DNA of 62,758 bases, filler included, from Stramenopiles sp. TOSAG23-2 (Eukaryota), in the NCBI GenBank assembly GCA_900128395.1. It is 15 parts of 15 records of this genome, joined end to end, with 100 filler letters (N's around TTAATTAATTAA, not from the genome) between each part and the next. Parts side by side here need not be neighbours in the genome. Positions count along the whole stretch, not along the records: positions 55,639 to 60,150 come from LT650876.1; 14 more parts are not named here. One strand, given 5' to 3'. A program made the position numbers and the translations under genes. The notes below the pieces were generated by a model, which was not told the DNA's origin, did not search any database, and saw nothing but the letters and a program-made list of their open reading frames with translations. Shown here piece after piece: positions 1 through 62,758 of the stretch; positions within the stretch are counted from its first letter, which is position 1, and the number at the start of each line of letters is the position of its first letter.

Positions 1-1691
1 CGATAAAGAACAAAAGTATAATAAACCCCATACTAATAAAAATATACGTAAAAATTTCCATATACCTAATATTGTGGGGAGTATACAATGTATATATATA
101 TGTATATATAAATGTTGTGCAATGTGTTAGTGTTGAAGAGATATCTATATATATATATATAGTATTATATATATTTACAAAACATAATAAACTTACCAGT
201 TGGATCTTCATGAAAATCATATAATGGATTTGTAAATTCTGTCATTTTAATCCAACTATATGTAACAGCACCAACAACTAAAAATAATAATATAATGATA
301 GTCTTTGTTGCACATACACATGTACATTGTTTGAAACATAAACAACAACGTTTATGAAATCTACCACCGGTAATATCTTCATCATCATCACTTAAATCAT
401 CAAATTCAACAAGCCAAAATGCAAATAAAATACCCATGAAAAACAATTCAAATAAAACACCTAATACACCAAAGAAACGTCTTAATTCACTAATATATTC
501 AAATACATTTAATGGATTATTAAAAAACATTAAACCGATTAATAATAATCGTACCCATATTTTAGATGACATTTGTTTTGCTTGCAGACGTAATGATTGT
601 CTACGTCGAATAGTATTATTATTATTGCCATTATCATTTCTTCCCAATTCTCCTCCATGATTATGATTATTATTATTATTGTCCATTCTTCTATTACTAT
701 TTGCAGAGGAAGATCTTGAACGTTGTTGTAATTTATTACGTTTACAAATTTGACATTCAAATAATATAAATGCAATCATATTAATACCAAAGAATATATA
801 TTTAAATACCAATTTGTAAACACTAAATTTTGGATTTTGAAATAAATATTTAAATGATACTAAATCAATAATATTTTTTTGTTCTTGACTAACTTCATGC
901 ATTGATAAACGAAAATAATAATTATGATATTCAACATGTGTTGTTTTAAATAATACCATTGGTAAACATGATTTATCATTTTCCCTACAACGTAATGTAC
1001 GTGTTACTGTTTGATTTTGTGCTAATTCATCCCAATGTGTATATGAATCTATTTCTTCACTATTTGAACATACTTGTAAAATCTTATCTTTTGCTGTTTT
1101 CTCTTGATCACTTGATGTACTAGTAGATGATGATGAAGAACTACTTGTATCACAATTTAATCCTAATGAACGAATACAACGATAACATGGAACATTACAT
1201 CGTGCACATGGTCCTTTACTACCAGCTTTTAAACAATTTGCTGGGTCTTGTTCATTGTTTTTTAAACAATCCGTACATCCATCCGATTTACATGTACCTT
1301 GTTCACCTGAACGTCCTACCCATGTTAATTTCATAGTCATTGGTAACTTTGCACCATCTTTAATATATTGATCTTTTACAGTGAAATATGCATCGACACT
1401 GAAATATTGTGTAAAAAAATCATCAATTTTAAAATAATGTGCATAACAATTTGTATCATCAATTGGATTTCCATATACATCTACTACGCATTCTGAATTT
1501 AAGATATCTAAATCTGTACCACTATTACCATTTGGTGCTTTTGTTATAAAATATGGTATTTGACGTGATTGTAAAATACCAAGTCCCATCGTAGTTACTA
1601 AACATACTAATATTAATGCACAAAATGCTAAAAAATTCTTTTTACTCCATGTACCAATACGTACAGGTAAATAATCTCTTGAACGTTCCAT
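1..1691 (-). CDS. TMEM181: TMEM181/Wntless-like multi-pass membrane protein, 3'-partial; exons 1691-197 and 65-<1, intron 66-196
   Basis: N-terminal TM, lumenal domain, then TM helices including WVRLLLIGLMFFNNPL and LFAFWLVEFD, typical of TMEM181. A G|GTAAGT donor at 196 and TTAG| acceptor at 66 continue the frame as GIWKFLRIFLLVWGLLYF (another TM) to the window edge. Confidence 0.7.
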
Positions 1692-2178
1692 TCTTTTTTT
1701 CTCGTCGTTTATAAGTATGTATATTTAATTATGTCGATTTTGCGTGTTGTTCTATATACTATGTAATACAATATTATTTAAAATGTACCTATAAATATTA
1801 ATATATTATATCCAAAATATCTTATATAATTCACAAATATTAAAAAATAAAAGATGTTGAATGTGATCTTTATCTTTATCTCTCTCTCTCTCTAATTGAT
1901 ATATGTGATCTAAAGTTCTGTATATATATATTATACGCACGAGGTATATATTAATGCATATACAATAGTTATTTTACTTATATATATATATATATATATA
2001 TTGTTGACAACACTGTGTATGTTTGTGTGTGTACAAAAAATGATTTTTAATTGTATTTAATATTTATTTAAATAATATTCAAAATTTTAAATGGAAAAAC
2101 AACCAACTTCACAAAAAACACCTTCACACACAACAAACATAATATATACACAAAAAGACGACCCCACACACACATACA

Positions 2179-3900
2179 TCAAATGACACGTAATAAATTA
2201 TCAATCTTTTCATATGTCTTATCAATGCGTTTCTTATCAATACGTTTTTGAAAATGTTCCAAACCATATATAAAATCTTTGGAAATGTTTGGTACAGGAT
2301 GTCGATTCTTATACAATTCAAACATTTCTTCAATTCGCATATATGGTAAACCATTACGTGTTGGATCATTTGTAATACCACGTTTAATAATTAACATACT
2401 TAATAATGCACTTGGACTCACTGTAGTACCTTTTCTACAATGTATTAATACTTTTTTACCTTCGTATAATTTTTTAGATAATAAATTACCAAATTCAGGT
2501 AAGATACGTAATAATTCTTTCCATGATTTCGAACCAATGGCATCATTGCATTCAAAATGATAATGTTCAATATCATATTCATATTTTAACCATTGTGCAG
2601 GTGCTTTTGTCATTGAACGTGTTGATAATAAGGATATGACACAATTAATATCACATGCTTTTGTACGTTCCTCATTGCATGAATTACGATTACCAACCCA
2701 TACTTCACAATCACCATTACCAAGCCATGGATCGGTTTCTTTTTCTAATATTTTATGTGATGGTTGTTCTTTTAAAAATTCTAATAATATTTCTATAATT
2801 TCCGGACGATGATTTTCCTCTGCAATTTGTAATGTCGTTTTCTTTGTATATGTTCTACGATATATATTTGCACCATTTTGTAATAAAAATTTAATCATAT
2901 CAATGTTTCCATTTTGTACTGCATAATGTAATGGTGACCATCCATCTTTTGTATCAACTTGATAAATATCTGCACCCATTTCAAAGAAATTTTTCACCAT
3001 TGTTAAATTACCACTAATTGCACATAAATGCAATGGAGTACGTCCAAATTTATCAACAATAGTTAATAATTTACCACTTTTACTTGAACGATAATTTAAT
3101 AATAATTCAACACATTTGGCTTGTCCTTTTTTTTTTATATATATATACAGTTTTTGTGGTGTTGTTGTTGGTGGGGGAAAAGTTTGGTGTTGTTGTTATT
3201 GGTGGTGATAGTAGTGAATATAATGGTTAATAATTTGATTAGATTGATACTTAATTACAGTTCATAACAACTTACCATGAAATGCAGCAACATGTAATGG
3301 TGTCATACCATTGTTTTCTTGTGTATATACATCTAAATTTTTTTTTAATAATAATTTAGTTACATCAATATTACCACTACCTACTGCATGGTGTAAAGCA
3401 GTCCATCCAATTTCATCTCTATAATCACGATCTATACTAATCATTGATGTGTACATATCTACAAATTCCAAATTTCCCATTTTAGCTGCTTTTAAATATT
3501 CTAAACAATTACGACGACGTATTTCAATTTCTTCTGGTGTTAATCCAGCATTCATTCTATCTTTTAATACAGTTGCAATAAAATGTATTTGTTCTTTAAC
3601 TAATAACCATTTACTTTTACGTAACGCCATTGTTAATTCTATTGGACGTATTTTATAATTATCTAATGTTTCTATGATATCATCATACGAGGAAAATAAT
3701 ACGTCATGTTCCCCTATTTTACAAACAACAGTTCCAATCCGTAAATTTGTTAAAAAGGATGTATAAAATTCTTTATCTTCCTCTGATATCCAACGATGTA
3801 CACAAGCACCATATAAACCTATTGTTGGACGTAACGTAAATGGTAACTCATCCCCGTTAATATCTAATTTAAAAACAGTGAAAGGTAAGATATCTGCCAT
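2179..3900 (-). CDS. PDZ-like + ankyrin repeats + dual-specificity-phosphatase-like domain protein; exons 3900-3276 and 3125-2179, intron 3126-3275
   Basis: Splicing CAT G|GTAAGT...AAAAG|GA CAA joins ORFs 3262-3900 and 2179-3033 into continuous ankyrin repeats (GWTALHHA, GMTPLHVAAFHGQAKCVELLL, GRTPLHLCA, GWSPLHYA). C-terminal VWVGN...KVLIHCRKGTTVS is DSP-like. N-terminal IGTVVCKIGEHDV...RPIELTM is PDZ-like. Confidence 0.8.
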
Positions 3901-4549
3901 GATTTTTTTTTAATATCAATTACGTTTTTAAATCTTTGGCATGTATGGATAATAATATGTATAATGTGGGTTATGTTTTATATGTATGTATATGGTTGGT
4001 AGATTGGTGTATGTGTAAATGTATATGTAATAGTTGTTACGTTGTTATTGTTATAATACTATTTATAACTGTTGTTGTTGTGTATTGTGTTTGTTACTTG
4101 AAAAAGTCTGTTGTTTGTTGTTCGTCTACAATGATGTGTCTATATTAATTATATAAGTCTATAAATAAAACGGCACAGCATTGAAAACGGGGTCCTATTA
4201 AAAATTAAATATTCGATACTTGCTAGACTAATCACTAATACGAGTCAAAATGCCTATCTAACGAAGAAATAACAAAGCACATCATTGAAAACCCTTCTTC
4301 CTTCCTGAATTAATATGGAAATAGCAGGTAAACTCCTCTCAGCACCTCACATTTCCATCAATTCCTTCCATCAATCAAAAAGTAAAAAATGGACAAGTTG
4401 GAGGATAAATTTATATATAAATTGTTCTAGAGGTCTCCTTTCCAAGTATAAATCATTTATATCAATGACCCACTATGTATATGCTATTCCTTAGTATACT
4501 ACATTTTATCACCTAGCATAACGTTTTTATTTTGTGGTCAACAGCAAAA

Positions 4550-4649
4550 NNNNNNNNNNNNNNNNNNNNNNNNNNNNNNNNNNNNNNNNNNNNTTAATTA
4601 ATTAANNNNNNNNNNNNNNNNNNNNNNNNNNNNNNNNNNNNNNNNNNNN
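4550..4649. other. Artificial contig linker (N44-TTAATTAATTAA-N44, stops in all six frames)
   Basis: Identical 100-nt spacers also at 9197-9296, 13842-13941, 18483-18582, 23122-23221, 27761-27860, 32395-32494, 37029-37128, 41663-41762, 46291-46390, 50918-51017, 55539-55638, 60151-60250 and 61455-61554. The contigs between them decrease in length. Confidence 0.98.
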
Positions 4650-4914
4650 ATATTAGTGAAATTTGTGCTAAATTTATTGACTTTACAAACATTGCCAGGA
4701 TTGCCAGATTGCAGCAAATATACAAAAATCACCTCATCCTAACTCACACCCCTTAAAAAACAAATGTAGGGCTCGCCCCTCGCCGTACGGCATTTTTTTT
4801 AATAATTTAATAAATTCACCACAGCATACCAATACTTGTTAGAATATAATAATTATATAGGAATTTATTTTCTTTCACCACTTTTGTACTTTAAACTTTT
4901 TTATATAATAAAAA

Positions 4915-5639
4915 TCATTCATTTCCTTGACCTTTGGCCCAAAATTTTTCAGCTTTCGATACTTTGTTCTGTTTATTATCATCATCAATTAAGATTGGAG
5001 GAGGTGGTAGTGATTTTTCCGACGTGATTTTATTAGCATTAGCCATTTCTTCTTCTCGCTTTGTATTTTTACCTCCCTCCGTTTCTGGTTTCACTTTCAC
5101 TTTTCTATCTTTCAATCTTCTTCCTCCTCGTCCGTTGCTTCTCTCATTTCTCCAAATCCATTTGGAATAATACTTATTGCACCTCCATTGTATGCTACGT
5201 TTGATGTGAATGTACTACTTTCTATTTTAATTTGTCCAGATGCTGACATAGCAACTCCTCCACCGTATTTAATAGCTGAATTTAAATTGAATTTGACATT
5301 CTTTAAAATGACACTTGTTGCGCCTTTTATGTACAAAGCTCCACCAGAGTGATCCTTACATACTTTACAACTGGCTTGTTTGCTTAGGTCTTGGTATTGA
5401 CCAGTTGCACATTCCTTGCAATCAGTATTTGTATGCGCATTTTCACCCATGTATGTCCCAGGGAAACAACCGACGCACATCAAGCCCGAACGGGAGACAT
5501 GTTCTCCTGCGTTGCATTCCTTTCCCCCACCACCAGGTCCAGCACCATGCACAACATACATTTGATAACATATACAAAATAATATTAACATGCAATACGT
5601 TGCCACGCTGATAGTACATACTACCCAACATTTCATCAT
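4915..5639 (-). pseudogene. Truncated or collapsed surface protein: signal/TM + ephrin-receptor-like (GCC2/GCC3) Cys repeats + Pmp-like GGA(I/L) repeats, frameshifted tail
   Basis: Hydrophobic N-terminus, CxxCxxGxY...CxxC repeats (CVGCFPGTY, CKECATGQYQD), then GGALYI/GGGVAM/FTSNVAYNGGAI repeats. Early stop at 5112, with a charged tail in another frame (4915-5115). Confidence 0.5.
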
Positions 5640-6400
5640 TATTATATATTAATAAAATTACAATTACAAAGATATAAAATAATAAATAATTACTATTAAT
5701 AAACAATTGAAACAACAATATATGTTTATACAACAATATTCACTTGGATATGTCCAATGATATATATTAATATGATACACATACACACATCTATATCCAT
5801 TTTATATTATAAACATGTGTCCTACGTGTAAATATATTTATATATATTTATTCAATTATTATACAATAAAATCCATAGAAGATATTGATCAATCAGTAGC
5901 TGATCCTAATAATGCTGTGTTCATATATAATTGAAAGCAAGAAGCATTTTTGGCAAAATGATGAGTATAAATTTTTGTGTGCCGCATCACTGCCTCTATT
6001 TTTAATCAAAGCAAAAGGAAAAAAATGAAACGATTCTTAGAACTAAAAATGTGATCTTCTTTAAGGTATATTATGTTTTTTTTGATTATTTTCCTATATA
6101 ATTACACATATTCTAATAAGTACTTATTATTTTTTGATTTGAGGAAATAAAAAATGAATCAAGTTAAAGTAGTCGTCTAGCTTTTAATGTATTATAAGTT
6201 TATATTTATAATATTCATATTTAGTAGAATAGATGTGAGAATAGATTGATATATTACGTTGATCATCATTATTATTATTCAAAATATCTATATCGATCAT
6301 TATTACGATTGTGTGTGTATAACTGTGTGTGTGTTTCTTTTGGCGTCTTTTTTACGTGTAGATATATACAACAGGAAAAAAAAATAAAAGTACAAAAAAA

Positions 6401-6976
6401 ATGTCAGCAGCTGCAAGATTAAGAAAAGAGTTAACTGATTTAATAAAAGGTGAAGCTGAGTCTGGTGTCGTTGCAACACCGATTAATGATAATATAATGC
6501 ATTTAACTGGTACATTGAAAGGGCCTGATGGCACGCCATATGACGGTGGCACGTTTATAGTAGACATAATGATCCCACAACAATATCCTTTTGAACCACC
6601 AAAAATGAAATTTACAACGAAAGTATGGCATCCTAATATTAGTTCACAAACCGGTGCAATATGTCTTGATATATTGAAGGATAAATGGTCTCCAGCACTT
6701 ACTATAAAAACTGCATTATTGTCATTACAAGCATTATTATCAGCACCAGAACCAGATGATCCACAAGATGCTCAAGTTGCAGGGATGTACAAAAATGACA
6801 GACCAAAATTTAATGAAACTGCAAGCCAATGGACAGCAATGTATGCACAAGCTGATTCAAGTAGTCCAGAAATTGAACAAATTATAGCTATGGGATTTTC
6901 AAAAGATGCTGCTAGAGATGCATTAGCAAGTAATGGTGGTGATGTACAAGCAGCATTAAATTCATTGTTAGGGTAG
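6401..6976 (+). CDS. UBE2K: Ubiquitin-conjugating enzyme E2-25K/Ubc1 with C-terminal UBA domain
   Basis: GPDGTPYDGG, YPFEPPKMKF, WHPNISSQTGAICLDILKDKWSPALT (active-site Cys), UBA motif IIAMGFSKDAARDAL. Confidence 0.95.
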   Translation: MSAAARLRKELTDLIKGEAESGVVATPINDNIMHLTGTLKGPDGTPYDGGTFIVDIMIPQQYPFEPPKMKFTTKVWHPNISSQTGAICLDILKDKWSPALTIKTALLSLQALLSAPEPDDPQDAQVAGMYKNDRPKFNETASQWTAMYAQADSSSPEIEQIIAMGFSKDAARDALASNGGDVQAALNSLLG

Positions 6977-7170
6977 AGAGCTTAAACGTATGATATATAA
7001 AACCATATTTTATAAAATATATTAATATATAGAGTTTCGGTTAAAGTCTTTTCATGACAGTATTCGGGCCAGGTGCTTTTGTGCTGTTCGCATCATGTAT
7101 TCATATATACATCACCCCCTTACAGTACCCTTTTCGTGTTAGTGTTGATATTTACATATAAAAAATATGT

Positions 7171-8697
7171 TTATTTCTTCTGATTCATGAAGAATTTATC
7201 AATATAATTCTTGCTAGCCATTTCATGCAATCTTGATGCAGCTCGTTGGAATGCAAATGATAATTCAACAACAGAAGCTAATTGATTTTCACGTATTTTA
7301 CCAGTTGGTCTATCTTCTGCTGGATCAACACCACCTTTGTCTATCTCTGTTTTCAATTCTTTTTCTTCTTCCTCAACTTCATCATATACAGGTGATAAAA
7401 ATAAATCTTTTGCTTCTGTTTCTGCTAAACAAACTACACGTATTTTTGCTTCATAAAATTGATCAATACATGTAATAAACCTTCTTGCTTCATCATGTAA
7501 TTCAGTAGACATTTGTGGTATATTGTATATAAATATTGTATGATAAAATTGTGCCAATGCATTGTAATCACCAGCACCTAGATCTTTACGACATAAATCA
7601 TTAAAATCAAATTTACAAATACGACCATATGAAGATGGAATTTGAATCGTACGACCAAATTTACTAGAAAATTGTAAATTATGTTGAAGCTCTTTTTCTT
7701 CTGTTTCTTCTTCTGCTTGGCATAATTTATCAAATAAATGATTAAATTCCATTTCATTTTTACTTGTAATTGGATTCAAAAATGTATTAACAACATTAGA
7801 ATCATCTTCATCTTGATCAAGTAATAATCGATAATCGATATTTGTTTCATATGGAAAAACACGACAATAATTTGACAAAGAATCAATAAATGGTAAAAAA
7901 TAATGTCGATTCAAACCATTTTCATATAAATCACTTGGTGGTCTATTTGATGTTGCAACAACTATTGTTCCATTTTTCCACATTGTATTAAATAATTTTG
8001 TCATAATTAATGCATCTGCAATATCTGTTACTTGAAATTCATCGAAACATAAAAGTAATGCTTCATTTGATATATCCAATGCAACTTGTATGATAGCATC
8101 TGATTCTGGTGATAAATCGATTTTACCAAGTTTATCATCATTGTTGTTCTTCTTCTTCTTTTTTGTTAAATTATTTTTTTTACTTTCCTCATATTTCAAT
8201 GTTTTCCATGTATGTATTCGTTCATGTATTTCTGACATGAAATCATGAAAATGTACACGTCGTTTCTTTACTACAGGGCATGTGTTGTAAAATAAATCCA
8301 TGCAAATACTTTTACCAGTACCAACAGATCCATGTAAATACAATCCACGTGGATGACGTGGTGGTGAAGGTGGAGATAGTTTATTGTTGTTACTATTGAT
8401 ACCTGTATCTTCGTCTTCTTCCTTATATTTTTCATCCTGTTTTTGATGTTGAATTTTCAATTCATCATAATATTCATTTAATTTTATTTGATATTCATTT
8501 CGTTCATCTTCAAACATACACATTTTAATGGATAACTTTTCTAGCTTTTGAATTGCTAATTCTTGTGCTTTATCATGCTTTAATGTTTCATTATTCAACA
8601 ATTGTAAATATTTTTCCGCAACACCAGAAAAATATTTAAATACATTTCCATGTCGATATTTATTGTAATTTACCACTTTTTTAATTAAAATATTCAT
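7171..8697 (-). CDS. AFG1L: AFG1-like mitochondrial ATPase (AFG1L/LACE1, ZapE family)
   Basis: RGLYLHGSVGTGKS Walker A, RRVHFHDFM, LLCFDEFQVTDIADA, VATSNRPPSDLYENGLNR, ARRFITCID, FAFQRAASRLHEM. Confidence 0.93.
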   Translation of the reverse strand: MNILIKKVVNYNKYRHGNVFKYFSGVAEKYLQLLNNETLKHDKAQELAIQKLEKLSIKMCMFEDERNEYQIKLNEYYDELKIQHQKQDEKYKEEDEDTGINSNNNKLSPPSPPRHPRGLYLHGSVGTGKSICMDLFYNTCPVVKKRRVHFHDFMSEIHERIHTWKTLKYEESKKNNLTKKKKKNNNDDKLGKIDLSPESDAIIQVALDISNEALLLCFDEFQVTDIADALIMTKLFNTMWKNGTIVVATSNRPPSDLYENGLNRHYFLPFIDSLSNYCRVFPYETNIDYRLLLDQDEDDSNVVNTFLNPITSKNEMEFNHLFDKLCQAEEETEEKELQHNLQFSSKFGRTIQIPSSYGRICKFDFNDLCRKDLGAGDYNALAQFYHTIFIYNIPQMSTELHDEARRFITCIDQFYEAKIRVVCLAETEAKDLFLSPVYDEVEEEEKELKTEIDKGGVDPAEDRPTGKIRENQLASVVELSFAFQRAASRLHEMASKNYIDKFFMNQKK

Positions 8698-9069
8698 AAT
8701 TATTTATATATTAATCCACCCAAGAAATTTATACCGACAAAAGAGTTTTTTACACAAGTTATAATTAATTAATGTTGATTATTCTATCTATTTAAATTAA
8801 TGATTGAACATACAATAATAGGTAAATACTTCTTGTTAATTTTTATATATCTTTTGTTGAAGTACATGTTGTATTGATATTACATTTGTATTCGATGGAG
8901 ATGTGAATTAGAATGTTCGCTGGAGGAAGAAAATGAAGAGATTAGTAGTAGTTCATGTATTTAACTTATAACTATTAGTCTATAACTATATGATATATAC
9001 TAAAATATTGTAGATTGTAAACATACATACATAGAACGAATTTCATTGCATCAACATTATTATACCATC

Positions 9070-9196
9070 ATGAGAATCAAAGTAGTAGATAAAGAAACAA
9101 ATAAATCTGCCATATACAATTATAATGAACAAAATAACTTTTATGATTTAAAACAATTTATCATTGAAAAATTTGAAAATTTTACAAATGTTGATA
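9070..9196 (+). CDS. 5' fragment of a gene, possibly with a ubiquitin-like N-terminus (cut by contig end)
   Basis: ATG at 9070, MRIKVVDKETNKSAIYNY...FYDLKQFI open to the contig edge; weak UBL-like pattern. Confidence 0.35.
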
Positions 9197-9296
9197 NNNN
9201 NNNNNNNNNNNNNNNNNNNNNNNNNNNNNNNNNNNNNNNNTTAATTAATTAANNNNNNNNNNNNNNNNNNNNNNNNNNNNNNNNNNNNNNNNNNNN

Positions 9297-9589
9297 CATT
9301 GGAAGATTCATCACAAGCTGAAGTGTTAGAAGAAAAACGATTTGAAGCTATTGAAGATTATTTACGAAATGAATGGTTACGACAGCATGGAAATGGCAGT
9401 AGAGGTAGTGATGGTACACCAGAGGAAGATCGTGAAATAATGAAAACAGAGTTATGCCGTTTAATGTATCATGCAAAACAAGAGCATTTATTTTCAAAAC
9501 AATTTGGTACATTAACAAAAATGCGATTTCCAAAAATAAATGCATCATCGGGTAGTAGTAACAAAAGAAGTCGTAGAAAAAGAATGTAA
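9297..9589 (+). CDS. 3' fragment of a hypothetical protein
   Basis: Open from the contig start with protein-like composition, ending in basic NKRSRRKRM*. Confidence 0.45.
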
Positions 9590-10041
9590 AAACAAGAAAA
9601 GAGGAAGGGGGTGGGAAATGTAAAAAAAATAATGTACGCGAACGGTATATTTTATATGATACATTTTTATATTTATTCATGCTTTAGTATAGAGTATAGA
9701 GTGTATTAGTTTGCAGAGATGCATTTAGAGCTTTACTAATAAGTAGGATTAGAATATATTATTCTTGAGATTTTGGAGAGTGTTGACAAAGCATATATTA
9801 CGAAAGTACCTTTAGCCAGGTTTAGCACGGGGGAAGTAAAATTTTATTATTTTAAAAAGAAGCAAATATTAAAAATTTTATATTTTTAAATAACACTATA
9901 TGATGATGTATGTATCTAAATAGATAAAATATGCTTTCGCCACACGATTTCATACACCCTCTAGTAACTGCTAGGAAGAAGCACAAACCTAAATTTTTAA
10001 TTGTTTTCACTCTCCACCACATATCCCTTTTTCTTTTAAAT

Positions 10042-11346
10042 TTAAATTGCTGCGACAGCTTTAGCTGCTGCATCATCCAAATCAACTGCACTAATTAATC
10101 CTGGAATAGCTGCTTTATCAATAATATCTTTTGCAATGTCAGAATTTGTACCTTCTAACCTAACAATTAATGGCATATCCAATCCAACGGATTGATATGC
10201 ATTGACAATGCCAGTTGCAACTGTATCACAACGTACAATTCCACCAAAGATATTAATCAACAATGCTTTTACATTGCTATCAGAGTTTACAATTTCAAAT
10301 GCATCTGCAACTTGTTTTTCATTGACACCACCACCTAAATCACAAAAGTTCGCTGGATCACCACCATTTAATTTAATAATATCCATAGTAGCCATTGCTA
10401 ATCCGGCACCATTTACCATGCATCCAATGTTACCATCCAATCCGATATATTCCACTCCTACTTCATCTGCTCGCACATCACGTTCATCTTCCATGCTTGT
10501 ATCGCGCATTGCATAGATTTCTTTTTGGCGGTATGATGCATTATCATCAAATCCAAGCTTTGCATCTACACAAAATACTTGTGAATCTGCTCCTACATAA
10601 TTTGCCTCTGCAAATGGATTAATTTCAACTTGAACAGCATCTGTACCAATCATTAAATCATACAAATTGGACATTTGTTCTTGTGCATCTTTCATGTTTT
10701 CTGGTGCGAAACCTAATGCTTTTGCAATACGTTCCGTTTGCTCCGGTTGTACACCTGCTTTAATATCAATTGCTTCCGTGACAATAGCATCTGGATTTGT
10801 CTCTGCAACTTCTTCAATATCCATACCACCTTCACTACTAGCAACCATAACTGGGCCATTATGCGCTCTATCCATCAATATAGCAAAATATTTTTCACTT
10901 GTAATGCTTAAGCCTTCATTGACTAAAACCATGTTGCATGGTTGGCCAGCATCACCAGTTTGCTTTGTTACTAAGGTATTGCCAAGCATTTGTCCAGTTA
11001 AATCTTGGACTTCCGAAGGTTCAGTTAAAATTTGCACACCACCTTTTAATCCATTTTCTAGAAAGTGACCTTTACCACGTCCACCTGCATGTACTTGTGC
11101 TTTTAAAATCAATTCAGCATCTGGGTTGGATTTTTTAATATCTTGTGCAATTGCAAATGCATCTGCAGCATTGTCCGCTTCTTTCCCACGTTGCGTACGT
11201 ACATTATATTTATCCATTACATTTTTTGATTGATATTCATGTAAATTTAAGCGTCTTACCTGTTCCCCAACGACGTTTCCACCAATTAATGGTGAGAATT
11301 TTTTGCAAATATTTTTTGTAGTAGTTCTTGATAATAATAATGCCAT
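10042..11346 (-). CDS. sucC: Mitochondrial succinyl-CoA ligase beta subunit (ADP- vs GDP-forming not resolved)
   Basis: Presequence then RRLNLHEYQSK, KAQVHAGGRGKG, GGMDIEEVA, VEINPF, DAKLGFDDNA, GNIGCMVNGAGLAMATMD, INIFGGIVRCD, IVRLEGTN. Confidence 0.96.
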   Translation of the reverse strand: MALLLSRTTTKNICKKFSPLIGGNVVGEQVRRLNLHEYQSKNVMDKYNVRTQRGKEADNAADAFAIAQDIKKSNPDAELILKAQVHAGGRGKGHFLENGLKGGVQILTEPSEVQDLTGQMLGNTLVTKQTGDAGQPCNMVLVNEGLSITSEKYFAILMDRAHNGPVMVASSEGGMDIEEVAETNPDAIVTEAIDIKAGVQPEQTERIAKALGFAPENMKDAQEQMSNLYDLMIGTDAVQVEINPFAEANYVGADSQVFCVDAKLGFDDNASYRQKEIYAMRDTSMEDERDVRADEVGVEYIGLDGNIGCMVNGAGLAMATMDIIKLNGGDPANFCDLGGGVNEKQVADAFEIVNSDSNVKALLINIFGGIVRCDTVATGIVNAYQSVGLDMPLIVRLEGTNSDIAKDIIDKAAIPGLISAVDLDDAAAKAVAAI

Positions 11347-11701
11347 GATGTGTATGTATTAATATTTTGTTGTTTTGTTTTGTTGTTAATAATAATAATG
11401 GTTGTTGTTATGTATGTATATGCCTGTCTTTGTTTCCATCGGTTGGGGTAGTAGTCTGGATCCAATGTACATATATATTCTATTCTATTAGGAGAACAAA
11501 TCTATTTATTCATTCATTTTTACAACATCCGGTATATCCTTCACAGCTGTTGTGTGGTGCTGGTGGATTTGATTCTAAAAAGCAGGTAAATAGCATTGAT
11601 TATAAAATGGTATACACTTTCATCATCTTTAAACAAATCATGATCTTCAACATGTACCTTGCCGGTTTTTACATCTTGTATCACTTTATCTTCTTCTTGG
11701 T

Positions 11702-13841
11702 TTAATAATCGTAAACTGACACCGTGTCCTGATCCTTGTGTACTTCCTCCTCCTTATCATCAACATCCAAAAAATATAAAAGCTGTAAAAATACCAGAAT
11801 AAAAAATTCAAAGATTTCTTCTATATTATTGCTAGTAGTATTAACTTTTAATGTTACATAATCAACCATCCCATCTCTCATTTCCTTTGCAGCCCTGCGT
11901 CTACGTCTTAATACTCTTGCTTTTTCACTATCTTCATCATCTGAGGAATCACTACCATCTTCACCTAAATCTTTAGATGCATCAATTAACTTCGTTGCTC
12001 GCTCACGTTCGATAACTTGTAAAACAAGCAAGCGGTCTAACTCTCGTTCAAGATCGGCTCTTAAGACATCAACTGGAAATTTTTGAGGAACGGAATGCAT
12101 GACGGCTGATTTCATATGATCCTGTGCACACATATACGCAAGGTCTAACTCNNNNNNNNNNNNNNNNNNNNNNNNNNNNNNNNNNNNNNNNNNNNNNNNN
12201 NNNNNNNNNGATCAATGTCTAGATCGATTGGAGTTGCTACAACATCATGATTAATCAACGGTCCCGGTTTCCCTCTACGGTCGTATGACGTCGAGCCTAA
12301 ATGAATTGGAGGTGGCTTGTACTTTTGCAAAATTTGAACAACACGTTGAAGTCGTTCATCCAGTGTCTCAATATGCTTAGGATCCTTTTCACATTTCTTC
12401 ATTAATACTTGCAATTCATATTGTTTGACGGTTAAATCAGGAGGCTTTTCATACTTGAACCAATGTTCATCAGTCTTTGATAAACCATGGGTATCTTGCT
12501 CATATTGAATTTGAGATTCTAATATAGCTTTTGGGGTTGGTCCAAGTACAACTACATGGTGTTCGCCAGTAACATCACGGCCTAAATGTACTTTACCCCC
12601 TGTGCCCGTATTCACATCTTCCTCTTCTTTTTTGCGCTCATCCTTCATAATTATATCATCACCAACAATCATTTTATGAACTTCAGCGGATGCATCATGC
12701 TTCAACCCGGGATTCATTGCATGACCTTGATCACCAGTGCCTACGATTGAATCGACTCCCGCCCATTTATCAGCTTTGTAAACACTTGGATACCAAGTTG
12801 GATGCAACACATGGTCGTACACTAGGAATTCTTTCTCCTCGGAAGTTAATCGTTTCGCATGTTTGCCCCCTTTGAATACTTTATCACGTATATCTTGGCC
12901 ATGATCAGGGCCAATATTTGCTAAACTGCGATCGTGATATTTATTTATTAACTTTCTAATTTTTGCTTCTTTAACAGTTAAATCATCGACACTAGCCTTC
13001 ATTATTCGAAGGATATCATCTCTAGAAACATCGGCAACAAACCTTTTCTTTCGTTCTTTCTTTTTCCCTTTGGAATTTTTTTTCCCATTTTTCATCCGTT
13101 GCAATTGTGATTCGTCTGAATCGATACTTTCGTCACCACTTTTCTCTTCGTCTTCATCTTCTTCATCCTCCTCCTCAGTTTCTGATTCACCGGAGCTATA
13201 TTCCTCCCAATCAAACGGATTATAGACTCTGTCATAAGCCACCCAACGATATTCTTCCTCGGTTATTTTACCAAAACCTGCCTTCGGGTAATGCTGTGCC
13301 TTTCTTCTTAACTTTTGTGCAGGAGTTAACATATGACTTAAAGCTGCAACTTCCAATTTTGCCCTTCCTCCCATATTAGCATGTAGGTGATCAGAAGGTA
13401 CGAAACGTGCATTGATTTTACCGGCAAATTCAGCAGCAGCGGACAAACTGATAGCGCTAGCAGTGCCTTTAGGTAAATATCGACGTTGGAATCCCAGAAA
13501 TTCATCTATAACCTTTAATTCGTCTTCGCGATCCCGTTTTAATTCCGCCATGCGTACTAATCCGTCCATAATATCACGCAATTCCTGTTTCCTCGTCATA
13601 GCTTTTTTCACCGCTCCACTAAATTCAAGTTCTTTGCGACCAATTGCCATATCTATTTCTTTCACTTCATCTTCCGTTAACCCATCATTATTTTCGTCAA
13701 ACTCCAAACTCTTATTTAAAGTGTCAATTTGTCCTTGTATTTTTTCACACTCTTCTTCTGCATCAGCAATTAAACCTTCGACCAACTTGTATTTACGCTC
13801 ACTCAGGCGAATACTCATTAATAAATCATACAGCTCCTGTT
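11702..13841 (-). CDS. Large hypothetical coiled-coil protein, 5'-partial, spanning an internal N-gap (12152-12209)
   Basis: 557-aa and 143-aa ORFs either side of a scaffold gap; coiled-coil, acidic and basic tracts; repeated EE-x-W/F-x-x-YD-x-V-x-x-P-x-x-W/Y motif. Confidence 0.65.
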
Positions 13842-13941
13842 NNNNNNNNNNNNNNNNNNNNNNNNNNNNNNNNNNNNNNNNNNNNTTAATTAATTAANNN
13901 NNNNNNNNNNNNNNNNNNNNNNNNNNNNNNNNNNNNNNNNN

Positions 13942-16900
13942 TTTAAATACGTATGTTTTGCAGATTTTAATGTATCCAAAAAGTTTCTTTTGCGCATAAA
14001 CGTTGAAGATAATTTCCAGGAATAATTCATCCGTGTTATTTCGGTCAAATTATTGTCTTCCGCTACGTCGTTTTTTTTTCCTGTTACATTATTGGTTATA
14101 AACACTTTCTCTCCACGATATATATCTTTTCGCATAACCAATAATACTATGTCCATTATTACCATTAAAATTTTTGATGGTTTCTTTGTCGTACGCAGTT
14201 GGACTAGAAGTTCAGAAGAAATATCATAAATAGCTTGTGTTGCTGTTTTAAAGTGTTTGATTATTTCTTGTAAGCTTTTGTCTAAAAAATGGAACTTTTC
14301 TTTTAGTTCGTTGCTTTTTTCATTGAAATGCTCTTGCATGGATACTAGATTGTCTTTGTTCAAATTAAAAATTTTTGCCTTTTGCTTCCATTCTTTCTGC
14401 TGCTTCACCAAGAGTGATTTTTTCTTGTTTGTATCACTGTACATTGTTACCATGGTTTTGCTTGCCTTTTTTACGAAGTTTTCCACTTTTGCAATTTCTT
14501 CAATTGCTAATGATGTTTCCTTCAGAGCTTTTGCTAGTTCACTAGATCTTTGAGTATATAAAAATTCAAAAAGTTTCAAAGCGTTTAGGAATGTTCTGGT
14601 ACTATATTGTGAACACACATTGCTATTTTTTGACAATTGAAGTTTTGAATAGGAAATATGTGCATCTGCTATGTAAGACAATACTTTATTTTGGTTGTTT
14701 GCTTCAAAAAATGGTACATAGTTCCTACCAATCTCTTTGTACATTTCATGTGACCAGTTTCTTATGTAGAAATTTTCAAACTTGTCTTTAATGTTCCCAT
14801 ACTTTACAAGAAGCCCCGACTCTTCTAAATAGCTCGGTGTCACAGATGAAATGACTTTAAAATTACGCTGAAATTTTTGAGTAATCACTTGATGCGTTTT
14901 AACTGGTTCAAATGCCACATTTTCCCATCCTAGTAACACATGTGCTTCATTTAAAGTGTATAGCTCAAAGTCGTGTTTGAACGATGATAAAACATTTATA
15001 TATTTCCAAATTAATTTTTGATGTTGCTTGTTGAGATTAGAACAGTATCTATGAGATACAATTAAACAAATTTTTTTGTCATCAACAACGACTTTTCTCC
15101 ATATTGATCTGAATTCATTGGTTATCATCTCTGTTGTATAATTTATCGTTAAATATACATTCGGTTGAAATATATACTCTAAATAACCCACATTAAAAGC
15201 TGCTATGCGAGAGCAAAGGTGTTTCCCAACTCCTCGCTCCCCAACAACAAGAGCATGCCTTCCTGGAGTTAATATTGTACGGGAAAGCCACTTAATACTC
15301 TTCTTTGAAACTTTGATCATAATCATACTCCGTAGAACGATACAACATTACCCTTTCGCATTCATGAACCCATAACTTAGTTAACTGATCTTTTGATTCT
15401 ATCTTAGTCGCGTTTGATTCAAACATCCCCGTCACAACACGAATCATCTCACGATGTGTAAATTTAAATTTAATGATATCTGATAACTTATCGCATAAAT
15501 CGACAGTTGCATCGACAAAGTCATGACCAGCAGATAAATCTTTGTCTTTTTTATACCAGTCACGTATAGGAATTTTATATTCCCTAGCCTGAAAATTTAA
15601 AATTTCCTGCAATATAGCGGCACTATTCCTTTTGGAAACATCATCAATAGTAACACATCCAAGCTTTGATAAATATCGATATGATATTTCATTATCGGTA
15701 TCGAAGGGACGATTTGCAAGTGTTGCAAGGCATGACATCTTCTTGTATTGATTGATTTCACTTTTCTTAGTAAAATTATATAGTCCACCTAAGTGGTTAC
15801 ATTGTCTTAAAAGATCGAGAACAGGTATAACACCATAGGAATCACGTTCTGCAAAGTGCATATCGTCAAGTAGTATAAAAATCTTTCTTGCTTTCGGTTT
15901 AAAAATATTATACATAACTTTTTCCATAGAAGCTTCCATTACAAGTTGGACCACATTGCATTGCAATTGTGGCGATACATATATTTCATGAAATGTTGCA
16001 TCTTTCTCATAGATTTTCATAGATTTTATTAACATTGTTTTTCCTACCCCCTCAGGCCCTGATAATAGTGAATATTTTCCCATATCAGAATAATGTGAAA
16101 TCATTTCAATCACACTTTGTGTCGTCGAAGTCGGAACAAATAACGTATCTCCATTTGAAATTACCGGCTGTTTGATAAGATCCTCCCATTGCACCCATAC
16201 AAACTTTTCTTCCGTATTTTTAAATAGGATTGTATATGAATATAAAGAGATTTCCTTGTTATTATAATTCCCTATTGGCAGTTTCATTGGAGAAGTTAAA
16301 GTTGCCGAGTTTGCTTCAATCATTGAAGAAAAAATGTTCCGATTTTCTGTATCTAATACCCCACCAAAACCATATGTAAGAGAATATAGTATAATTTTAT
16401 CCCAGCAATCATAGTAGCCATCATTACATTCTGGTACCTCTGCGCATTTAAGATAAATTAAAAGAGAATCAAAAAGCGCAAGTGAATTTCGCATTAATTC
16501 AAGCATTCGATTTGGGTTGGAACTGTTATCAATTGTTACAAATGCACTGACATGTATTGGCATGTAAGACATCAACCTTTCTCTAATATAGTTTAAATGG
16601 AGTTTCTTTCTTTGCATTGAATTGGCATCTTCAGCTACGTTAAATAGGATTGAAGTATTATTAATTTTATTCTTAATCCATTGCTTGATGTAAATTTCAG
16701 ATGAGATAACTGGTTTATATGCAAGTGATAGCTTCAAAACACCAACTCGAGAAACAAAAGCAGGAGATTCATATGAAAGAGAATCTGTCTCAAATAAAAA
16801 TTTTATACTGTTCCTAGGCACATTTAAAGATTCCCCCGAAGATAAAGGTAGAGTGTTGCTATCCAAGAGCGGATACAAGCTTTCAGGCCATTTTGGGTTG

Positions 16901-18482
16901 ACACAAGCATCAAAAATTATCCATGTGTATCCATCTCGACATTTACTTAGTCGAATAGCATTTTTAATGACGGCAGATAATAATCCTTCTTCCTCGTTAC
17001 GACCTTCTATGTTGTTATTTGAAGGATTCCCATACAAATCAGCAATTGATGTCGAATCTGGAAAAATTCGATAAGAAGAGCTTTTTGGTAGATTTTTGCG
17101 AAGACGAAGGTTTTCAATAAATGCATTCGCAACTGACGATTTACCCGTATCAGGCTCTCCTAGAATTACTGTTCCTTTATGCTCTTCCGATAAAAATTCT
17201 AATGTGTTAAGTTTCTGTTTAAGATTATCTGTATAATACATCTGCAAGCAGCGCAGAGACTCGTCCATTTTTTGTTCGTTCATTGTATGTTTAAACACGT
17301 CATAGACTTTTATGTCATAAGGTGCCATTGTTAAAGATGACAAAAAATTTTGTAAGGCAGCGAAATCTCTGTCCATCGAATTGCTTTGGATCATTTCAAA
17401 AAACGCTTTAAACATAGAGTGTATTTCATTTTTCTTTGCATTTTCCGCGCTTTTATTATCTGATGCGGCGACCTTGCCACGATACTTTTCATCATAGTGT
17501 CGTTTACCACGTCTTACTAAACCCAGTATATTACCCAACTTAAAATTAAGATACTCGCTGCAACTAGAACTTCTTTCCATAAAATTATATAAACTGGTAA
17601 ATATTATAGAAATTGTTGTATAGTTTTGAAATCCTACCATTAATAAGTAAGTTTGAAGAATAATCTTTTTATGAGGCTGAATCATAGTAAAAGGTCGAAA
17701 AAGTCGCCTTACATGTGAAGGGTATGTTTTTCTGTCTATTTGAGTCAACGATGAAGACATAACGGCGAAAATAGCCCCGTTTGGGTTAAAATTCATAACT
17801 TGTAATTCACCATCAATCTTATGACTGCTTTTTTTTGCCTGCCTTGCTGTTAAAAAATTGTGAGTAATGTTGGAATAAGTCGTTATTAAACCACTATGCA
17901 GTAAATTGAAATCATCAAAAACGATCCAGTTACCCTTTATAGCTAAACCATGCATAGTTTTGATTATTTGTTCTGCTGTAACAGTAGCAGTACATTTAAA
18001 CTCATGCATCTTTCGCCCACAAATTTGAGCCAAGCTCTTTAAACTTTCTGTTTTTCCAATTCCTGCACTACCAAATAGAGAACCGACTGAATTCAACTTT
18101 AATGCTTGAAACATCGAAAAATAACACTTTTCTAATAGTGGCGTAATAACTAAAGTGGATAAATTTCCATTGTAATTAAACTCGTAACTTTCCTTTAATC
18201 CAAATATAGATACTTGAAGCGGGTATTCCCCTGTTTTGAAATTTGTGTCAACTAATGAATTGTTGCTATTATCAATAATCTTCTTTTCCATAGCTATCTC
18301 AAACCTTTCGGCATTGTCAAAAGACCAGTAATATCTATGATGTTTCTGCCATTCAAATGATGTCTCTGTATGGAAACCGATACCATTGCCTACTTCTTGA
18401 AATACATCACGCTGATGCAAATGAGCCAGTAACAAGATTTCACCCTTCACATTTTCGGTCTTATTGCCAGTGACACTATGGT
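13942..18482 (-). CDS. Highly divergent dynein heavy chain fragment (AAA1-AAA4, stalk, MTBD), frame break at about 15292-15326
   Basis: LVITPLLEKCY, AAA1 GSAGIGKTES/WIVFDDFN/LFRPFTM, AAA2 GEPDTGKS/WIIFD, AAA3 GPEGVGKT/LLDDMHF..DSYG..LDLLRQ, LWVHECERV, AAA4 HALVVGERGVGK, stalk coiled coil, MTBD-like LRTTKKPSKILMVIMDIV and SWKLSSTFM..NFL. Both ends are cut by contig edges. Confidence 0.88.
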
Positions 18483-19328
18483 NNNNNNNNNNNNNNNNNN
18501 NNNNNNNNNNNNNNNNNNNNNNNNNNTTAATTAATTAANNNNNNNNNNNNNNNNNNNNNNNNNNNNNNNNNNNNNNNNNNNNCGTTTTTGCAATTTGAGT
18601 GAAAAGAAGCACTTCATTTATTTTTTTAAAATTTTGGGACCTTAAACCACATAATTATGTGGTTCTCACGCTTAGAGGATAAATAATAATATACCAGGTA
18701 ATAATAATAATGATTTTTTTTTGGCACCTCTCCTCTCTTATTTTAAAATTCCTATTTCCAAGAGTGTGTTATGATGTGATCGTATTAATTGGGTAGCTAG
18801 ATGATATGATATACCACGTATTATACCTGGTGGTACTGTACTGTAGCTAACCATTATTATCCAGCAGATACGCACCTACCAGGTACTATAATAGATCTAA
18901 TAAAATAAAAAATAGCTATGGCCAGCTACTATCCTCTTCCAGCCCTAGCCCATTTTTTGTGGCTACTAATCTGATGGGTTCACAGCAATAGAGGCCGAAA
19001 CAGTACGAAAACAATATATATAAATATTTATGCATTGCATGCTTGCCATTTTTGTTAATTTATTATTTAATTAACTTCATACAAATTCTAATACTTGCAA
19101 TTCCTACTCTCCAAATTCCAAAGCATATATACCTTACATATTTTTTCACATCAGTGAGCTCAGTGTAACATGTAATTTGTACAATTGAAAAAGGAATGCT
19201 TGTAAAGGTCTCTGCGTCATTGACTTCTAAATAATTACGAAGCAATTCATATGTCATACGAACAGCATTTTAAAAAATAAAAACGCGGATTTGTGACGTT
19301 TCCTGTTCTACATCTAGATGTTTTGTTT

Positions 19329-22283
19329 TTAACAAAAATCTAATAAAAATTTTAAATCATGTGGTAATAGCTTTTTATTATTGAGATCTTTGCATGCTTT
19401 TTTAAACACTTCTATATTATCGGCATGTTCTAACGATTGTGCTTTGTGCAAGTTTAACTCCAATAATAGTGATTCCTTTTCGCTTACCAGGGCATCATAA
19501 TGTGCCAAAGACAACAAGTCTTTCTTCAAACTCGACAACTGTCGACGCAATGCATTTCTCTCTGTAATTAATTTGTTGTTATTATATTGAATAGCCTTGT
19601 TTTCTTCAGAGACGGTGTCTAATTTAGTAACTATGTCTTCAGTCTTCATATTTGCTTGGCCGAGTAATTTTTTATTGTCCCTTTGCTCTTTTATTAACAA
19701 TATGTTTGCTTCACTTAATTGATTTTGTATTACTGACAATTGCTTAGTAAAATTCTTTTCTTTAGCATGAGATTCAAGTCTCAATTGTTTTAATTGTTCT
19801 TTAAGCACATCATTATCACGAAGTATTTTTTTGTGTGTTGAAGTAAGTTCACCTACTAGGCGTTGGTGACGGCTTTCTGTGGCACTAGCTTGAAACTTTT
19901 CTTCTTCCCATGAATTCTTTAATTTCTTAATTGTTAAGTCGAGATCTATTTCTTTCAATTTGTGCAATTTTAGCTTCTCTTTTGCTATACTTGCATCTTT
20001 CATTAATTGTGCCAAACGCTCATCTTTATATAACATATCAATACCATAATTACCATTATTATCATTAACCTTGGAAGAATTTTTTTTCTTTTTGTTGATA
20101 ACCTCTTGATTATTTTTCTTATTAAATGAGTCTCCCATTTCGTCTGTAGCAACAATAGAAGGACTTTGTATTTCGCTTATTGTATCTTCTTTTTTCTCAT
20201 TAATTAATATAGATTTATCTTCTTCGTCGTTATATACACCATTATTGAATTCACTGCCAACACTCTTTGTGCTTAATGATACAGCAGTATCGTCATCTGA
20301 GAAATTATCTTTCAAGGATAAATTGTTGATCTTCCCCTTTAATTGGGCAACTTCTAATACCAAGTCATTTTTTGAAGCATCTGCGATATCAAATGACGCA
20401 CTTAAAACTTCCAATTTTTCATTTAAAGTTTCGACTTTATCTTTTTCGTTTATATATAAACGTTTGACTTCATCTGTCGCAAGATAAGAAATGTCTAATT
20501 CCATTTTTAATGATTGATTGATACTCATTACTCTCTGTAAATTTGATTCTAGCGATTTGACGAAGATGAATTGCTCAATTTCAGCGTCATTATAATTGTA
20601 CGTTAAACCATTGATTTCAACACTATTTCCACTCGTATTAGGAATATCTATCATCAATCTATTCTCTTTATTGCCAATCATTGTAAAATTATTATCATCA
20701 GTATTATTCATTTTGTCACTCGAATTCAATGATTGTGTATAGATCTCCGGCTCCTCGGATGGCATTAATAAGCGAATCAAAGACCTCAATGACTCAACTA
20801 TAATATCCCTTTGAATGTTACTCTTACAAATGATAGTGAAATTCGTTTTATCCCACGCCCAATTTGTAGCTTTTACAGGGTTTAATGCAGTATTTGTATT
20901 TGAACCATTGCAAAATATCAATTGCAATTTTGTGGAAGTTGTGGAATCATATATCACGCAGAAATGTTCTCCGTTTGTAGGGTAAATGTATTTTTTTTTC
21001 TTTGCTGAAACACTTGTAGAAGTATCACCGTTGGTAAGTTGTATAATCAATGATAGACAATCCCTCAAGTCGAACTCTAAATGACAATTTTCGTTATTGA
21101 GAGATTTAATTCCATGAAATGTGCAATATTTTGATTTGACATTATTAACAACTGTAGTTTGTATAGATGTATCTTCTTTTATGGTATATTTCGTTTTTAA
21201 CCATAAAATTCTTCTCTCGTCATCCCCGGTATCGTAATGAGCAGGAATTATTTTTGATTTTGTTATTTCAATACATTTTACACATATTTGGTAACCAATA
21301 TCAGAAAAGTTTGGTTGGTAAGTATAACTTGCACAACCTTCAATTTGCTTAAATTTTTCTTTATCGTTTAAAGCATTTATCCACCATTCAAACTTGAAAT
21401 ATTTCTTAATGTCCCTACTGACCGGAATATTATTGCAACTAATTGATATTTGTGTAGTATGATATTCGTTATTGCTAAATAAGTCTAATTGATCTTTTAA
21501 ATATTCATTTGCCTCAAGTTTACCGTATGCTAGATGATTATTGCAAATATCTTCATCTTTACAGTTGTCTATGGAAATCAGCTTATTGCCCTGTTGCATC
21601 CCTTGTCGATGTTGCGGCGATGTCTCCGGTGTTGTAGTCAGCGAGGATGCTATTGCAGCTTTAGAAATTAAATTTGAACCCCAGCTTCCAATAAAATTGA
21701 ATGCAGCGACTGAATCTTCCACTATTGTTGAGGCAGACGGTCTTCTCCCATTAGGTGATGTGCTATTTCTCGTCTGAGATTCGCCTACTTCAAACTCTTT
21801 CATTCTTTTAAATGAAATTGTCACTTTTGCGCGTCCTATTAATAATGATGAGACTTCTTTTAATGAAAGACCTTTTGTATGCATGTTATTAATCGCCGTT
21901 ATTGTATCACCAATTTCGATACACGACGATGTTTCCGCAGGACCTTTAGTGCCATCTATATTTTTTGGAAATGATAAAACTACTATATCACCTTTTGATT
22001 TATTTGTGCCTAATTTTATTCCAAACCCATCAATCCCACGCTTTAAAGTGCATTGATAATCGTACATATTTTCACCACCCATATATTTATTTCTATTATC
22101 ATTATCATTACCATTATTATAGATATTATTATTATTATTACTATTATTATTATTATTACTATTATTACTATTATTATTATTATTACTATTATTACTATTG
22201 TTATTACTATTCTTACTATTATTACTTAGTGATACCAAATCAATGTCCACATTCATTTTCAATTTATTTTGTTTTGGATCCAT
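19329..22283 (-). CDS. PDZ + Ig-like (AIR9/SCAB-type) + PH-like + coiled-coil protein with poly-Asn
   Basis: PDZ motif LKRGIDGFGIKLG...IEIGDTITAINN...VTISFKR; FEWW...IEGCASYTYQPNFSDIGYQICVKC (A9/SCAB Ig-like); long C-terminal heptads. First ATG at 22283 (the ORF-track start at 22352 is GTG). Confidence 0.75.
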   Translation of the reverse strand: MDPKQNKLKMNVDIDLVSLSNNSKNSNNNSNNSNNNNNSNNSNNNNNSNNNNNIYNNGNDNDNRNKYMGGENMYDYQCTLKRGIDGFGIKLGTNKSKGDIVVLSFPKNIDGTKGPAETSSCIEIGDTITAINNMHTKGLSLKEVSSLLIGRAKVTISFKRMKEFEVGESQTRNSTSPNGRRPSASTIVEDSVAAFNFIGSWGSNLISKAAIASSLTTTPETSPQHRQGMQQGNKLISIDNCKDEDICNNHLAYGKLEANEYLKDQLDLFSNNEYHTTQISISCNNIPVSRDIKKYFKFEWWINALNDKEKFKQIEGCASYTYQPNFSDIGYQICVKCIEITKSKIIPAHYDTGDDERRILWLKTKYTIKEDTSIQTTVVNNVKSKYCTFHGIKSLNNENCHLEFDLRDCLSLIIQLTNGDTSTSVSAKKKKYIYPTNGEHFCVIYDSTTSTKLQLIFCNGSNTNTALNPVKATNWAWDKTNFTIICKSNIQRDIIVESLRSLIRLLMPSEEPEIYTQSLNSSDKMNNTDDNNFTMIGNKENRLMIDIPNTSGNSVEINGLTYNYNDAEIEQFIFVKSLESNLQRVMSINQSLKMELDISYLATDEVKRLYINEKDKVETLNEKLEVLSASFDIADASKNDLVLEVAQLKGKINNLSLKDNFSDDDTAVSLSTKSVGSEFNNGVYNDEEDKSILINEKKEDTISEIQSPSIVATDEMGDSFNKKNNQEVINKKKKNSSKVNDNNGNYGIDMLYKDERLAQLMKDASIAKEKLKLHKLKEIDLDLTIKKLKNSWEEEKFQASATESRHQRLVGELTSTHKKILRDNDVLKEQLKQLRLESHAKEKNFTKQLSVIQNQLSEANILLIKEQRDNKKLLGQANMKTEDIVTKLDTVSEENKAIQYNNNKLITERNALRRQLSSLKKDLLSLAHYDALVSEKESLLLELNLHKAQSLEHADNIEVFKKACKDLNNKKLLPHDLKFLLDFC
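22100..22225. repeat. (ATT/ACT)n trinucleotide microsatellite encoding poly-Asn/Ser
   Basis: Seen directly; in frame in the PDZ protein as NNNSNNSNNNN. Confidence 0.9.
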
Positions 22284-23221
22284 TTCTGAATGTTCGTAGA
22301 AAGGGGTGCAAGTTTTGATGATGGTATTTATTGGTGATGGTGATGTGACCACTCTCTTTCAATTGACAGCGTTTTAGTTAATTTTCCATAAATTATTATT
22401 CAATAAAATAAAAACAAATTAAATAGCTATATATTTTTAATTGAATTATTAAGTTAATTATTATTAGAAGAAATTTTTGTTGTGAGTAGTAGGTGTGCCA
22501 GTACAGTAGTGTGCTGGTGTGCTAGTCTGCGTCGTCTGACGACTCTTTCCGTATGCAAGAGGTGTAGTGTAAATGTATCCGCTCCTCATTTGTCATACCA
22601 GGTTAAGGTATATTTCGACTTGCACAAAATGCACAAAATTTACAGAGAAATTTATGAAAACGGACACAATCTATTTTTGCTGAGAGATTTAAGTTTTTTT
22701 TAATACCAGGTATGGACACAGCATTGTGAAAATCTCCTTTTCTTCTTCATCAGGATGATAAAAAATATAAATGTGACATTATTATATATTATATAGACTA
22801 TGTATATCGATATATATATCCAACCAAACATATGATATATATATACAGAGAAAGAGATATATGTTTGAGTCAATATGATGCTCTAATATCGTCTCACCAT
22901 TATTATATATAAATATATATTATTATAAATACATATCCTCTTCTAATATTTATTTCACCCGATGTGTGTTTTACAAAGAATAATGTGTTTATTATAAAAT
23001 ATATTCCATATTGTTGTGATGTGATGTGTGTGATGTGGTGTGCCAGGTGTGTGCCTGTTGCTCTTTGAGTGTAGTGCAGCGGAATCCTGAAAAATATCCT
23101 TAATCCCCAAGCTCACTTGGGNNNNNNNNNNNNNNNNNNNNNNNNNNNNNNNNNNNNNNNNNNNNTTAATTAATTAANNNNNNNNNNNNNNNNNNNNNNN
23201 NNNNNNNNNNNNNNNNNNNNN

Positions 23222-26200
23222 GTGCAAGTGGTGCTAGTTCATCCGGTGCAAGTGGTGCTAGTTCATCCGGTGCAAGTGGTGCTAGTTCATCTGGTGCAAG
23301 TGGTGCATCCGAATCTGGCGCATCAGGTGCATCCGAATCTGGCGCATCAGGTGCAGCTACTGGTGGTGCTGAGAAAGAAGATCCAATGGACAAACAAGAC
23401 AAACTTGACAAAGCAGCTGAAAAGCAAATGGAAGCTTTGAAATTGCAAGCACAAATTGATGCTCGTGTTCAAGAACGTGAATTGAAAATGAAAAAAGTAA
23501 ATGCAACTCTTGCAGCAGAGAAGAAAGACCGTGATGCGAAAGCAAAGATCGAGGAGGAGAATGTCAAAGGAATGGCAGGCGATGCTGATAAAAAAGCAGC
23601 TGCAGACAAAGACGGCGAGAAAGATGGCGAGAAAAAGAAAGCTGAAGATGAAAAGAAGAAAGAAGAAGGCAAGAAAGCAACGAAGGATGCCGAAGCAAAA
23701 GCGGAGAAAGATGCTAAAGCAGCCGAGGACGAAGACAAAAAAAGTGATGAGAAAGACGAAAAATCCGCTGAGGATAGTGCTAAAAAAGATGGTGCAGCAG
23801 AAGCTGCAGCAGAAAAAGAAGAAGCTAAATTGAAAGGAGATGAAGATAAAGAAGTTGAAAAGGCAAATAAAGAAAAAGAGAAGATGGAAGCAGAAGCTAC
23901 CAAAGAAGGCGATAAAGCTGGTAAAGAAGAAGAGAAAGCTGAAATGGATGCGGTAAAACGCGTCGATCACGACCATCAAAAAGCAATTAAAGAACAATCC
24001 AATCTTGATAAGGAAGAAGCATCAGCACGGAAAGCAGACGACGAAGCGCAAGATAAATTAAATAAGGCATCTGAAGAAGCGAACAAAAAAGCAGATGAGG
24101 CTCGTGAAGCTGCATTGACCAAAGCTAAAAGTGAAACGAAAAAATCTCGTGACGAAGCTGTTGCAAAAGCTGAATCAGAACTAAAGAAATTCCAAAAAGA
24201 ATTAGAAGATGCTGAGAAGAAAACTGTGGAGGAGCATGATAAGGAATACAAATCAGGTGAGACATTGGCAGCAAAGCGACATGCACTTGCTAAAAAATTA
24301 ATCGAAACACGATTTATAGCATTGAAACGTAAATTTGGAGTTGCAGAGAAAAATGCAAAAGCAGAAGCTGCAGAAATCTTGAAAGGTGGAAAAGACCATG
24401 CGACAGATTTATTGTTCGAAGCTACAAAATCAATCAACAAATACAGAGATGCAGTTATTGATGCACAGAAAGCAAGACTTGATGAAGGTAAAGCAAATTT
24501 TGACGCAATCAAAACGAAATCTACAAAAGAATTGAAACGCGCTGAAGAAGTAGCAAAGCATGACTCTGCACAGCAAACAACATCATTCGAAACTGAGAAA
24601 AAGTCCAACGAAGTCAATTTGAAAGCATTGGTTGAGAAAGCGAAGAAAGAAGAAAAAGATACTGCTGAAGAATTTACTAAATTGAAGAAAGCTATCACCG
24701 ATGGTAAAGCCGAAGGGGAGAAACTTTTGAAAGATGCAAAAAAGAAATACGAAACTGATAAAAAAGCTAACGAAGCTAAGATCGAAAAAGCAGAAGCTGA
24801 TAAAAAAGCAGGGGCTACTGAAATTGGAGAATTGAATAAAAAAGTTCTCGAAACGCGTGATAAAATATCCGAGACCAACCGTAATTCATGGTTTGCTGAA
24901 TCTGAAGTAACGAAAGAACAAAGTCGTCAAGATACATTGACCACACAAATCGAACAATTGAAAAAAGACATCGAAGCGCGTAAAAATGCAATTGCAGAAC
25001 GTAAATTAATCGAAGCAGAGGAGGAAAAGAACAAACCACCAGAAGGTGATTTTGAATGCCCAGATGGTACTAAAGTATTCGATCTGACAAATTGCCCAGA
25101 TGGTGGTGGTCCAGTTGAAAAAGCACGCGCGGAAGCTGCAAAGAAATTAAAAGAAACCCAAATCAAGAAACAAAAAGCAGATGCAGAAAAACGTGAAAAA
25201 GACAGTGTAAAAGAAATGGAGGATGCATTGAAAGAATTGGAAAAGGCATTGACTGAATCTAAAGTTGCATTGAAAACTGCCGAGGCTACTACCAAGAAAG
25301 GTAAAGGCGAGGTTGAGAAATTGATGAAAGAGATTAATGGTCATGGTAAAAAAGCTGAAGAAACTGCAGAGAAAATCAAGAAAGCAGCAACTGATGGTGC
25401 TGAAGCAGAACATAAATTGAGAGTTGCCGAGTCTCAATGGATTGCACAGCAAGCTAACCACGATGCAGCTATGGAAGGTTTCAAAAATCGTATGTACACC
25501 TTGGAACAAAGCGAACAGCAAAAAATCCCGTACTTGAAGCAAAACGTAGTAGAAGCAGAAGGTACGTTAAAATTAACGATTGCAAATTTAGAAAACACCC
25601 ATAAAGGTGAATTGTTAAAAATCAATCAAATTTTAGACAAAGAAAAGGCTGATTCGAAAGCAACCATCACCGCAGCAGAAGATGCATTCAAAGCATTGGA
25701 GAAAGAAGTAAAAGCATTGCAAAAAGAAGCTACCGATAAAGCTAAGCAAATGGAAGGACGCGCGAAGACATTAGAAAAATTCCATGTTGATTTGGCAACA
25801 AAACGTAGTGAAGAATTATTAGCAAAGGCAAAAGATATCAAAGAGGCATCAATGATCAAAGCTGAAAATGCAAAAGAAACGCAATTGAAAGCAGCTAAAT
25901 TAAAATTCGACTCTGACAAGACTATCTTGAATCAAGAAAAACAACAGATGGACAACAAAGCACTTGCATTGACTAACAAAAATAAGGCTGAAGTATTGAA
26001 AGAGAAAGCATACCGTAAATTGGAAGATGTACGCTTAGATGCTGCAAATCAACGTGTAGTGAAATTAGAAGCTGCCGTAAAAGCAGCTAAATTACATTTG
26101 CAAGCAAAATTGAAGATGGCATCCACCTTGCAAGCGAAAGCAATGAAAATGGAAGGTAAAGAGAAAGTCCAACCAGATGTAATCCACCAGATTATTGTTA

Positions 26201-26868
26201 ATATCAAAGCTGCAACAATGATGGCAATCCAAGCAAATAAGGATTTGAAAGCATTGGAAGCACGCCATGAAGTTGTTACTCATGACTATGCGTTGTTACA
26301 TGACAAAATCTATGCTGCAAGATCAAGACGTGCTGAACGTACACGTGAGTTAGTTGCGAAAGTTGAGACTGACAAAGCAGAATTTTTCAGTGATGTATCT
26401 ACCAATACATCCGCAAGAGCAGAAAGTTTTTACAAAGATGCTGAAAGTGGCATTGAAGAAATGCGCACTGTCATTGAAGATAGTGTGAATGCTAGGAAAC
26501 ACGGCAAACATTTAGTTGGCCCATTAAATTCATTAAAAAATAGAATTGAGGAAGCACTAGGTAAAGGCGGTGATACTAGTCTAACAACAAGTTTCGAGCC
26601 TATGGATAAAGCATTGGCTGAAGCAAATGTAGCAGCTGCAAATACCGAAATGGAAGGAGACCATTCATCATCCAAAGCATTAGAGGCAAAGGAGACACCC
26701 GATAAATATTATCCATACAGTAAAGGCGGTGAAAATAGCATAGCACCAGCTCAATCAACAGTTGACTCATTAGCCCCAGAGGTAAATTCAGTGGCACGTA
26801 GTAATAGTAATAGTAATAGTTTAATGCCACAACAGGCACCTGAGGAGAATAATGCTATTCCTGAGTAG
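23222..26868 (+). CDS. Very large K/E/A-rich coiled-coil protein with N-terminal 24-bp SGASGASS/SGASESGA repeats, 5'-partial
   Basis: Open from the contig start through 1160+ aa; 24-nt tandem units at 23222-23352; one CPDGTKVFDLTNCP Cys pair in the middle of the helical rod. Confidence 0.85.
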
Positions 26869-27138
26869 ATTATTTTTTGTGTATTTAATAAAATTCGAAA
26901 GTAAAGAAAACAAAATATTTATATTTAAAAAAAAAAAAAAACATATATCTTTGTGTTAAAAAAATTCGAAAAAAAAGAAAAAAAAATATTTAATTTTAAA
27001 AAAAAAAAAAACATATATCTTTGTGTTACTATTTACGTCTCTACTAATATAAATATACTCTAATATATATAAAAATATAAGCCAATTGAGTGTCGTAAAC
27101 GTTATATATTATATAATCTCGTTAAAATATTTTTTTCA

Positions 27139-27760
27139 CTAACACAGCAATGCATTAGATAAACGTCTTGCACCACCCTCAACATAACCGTATTCACTTG
27201 ATGTACAATTTTCTTTCGACCATTTCTCAATTTTTTTACGTTTATACAAAACATGTTGGTTAAAGCATTCTTTTTCTTTACAATCTGTTGATGTTGATTC
27301 ATACGCCCAGTAATTTTCATGTTTTTTATCTGCCCATTTATCAAAAAACATAACGTGCCCTGGTAAATAGTCAATAGGGTTTCCATTTAAATTTAACAAA
27401 TTCATATCAAATTCGTTTTCTTTTTCCTCTTCAAGGTCAACATTTTTATTTTGACAGCGGTGTCGTGGATCCCATGAAAAATCACTGACATGTGTAATAA
27501 TATCACCATATTGTAAATCGTCTATTTTTATCCTTGTAGAATATTTATTTGCACCGTATTCATATGCCTTTACATCCTTTCCAACTTCCAAAGCCCAAGA
27601 TACAAAACCACTACAGTCAGTCGGATAACCCCAGGTTTTATTGACAGAGTGAGAATATGGTACTTTGCCAACCCATTCTGGCATTCTTTTTTTTAACTGA
27701 GACATTTGTTCACAAGATGTTGCAGTTGCAATGGTGCTTGCTAGGAACAACAATACAATT
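27139..27760 (-). CDS. Secreted NlpC/P60-family cysteine peptidase (putative peptidoglycan hydrolase), 5'-partial
   Basis: Signal-peptide-like IVLLFLASTIATA; VPYS...GYPTDCSGFVSWAL (catalytic Cys), LQYGDII, GHVMFFDKWAD (His), YWAYE. Confidence 0.85.
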
Positions 27761-27860
27761 NNNNNNNNNNNNNNNNNNNNNNNNNNNNNNNNNNNNNNNN
27801 NNNNTTAATTAATTAANNNNNNNNNNNNNNNNNNNNNNNNNNNNNNNNNNNNNNNNNNNN

Positions 27861-28285
27861 AAAATATAATTTAATTTACGCATAATTTATTTTTAATTTA
27901 CTCATGATAATTCCTACTCTTCAAAAGAATAAAATAACTGAGAAATAATCTATCTCACACTAGTGTGTTGATATTCTCGTAACAAAAGAAATACATTTTG
28001 ACTTTAAGCCAATAATAAATTATCTATCTCACAAAATGTGTCAATAATTTCTGTAACAGAAATTACCGATGAGGTAAATAGATGTTAATGTCATTACGAA
28101 TATCATAAATTTTTATAAATTTTTACAATATTTTAATTAATTATTTAAAATACGAGTAAATGATGGGTAAATATTAAATTTTATTAAAATAATATAATAT
28201 TTAATCATACGTTGTATTCTTTCTGGAGAGTAGGAATTATCATGAGTAAATTAAAAAATAAATTATGCATTAATTAAATATATAT
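27861..28285. mobile_element. MITE-like non-autonomous element with about 52-bp inverted repeats
   Basis: GCATAATTTATTTTTAATTTACTCATGATAATTCCTACTCTTCAAAAGAATA (27880-27931) is nearly the reverse complement of 28215-28268. A third copy lies at 54726-54807 on another contig. Confidence 0.6.
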
Positions 28286-28531
28286 ATCATAGAGAGAATT
28301 TTTTATATCATAGAGAAAAGAGAATTTTTAATTAATATTTATGTCACAAAATGTGTCAATAACTTCTGTAACGTCAACACAGAAAATTACCGATGAGGTG
28401 AACGTGTTCCACGTCGGGTTCGCTCGAATTATGTCATCTTTCCTCATTTTTTTTTGTTTTTTACGAATTCGGATTATGATATCATATGACATCTATATAT
28501 GGCCATATATATTATATATAAGAGGATGTGT

Positions 28532-29725
28532 CTACATTTTATTATCCTCAATAAATTGATTTCCAGCTTCTATAATAGAAAACAATGTAGCTAAAAGCAT
28601 GTCATCAAGTTCATCATATTTTAAAATTATGCCTAATCGATCAGATGTTAAAGTAAACCCAATAGCAACTAAAACGTCTGCACCACCAGCTATCATTAAT
28701 ATTTTTTCTCTAACTGTTTTACCTTTTAACATTAATTTTTGATATTTTTTTTCTGTTGGATCATTTGCAATATTTTTTACTATTTTTACAATTGTTTCTG
28801 CGCATTTCACTGCCATTTGTTTATCTTTCGCCGATGACAATAATGCCAATGCCATATCTAAATCTGCTCCGCGTTCTTCTGCATCAGAAAAAATAATACT
28901 TGATTCCATGATTATTGAAGTTTCATCCTTTGAAAATGTTTTAATTTTAGCATTGGCTACATTTCTTGTAGTAATACTAGATGTTTGAGTAGCTTGTAAT
29001 ACTCTTTGCAATTGTTGTTGATCGACGGAAGCGTGATGATTTGCTAATGTTGATGAAAACATACTACCACCGCCGCCGCCGCCGCCACTACCGCGATTGT
29101 TACTTGCATCAAACGACGAGACATTATTATTATTAGTAGTAGTTGTAGTAGATAAAGTATTTGTTGTCATTCCACTATTTGCTGCAAGTCCAGTTGCACT
29201 GGTTGACATGACAGTTTTAGTCGGATCAAAACCACCAAAACTTACATTGTTTTGAGTGCGACTTGTATTTTGAAAGCTTTTTTGTGCGCTAGACTTGGCA
29301 GTTCCGCCATTTAAATTGAGGGTACCACCATTGCTGTTGAAATTTTTTTCAAACTTTTCTTGTTCACGCTTTTTCCTTTCTTTCTTTTTTTTGTTTACAA
29401 GGTTATCAAATTTATTCGCACGATTTTCAGCTGCTTCAAGGGCTGCTGCTCTAGCTTGTGCTTGCGCCATTGGGTCTCTTCTTGCATGATTACTTCGTTT
29501 AGTTTGACGACTTCTTTGTCGTTGCGATTGTCGTTGCGTATTTACACGTGCCGTTGTGGTTGACTGAGATGATGCCGCAGTACCAAGAGTCTATCATATA
29601 TACATATTGTAATGTTAGAATTATATAATATAAATAAAAAATATAATAAATTGTAATAAAGATAGACAAACAGAGATACTTACATTTCCTTTTCCTTTAA
29701 ACCCTTTATTTTGTTGATTTCCCAT
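28532..29725 (-). CDS. p97/Cdc48 cofactor with SHP box, VIM and PUB domain (UBXN6/PUX-like, no UBX); exons 29725-29684 and 29590-28532, intron 29591-29683
   Basis: Splicing AAT|GTAAGT...TAG|ACT gives MGNQQNKGFKGKGNTLG (SHP, FxGxGxxLG). RAAALEAAENR fits the VIM consensus Rx5AAx2R. PUB domain: TIVKIVKNIANDPTEKKYQKL...GGADVLVAIGF. Confidence 0.85.
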
Positions 29726-30262
29726 TTTATCTACGTGTTTTACTGTTTTCAATATGATTTATGTATATATATATATATATATAGTTCTGTTTATTACACA
29801 TCTTCTGTTTTAGTTTCTTCAATATTTTTTTTCTCATTTTTAGATCTATTAATCTAGAATTAATAAAATATAATAACTTGTTGTTTTTTTGTTGCGGGGG
29901 TATTTCTGGCACAACAAACCAAGAAGCGCAGAGTCTTTTAGTCTTTTCCCAGCTGAGATTTCCAGCTACTATATTATTATATATTTTATTATTCTTATAC
30001 CAGGACTTAAGGTATTATTCGAGGCTTTTCATTTTTTCATTTTTTTCTTTTTGTTCAAAGTCAATGTGATGGATATATTTTAATACAAGGTACATCCATA
30101 ATAGGCACCTCTATAAGTATCATTATATATGTTTTTTTTATTTTTTATTAAAATACGAACGCGATGTATATATATTTTATATATATATACATATATATAT
30201 ATATATAAAATGTACGAATTTTCCACCCCTCTTTTTAATTCCTCTTTATCTCTTTTATAATT

Positions 30263-31588
30263 TTAAGCAAATTGATGACAATCCCGTTCTAATTCTTTCT
30301 CCACTTCAATTTCTGGCATAATGTGATCTTTTTCATCAGCAAATATCTTACCTTGATCTGCCCAATGATCGCGTGTTGCTCGCCCTGGAAAATACTCAAT
30401 TGCAATATTTACTTGCTTTTCAATTTCTGGTGTCATATTTGCAATTTGTCTCCATGTATAAATTTCGATGGCATGTAATTTATTTTCAATGAATGGACCA
30501 ATACCTTTTATACGCTGTAAATCATCTCGTTCAAAGAAAAATGCATGTCCAATAATGTGTAAAGGAATGTCAACTACATTTTGTGCTATACGTGCTAATT
30601 CATCTTTCTCCGAAATTACCTCCTCAGATAATTCATGAAATAATCTGCTTGCTTCATCTGCCCATTTATGTTCTTTTTCTTTCACATGTTCAATAACATC
30701 CATGACAACATGTTCAAGTTCTTCTTCCAAATGCATTATTTGATGAAATGTAAATAAACCAGCAGCAAATAATTTCTTTTCTACCCATTCCGTCACACCA
30801 GGCAATTGTTTTAAATCATCCCGTTCATGTGGCTTTGATTTTGGTATTTTATTGTATGGAATATGTTTACTTCGTTTATTAACACGCTTTAATACAACAC
30901 GTTCTTCTGATGGATGAGTTGGCTCTACAAATTTTGCAACTGCAACTTTTTTATGGTGCTTCAATTTATTTATTATTTTAATTTCATGTATTTTCTCATA
31001 ATAATTACCTTGCCACATATACAATACGGCACCAATAATTGTTAAGATATGTAAAATTTCCAATTCATCTTTTGCTTCATCTCGTCTTAAATATCCTGGG
31101 CAAATAGTAGGATCTTTATAATCACATACTAAATATCGTTGTGTAACTAAAAATAATCTAGGAAATAAGTAAAAGAGCAACAATATTGTTGCACCCATTT
31201 TCTCATAACCTATCCCTAGTATGGTGATACCAATCATTTCAAGGTAGCACATGATTTCATCAATAACAAATAAAACTGAATGGGATATCATTAGATATGG
31301 CACTATATGATCTGTATCCCGATCCATACGTTTCTTGCTTACTATTCGTGTATAAGCTGAAAATGCAATCCAAGTGCAAAATAACATACGTGCTAATACG
31401 CGTACATACCATTGAAAATCATATGCATTTGCAGTGTGGCGAGAATATTTGACCGTTTCTACACGCTCTTCTTCGTTTCCATCAGCATCAACGGTTGTAG
31501 TACGAGTAGTATTAGACACTGTGTCGTTATCACTTTTTGATTTTTTTCTACTTTTATTTTTTGGTGTTTTGGTTCTTTTCGAAGGCAT
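30263..31588 (-). CDS. DoxX/SURF4-like membrane protein fused to two COG3743-type helix-hairpin-helix domains
   Basis: About four TM segments (VLARMLFCTWIAFSAY...LEMIGITILGIG...ILTIIGAVLYMW), then DDLKQLPGVTEWVEKKLFAAGLFTFHQI and DDLQRIKGIGPFIENKLHAIEIYTWRQIANMTPEIEKQVNIAIEYFPGRATRDHWADQ. Confidence 0.75.
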   Translation of the reverse strand: MPSKRTKTPKNKSRKKSKSDNDTVSNTTRTTTVDADGNEEERVETVKYSRHTANAYDFQWYVRVLARMLFCTWIAFSAYTRIVSKKRMDRDTDHIVPYLMISHSVLFVIDEIMCYLEMIGITILGIGYEKMGATILLLFYLFPRLFLVTQRYLVCDYKDPTICPGYLRRDEAKDELEILHILTIIGAVLYMWQGNYYEKIHEIKIINKLKHHKKVAVAKFVEPTHPSEERVVLKRVNKRSKHIPYNKIPKSKPHERDDLKQLPGVTEWVEKKLFAAGLFTFHQIMHLEEELEHVVMDVIEHVKEKEHKWADEASRLFHELSEEVISEKDELARIAQNVVDIPLHIIGHAFFFERDDLQRIKGIGPFIENKLHAIEIYTWRQIANMTPEIEKQVNIAIEYFPGRATRDHWADQGKIFADEKDHIMPEIEVEKELERDCHQFA

Positions 31589-33249
31589 TCTTGTATATTA
31601 TTAAATTTTATAAGTAAATATCTATATAATTATTTATAGCTAATTATACAAACAGCACATATACATATATATATATATATGTATATTCTGAAAATAATAA
31701 TATCTCTAGACAATATATATATATATAATATTCCCATATAAATTGTATAATACCAGTATACAAATTCAAGCTTAATATAATTAATATAATAATAATAAGT
31801 GTGCCAAGCCCCTTGCCACAGGCTTCACAGTGTGCCGCATGACCGAGTCCTGAAAAATTTCCTTAATCCCCAAGCGATGGATACTACTCAGTCTTCCATA
31901 TGATTCCCTGTATGGGTATTTAATTAAGTATATAAGTTATTAAATATTTCAGTGATAAAAAACTTACTGTAATTAGTATATTTTTTACTATCTAAATTAA
32001 AAATTAGGAGCTATGTGCTTGGTCACATTGGCATTATAATAGCATTGCCACATCAGTACTGTATAATACCAGGTATTAAATACAATCAGGATTGATGAAT
32101 GATTTAAATTGGTGTTGTGTAAAAAGCAAAAAAGATATTAAGTTTTATTTTGATTATTGATGATATATACGAGAAGACATTGTTGTGTTGTGTTTTTTGT
32201 ATATTTGTTTGTACAAGTATATATATATATGACATATCCCCATAGAAAGGTATATATATATATATAGACATATTGTGTTTACATTAATATTCTTCACGAT
32301 AGTATATAGGTGACATATACATATAGATATATTGTGTAATTAATACATAGAGAGATATATAATAAAGAATTCTATTATTATTATTAATTTTTGANNNNNN
32401 NNNNNNNNNNNNNNNNNNNNNNNNNNNNNNNNNNNNNNTTAATTAATTAANNNNNNNNNNNNNNNNNNNNNNNNNNNNNNNNNNNNNNNNNNNNGAGAAA
32501 GGATGTGGTGGATTAAGCGCATGCGGTGTTCGTAGACAGGGAGATTAGAGCTTTATTATAGTAGATATAAATGGTGATATATTATAAAATTTATACTTAG
32601 TATAATATAAATCGTACTTAAATTATACTATATCCTCTCATCATCAACCAAAAAAAATTATAAACCTCCCCCCCCTTTTCATTTTTCCAGTTACAGTGCC
32701 TAAAAAAACACCTCGTATTGTAGTAATTTACAATACTAACAAATTTTAGTAATTCTGATTTAGCACTATCATACAATGGATTAAAAATTACTACACAAAT
32801 TACTAATAAATTACTAAATTACTAAATGTATATATCATCCTTAACAAATCACCAATGCTATGTACCTGCAATAATAATATTTTAGTAAAATTACTACTAC
32901 AATGTTGAAAGATTTTTCTGTAAATAAACTGTTATAAATAAAGCGGATCCGATCTAATTACAAAACGAATGTTTGAGTTTGAAATGTTTTGTAATAGTAT
33001 TCATTATCTGGATTTGCTTTTTCAAAATCAACAAATCAACTTCTATCGATCCAATTCATTTGGTGTGGCATCAGTTTTTTGAAAGTTGCACCATCGTCTT
33101 GTGTAGGTGTTATGTGGAAACGTAGGCATAATTTAAACACAATATAATAATTTCCGTATAGCCAGCAATATATGTTTTCATAAATTAGATCTATTCGGTG
33201 GTGGATATATTGCAACACATATTATTTTCTTTACGTGCTTGAACATAAA

Positions 33250-35514
33250 ATGGAAGAACAGATAACGCATTCCTCTACCATCTTGACGAGTGATGATGCG
33301 AATGCGAGTCACGGTGATAGAAAATTGAGAACTAGCTGCATTCGGTCCATTGATGATTGGATTGCATATGACGTTTTTACACCAACGGTGTCAGTGCCAA
33401 AAACAAAAATAGGGCTGTTCAGCACAATTATTTTACCCATACTTTCTATCGCATCCATATACTATTATTGGTACCTGAATAAGGATCTCCTGATTTCGAC
33501 GCAAATAAGGCAAGTAAACGACTGTTCTGTAATTCACTTTCAATGTATACACGCGACAGGGTGTGAGATTAAAGGCTTTGGGAAGAAAACATCGGAGCTA
33601 CATGAGCGCCCGATCAATCTGGAATTTAATCAAACTTCCAATATTTCCATTTGTAGTGGGTTGTCTGAAGGTGTTGATATCGCTCCAAGAGTATCCTATC
33701 CCAGGAAAGTTTTGTATCCCAATACAGATGAATTATATCGCCTTGCTTTGTCCTTTCAATCGCAAGATGAAAGTACTTTTATTGCCACTACTTTCGCTGA
33801 GAATGGCAATGGTCGCACTAGGAACGTAGTACATTTTGAGAAATTTCTGCACAAGAACAGAACTGAGCATATCACAACTAGTATAACCTTAACTAGAGAT
33901 GCTTATCCTGGCACAGACTTTTGTAAAGATGAAAAGTCTCCGTACCCATCGAGTTCATGGAATTGGAACGATTACGATCAATTTTTTGCTCCCATATCGT
34001 ATGTAGTAAAGGAACCTTATATTTATTTATTTATGGGAGAAGGAAGCATTTTTAAAATTAACATTGTGAAAATGATAGTTGTTGGTAAAAAAACAAGGTG
34101 CAGTTTTTGGCCGACGAAAATAATAAATGGGTGGACAGGAAGCGTACTGCAAAATAATTGGATTATTGTAACAGGTTTTACCAATTACGTTACAAAATTT
34201 AAATTCGAAAATAGTGACTCTTTTGATCAAGAAGCAATGGCAATGTCTACATTTAAACAACAGAACTTATTTCCCGAAAATGCAAGTTTAAACCCCAATC
34301 AAGATGGCCAATTTGGTATGTTTACTGGGGCAGTATACGATAATTTTGTCCTTTTTGGAGACTTTAATAGTGGTAGAATTCATGCTATTTCTACTAATCT
34401 ATCCACATCAAAAGGTATGCAAAGTCCAAAAAAAACTGCAATGACATTAATTGGTAGTTGGGATATTTCGTCAAAATATGACCTACAGCGACCATTTATA
34501 AATTATGGATACAACAATTGGGGCACTGCACAGGGAGTATACATGTCTATAAATCCCGACGGACAGAGAACGCCTAACTTCCGTAAAAACCCACAGATCC
34601 TGAGATTACATTTTGGCTCCGCAGGAAAAATTGTAGCCATGACATGTATGACTAAGACTGATCCCACAAACTGTAATAAGTTTATCATTGGTCAGAACTC
34701 AAATCCAGTTAGAATCATTGCGGTTATTCGAGGATACCAACGGCATTCTATATCAATTCCAGATAGCGATGAAATATATTATGGGTATAGAGATATTCAA
34801 GGATATTTCAGATTTGGCTTTTCTCAAGTCTCGAAGCGTGGGGCGTTATTTTATATGAAATTTTCTTACAGCGAAGACAAAGGTTTCAATTTTACAACCC
34901 AGGGTGAATCAATTGGCAACATAAAAATCACAGACTTTCCAAAGTTTCTAACTTCAAATTATAATCAATTATTCCCTCCAGAGGGGGATGTATACGATTT
35001 ACAGTTTCCTTTGAAAGGGGATACAAGAAATTACTTTACATTGTCTAGAGATACTATGAATTTCACAAATTTTTGGGGGTTTGAGCATGTTTATAAGCCC
35101 ATATACACGTATCACAATAAACATGTCTTGCCGTTTGAAGCTCTTCCATGCCAGGTCAATCGATTGACCATTCTTTGCAGGCGATTGAATCTTGCAACAA
35201 CAGTTAATGTAAAAAAGACACAATTCCAGTATACATACTTGTCTTTTTTCACACTAATGGTTTCTACTTTTTCTCACATATTTTCTGGTTTATACTTATT
35301 GAAGAAAGTGTCCATGTTTAAAAAATGTAAAATATTTACTGACAAGATTACATACATCTGTACTAAAGATAAAGAGAAGAGTCACAAATGTGGAAAATCA
35401 TGTGTCAATATGATTACGAACAGTTATATATGCAATAAGAATTTGTTTTGGTATTGTAAGCGTGAAAAAAAAAGGCGCTCATCAGAAATGCTCCTGCAGC
35501 CTCTTTCAACGTAA
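33250..35514 (+). CDS. Hypothetical membrane protein with two terminal TM helices and a large beta-rich ectodomain
   Basis: Intronless ORF of about 755 aa; TM near the N-terminus (KTKIGLFSTIILPILSIASIYYYWY) and C-terminus (YLSFFTLMVSTFSHIFSGLYLL), Cys-rich cytoplasmic tail. First ATG at 33250. Confidence 0.75.
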   Translation: MEEQITHSSTILTSDDANASHGDRKLRTSCIRSIDDWIAYDVFTPTVSVPKTKIGLFSTIILPILSIASIYYYWYLNKDLLISTQIRQVNDCSVIHFQCIHATGCEIKGFGKKTSELHERPINLEFNQTSNISICSGLSEGVDIAPRVSYPRKVLYPNTDELYRLALSFQSQDESTFIATTFAENGNGRTRNVVHFEKFLHKNRTEHITTSITLTRDAYPGTDFCKDEKSPYPSSSWNWNDYDQFFAPISYVVKEPYIYLFMGEGSIFKINIVKMIVVGKKTRCSFWPTKIINGWTGSVLQNNWIIVTGFTNYVTKFKFENSDSFDQEAMAMSTFKQQNLFPENASLNPNQDGQFGMFTGAVYDNFVLFGDFNSGRIHAISTNLSTSKGMQSPKKTAMTLIGSWDISSKYDLQRPFINYGYNNWGTAQGVYMSINPDGQRTPNFRKNPQILRLHFGSAGKIVAMTCMTKTDPTNCNKFIIGQNSNPVRIIAVIRGYQRHSISIPDSDEIYYGYRDIQGYFRFGFSQVSKRGALFYMKFSYSEDKGFNFTTQGESIGNIKITDFPKFLTSNYNQLFPPEGDVYDLQFPLKGDTRNYFTLSRDTMNFTNFWGFEHVYKPIYTYHNKHVLPFEALPCQVNRLTILCRRLNLATTVNVKKTQFQYTYLSFFTLMVSTFSHIFSGLYLLKKVSMFKKCKIFTDKITYICTKDKEKSHKCGKSCVNMITNSYICNKNLFWYCKREKKRRSSEMLLQPLST

Positions 35515-36216
35515 TACCAAGGCACTTCATTATGACATATCATATCAAAATCACTACGAAGCGTATTAAACTTCGTATATATAAGATGTTTAAAATCTAA
35601 GTTATAATAATGTTAAATCTCTCGTAAATACTAATGCTCAATACTTGATCCAAGAAATGGAGTTAATCCTACGTCGTACTATAATAAAGCTCTAATGCAC
35701 ATCTGCACTCTAATACTCTACAAGCACAAGTAGGCTTCCAACAGGCCAAAAATTGCTGCAAATGGATTTATTAATTAAAAAAAAAGATTGAAGCATCATG
35801 ATTATGATGATCCGATTCTTCAGAAATAAATTTCAGTTAGTAAAGTAAATTATACTTTACATCAAATGGAATTAATGCATCAATCACATTCTGAAATATA
35901 AAAATATTTTCATTGAACTTAATGGATAATTATAATTATTTTTTTAATCAATAATGGCGTTGCAATGAATTATTTTTATAATTCATACAATCTATTTACT
36001 ATAGCATAGGAATAACATTACATGAATATTTATGTGGATTTTTGCAAAATAACGGCTGGCCAAAATCAGCCCAAATTCAGCAAAATTAAAATCATCCAAA
36101 CGAAAGTACTCCATTGTATATTTACGAGCAGAATAATAATATTACTGATGATAGTGGCCAAATTCCATTGGAACAAGATTTTTTTACTATTCTTATATTG
36201 CCAATACCATAAAACA

Positions 36217-36480
36217 ATGATTTTGACAACAATGAAGCAAACCAACAACAGAAAAGAAGATATTGAAAAAAAGAAAATTACATTAATTTTTGAAGCAGTG
36301 AAGATGCTTGGCAAATTCCAAGAAAATGCTGTGCATGTTGTTGGTGAATTCACCAAGATTGATGAAGGTGGCATTGTGGAAGGGGATGCATTTGAATCCT
36401 TTACAACATTATGGCCTGAAAACGATTACAATAAATTGGAAGACAAGACCGTTGTGTTTTTCAAGAATTCACAACATTGA
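36217..36480 (+). pseudogene. Possible OB-fold-like gene remnant
   Basis: Short ORF NAVHVVGEFTKIDEGGIVEGD...TLWPE...TVVFFKNS loosely resembles RPA-type OB-fold strands; no full gene context. Confidence 0.2.
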
Positions 36481-37128
36481 AAAGATGAACACATTTTTGA
36501 CAGGTATTTAATAACAGTACTATACATATTTTCATGTTCCTATCAGGGTTTGTTGATAGCATGGTCATGGCATAGACTATACCACGTGTGCTACCACTGG
36601 TGGTAGGCCTAGTAGGCCTGGTATAGGCACTCTAATTTTAAGCAGCTGCTATTTTCTTGTGCTTTTTATCAGCACATCAGCCCGCTAAATTATCAATTTT
36701 TTTATAATACCTGGTACATTATTAATACTGGATTGCACGATTATTATTCCCACTGTTTAAGAAAAAAATAGTACACAGGATTATTAGTAGAGGAGTACCA
36801 GGTATATAGTAATTGCTGGATTTATTGAAGAATAATAAGAAAAACAAAAAAACATCAAAAATATATTTAATGGATATAAACAGAAAACAACATATATATA
36901 TTATATATATATGGTAATAATATACATAATTATATATACAGATACTCCATTACACGCACATACGTATATTTACACCAATAAAAGTATGGCTACGAACAAT
37001 GGCTCTTCTACTCTTGCACGTGCTGTTANNNNNNNNNNNNNNNNNNNNNNNNNNNNNNNNNNNNNNNNNNNNTTAATTAATTAANNNNNNNNNNNNNNNN
37101 NNNNNNNNNNNNNNNNNNNNNNNNNNNN

Positions 37129-38372
37129 GTATTGTTTGTTTTTAATCCTTCACCAATACTTTGTACATCAGTAATATTATTATGATTTAGGCCCAATTCC
37201 TTTAATGTATTGTTTGTTTTTAATACATCAATAATACTTTGTATTCCACTATCATCAGTAATATTATTATTATCTAGGCGCAATGATGTTAATGTATTGT
37301 TTGTTTTTAATCCATCACCGATACTTTGTACATCAGTAATATTATTATTATATAGGTACAATCTCGTTAATGTATTGTTTGTTTTTAACAATTCACCTAA
37401 AACCATTGCCAACCCATTTCCATCATTTTGCTTTCTCACTTCAATCTTCTCTAACGATGTATTCGATCGTAATGCCACTCCCAATGATCGAATTTGTCCA
37501 TCTAATAAATCATAATCAATTTCTAACTCTTCCCCAATCGTATTTGATACAATTGCACGTAAAGGTAATCCTACACCCATTTGTATCAATGAATTAAAAT
37601 ATCCACAACAATTTAAACCTTCTTTTCTCATTTCATATATAGTTGTTATTATATGAAATAATAAAGATGCACCACTAATAGCTAATGAAAACAATAATGC
37701 CGATTGTCCTTCTCTTTCAATACCAGCACATGTAACATCAAGGCATTGGAAATATATATATACTTGTAAACATGTCTGTGGTAATGATTCAAGAAAACTT
37801 TCACTTAATGTACGTGTAGCTTCATACGATACCATAAAAGTAACAAAATCGTCAGGTAAATACTTTTGTAATAAACGATAAAATGGCATACATACATCTA
37901 AAAGTAATGGTGCAATTATGATAAATGGCGACGTACCTAATAACCATTTAGTCGGCCATTCTTTCTCTTTTCTTAAATACACTACAATACCAACAATAGC
38001 GATGAAATGATTTAAACATAAAAAGAGAAGTGTGAGATAGAACCAATCCATATGATTATTTTTCCAAAATATAAATAATAAATTGACATCACTAATTATA
38101 TCAAAAAAATACAATCCTAAATTAATTATAGCAAGAATCGTGTTTATGAAACGAAAACAACATGGATTGTTTTGTTTTATCTCTTCTGCTTTTTTTTTCA
38201 AATAACTTTTTTGACGTTTCATTTTATTTTTAATACTTTTTGGTGCAACTTTTTCCATTCCCACAATGGCCCCACCAACAACTGCACCACCAACAGTAAC
38301 AGTGGTTAACAATGCATCCCCTGTATTTAAACCAGATTCAATATCAACAGGTGTGATCGATGACGATGGCAT
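37129..38372 (-). CDS. XK-related (Xkr scramblase family) membrane domain fused to RNI/NLRC3-type LRRs, 3'-partial
   Basis: FDIISDVNLL..W...WFYLTL and TLSESFLESLPQTCLQVYI (XK signature E..LES.PQ..LQ.Y), followed by LKTNNTLTxLxLxNNNITD repeats running off the contig. Confidence 0.82.
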
Positions 38373-38908
38373 TATATAATATAATATATAAATATATCTT
38401 TATTTCGTGTTATAACTATGAATAACTATAAATGATTCAAATGATGATTTGTTTGTTTATTATCTTCTTTCTTTTAATCTCTTGTCGTCACCATCTCTCT
38501 CTGCATCGATCCACTTACAATCTACATGTTTTTCTATGACTAAATGTGTGTGTGTTTGTTGTGTAACGAACTTTGTGATCTTCCTCTTCACTTCATTTAT
38601 GTATTCTAAGAACCTCTTTAAGTACAAAATAGAAAAGTTAAAGGATCTCAATAAGAAGGGTGTAAATTACATAGTGATACGTTATATTTTATGGTATAAA
38701 ACTACCTGCCAGGCTAAATTTTTGATAGGGTAAAAGAATTTACAAAAACTATTATAAGATTGAAGGAGTTTTACAAAAAAGCAGCAGCAGTGTTTTATTT
38801 TAAGGGATATTACAAAAACAACAACAAATGTAATATATATTTAAAAAATTCTTTAAACCTCTTTTTGATTTTAGATTTTTACCAATCATCATATATATGC
38901 ATCATATT

Positions 38909-41540
38909 TTACAACTCCAATCGTTTTCTTCCTCCCCCAATAACACCACCATTATCTAACAATTGATTACCACTATAAATATAATTTTTCACTACTTCAA
39001 TATTATGATCGGTTACTTCATAATCTAAATCAGCATATGTAAATAATTCTTTCACTTCATAATAATGTATATGGGAAATTAATGCTAAATATTTAAAATA
39101 TAATAATTTTGCATGTCGTACTGGAAATTCCATTAATATACTACCTTTTTTCATAAACATAATATTTGTCAAGCCAGCACCATGTGGTCCAATAACAATC
39201 GATGCTTTATTAAATATATTTATTTGTTCTAATAATGATAATTCAGTACCATTAAATAATTTAAATTCACCATTAATTGGTTCACGTCCATGTACATCTT
39301 TTATGTTTGATTCTTCAATAAATGTTTTCATATGTCCAATTAAACGTCTTTCTCCAATAACTCGTCGTGCTTTTAATGGTAATTTACGACCAACATATAA
39401 ATGCAAACGTTTTTTTGTTTCTGCACTTTCTGGACGATTATTACTATCCAGTAGTTGCATAGTTTCATCTTTCCATTTTGATGATATAACATCATTAAAT
39501 AATATAAAATTACGTAATTGTTTTTCTACTAATCCAATTGGTGGTAAAAATAAATGTGTTGGAGATACATATTGATCATCTAATGTATCATCACTACTAG
39601 TAAACCAATCCCATTGGTGGTAAAAATAAATGTGTTGGAGATACATATTGATCATCTAATGTATCATCACTACTAGTAAACCAATCAGCTATGTACAAAT
39701 CTTTAATAAAATAACGTACACTTGGATCCATACCATCATAGGAAATTATATCATGTTTTAAATCAACATCAAGTAAATCTAATGCATTATAGACAAATGG
39801 TTTTGTTGTTTGTACTATATATTTAATTTGTGTTCTATCGTGAGTATCATCATCATCATCATCATTTTGATTTTTGAAATAGTTTTGAAATAATACTAAA
39901 CGTGATAATGTTTCTACCATAAAATGAAAATAATTATTTGAATTAAAACTTATTAAATTTGCATATTCAATTTTTTGATTTGTGATTGTATTAAATGATT
40001 CTAATTCTATTGTATGATCTTGTCTATTATTATTATTTGTTGTTGATGTTGTTGTGGAATCCATATTATTATTGTTGTGTGGTGTATTAAAACTATGTAA
40101 TCCTAATAAACCTGTATTTCGTATTCCAGCCATATAACGATGTCCACCTAAATATACTTTACATTGATTAGTAGTATATAAAATACCATCACGTCCTTGC
40201 ATGTAAACATCATTTATTTTTCCCACACCGTGCCATTTCGTTTTATTAAATGCAATTTCATCTGATATATATGTTTCATCTGTTTCTGGTTCAATATGTA
40301 ATATTTTTAGTTTATTCCCTTGTTTTGTATTACTAAACATAATATCACGTTTATTTGTTTGTAACGTATCAATAATATCGATATCACGCCATGCATGTGC
40401 AATAATCGACCATTTTTTTTCTTTATTAGTTTCTTTATCAACACATTTACGTGTTGAACGTTTTAATCGATGTTCTAATTCATTGCGATAAAATTTAGAT
40501 GCTTCATTCATATTTCCTTGCATTAAATGGTAACGACCTATATTATGATAAACAACTGGATTTGTTGGTGATAATAAAACAGCTTTTTGATATGATTTCA
40601 ATGCTTTATCAAATTCTTCTAATTGTTCCATAATCAATCCATAATTTGTCCATGCATTTGTTAAATGTGGTGCATGTGTAATTGCATCACCTAAATGTTT
40701 CTTTGCATTTCGTAATAATTCTTTTTTTTCACGTGGTCGATCAACAAATTTTGATTTATGTAATAAAATAGCACCTAAAGATGATTTTGCACTTTGTAAA
40801 TGTGGATTAATTTCTAATGCTTTTAAACAATAATCATGTGCTTTATCTATATTATTTAATTGACGTTCTAAATCACATAAATTACCCAAGACGCTTGGAT
40901 CTTTTTTCCTTTTGGTTGTTGTTGTTGTTGTACTACTACGTTGTTGTTGTTTTTCTGCCTCTTGTTCTTCATGATGTAATATTTTTAAATAAGTTTCTCG
41001 TGCAGATGTTAAATATTTCATTTCATGATACATTTGTCCAGTCATACGTAATATATTACCATGATATGGATCTACTTTTAATCCTTGCGTCCAATATTTC
41101 ATTGCATTATCTTTGTTACCATAATCACGTTCTGCTAATCCTAAATTTGCATATATATTTGACGTTGTTTCTGTATTATTACCAATATATTTTAATATAA
41201 AGTGATATAACTCTAATGCTACATGTATTTTACCACTTTGATGTTGTTGAATAGCAAAGGGAAAGATTTCATTTGCTATTTTAGAATGAAAAGATTTAGA
41301 TTGTTTTGTAAATAATTGTCCTAATTCTTTTCTACCATCCTCTACTCGTCCTTGTTCAAAATGCAATCCACATAGTGATATACGATGTTGTATACGATAG
41401 GATAATGCATTTTTATTTTTAGTATTATTATTTTTTCTTCCTTTTCTTTTTAATTTGTTTTTTTTTCTAGCATTTATATTATTATTTGTTGTAATTAATA
41501 TAAATAAAAAGAATAGTAGTATGTAGTGAAGGGTTTTCAT
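38909..41540 (-). CDS. Secreted/lumenal TPR-repeat + glycosyltransferase family 61 (DUF563) protein, broken by a 76-bp tandem duplication
   Basis: Signal peptide, multiple TPRs (YANLGLAE, AWTNYGLIMEQLEEFDKALKSYQKAV), NNYFHFMVETLSRL, and in the second ORF SLLEQINIFNKASIVIGPHGAGLTNIMFMKKGSILMEF. Confidence 0.85.
39537..39686. repeat. Exact tandem duplication (74-bp copies, period 76) causing a frameshift
   Basis: 39537-39610 matches 39613-39686; DWFTSSDDTLDDQYVSPTHLFLPP appears in both ORFs. Confidence 0.92.
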
Positions 41541-42053
41541 ATTGGTTTTGAAGATGTCGTTGTGTGTCTGTGTTTTGTTTATTTGTTTTTTATAATTGTT
41601 ATGTTTTGAATATTTTTATTTACTTGTTTTGTATTTATGATGTGGTTTTTAATTCATAATATNNNNNNNNNNNNNNNNNNNNNNNNNNNNNNNNNNNNNN
41701 NNNNNNTTAATTAATTAANNNNNNNNNNNNNNNNNNNNNNNNNNNNNNNNNNNNNNNNNNNNGAGTTAGGCGGGATTAGTCCTTAAATGACCAAGGTTAG
41801 TACTCCGGTTTTTATTTATATCATAGAGTAATGCTGGATCCTAATCTGGTAATCTGGTAATCCTATAAAAAATCCAGGCCGTTGATATTATTTTATAGGG
41901 GGAAAAAAGCATAATTAATAATACCCGTATTACTATACTTTTTATACCCACAAGTCGCCTATATACGAAGCCACCGACACATCCGACAAAATTTAGAAAG
42001 TATATAGAAAAAATGTGCAGAGGTCCCAGGTTGCCAAATCAAATTACTATTTA

Positions 42054-42122
42054 TACAGTGTAGTATATACACACTCCCTAGTTTTCCACTAGGTAAAACT
42101 AGGGAGTGTGTACTACACTGTA
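42054..42122. repeat. Long inverted repeat/hairpin (28-bp stem, 4-nt bulge, 9-nt loop)
   Basis: TACAGTGTAGTA(TATA)CACACTCCCTAGTTTT-ccactaggt-AAAACTAGGGAGTGTGTACTACACTGTA. Confidence 0.85.
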
Positions 42123-42142
42123 CTGTATTAATGCCATAATCC

Positions 42143-42230
42143 GGCATTCCAGGCATTCTGGCATTCCAGCATTCTGGCATTCCTGGCATTCCAGGCATTC
42201 TGGCATTCCAGGCATTCTGGCATTCCAGCA
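42143..42230. repeat. GGCATTC(C)(A/T) 8-9-bp minisatellite, about 10 units
   Basis: Seen directly; it generates the spurious ORFs with MPGMPEC/HSRHSG repeats. Confidence 0.9.
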
Positions 42231-42421
42231 GCGATTGCCAGATTTGGATGTTGTTTGTTCTATAATAATAATAATGATAGCTACCACAAAAAATATACGT
42301 AGCTAAAAATACGAATGTTATAGGTGAATGCTCGGCACACAGGTTTTTAAACAGGATACTCTCAGAAAAAAAATTGATACAAGGAAAGCACATACGCGTG
42401 GAAATTTTCAATAAGTAGAAG

Positions 42422-44175
42422 ATGAAGGACTTGAAAAATGTGTCCCCAGACGACGCAAGTGCGAAGGAGGAAGAGTACTTCAAGAATCTGAAGGGTGGAT
42501 TGTTGTCGCGTATAATGGACAACCCGGTGGTTATTTCAATTACTGGATTCACAAAGCTCTTCAGTCTTGTGACGATGCTCCTAGGTTTGTATGCCATTGT
42601 CGATATTACAAATCCCTTCACTCACAACCCCCTCGTTATTCAAGGATATTCAACACCTTTCATTTCCCCAGCGAAAACAACCTTGTTCAATCACTTAGAG
42701 TCTGCATCGAAGAACGAAAAAATGAAAAACACTAAGTATATGTTTGCATACAACAACGGAAAAAGTACTGCTCGGGTGTGCACAGATTTGAAACAAAAAG
42801 AATTCGAAAGTTTGACTGGAATGACTGATGCGATCGCCGATGACGAATCTGTTGTCTCAAGGTATATAGATGTAGTCAATGGGTAAGTCTCTTTTACATA
42901 TATTTTTACATATCTTTTTTTGCTTTTTCACAAACGCTCTAACTTGTCCACATTTTATGTCTACAACCTATATACAATTCTTGAATCCAGTGACGTGCTG
43001 GACATGTACACTGACCGTTGCCGAAGCGATACATATTGGAATGGCACGGCACCTCCGCTGGCACGTTACGCAGGATGTTTGGACTGGGAAGATATATCAG
43101 ATCTTAAAGGGTTCAATTTTTTTACTGCCTTGGAAGGCAATATAAAGCGCCCTGCTATGGGAAGTTGTATGCCTACCGAAACCGATAAAAAAGTGCTTGT
43201 TGCGCCCCGTGACACGTATGATTGGATTTCGAAGAAGAGTTATCCAGCTCACAACAGAGATGACATATCGTGGCAGACGCAAGGTGGCTGGATGTGGCAT
43301 TACATGGTGAGAGGAACGTTGTTCCCTGGCCCGAATACAACTGCAATTCCGACAGAACGTCGCCCCTACCAGGGACATGGGGAGGAAATAGAAAAAGAAG
43401 AAGAATGGGGGGACATAGAACCCTTTTGGGCTCTGTGCGATAAAAACACTCTGGACCAAAAACAGGCACTATTCTGTAAAGTGTGTGGATACACGCTGGG
43501 AAAGTTTAACGACAAAGATAGATGCGAACAAAAGTATGTTTATTCCTACTACGGAGGATCGCTCGGGATTATGATCCTTTTCATTGTCGGCACCATGGTA
43601 AGTAAATTTGGCCCCATTGCATTGTTCGCTGCACGACGACTAACCTATTTCTTTTCGCTTAGACTCGCATTGTGATTTTGGTACTCAATATATCATGGGG
43701 CCTTCTTGAAGAACAGCTGAACTACCGGATCATGTTTTCGCGCTATAGCCCATTGATCGCATATTCCTTGTGCAAACACGGAAGGAAAACTGTTGTATTT
43801 TCACTTCACATGGAACATTTGCAAGGGTGGCCCTGGGTATTGGGACTGCTGGATAAACTCTTGGTTACTAGCTTGCTCCTAGCTTCAGCCTGGGGTGTAG
43901 ATCCCTTTCCAGAGCTGGCAAGAGGGCGCGCGACTATGCTTCTTCTGTGGATATCCGCCATTGGAGAATTGTATGCACTTGTTCATCTCTTACATATCAC
44001 ATTCACCCGGAAAAGCTGGATTGTCATAGGTCACCGCGGCGCCCGTTGTTGCCATTGCGAAGATGTTATCCCATGGTCATGTACAATGACGCAGGAAGCA
44101 TATGACGCTGCCATTAAAGGCAAGGAAGATCCAAATAAAGCACGTGAATACAATGTTGACGTTGAAATGAAATGA
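42422..44175 (+). CDS. Hypothetical multi-pass membrane protein; exons 42422-42882, 42991-43597 and 43663-44175
   Basis: Intron 42883-42990 (GG|GTAAGT...CTAAC...CCAG|T) and intron 43598-43662 (ATG|GTAAGT...GACTAAC...TTAG|ACT) join three ORFs in frame. N-terminal TM, Cys/Trp-rich loop, several C-terminal TMs. Confidence 0.78.
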
Positions 44176-44363
44176 CAATATTACTTACGACGTATTTTTG
44201 AAAAGAGAAGAAATATTTATTATGGTGAATTTAAAATATTGTCTAATATACGCATGTGTTACCATTAAAGAATACATATATACTCGTACGAATTAATTAT
44301 TATAATTTAAATACACATATTTACGTAATGATTTAAATGTCCACCCACACCCTATAAACCATA

Positions 44364-44762
44364 TTAATGTCCGCCCACACCCCATAAACCTTTTTCACTA
44401 GTTTTTGATCCTAAACCATTTTGTTGGCCTGCAAAAGGTTCACGTTCAAATTTAGTTCCAACTACTTGTGGAAAATATAATTGGCATGTTTCATCAGTTG
44501 CGCCTAGTCCAGATTTTAATTTGGATTTTACATAAATACAATCTGCAGCGTTACAACTGAAATGATTAAAAATATCCATATCATTAAAACAATCTACTAC
44601 ACCAGGATTAGAACATTCATCTGATCCTTCACATGCTTCAATATCTTCCTCCATCATATGTACAATTTTTCTACACATTCCAGCTCTGTCGCAATCAGCA
44701 TTTATATTTATAATAACAAATAATTTTATCAGTATTGATAAATTTATAGTATTCAATTTCAT
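44364..44762 (-). CDS. Small secreted Cys-rich protein (8 Cys)
   Basis: Hydrophobic signal peptide MKLNTINLSILIKLFVIININA, then CDRAGMCRKIV...CEGSDEC...CF...CNAADC...TC. Confidence 0.65.
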   Translation of the reverse strand: MKLNTINLSILIKLFVIININADCDRAGMCRKIVHMMEEDIEACEGSDECSNPGVVDCFNDMDIFNHFSCNAADCIYVKSKLKSGLGATDETCQLYFPQVVGTKFEREPFAGQQNGLGSKTSEKGLWGVGGH

Positions 44763-45286
44763 CTATATTTTCGTAATCTATATACAGTATATTCTTCTTA
44801 AGATAATTAATTCGCAATTATAGCTATATATATATTAAACCAATTTTAATTATACAATATTTATCTTCACTTGTTGTCTTGTATACGAAATATATTAATA
44901 CAGATGTAAATATATGTACATATATGCTTTTTGTAATTTCTTATAATTATTAATCATACGTGCATACGAAAGATGTGATCGGAATCCGAGAGGTGTGAGT
45001 TTTTGATTTTTGGTCAAATAGGAATATTAGTTTTAAATATACAAAAATGTATACTTAATATTTATATTTTAGAAAAAGTATGGGAACCCTTTTTTTTTTT
45101 TTGATTTTTTATCGGCACTCCAGCACTACAGTACTATCTCGGCACATCATAAATAATTATTGAAATAATTGAAGAAATAATCACATAAATTAAAAAAATG
45201 AAAACAAAATACGTGCATAATATGGCATATAAATATATATAATTAGAATTCAACAATATTTTATATTTGTATGCCAATTCATCACC

Positions 45287-46195
45287 ATGGTACGATTTAA
45301 GTCAACACTTAAGACCAACAATCTTGTTTGGAAACATTACAGTGGAACTTATAGTAACCGAGCTGTAGATTTAATCCAAAAAATTACAAAAGGACTGAAA
45401 ACATTAGATAAACTTGGAAGCGAAACTATTGATGATTTAGCACCAGTTGATGAATTTCATATTGGTGGAAGGCAAGCAACGACACATTTTATGAGCCAAC
45501 TAAAATTCAACAAAAATGACTATGTGTTGGATGTAGGTTGTGGGTTAGGTGGTGCATCAAGGTTTGTAGCACAAAAGTACGGTTGTAAAGTATTAGGAGT
45601 AGATTTAACTCAAGAATTTGTAGACATTGGAAATCATTTAAATTGTCAGCTGGGATTAGACAACAAAGTATCTCTTGAACATGGTAGCGTATTGGAATTG
45701 CAGGATACGTATGGCTCAGAGCCATCGTATGACCATGCGTTTATGTTACATGTTGGTATGAATATTAAAAATAAAGACTTGCTTATAAGTGAAGTTGGTA
45801 GTAAGTTGCAAGACGGTGGGAAATTTGCTATTTATGACGTCATGAGGATTGGCTCCAATAGTAATGAGGATTTGGATTTTCCTGTTCCATGGGCCACGGA
45901 TAGTAATACGAATGCATGTGACTCCATTGATGTATATATGAATGCGCTGGAAAAAGCTGGGTTTGAAGTTATTGTTAATAATAATCGTTATGATTTTGCA
46001 ATCGAATTTTTCGACCATATGCATCAAATTCAAAAAAAGCAAGCTGCGAAAAACAATGGTAAGCCTCCTCCACTTGGTTTGCATTTAATACAAACAAACC
46101 ATCATCAAAAAATGAAAAATATGATTGTAAATTTAAAAAAGAAAAGAATTGCGCCAGTGGAATTAATAGCTATGAAGAAATGCAAGAGAGAGTGA
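45287..46195 (+). CDS. Class I SAM-dependent methyltransferase, bacterial-type DLAPVDEFHIGG family
   Basis: DDLAPVDEFHIGGRQAT, VLDVGCGLGGASR (motif I), VLGVDLT, MLHVGMNIKNK, FPVPWA, PPPLGLHL. Confidence 0.88.
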   Translation: MVRFKSTLKTNNLVWKHYSGTYSNRAVDLIQKITKGLKTLDKLGSETIDDLAPVDEFHIGGRQATTHFMSQLKFNKNDYVLDVGCGLGGASRFVAQKYGCKVLGVDLTQEFVDIGNHLNCQLGLDNKVSLEHGSVLELQDTYGSEPSYDHAFMLHVGMNIKNKDLLISEVGSKLQDGGKFAIYDVMRIGSNSNEDLDFPVPWATDSNTNACDSIDVYMNALEKAGFEVIVNNNRYDFAIEFFDHMHQIQKKQAAKNNGKPPPLGLHLIQTNHHQKMKNMIVNLKKKRIAPVELIAMKKCKRE

Positions 46196-46247
46196 ATTTA
46201 AAAAAATACGAATAAGTTAAATGTGCATCAATTAAATACTATATACG

Positions 46248-46283
<36 letters not shown>

Positions 46284-46730
46284 TAGCTGTNNNNNNNNNN
46301 NNNNNNNNNNNNNNNNNNNNNNNNNNNNNNNNNNTTAATTAATTAANNNNNNNNNNNNNNNNNNNNNNNNNNNNNNNNNNNNNNNNNNNNCTGTGTCTAT
46401 GTATTTGAGGCAAGCAAATGTATCTGATGGCCAATGCTGTGTTTTTAAATTTGTTGCCCTAAATAAAAAAACCTAAAACCATAAATATCTAAAATATAGG
46501 CATACAACAAAATTAGAATACTGTGGAATACTCACAAGTACGGACTTCTCCTTCCTACCTACGAGGTATGTCCATATATATAGATTTAATAAAAAGATAT
46601 TTATCTTTAAAGATATATATCTATATAATATTAATTTCATTAATTTTGTGTCATATTACAAATAGATACGTAAAATACAACGATATAATTATCAATACAA
46701 ACAATCAAACAAAAAAAAGAAAAAGAAAAA

Positions 46731-47756
46731 ATGTCTATTCCAATGAAAAAATTAGGTACGCAAGGACTAGAAGTGGCTGGTCTTGGATATGGAGCAATGG
46801 GTTTGACTGCATTTTATGGTGAACCGGTGTCTGACGAACATGGTATTGCAATCATGAAACGTGCTGTGGAGTTAGGAGTTACAATGCTTGATACTGCTGA
46901 AGTTTATCGCAGTGCATTCGATGGGACTGGGAAATTAAATGAAGAATTAGTTGGTAAAGCAATTGAAGCCATTGGCCGCGATAAGATTGTAATAGCTACA
47001 AAACACAGACCAGGTGGTTTATTAGGGCAAAAATGCGAGACAAAGGAAGAACTTCGAACGGTAATAAAATCTGCATGCGAAAATAGTTTAAAAGCACTTG
47101 GTGTAAGTTGCATTGATTTGTATTATTTACATAGGATGTATCCAGCTCCACATACAATTGAAGATGTTATGGAAGTTTTTAAAGAATTAGTTGAAGAAAA
47201 AAAGATCAAATACGTTGGTTTAAGTGAAGCTTCCTCTGATTTCATTCGTAGAGCACATGCTATAACACCAATCAGCGCACTTCAACAAGAATGGAGCTTA
47301 ATTGCTCGTGATTTGGAAGAAAGTGGTGGCCCTGTTGAAACATGCAGAGAATTGGGTATTGGTATTGTCCCTTATTCTCCGATCGCTAGAGGTTTTTTGG
47401 CTGGTGCGCATCAAGATGAAAAGCCAAACGATTGGCGTGGAACAATTCCTTATATGCAGGATGACGTTCGTGCAAGCAATGTTGAAGTTGTGAAAGAAAT
47501 TGAAGCGATGGCAAAAGAAAAAGATTTGACTCTTGCACAGTTAAGTTTAGCATGGGTGTATAACCAAGGGGACGATGTTTGTCCAATCCCTGGTACGACA
47601 AAGTTATCTCATTTAGAGGGAAATATAAAAGCTGCATCAGTGAAATTAACACCAGACGAATTAAAAAAAATTGGCGACGCCGCGTCGAAAATTAAAGGTG
47701 AAAGAGGTGATGAAGGTTACATGAAAAGAAGTTATCATACATTTAAGAAAAAATAA
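46731..47756 (+). CDS. Aldo-keto reductase (AKR13/IN2-2/perakine-reductase-like)
   Basis: LGTQGLEVAGLGYGAMGL, LDTAEVY, IATK, IDLYYLHR, KYVGLSEAS, LQQEWSL, YSPIARGFL, PIPGTTKLSHLEGN. Confidence 0.94.
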   Translation: MSIPMKKLGTQGLEVAGLGYGAMGLTAFYGEPVSDEHGIAIMKRAVELGVTMLDTAEVYRSAFDGTGKLNEELVGKAIEAIGRDKIVIATKHRPGGLLGQKCETKEELRTVIKSACENSLKALGVSCIDLYYLHRMYPAPHTIEDVMEVFKELVEEKKIKYVGLSEASSDFIRRAHAITPISALQQEWSLIARDLEESGGPVETCRELGIGIVPYSPIARGFLAGAHQDEKPNDWRGTIPYMQDDVRASNVEVVKEIEAMAKEKDLTLAQLSLAWVYNQGDDVCPIPGTTKLSHLEGNIKAASVKLTPDELKKIGDAASKIKGERGDEGYMKRSYHTFKKK

Positions 47757-47994
47757 AGAGAAAAGAAGAAAAGAGTCTCATAAAAAATATTTATAAAAAG
47801 AGGATATATCACAGAAGGATTATAAAATAAAAATGTGTGTACGCTTCGTTACATCATATTTTTATAAAATTATTATTACGGTTTTCGTATAATTATATTT
47901 TATACTTCGTATATTACATCATACACACACGCACATACATAGAGAGTCACGATTATGTACGACTCGTATATTACATTCACTCCTCCTTTTTTTT

Positions 47995-50917
47995 TTACTT
48001 CTTATTTTTCCTCTTCTTTCTTCCTTTTCCTTTCTTTTTCTTTGCAACGACAACTTGTTTTTTCTGGCCTGCTCCAGTACCTGCTCCTGATTGTTTCAAA
48101 TATTCATCAGGATTTAAAACAGCATCACTAGAAACATTTCTATTACTAATAGAATTAGTAACATTGTTTATAATTTGTTGTTGCTGTTCGGCTTCAAATC
48201 GTTGTTGTAAATCACGCATTCTATCATTATTAAAATCTATATTCTGTGGAAATTCTATTGCATCAGTATTGTTTCCCTCGCCATCTGAACTATTATTATT
48301 GTTATTATTAATATTATTACTGCTTCGGTCTACAAACTCTTTTAAACCTTCTGTTTCTTTTGGTAGTGGTAATGTACCAATATCAAGAAAGCCATCTTGA
48401 TCCACCGCATTGTTGTTGTTATTAATATTATTACCACCACCATCTAATAAATCTTCAACGCTACTACTATTTTCCAATAAACGCTTTGCAATATTCGATG
48501 CTTGTGGTGAACGTTCTAAATTATCATTACGATTTTGTCGAGTCAATGATTTTCCACTTGCTTGTAGCACATTATCGCTATCAGAATTATCATTATAACT
48601 CTCTTCATCGTTCATCGAATCTGTCTCTCCATCCATATTGTTGGTGGAATAATTTTCATATAAAACGTCACCACCACTTTCACTGATACTTTCATCCGTA
48701 TCAAATGTATTTGAAATCATAGTTTCTCGCAAAGCATCGTTGTTACGGGTATGCCGAACTGTTACAGGATTTTCACCTGCTAATCGGTGCCTTCTTTCCT
48801 CATGCAAGCGTCTTAAATCCTCTTCTTTATTTTCTAGTAGTTTGCTGAAAGTGTCATCATTGAAATTTCCACTAATTTCCAATTCTTTAAGATCTTTTGC
48901 ATATGAAGATTCCAACTTACGTACTATATTATGAAACACTAGCTCATCATATAAAATATCACTGATATCTTGTATCAATTCATCTTTATGGGTTGGTGCA
49001 TTTAAGCCTTCATATTTTGTAAAACATTTTTCTATACTTTTTTTCAACTGTGGATCAAGCAATGGCCCAGTTCTACTTAAAGTTCCAGGGCCATTCCACG
49101 CCATTTTCCCACTTCTATACATATTATCAGGTTGATTACGTACTACGCGCAATATGTTTCTACATACGCGCATCAGAGTAGCGCGAGTCATCAAACCAGT
49201 CCCTAATCCATCCAATAGTTCTGGTAAACGCGATTGCAATGATTGTAAGACTAACTCATGCTTTGACAACTTGCTTCCATCGTGATTCATAGGTACGTGA
49301 GGTTTTACGCCTGGTACAATTGTAGTATTGGAGTTACTTTGATTGTTATCATCCCAGCCTCTCACACTACCGTCGCTTGAAGCCATTTGATCTTCGTCAT
49401 CTGAGCCCATACCAACACTAGATGCCTCGCGAGATATCAAGGTTTTATTATTGTTTTCCCCACCATTGTCAGATGCAAAGCTCCATGACGCATCACTGTT
49501 CCTTGATTCAGAACCCCAGCGCTTCCAATTTTCATCCACTTCGCCACGATGATGATGCAAGACACCATTACTACGAAATTTGTTATCATCTTCGTCCTCT
49601 CCATCATCTCCACTAGTTTCCTCCTCATCATTATCGTCGTCTTCATCATCTAATTGATCACTGCCCCCGGCACTTGAACTTAAATTATAACTGTTCATTC
49701 TTATCGGATTTGTTTTTCCATCAAAATCATCCTCCACATCAGTGGCGATAGAAGATGCCAATGATGCTCTTACATTTTCTACATAATCAAACGGCATATT
49801 TTTGTGCTTGCGCCCACCAGGTGTCGTAACCGTTTGTGCTGCTGCTAAATCAATTTTGAAATCACCACCATTGATATTTCCTTCATCAAAATCAGTACCA
49901 ACGGATGATGCCATTGATGCTCGTACATTTTCAACATAGTCAAAGGGCATGTTTTTTGGAAAATTTGCACTTTTTGTAGATTTTCGGTTGTTAATGCCAC
50001 CTCCAACGCCTTTGAACCGCTTGCTGGGTGGAGTCATACGAGTCGGCGTTTTTGCATTTCGTACCGTACCAGCCATTGCTTTATTTTTACTTGGAGATGT
50101 TACTGGCACTTCAATCAAGCGTCTCGCAAGCAGCTCGTTCTCTTTCTCTATTCTATTACCTTGCTCCCGTTGTGGTGATCGTCTCCTATCTAGAGGCGAT
50201 ACGCGTGTCAGCATGGTGGTATTTGAATCACCGTTCCTGTCATGCATTATAGGCGCATTTAAAACTCTGTCCATCATGTTGCTGCTCATCTCGTTGTTAT
50301 TATCTACTTCGTCATAATCCCCTTGATTTGTGAATTGTCCATCCATTGTGACATTTTCAGCAAAAAATCTTAAACATTTCATTCTAAATGCATCATCATG
50401 CAATGGGGCTCGATTTAGTTCACGCAACAATAGTAAAGTGAAATCCTTATGTCCCTGGCTTCGACCGACAATGCTATTTAAATGCCCTTGCATATTTTCA
50501 GTGTTTGGGTCATCCGCACGAACGTCGTCATTCATCATTTGTCTAGAGTCAAACATTTTCATTATCAATATCGATGATAACATCTTCAGCCTAGAGTAAG
50601 CTGAATTATTTTCATCCTCTTCTTCAACATCAAATGGCGCTTCTTCTTCAAATAGTTCTTGCAAAGCTATCACACGTTCTTCATTAGAGTCCAAAGACCA
50701 TAGATAATCCAACGCATTCTCGGCTATTCTACTCATGTCTAACATTAATCTATTTCTACTATTACTAGGAGGTGGTGTGACATTTAGATTTTCGATGCTA
50801 TTATTTTCAAACGATTCCACTTCCACTTGATAAGCAGGTCTAGTGTTATCTTTTCCAGAAATATTCTTGTTCATTTGCTCACGTTTTTTTGATGGAGAGA
50901 CATAATCCATAAAAGGA
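47995..50917 (-). CDS. Large low-complexity protein with PCM1 C-terminal-domain-like blocks (possibly 5'-partial)
   Basis: LLLLRELNRAPLHDDAFRMKCLRFF, LPELLDGLGTGLMTRATLMRVCRNILRVVR and QLKKSIEKCFTKYEG...DELIQDISDILYDELVFHNIVRKLE resemble the conserved helices of PCM1_C, in the same order. Confidence 0.7.
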
Positions 50918-51038
50918 NNNNNNNNNNNNNNNNNNNNNNNNNNNNNNNNNNNNNNNNNNNNTTAATTAATTAANNNNNNNNNNNNNNNNNNNNNNNNNNN
51001 NNNNNNNNNNNNNNNNNTAATAAACAAACAAAACTTTT

Positions 51039-52180
51039 TTATTTCTTTTTCGTACTCCCATCGACGATATCCATTTCATCAACCCAACTACTTGAACCAT
51101 CTTCTGCAATACTATTCTCCATTAATGTTTCCACTACAGATGTTGATGAATCGCCTAATTTTAATAATGTTTGTTTTGCTGCTGTATCACCTGCATCCAA
51201 CTCCTCTTCGTGTTTAATAAGTAAATTTTCACCACGAAATTTCTTCTTACTTTTACTGCGTTTTCGTGGACTGTAAGATCGATATTTTTTATTTCGACGA
51301 CGACGTAATTTGGGTGACTTGCTTCTTCCTCGTCTTCTACTTTTTCCTTTTCTAGATGGTGACAATGAAGCTTTGCCTTTCCTTCCTTTCTTCTTTCTTT
51401 TCCTCTTCTTCTTCTTCTTTCTTTTCTTCTTTTTCTTTTTTAATTCATCATCGGATGATTCCTCATCATCATCATCTATTTTTGGATCGACATAGCCTAA
51501 TAAAAAAGTTTTTAAAGCAAGTGCGAGTCTTTCCTCATAAGATTCTCCTAATCTTTCCAATTTTTTTAATCGCTCCTCCAATTTCTTTTTCTTTTGCTTT
51601 TTTGTTAATGGCTTCAATATAAGAATTTCACCGTTTAATCTTTTCTTCTTTTTCTTTTTTAATTCATCATCGGATGATTCCTCATCATCATCATCTCTTT
51701 ATCCAATTCATCTTCAATATTAGTATCTTGATCCTTTCTTTCCGCTTCCATTTTGTTTTGCGCTTCGAATTTTACTTCTTGCTCTTTAAAATATTGTATA
51801 ATTTCCTTTAAGCATGCCGGTGTAGCTAGATGTATTGGCAGCTGCTCATTGATATCTCTACTGTACAAAGAATTTAATGGTTCATTTAATAATACCTTGG
51901 TAATTTCAACATGATTAAAAAGACATGCTATATGCAATGATGTCCTTAAATTTGCATCTTTTGCATTTGGATCTGATCTGAAATCCATTTCATCGCCATG
52001 TTTATATTCTGCATCGTCACCATCGTCAAAAAAAACGTTGTCTGATTCTAAATATTCATCCAAATATTTTTTATGTCTACGTAAAAACCATTTCAAAGTT
52101 TCATAGTCACCAACATATGCCGCTGTTCTAATTGTGTAGGAGGGTACATCCGATATTGGATTTGGGTCATCTTCCATCAT
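51039..52180 (-). CDS. Ankyrin-repeat protein with an acidic/basic low-complexity tail, frameshifted near 51697
   Basis: IRTAAYVGDYETLKWFL, DPNAKDANLRTSLHIACLFNHVEITKVLL, EQLPIHLA. After EDELDK the other frame reads DDDDEESSDDELKKKKKKRLNGEILILKPL into ORF 51039-51617. Confidence 0.7.
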
Positions 52181-52749
52181 GATATATATTGGGTCTACTT
52201 TAATAAATGTTTCGATTGATATGTGTTATATATATATATATATTGCTTTTGTAATATTTATTGTTAAATGTGAGAATGTGCGAATGCTTGAATATTTAAA
52301 CATACATATAAGCACACATAACGTATATACTCACATATTATAAATAAAATACTGAATTAGCTCTACCTGATTTTTGTCATATCCCGACGGCAATATATAT
52401 TATACCTTAATTATTAATGTAGTGTGGCGCCCAGCGCCCAGCCAGCCTCGGGCCAGCACTCGGTATACTAATACGTACAGTATATCATTACTGGCATACA
52501 CCACACAGCACACAGCATATAGGCACCACCTTACTTACTAGCTACTGTAAAAAAAAGATATGGTTATGGTAAATAATAATACAATCATCATATTACTGTA
52601 TAATATTAATACATCACAGTATCAATCATAGAATATAGAAATATAGATGGGTTGGACGCTAACATATGCACATATCACAAATATTAACAAACAATTCAAC
52701 AGCTAAAATAGCGACACATATGTGAAATAGCTCAACTAATATATAATAA

Positions 52750-54620
52750 ATGGATCAAGTTAAAATTACGAACCGCTTTACGGAATTTGTATGGAGTCCT
52801 GATTTTCCACCAAAAGAAATTGAAGATGATGATAATAAAATCGAAGAGTGGTATAAAAAAGTATTTTTGAAAGTTAAAATTAAAAAACCTGACAATACAT
52901 TAACAGAACGTGAAAAGTATATCTATACATTAAATGTGAATGGATACGTGAAAGAACGGCGTGATGGAAAAATTACATGTGAAGAGTATGCTTCTGCATT
53001 AGTAAAACGTGCACTATATTACAGGTATATGAATCAATGGACATACCGAAGTTATAATTTATTTGATAAAGTGATTAAGAAAGCTAAAGAAATGGATGAA
53101 AAGGCAGCAAAAAATGGCATTGAAAGTATTGGTCCATTATATGGTTTGTTAGTGCCTATGAAAGGAACTGCTGCTGTTGTCGATTATCCTTCTGGATCTG
53201 GCGTTGGGATATTGTCGGGCTATACGCCAGTCAGAGATAGTGATATGACAACATTAATCAAAAAGAAAAATGGAATCATTTTTGGCACTACGAACGTTCC
53301 TGAATTTGCGTATGGTTATAGAACGGCTAATCCAGCTTCTGGACAATGCCGAAACCCATATAATCATCGTTACACTGTTGGTGGTAGTTCGGGAGGTGCT
53401 GCATCTGCAGTTGCATCCTATCACTGTGCCATAGCAATATCAGAAGATACAGGTGGTTCAACCAGAGTTCCAGCAACTTGTAGCCAAAATTATGGATTTG
53501 ACCCTTCCAGAAATCATTATCCGAACGCCGGCAATCCTGGATTATCATACCTATGTGATCAAATTGGACTTAATGCTAGAACGTACGTAAAATTTTATTC
53601 CCCTAAACCTAAAAAGGATATCCTTTCGTCTAACACATCACTCATTCATACGCTACGCTCCACAGCATTGATGATATTATACTTTTTGATCATGCTGTAA
53701 TAAATGACAAAGCAGCTGCTATGCATGCAATTGAAGAAAAAAACGTTGCCTCTCGGTCTGCCTCGTCAATAAGAATTGGATCTCCAATATATCCATTTGT
53801 GGTTCGTCATCATACTGACATTAATCAAGATGTTCGCGAAAAATTAGAACTTGCAAAGAGAACATTACATTTGGGTGGATTTACAATGTTGCAAAATGCT
53901 GAATGGCCAATGGGTAAAAAAGATGACATTTTCTCTGAAGCATTAGATGAATCTGGACCTTTGCTAGGTACAATGACACGAACTGCCTTGTCACAAATGG
54001 CTCAATTTGTTCATGAATATTTGGATGCCCCAGTTTCCACGAAAGAGATCATTGAGCACATTGGAAAAGCTGGAGCTAATCATAATCCAGCTGGAGGTTT
54101 TAAAAATGCAGCCAAAAATGGTTTTGATGAAACAAAATTGAGACAGTTGATGGGACCGCACATTCCTAAATTAGTCGAGACGTATAATTCCTATTTTGAT
54201 CTTCATAATGTAGATTTAATATTGATTCCATCTGCACGTGCAGCAACACCAGATCTAGACTTATTATCGAATGGTAAAGTTGTGTTGACCTCAACTGGTG
54301 GTGGCAGTGCCAAAGGTGGTGATAGTTCTGTCTTTGGTGGTATCAATTTTGTGGTGAAACATTTACATATTCCGAAAATGTGTATACCAACTGGATTAAC
54401 GGAAGATGGGAGACCGACAGCTGTCCAGCTATGGGGTCGTGCAATGGAATATGATCAAATGTATGACGATAATTTATCACAAATGAACGATGTAAAATTT
54501 TTACATCTTGTAAACAGAGTTAGTCAAGTTCTTGCTGCAAATCCAAAATTAAGAAGGAAAAATGCCAGTCATTTTTTTAACCACCTTGTGAATTATAATA
54601 ATGGTGATAGTAATTTGTAG
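52750..54620 (+). CDS. Amidase-signature family enzyme; exons 52750-53582 and 53666-54620, intron 53583-53665
   Basis: GPLYGLLVPMK (Lys), TNVPEFA, RNPYN...GGSSGGAASAVA, EDTGGSTRVPA (Ser-cisSer-Lys triad). AC|GTACGT...CACAG|C splices to ARTIDDIILFD; C-terminal IPTGL..GRPTAVQLWG. Confidence 0.92.
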
Positions 54621-54725
54621 GCGGGGAAATTGGATCCCAATAAATCAGTTTTATTAAAAACAATACACGTTATATCATATAATAAGAACGTATAATTATA
54701 ATTTAATTCGTATAAAATATCATTT

Positions 54726-54807
54726 GCATAACTTATTTTTTAATTTACTCTCATGATAATTCCTACTCTCCAGAAAGAATACAATAACTGAGACAAATCT
54801 ATCTCAC
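54726..54807 (+). repeat. Solo copy of the MITE-like terminal repeat seen at 27880 and 28215
   Basis: GCATAACTTATTTTTTAATTTACTCTCATGATAATTCCTACTCTCCAGAAAGAATACAATAACTGAGACAAATCTATCTCAC aligns with 27880-27958. Confidence 0.85.
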
Positions 54808-54990
54808 TAAACTGAAAGATGGACAATGAATCGTAACATTGCGATAGAGTTCATTGAAATCCACAGAGTGTGCCAATATTTTTAAAGATATAAAAACATT
54901 TTTGGTGGCATATGATATATCATACGAAACGTATATTTAAAAAAATAATTCTCTTTATTTATAATATTATATATTGTTTTATACAGAGAG

Positions 54991-55538
54991 TTATTCATCA
55001 TAGTCCTCGAAACCTAATACTTCATTAGAAAATGTTAATGGACCAATTGAACCACCTATATCTTCAATTCCATCACCTAACAGACTTTGTAAACAACTAT
55101 CTAATTCATCTTTGGACATTTGCTCACCTTCATCTTGCAATAAATTTTGCAATGCATTCCAACTAACTGCAGGTCCATCGCCATCCATACCACCACGTCT
55201 ACCTAATTTATCAGCTAAAACTTCAAACGCTTCTTGTATTTGCTGTTTGCCAACACCATATACTGGTCTATGATTTACATATAATTTTAAGAAATCATCA
55301 AAACCGATTTCTTCCTGCGTAGTTCCGTCTTCTAAGAAACGTGCATATTTAACCTCACCAACCATATTTTCAATTTCTTTTTCAGATGGATAATAACCTA
55401 GTGCGCGCATTAAATTAGGTATTTCATCCAATGGTACACCATTCTCCGTCGTCCTTCGCTCCGTTGCCTGTTCACCTTGTGCTCTAATTTGCGCATAATA
55501 GAAAAAATCTATCATATCTTGATAAAATTCACCATTAC
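54991..55538 (-). CDS. CFAP251: CFAP251/WDR66 C-terminal EF-hand region (radial spoke/CSC protein), 5'-partial
   Basis: FFYYAQIRAQGE, PLDEIPNLMRALGYYPSEKEIENMVGEVKY, FLKLYVNHRPVYG, LQDEGEQMS, EVLGF. Confidence 0.88.
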
Positions 55539-56099
55539 NNNNNNNNNNNNNNNNNNNNNNNNNNNNNNNNNNNNNNNNNNNNTTAATTAATTAANNNNNN
55601 NNNNNNNNNNNNNNNNNNNNNNNNNNNNNNNNNNNNNNTATGCTCTTTTTCTCTTCCTCTCTGGACAGCCCCAATGCACTCTAATGCAGGGGAAAGATGA
55701 TTATTATTTTTATTTTTTTAAAAATTTTTTTGGATTTTTTTTTTGATGATGATGATACTTGGTATATTTTGTTCTGTAAAAATAGTATACAATAATAATA
55801 TAGATAATACTATATTTACCTATATAATAATATATATTAAATGTGCAATAAATGGGGATAAATAAAGAATTTTTATTAAATTAAATTAATTAATAAAAAA
55901 AAGCAATTTTATATTTTTAATTACAACTACTATAGCACTATACTCCAAAAAAACAAAAACGAAACCAAAAAAACGAAATGCAACAAATGCTTCTTCTTCT
56001 CCATTATAAATATAAATTGAATTAAAAAAAGTTTTAAAAAGTATTCATAGCATGCTGTATTTCATTTTTTTTTAATAATACAAAAACTGTGTAACAATA

Positions 56100-57803
56100 A
56101 TGGCAAATGTTCTTGTGAATAATCATCCATCTCATACTACTACTACTACTACTAATAATAATAATAGTAACAATAATAATTTTCCAATATTGAATGTATT
56201 AAATGTTGAAATTGGTGCACGCGTTATTAAAAATAAACAAGGGTGGCAGGAAAACTGGGGTAGAAAGTCAAATCATCCACCAGACGAAGGTGAAGGAACT
56301 GTTGTCGGTTGGACCGACTCTTTCTCTACCATATTTGGTGATCCTGAAGTTGGAGAGTTTTCCGAAATTGTAAGAGTCAAGTTTGATAATGAAAAACATT
56401 GTTATAATTATCGTATAGGATTTGCAAATGAGTTTTGGTTACAATTAGTATCTGGAGGTACTATACGAAAGAAAAAATGTTTTGGTGATGATTTGCATAA
56501 TGAAGCATGTACTGGATGTTTTTATAAATCTTTAAAGATAGAAGATATGAATGGACAAGAGGTAAATTTTATTGCCACGCCAGCATCAGAGAAAGAAATG
56601 TCATTTGAACCAAAATTACAAGTATTTTGGAGATTACATGCAGGTGATGTTGAAAGTGTACAAAAGTTATTAAGTGAAAATTCTTCAGAAATCAATATTG
56701 ATGAAGGAATTTTACCATACTTGTTTCAATCAAAGGATAGTAAAACACTTCGTTGGCCATATTTCGAATTTGATGGAGTATATGGAGATACTCTATTATC
56801 ATTAGCCACAAGATATTGCCATGTAGAAATGATATCTATGTTACTTTCAAATGGTGCTAGTAAACAAGTAAAAAATAAAGATGGCGAAACAGTAGTTGAT
56901 ATTGCTACTAAAATTATAGCAGATTCATCTTGTATTTGTGTAAAACTATTTAGTTCTGAACATTTCACTCCGATCTTCTGTAAATTATTTCAATTAGAAA
57001 GGGGGGGGAATGGGAAAAAATCAATACAAAATGCAATACGTGATAATAAAAACCAATTGCTTTGCCATCCAGCTTTTGATGTATCTACATGTTATGTTGA
57101 TAATAAAAGTGTAAATAGAAAAATTTCTTGGATTTTAATTAATGGTCATTCTGATAAAGAACAAATAGAGTATTGCCAATCCATGATGGATGCATGGGAG
57201 TCTGTTTTGATAAAACGGGGGGATCATATAGCAGAAATTCTTACCTGTCCAACAAAAGCCAACTTAAGCTTATCTTTGACACAACATTTTAAAACATACG
57301 CTAATACGCCAACGGGAATTTTTGTTATAGCACATGGTGGCTCTAAAGAGGGAGAATGGGTTTCATTTAATCCAGACAACGAAAATGAATCTTTTTCATG
57401 GAAAGATATTGTATCAGCAGGTGCATTAGAATATCCATCACAACTTGTTCTTGTAGCTGATACTTGTTATTCTGCTCGTTTAGGGAAAATAGCTTTTGAA
57501 GATTTATTGGAAAAACAGATGGAAAATAAAATGGTAAATTTGCCTTCGTTTTGTATGTTAAGTGCAAGTGATTTACCTGAAAAAAATTTCAGCATTTCAT
57601 TTGCTTTGAATCAATTTCAAAAACATCGCATGCTTAGCAAAGAAACATGTGATAGATTTATATCTAACAATTGTTTCATTGCTATTGCAGAAAATATTGT
57701 GTGCATCGAGACAAATGATTTTAATCCATATTTATATTTATTTGTTCCATTGTCTGTATTGCTTCAGATGTCAGAAAATGCGCAACCAATTTTTACATTG
57801 TGA
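56100..57803 (+). CDS. Mib-Herc2 + ankyrin + caspase-fold (clan CD, His-Cys dyad) protein
   Basis: IGARVIKN..GW..NWG...EGTVVGW...VRVKFDN...NYRIG (Mib-Herc2); GDTLLSLATRYCHVEMISMLLSNGA...NKDGETVVDIA (ANK); FVIAHGG (His412) and LVLVADTCYSA (Cys456). Confidence 0.75.
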   Translation: MANVLVNNHPSHTTTTTTNNNNSNNNNFPILNVLNVEIGARVIKNKQGWQENWGRKSNHPPDEGEGTVVGWTDSFSTIFGDPEVGEFSEIVRVKFDNEKHCYNYRIGFANEFWLQLVSGGTIRKKKCFGDDLHNEACTGCFYKSLKIEDMNGQEVNFIATPASEKEMSFEPKLQVFWRLHAGDVESVQKLLSENSSEINIDEGILPYLFQSKDSKTLRWPYFEFDGVYGDTLLSLATRYCHVEMISMLLSNGASKQVKNKDGETVVDIATKIIADSSCICVKLFSSEHFTPIFCKLFQLERGGNGKKSIQNAIRDNKNQLLCHPAFDVSTCYVDNKSVNRKISWILINGHSDKEQIEYCQSMMDAWESVLIKRGDHIAEILTCPTKANLSLSLTQHFKTYANTPTGIFVIAHGGSKEGEWVSFNPDNENESFSWKDIVSAGALEYPSQLVLVADTCYSARLGKIAFEDLLEKQMENKMVNLPSFCMLSASDLPEKNFSISFALNQFQKHRMLSKETCDRFISNNCFIAIAENIVCIETNDFNPYLYLFVPLSVLLQMSENAQPIFTL

Positions 57804-58002
57804 AAATGTGGTCGCGGCTAAATTTCTTATAAATTAAAATATTAAAGATATATATACGAAGTATTAAATACGAAGAGCGTATAAAATACGCACTCACTTT
57901 TGTTGACACACAATTATTTACACTCTGTATCTTTTTTTGTACATATTTCTTCTTCTTATGTCGATGATGATAAATACATAATTTTGATAAAGCTTTTCTC
58001 TC

Positions 58003-58665
58003 TCACCAATGTCGATGATGTGACCAAGATATAGAATCATTATTGTTATTATTATCAACATCTTTGTCTCCTTCCTCTTGATTTTTTCTGCGTGTTGCAT
58101 TAATATACCTACCGTGGTATGCTACTAAAGCATTTAAAGGCACATGTTCTGTTTCAACTGGTATGACATAAGAGGACGCCTGCCCATCATTATTATCATT
58201 CTTTGAAGAACCTATTACATATTGTGATGATGTAACCTTATTATTTCTTTCAGCAGCAGCTTCATCCTCATCATATACTATGCCACGATATTTTTCTAAA
58301 AGATCTTTAAACGACTTTGTTGCATTGTATTTTGTATCACCATTCTCAATGTTGTTATCATGATTTAATAATGATATCGTAATATTATTTGGTAATACTC
58401 CGTCCCAATGCTCATTTTTACTACCATTTTCCTTCCATGGCAATATATGAAACACTAAGCCTTCATATTCGCCAAAATTAATATACCGAACAGTCAGGCC
58501 TAAATGTTTGAATTCAGTGGAATTATTGATTTCATCAAGCACTTTACATAATGTATGTATTTTGTCTACTAAAACATTTAAATATGAAGCTTTTGCACCT
58601 ACTTTTATTTCAGCATCAAATGATTGCAGATGCTTTTCGATTACATCTTGAATATTTTTAAACAA
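58003..58665 (-). CDS. Hypothetical protein (true start unclear)
   Basis: 220-aa ORF with protein-like composition. The frame is open about 25 codons upstream of the TTG but has no in-frame ATG, so an upstream exon or an indel is needed. Confidence 0.5.
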   Translation of the reverse strand: MFKNIQDVIEKHLQSFDAEIKVGAKASYLNVLVDKIHTLCKVLDEINNSTEFKHLGLTVRYINFGEYEGLVFHILPWKENGSKNEHWDGVLPNNITISLLNHDNNIENGDTKYNATKSFKDLLEKYRGIVYDEDEAAAERNNKVTSSQYVIGSSKNDNNDGQASSYVIPVETEHVPLNALVAYHGRYINATRRKNQEEGDKDVDNNNNNDSISWSHHRHW

Positions 58666-59616
58666 TTCAAAATGTTGTCTTACTAAAACAGGAACTTGAC
58701 TTTTAGTTTTGACATATCTATGTACTTTATCCTTTCTTTAAAGCTGGCATATATATATATAGATATAGATATTGTAATTAATACTATGTGATCGATATAT
58801 ATTATCTTTATCTTTCATGCCCTGGTATTAAAGACGGTATGTACAATATATGCATACACACGATGTAAGGCATTACATTTATATTTTTTCCATATTAAAT
58901 ATATATATTTTGCCCAAATATGGCTAAAAAATATGACATATACCGTATACCCGTATACTCGGTGTTATCCGTTCTCACCCTATCAAATGACCATAATTTA
59001 TACTTGAATATCGAAATTAGAATATAACTCAACCAAATCTGTGATCTGTGATACGGATTTGGGTCGAAAATCCTCTCGCCTCTTCTCTCGCTACCATTGG
59101 GACCACACATTTTTCTGTTTTGTTATTTTGTCATAATACATGTAGCTTTACAAGTTTTCGGATACATGACTATTATTTTGTATACACATGTATAAAGGAT
59201 CAGCTCTCGTCATCATCTATTCTCACTTCATTTTACCAGGAGTACCAGGAGTACCAGGTACTATTATATTTCCCGTTGATTTATTATATTAAAATATTGG
59301 ATAGGTGCATAGCTATAGCTACTATTTCAACTATACATCATTGACTTTTCTCATAAAAAGTTGTTTTGGGTTGTTGTATTCAAATAGCATGGACATATCA
59401 TTGTTTATATCTTTTTTTCTTCTCTAATTCCGAGCTTATTTTACATGTAACACGTAACACAAAACCACACACACATAGATACCATACACATACATGTGTA
59501 ACAATCCTTTTAAAAAAAAAAAACAATTTGTATTACATTTGAAACAATCTGTATAATATATATTCATTAAATTAACAACAAAAATAACAGACAAGTTGAA
59601 CATACCAAACAAAAAC

Positions 59617-60150
59617 ATGACTACTACAAACCAAGTAAAAACTGATTTTACAATACCAACTCAAAATGCATTGAATGCGTCACCAGCGGGAAATGAATGG
59701 AAACTGGATATGGAAGAATCGATCCTATTTGGTGGTGAACCATATATGTTTAATCCACCAAATTGCAAAGAACATTGTTTTATGCATATTTGCTGCTGGA
59801 AACAATGGGGGAAATATGAAGCAAAAGGCGGGAAACAGCTCGTATATTACAACAACTGCACAGTTGGGCCACCATGTTGTATTGGATCTTGGCATGTTAA
59901 ATTGAGAAATAATGGTGACACAAATGTTCTCGGTTATACCACAGGCATGACGCCTGGGCAAGGTTGCATGGCAGCATGTTGCCCATGCGGAGATAAAATT
60001 ATTCAAAATTTCTTTGATGGAAAAGGCAATCGCCTTTACACTTTACGAAAAAAAGTAACATGTGCAAATTGTTTATGTGTAAAATGTACAGGTTGTGGTG
60101 TATGTTGTGCTAGTTGTTCGGATGCATTGGCATGGTGCTCTAATGGAAGA
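59617..60150 (+). CDS. Cys-rich phospholipid-scramblase/tubby-C-like protein, 3'-partial
   Basis: ATG at 59617. CCPC and CxxC clusters plus NFFDGKGNRLYTLRK resemble the scramblase/LURP beta-barrel pattern; cut by contig end. Confidence 0.45.
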
Positions 60151-60250
60151 NNNNNNNNNNNNNNNNNNNNNNNNNNNNNNNNNNNNNNNNNNNNTTAATT
60201 AATTAANNNNNNNNNNNNNNNNNNNNNNNNNNNNNNNNNNNNNNNNNNNN

Positions 60251-60302
60251 CAACTGCTAATGCATTTGCTAATTGTTCCCTTGATACGTTATTATTGGAC
60301 AT
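60251..60302 (-). CDS. 5' end of a gene (MSNNNVSREQLANALAV...) cut by the contig edge
   Basis: ATG after an AT-rich leader, open to the contig edge. Confidence 0.35.
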
Positions 60303-60835
60303 TATTAATTATACTTTAATAATTGATTTATAAATAATTCTAATCTCTTTCAATATTATGTTTAACCTTTCGTTATATTTATTATTAGTAAAACTAAAAC
60401 TTATAACTACAAATATATATATTATAAATGATTTGTTTTTATCTCTTTATCTTCTTTGTATTTGTATCTCACACTTCCTGTTTTCTACTCTCTTGGCCAC
60501 CTTTCCTACCCTCTCCTTCTTCGACTAAAAAAACAAAAAGTTGGTGATTTCTTCAATAATGTAAAAATGACATCAAAATTCCAAGTATAAATGATTATGA
60601 TGATTTATATGCTGTGTATATGTTATACGTTAGTCTATGAAATAACATACCTATCAAGTTTTAACATTTTTGTATCACGTTTGACGTTTGTAAAAGATAT
60701 ATATAAGTTAGTGGTGTTTCTAATAAATTATTGGAGATATTAATTGTCCTCAATTGGTATTGTAAGAAGTACAATAATGGGGATTGATAGGCGGGAACGG
60801 TCATATTGAGGGCAACAAAACGTTTTTTTGATGAA

Positions 60836-60972
60836 TAATTATTATGGACACAGCATTAACATCGTTTTTATTACATGGACACAGCATACAGCAGCTGAAT
60901 ACTTAATATAGACATAGCAGTAATTATTATGGACACAGCATTAATATCGTTTTTATTACATGGACACAGCAT
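60836..60972. repeat. Nested direct repeat: two 52-bp units (period 85) holding four ATGGACACAGCAT motifs
   Basis: TAATTATTATGGACACAGCATTAAYATCGTTTTTATTACATGGACACAGCAT at 60836-60887 and 60921-60972. Confidence 0.88.
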
Positions 60973-61554
60973 TACACCGGCAACGCAATATGGCAATATG
61001 GGGTGTGATCTATGCACGTTTATTTCAGTCCTTTGTGGTGGTATGGTAAAAAAAAAAATAAAAATTGCATAGGTTCCACTGAACTGCGTGTGCAACCTAC
61101 GAGTAAAGTTTTTTTGTTCGCACACAGTTTGTTATTTGTTACGTTCGTATGTGTTAACGTGTTACGAGTAGGACTTACTTTAACGGTGTAGAACTGTAGA
61201 ACGTGTTCGTGTTACGAAGTATTTAAATTATAATTTTTTTTTTAAATTTTTTTATAAAAATGGAAAAGTAATATTTTTATTATCATACCTTTGATTATAA
61301 ATTTTAAACACACAATTCATTTTTATAATACGAATTCGTAATAATTTTACTTCCCCGTGTTGGTAAATATGCACATACTATGCTCAATTACACTCTAAAT
61401 CTCAATATCTCAGGAATATAATAATTCAATTTCCTGTACAAATCTGTATAGTAANNNNNNNNNNNNNNNNNNNNNNNNNNNNNNNNNNNNNNNNNNNNTT
61501 AATTAATTAANNNNNNNNNNNNNNNNNNNNNNNNNNNNNNNNNNNNNNNNNNNN

Positions 61555-62758
61555 ACAAAAGGTGTAAGTGGTGCATTAGTATTTAGTACTGGTATTACAA
61601 CATGTGGTGCATCTGGATCAATATCAATTGGTACAGGTACAGCTGCTATTGGTGAAGGTGGTGATGTATTCGTCTCAGTAGGTGATTCAAATCATCAACC
61701 TGGTGGTATGATGTCATTAAAAGCTGGTACAACTAGTGCAGGGGCAAATGGAGGGGAAATATTGATTGAAAGTGGGAAAACCACTGGTGCTAGTGGTACT
61801 GGTGGTGTCATGAATTTAAACGCCGGTCAATCTGAAAATGTTGTTGGGGGGTATTTCTCTGTATCCGCTGGTCAAGGAGGTACTATTGGTGGAAAAATAA
61901 AACTTGTTGCTGGTACTGGTGATGATAATACTGGTGGTATGATTTCACTTTTAAGTGGTGTAGGAACTGCTACAACATCTGGTCAAATTCAAATACGATC
62001 TCCAGATGCAGGTACAAAAGGTGTAAGTGGTGCATTAGTATTTAGCTCTGGTATTACAACATGTGGTGGATCTGGATCAATATCAATTGGTACTGGTACT
62101 GCATGTATTGGTGATGGTGGTGATATTACAATCAAAGTTGGTGATGGTAATACATTAGATGGTGGACATATATCTGTATTTGCAGGTAAGACCGATGCTA
62201 AAGGAGACACAGGTGCTACTGGAGGTTCCATATCTATTCGAAGTGGATTTAGTACAGAAAGTAGTAGTGGTACAATTATTATTCGTACATTGAATGCAGG
62301 TGCAAAAGGTGTAAGTGGTGAATTGATGTTTAGTACTGGTATTACAACATGTGGTGGATCTGGATCAATATCAATTGGTACTGGTAGTGCATGTAATGGT
62401 GATGGTGGCGACATTATGATCAAAGTTGGTGATGGTAATACATTAGATGGTGGACATGTATTTTTATTTGCTGGTAAAACAGTAGCTACAGCAGATTCAA
62501 CTGGTGGATCAATTTCAATACGAAGTGGATATAGTTTACTTAGATCAAGTGGTACCATCAATATTCGTACATTGAATGCGGGTACAAACGGTGTCAGTGG
62601 TGAATTGATGTTTAGTACTGGTACTACATCTTGTGGTGGATCTGGATCAATATCAATTGGTACTGGTACTGCATCTGAAGGTGATGGTGGTGATATTACA
62701 ATCAAAGTTGGTGATGGTAATACATTAGATGGTGGACATATATCTGTATTTGCAGGTA
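61555..62758 (+). CDS. Internal fragment of a giant Gly/Ser/Thr-rich repeat (beta-solenoid-like) protein, missed by the ORF track
   Basis: The frame starting at 61555 is open for all 1204 nt (TKGVSGALVFSTGITTCGASGSISIGTG...GDGGDITIKVGDGNTLDGGHISVFAG). Repeats of about 95 aa start at 61561, 62020, 62308 and 62590. The minus-strand ORF 61989-62705 is its antisense shadow. Confidence 0.88.

Follow-up and report, generated by a model that had tools for sequence, protein, structure and literature searches.

Animals, plants and fungi use proteases of the caspase fold to control cell death, immunity and signalling, and the repertoire of these enzymes in free-living protists is mostly known through matches to the Pfam C14 profiles. 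Metacaspases (types I-III, C14B) occur in protists and algae and carry a motif of the D-x-C-x-S type around the catalytic Cys. Two extra strands between core strands 4 and 5 give the metacaspases an eight-stranded sheet, and the catalytic His of the fold is expected where core strand 3 ends C-terminally, with a conserved Gly as the next residue (PMC4357240). The S1 pocket is set by L1/alpha1, L4 and L5, where caspase-7 has Arg87, Gln184 and Arg233 and the paracaspase MALT1 has Asp365, Asp462 and Glu500 (PMC4357240).

A second group of described proteins concerns the N-terminal part of the gene product reported here. The E3 ligases MIB1 and HECTD1 combine a Mib-Herc2 barrel with ankyrin repeats, and the titles of PDB entries for MIB1 MZM-REP with a Jagged1 peptide and for HERC2 with NCOA4 indicate that modules of this type bind partners. 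Here we present a protist gene whose product is built of three modules, a probable Mib-Herc2-like barrel, ankyrin repeats and a predicted caspase-fold protease domain, with variable linkers between them.

The window, i.e. the whole stretch of DNA analysed, comprises 62,758 nucleotides from Stramenopiles sp. TOSAG23-2 (GCA_900128395.1). Positions 56100..57803 (+) hold a single uninterrupted ORF of 567 aa with an ATG start, the stop codon being included in the coordinates. The initial annotation had described this ORF as a Mib-Herc2 - ankyrin - caspase-fold protease fusion; translation reproduced its coordinates and placed the His412 codon at nt 57333 and the Cys456 codon at nt 57465, 44 residues apart, as had been reported. 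The translation of 57315-57479 reads GIFVIAHGG...LVLVADTCYSAR. The features of the gene are as follows.

56100..57803, + strand: whole gene, uninterrupted ORF; contigs from four RNA libraries are colinear on 56096-57776, without joints
56100..56180, + strand: low-complexity N-terminus, aa 1-27, poly-Thr/Asn, not conserved; pLDDT below 50 in the model
56181..56474, + strand: probable Mib-Herc2-like five-strand beta-barrel, aa 28-125; sub-threshold PF06701, homologue P0009, Foldseek match to HECTD1
56475..56615, + strand: linker 1, aa 126-172, partly conserved (34-51% identity), cysteines not conserved
56616..56969, + strand: ankyrin repeat region, aa 173-290, about two repeats and a cap; PF00023, with Ank families matched in six of six orthologues
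56970..57116, + strand: linker 2, aa 291-339, lowest conservation (27-36% identity); pLDDT below 50 at model residues 1-17
57117..57800, + strand: predicted caspase-hemoglobinase-fold (clan CD-like) domain, aa 340-567; AlphaFold model, Foldseek, VIA, ESM
57333..57335, + strand: codon of His412, the putative catalytic His, followed by invariant Gly413; 16 of 16 rows, two residues after strand 405-410
57459..57467, + strand: Asp454-Thr455-Cys456, putative catalytic Cys with an acidic residue at Cys-2; 15 of 15 rows, after strand 449-453
57564..57593, + strand: loop A-S-D-L-P-E-K-N-F-S, aa 489-498, predicted L5 substrate-binding loop; conservation, after strand 484-488

The gene is present, without an intron, in RNA libraries: contigs from all four libraries (three studies, some polyA-selected) span 56096-57776 colinearly, with the qualification that contigs from RNA libraries can contain DNA. 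The stretch of aa 1-27 was skipped as a repeat in the mapping. The flanks 55873-56054 and 57784-57965 are touched by no RNA-library contig in any of the four runs, and the contigs cannot define the transcript ends. One X15 RNA contig matches 56472-56489 and 57113-57133, the two matches being separated in it by 10 other letters; it was judged unrelated because they are just 18-21 bases long. Rfam gave no RNA family for the window. Elsewhere in the window a succinyl-CoA ligase beta subunit is encoded, whose closest matches are marine sequences (100-82% identity), followed by matches with named organisms at 56-63% that are scattered over the eukaryotes.

The C-terminal domain is not recognized by sequence profiles. 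Pfam delivered nothing in the C-terminal 230 aa of the protein, no C14, C13 or CHAT match at E ≤ 10 in six of six orthologues and none at E ≤ 0.1 in 13 further family members; Peptidase_C14 itself (PF00656) did not match five more members at E ≤ 10, i.e. the family profile does not detect the domain. A profile of the C-terminal region (A2) searched against the PDB gave interleukin-22 as its sole match (E 0.6), a search with the whole protein sequence against solved structures returned ankyrin proteins only, and a 13-row profile (A5), in which the N-terminal columns were kept, was swamped by ankyrin matches.

Five AlphaFold models were calculated, and the confident one, of aa 320-567 and based on a five-sequence alignment, reached a pLDDT of 76.7 (the others 58.1, 58.0, 51.0 and 42.8) with a pTM of 0.81. 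Foldseek found 93 PDB matches to it at E ≤ 0.001, led by caspase-11 (E 5.4e-6); among the matches listed, all are caspases, MALT1, metacaspases, GSU0716 or Raptor. In a VIA-align comparison with 48,161 chains ranks 1-30 are all of caspase fold, with Z from 13.7 down to 8.3, and the first unrelated fold follows at rank 31 (Z 8.3). Rank 1 is MALT1 (3v4o_A, Z 13.7, rmsd 3.6, 183 residues aligned), and a second VIA search gave MALT1 7pav_B with Z 14.1 (rmsd 3.5, 181 residues aligned) and caspase-7 and caspase-3 with Z 13.9. By ESM features, 25 of the 30 nearest clusters carry Peptidase_C14, with a best score of 0.96.

The model has an alpha/beta core in which the His-Gly pair ends core strand 3 and the Cys ends core strand 4: His412 sits two residues past the predicted strand 405-410 and Cys456 three past the strand 449-453. 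Modelling thus places the C-terminal domain in the caspase-hemoglobinase fold (clan CD), as the initial annotation had anticipated from the two motifs.

Within this fold the domain is predicted to lie closest to MALT1, its best structural match. Like MALT1, the protein is a single chain in which non-catalytic interaction domains precede the protease, has strands 4 and 5 joined without a two-strand insert and carries an acidic residue at Cys-2, Asp454, which corresponds to Asp462 of MALT1 (PMC4357240). Unlike MALT1, to which the structure-based identity is just 8-10%, it gives no Pfam match to a death domain, Ig domains or Peptidase_C14, its head consists of a probable Mib-Herc2-like barrel and ankyrin repeats, and in the modelled domain strand 6 is followed by an additional strand (aa 544-549). 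Pfam detected no Death or Ig domain in the protein; a MALT1_Ig match in one orthologue (E 0.12) was taken as chance.

The caspases (C14A) share the topology over the whole p20 and p10 region, model residues 18-247 corresponding to caspase-3 40-275 (Z 13.9), and their His-Gly and Cys positions match those of the domain. In contrast to caspases, the protein lacks a CARD or DED, no conserved inter-subunit Asp site was identified, and the S1 residues Arg, Gln and Arg (PMC4357240) are replaced at the putative equivalent positions by Asp352, Asp454 and Glu494, i.e. by opposite charge. The metacaspases AtMC4 (Z 12.6), AtMC9 (12.3), Yca1 (12.2) and TbMCA2 (10.7) have the fold in common with the domain; the D-x-C-x-S type motif and the basic P1 predicted below are further likenesses. 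They differ from it by their two-strand insert, which is absent from the model, where only the helix 458-475 lies between the strands 449-453 and 484-488, and by the PF00656 match that the protein does not give. With no such insert the domain appears to be built like those of caspases, paracaspases and legumain. Legumain, GPI8 (C13), CHAT and the caspase-like domain of Raptor share the fold at Z 11-12.7; they differ by their lower Z, and the protein has no Pfam match to them and none of their secretory or membrane features or flanking domains.

Conservation of the putative active site was followed in a 16-row alignment, in which identity to the protein ranges from 59% down to 23% and 15 rows cover the Cys456 column. 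His412 and Gly413 are kept in 16 of 16 rows, Asp454 and Cys456 in 15 of 15. Since the two motifs follow predicted strands and are invariant in the family, they are not regarded as chance occurrences, and the proposed His/Cys pair holds in every homologue found, at what the model gives as the canonical positions where core strands three and four end. The adjacency of His412 and Cys456 and the S1 assignments below are putative and follow from position relative to the predicted strands.

These data bear on the reading of the domain as a non-catalytic scaffold like Raptor or c-FLIP, in which the conserved His and Cys would be structural or metal-binding. Both proteins are among the structural matches (Raptor Z 11.2 and 10.7, c-FLIP Z 11.8), and no sequence profile of an active family in Pfam matches the domain. 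Against this, the His412-Gly413 and Asp454-x-Cys456 motifs persist in rows as distant as 23% identity, the whole predicted L5 substrate loop is conserved, and pseudo-enzymes of the caspase fold such as the pseudo-orthocaspases are described in PMC6426788 as typically lacking the dyad, which is intact here. We consider a mere scaffold quite unlikely.

The three positions that set P1 appear acidic in the model: Asp352 (L1/alpha1), Asp454 (Cys-2, L4) and Glu494 or Asp491 (L5). From this MALT1-like pattern cleavage after Arg or Lys is predicted. Aa 489-498 are the predicted L5 substrate-binding loop, a role assigned by analogy with PMC4357240; Ser490 and Asn496, as well as Arg510 further downstream, are kept in 15 of 15 rows, position 497 is aromatic in 15 of 15, and Glu494 is found in 11 of 15, with Gln in the other four. 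The acidic pocket is not universal in the family, because a clade of short forms lacks the L1 motif NGHSD and because of Gln494 in the four rows mentioned.

A catalytic role of a different kind would be that of a transpeptidase or peptide ligase like GPI8/PIGK or the C13 asparaginyl ligases, with the bound partner being joined to another molecule. GPI transamidase subunit K (7w72_K, Z 12.7), the ligase OaAEP1 (12.0) and legumain (11.9) lie within about two Z units of the best match, and C14 and C13 occur together in one cluster of the ESM search for the C-terminal domain. In both VIA searches, however, MALT1 and the caspases outscore these three proteins, Pfam gives no Peptidase_C13 match, neither a signal peptide nor a membrane segment is evident in the sequence when read by eye, and the mean hydropathy of the ORF is negative. 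This makes a ligase highly improbable.

The N-terminal head is the more remote part of the assignment. In the protein itself Pfam PF06701 (MIB_HERC2) matches aa 64-117 with E 0.16 and 12.3 bits, below the cut-off of 33.5. The family best is the homologue P0009 (E 1e-6, 28.9 bits), P0011 gives E 0.012 and P0056 E 0.81, and the gathering score of 33.5 bits is reached by no member. The Mib-Herc2 assignment rests on a link in two steps, as P0009 matches PF06701 and its copy 1 matches the barrel of the present protein (BLASTP E 7e-13). The barrel model has five strands and a poor pLDDT of 59.2; its best Foldseek matches are to the Mib-Herc2 domain of HECTD1 (E 0.026 and 0.038, 27-28% identity), VIA places HERC2 on top by Z (6.3) with MIB1 at 5.6-5.7, in ties with generic SH3-like barrels, and by ESM features its three closest clusters contain PF06701 without exception (scores 0.88-0.90). 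Searched against the PDB, a barrel profile (A4) gave streptavidin and tricorn (E 0.03-0.6), with neither MIB nor HERC2 among its matches, and in a search of 5.8 billion proteins at longer lengths a barrel profile found seven, all of the same family, with no canonical Mib-Herc2 protein. Aa 28-125 are thus probably a remote Mib-Herc2-like barrel; the label given by the initial annotation is fair in view of P0009, HECTD1 and the ESM clusters, and short of proof with Pfam below its cut-off.

The ankyrin repeat of that annotation is real: PF00023 matches aa 228-260 with E 9.5e-5 and 23.0 bits, above the curated threshold (21.1). HMMER alignments with solved ankyrin proteins extend over the preceding repeat too, from about residue 176, and a conserved insert P-Y-x-F-P...W-P-Y lies between the repeats. 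With a probable barrel and ankyrin repeats the protein would resemble MIB1 and HECTD1 in its head; it differs from Mind bomb 1, HERC2 and HECTD1 by a caspase-fold domain in place of RING or HECT, neither of which was found with Pfam at E ≤ 10 in the protein or its orthologues. Several further candidates were rejected. Linker 1 was considered as a zinc finger and discarded because its cysteines are not conserved; a ZZ zinc finger remnant, suggested by eye in the N-terminal sequences of P0007 and P0015, both short forms, was dropped because Pfam gives no ZZ match at E ≤ 10. The only PADLOC match, of the ankyrin region to PDC-M72A (E 0.0021), is uninformative.

A family search among 1.84 billion representatives gave 21 matches, of which two were judged spurious. 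The members come from marine plankton data and from Chromera velia, whose Cvel_5567 (P0013, UniRef100_A0A0G4H1S4, 'Uncharacterized protein') is found by the C-terminal profile with E 1.8e-32 and is the only member with a named organism. Cvel_5567 keeps the His, Cys and Asp; unlike in the present protein, a Mib-Herc2-like barrel is missing and ankyrin modules are present twice, and it stands on a very long branch (2.65). No mention of it was found in the literature. Scans with two short peptide patterns found no relatives in viral contigs or prokaryote genomes, a type of search that gives weak evidence of absence. The family is small, previously unnamed and missed by the Pfam Peptidase_C14 model. 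The literature search likewise yielded no description of a Mib-Herc2-like/ankyrin/caspase-fold architecture, in agreement with the initial view that it had not been described. Identity to four orthologues is 59-61% in the barrel, 49-63% in the ankyrin region, 54-65% in the protease and 27-51% in the linkers.

The initial annotation had also suggested a caspase-like protease gated by ligand or substrate that could be an effector of protist immunity or regulated cell death. In this reading an executioner gated by danger signals or ligands would have a head that senses a pathogen or stress and releases the protease. Interaction modules N-terminal to a caspase-fold domain have parallels in initiator caspases, MALT1 and type I metacaspases, all of them fold matches, and PMC8195603 and PMC12881547 mention ankyrin repeats as possible immune sensor repeats and as NLR repeats, respectively. 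Several observations speak against such a role. Head and protease are conserved to the same degree, which would not be expected of a sensor that diversifies; the window contains one copy of the gene and no paralogue (next best tblastn match E 0.65); the family is tiny and not expanded; neither the family members nor the ORFs flanking the gene gave a Pfam match to a death-fold, TIR, NACHT or pore-forming partner; and the scans with two short peptide patterns found neither viral nor prokaryotic relatives. An immune or cell death executioner is therefore judged unlikely. With equal conservation of head and protease, a single copy and no death-fold, NACHT or TIR domain in Pfam, a conserved cellular partner fits better than a diversifying sensor.

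The explanation that we favour, and hold to be rather probable, is that the gene encodes a soluble single-chain clan CD cysteine peptidase, predicted to be active, with a head that recruits a conserved protein partner. With an intact dyad on a caspase-shaped domain that is joined to a protein-binding head, the protein is probably a targeted protease of a new kind. Barrel and ankyrin repeats would serve as protein- or peptide-binding modules, as in the Mind bomb, HERC2 and HECTD1 ubiquitin ligases, and the head, which stands where caspases carry a CARD or DED prodomain and MALT1 its death and Ig domains, would hold a conserved cellular partner. The protease domain would then make a site-specific cut in this partner or in a protein that the partner binds; the head would recruit the substrate and possibly restrain the enzyme.

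A bolder reading, possible but on the whole doubtful, is that of a 'degron-directed protease', in which a recognition head of the E3 type sits on a caspase-fold peptidase and the bound protein is cut, not ubiquitinated. The recognised element might perhaps be a cytoplasmic tail or a specific motif. If true, the gene would belong to a new founding clan CD family of a few marine protist lineages and the chromerids, and would represent a new coupling of recognition to irreversible signalling in protists. If the protein proves inactive or ordinary, it adds a divergent clan CD family to the catalogues.

As the family escapes the C14 profiles with a complete active-site signature, it will have been overlooked when 'metacaspases' were surveyed in plankton. 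Its head, whose modules are otherwise characteristic of ubiquitin ligases, would offer a testable case of recognition re-used with another effector chemistry. Since the family is small and has a culturable member in Chromera velia (Cvel_5567), its biochemistry, i.e. P1 specificity, partner and activation, should be tractable.

The gene at 56100..57803 (+) is a single unbroken ORF for a protein of 567 aa, with a head of two modules, a C-terminal domain and two linkers.

aa 28-125: barrel
aa 126-172: first linker
aa 173-290: ankyrin region
aa 291-339: second linker
aa 340-567: predicted protease domain

Identity to four orthologues is 59-61% in the barrel, 49-63% in the ankyrin region and 54-65% in the protease domain, above the 27-51% of the two linkers, and the protein is therefore described as three conserved modules. 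Translation of 57315-57479 places the codons of His412 at 57333 and Cys456 at 57465, as given in the initial annotation. The gene stretch is present in 20 of the 24 public runs listed (12 studies); every run is marine or seawater, and six of those runs are recorded as RNA. Contigs of all four RNA libraries compared (three studies; polyA or oligo-dT in two) are colinear with 56096-57776 without a joint, which suggests an intronless, transcribed gene; the libraries may hold DNA, and transcript ends cannot be read from these contigs. They differ from the window gene at few, synonymous-looking sites.

The window is AT-rich (GC 0.26-0.43 per 2 kb), and its genes are of the ordinary eukaryotic nuclear kind: pieces of dynein heavy chain, an AFG1-like ATPase, a succinyl-CoA ligase beta subunit, a Wntless-like protein, an XK-related/LRR protein, and TPR, ankyrin and amidase genes. 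Rfam found no RNA families in the window. Observations on individual features are as follows.

12145-13818 and 19329-22352: long ORFs near the dynein ORFs, without Pfam match
13890-15326 and 15292-18450 (-): adjacent ORFs with dynein heavy-chain motor regions AAA_6, AAA_7, AAA_8 and AAA lid
51659-52180 (-): small separate ankyrin-repeat protein (Ank_2, E 3.4e-8), 4 kb upstream of the 56100..57803 gene; no similarity to the window protein beyond the repeat by tblastn
52750-54620 (+): amidase (PF01425, E 4.6e-46), apparently in two pieces
54991-55515 (-): upstream neighbour, a 174-aa acidic protein, EF-hand-like by eye, no Pfam match at E <= 0.001
58003-58665 (-): downstream gene
59596-60198: Cys-rich ORF entering an X-translated stretch at about 60150-60198

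The dynein ORFs around 13890-18450 (-) are probably one very large dynein gene, split by introns or frame changes. The first amidase ORF (52750-53700) covers profile positions 24-195 of 445, and the ORF 53721-54620, beginning 21 bases past it, has no Pfam match at E <= 0.001; the split may come from a short intron, a stop codon or divergence of the C-terminal half. The X residues of ORF 59596-60198 correspond to N in the DNA and thus to an assembly gap within the gene. At 58251, in a low-complexity part of the downstream gene, RNA contigs carry in-frame deletions of 3 bases (contig set X18) or 6 bases (X15), a length polymorphism between populations. On L002, the contig of the orthologue P0004, the downstream gene is a different one (2172-3422 (+)), its product having three short motifs that by eye resemble ubiquitin-interacting motifs; the neighbourhood is therefore not conserved.

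Pfam recognizes the ankyrin repeat reported in the initial annotation, matching residues 228-260 with E 9.5e-5 (23.0 bits against a cut-off of 21.1), and finds ankyrin families in six of six close homologues. The Mib-Herc2 domain named there is probable but not established, on indirect evidence. Pfam MIB_HERC2 matches residues 64-117 weakly and below the cut-off (E 0.16, 12.3 bits, cut-off 33.5). The homologous protein P0009 has two copies of the barrel and matches the same profile at E 1e-6 (28.9 bits, below the cut-off); its first copy matches window residues 28-128 by BLASTP at E 7e-13. The barrel model is poor (pLDDT 59.2, five strands); its two best Foldseek rows are the HECTD1 Mib-Herc2 domain (E 0.026 and 0.038, 27-28% identity), and the top rows of the VIA-align structure comparison include HERC2 at Z 6.3 and MIB1 at Z 5.6-5.7, level with generic SH3-like barrels. 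ESM features give PF06701 on all three nearest clusters (0.88-0.90). Profile searches with the barrel returned no canonical MIB proteins.

The last 230 residues have no Pfam match, nor have those of six of six close homologues (E <= 10), and no sequence-level bridge to known peptidase families was found. Both underlying alignments are shallow, with 5 and 4 rows. AlphaFold on A2, the alignment of this domain, delivered one confident model (pLDDT 76.7, pTM 0.81) and four poor ones (pLDDT 58.1 to 42.8). Foldseek returned 93 PDB matches with E <= 0.001; caspase-11 comes first (E 5.4e-6), then caspase-4, MALT1, GSU0716, metacaspases and Raptor. In the VIA-align comparison with 48,161 representative chains, ranks 1-30 are solely caspase-fold proteins, and the first other fold is at rank 31 (Z 8.3).

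Table. VIA-align matches of the C-terminal model
MALT1 (3v4o_A): Z 13.7, rmsd 3.6, 183 aligned
Caspase-8: Z 13.4
Caspase-9: Z 12.9
GPI transamidase K: Z 12.7
Metacaspases 4 and 9: Z 12.6 and 12.3
Legumain: Z 11.9
SAVED-CHAT: Z 11.3
Gingipain: Z 8.7

Over Foldseek's list VIA-align gave Z 14.1 for MALT1 and Z 13.9 for caspase-3 and caspase-7, aligning model residues 18-247, the entire p20+p10 span. ESM features give Peptidase_C14 on 25 of 30 matches (top score 0.96). The predicted model and both structure searches thus agree with the caspase fold initially proposed. A transamidase or ligase, which scores lower in the fold searches, is a very improbable reading. The model runs strand 343-348, helix, strand 376-382, helix, strand 405-410, two short strands, helix, strand 449-453, helix 458-475, strand 484-488, two helices, and strands 527-532 and 544-549. 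A helix alone separates core strands four and five, and the predicted build therefore resembles that of caspases, paracaspases or legumain, unlike the eight-stranded build that excerpts of PMC4357240 describe for metacaspases.

In the model His412-Gly413 come shortly after strand 405-410, and Cys456 shortly after strand 449-453; the Gly adjoining His is conserved in clan CD, according to the same excerpts.

Table. Conservation in 16 aligned rows, 59% down to 23% identical to the window protein
His412: 16 of 16
Gly413: 16 of 16
Cys456: 15 of 15 (one row truncated)
Asp454 (Cys-2): 15 of 15
Asp352: 11 of the 11 rows that have a residue at this position
Glu494: 11 of 15, with Gln in the remaining four
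Position 497: aromatic in 15 of 15

The putative catalytic dyad is intact, as first noted, and because it is invariant a pseudo-enzyme scaffold is quite unlikely. The excerpts of PMC4357240 state that L1/alpha1, L4 and L5 set the P1 preference of clan CD, with Arg87/Gln184/Arg233 at these positions in caspase-7 and Asp365/Asp462/Glu500 in MALT1. Since acidic residues appear to sit at the P1-setting positions, as placed relative to the predicted strands, the S1 pocket is predicted to be acidic and the cut to fall after Arg or Lys.

A word-seeded search of 5.8 billion proteins yielded five relatives (99, 60, 51, 51 and 48% identity), and the A2 profile matched 21 of 1.84 billion representatives at E <= 0.001. 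Two of the 21 were counted spurious, being long proteins of repeats that the profile hits in numerous short pieces (best stretch 32 profile positions): P0021, with HYR_4C repeats, and P0026, of 5,670 aa. The family comes from marine plankton assemblies, EukProt entries and Chromera velia (Cvel_5567, titled 'Uncharacterized protein'); pattern scans added five metagenome loci. The domain tree has two clades, a long form (11 rows) and a short form (4 rows), with 100/100 support each. Family members differ in the modules of their heads: the tandem Mib-Herc2-like barrels of P0009 are 43% identical (E 1.2e-21), P0013 of C. velia carries two ankyrin modules but no barrel, and the short-form clade (P0015, P0017, P0018 and P0023) has neither; the NGHSD motif that follows strand 1 is missing from this clade too. 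No paper on Cvel_5567 was found outside subscription journals. Titles and abstract openings of the papers found outside subscription journals held no description of a Mib-Herc2, ankyrin and caspase-fold architecture, in keeping with the initial annotation, which knew of none.

An immune or cell-death protease is unlikely: module identities to the four orthologues show no diversification of the head, the family has not expanded, Pfam found no death-fold, TIR or NACHT modules, and pattern scans of viral contigs and prokaryote genomes saw no relatives. We consider it rather probable that the window protein belongs to a new family of clan-CD cysteine peptidases invisible to Pfam and is active, and that its conserved Mib-Herc2-like and ankyrin head would recruit a conserved cellular partner.
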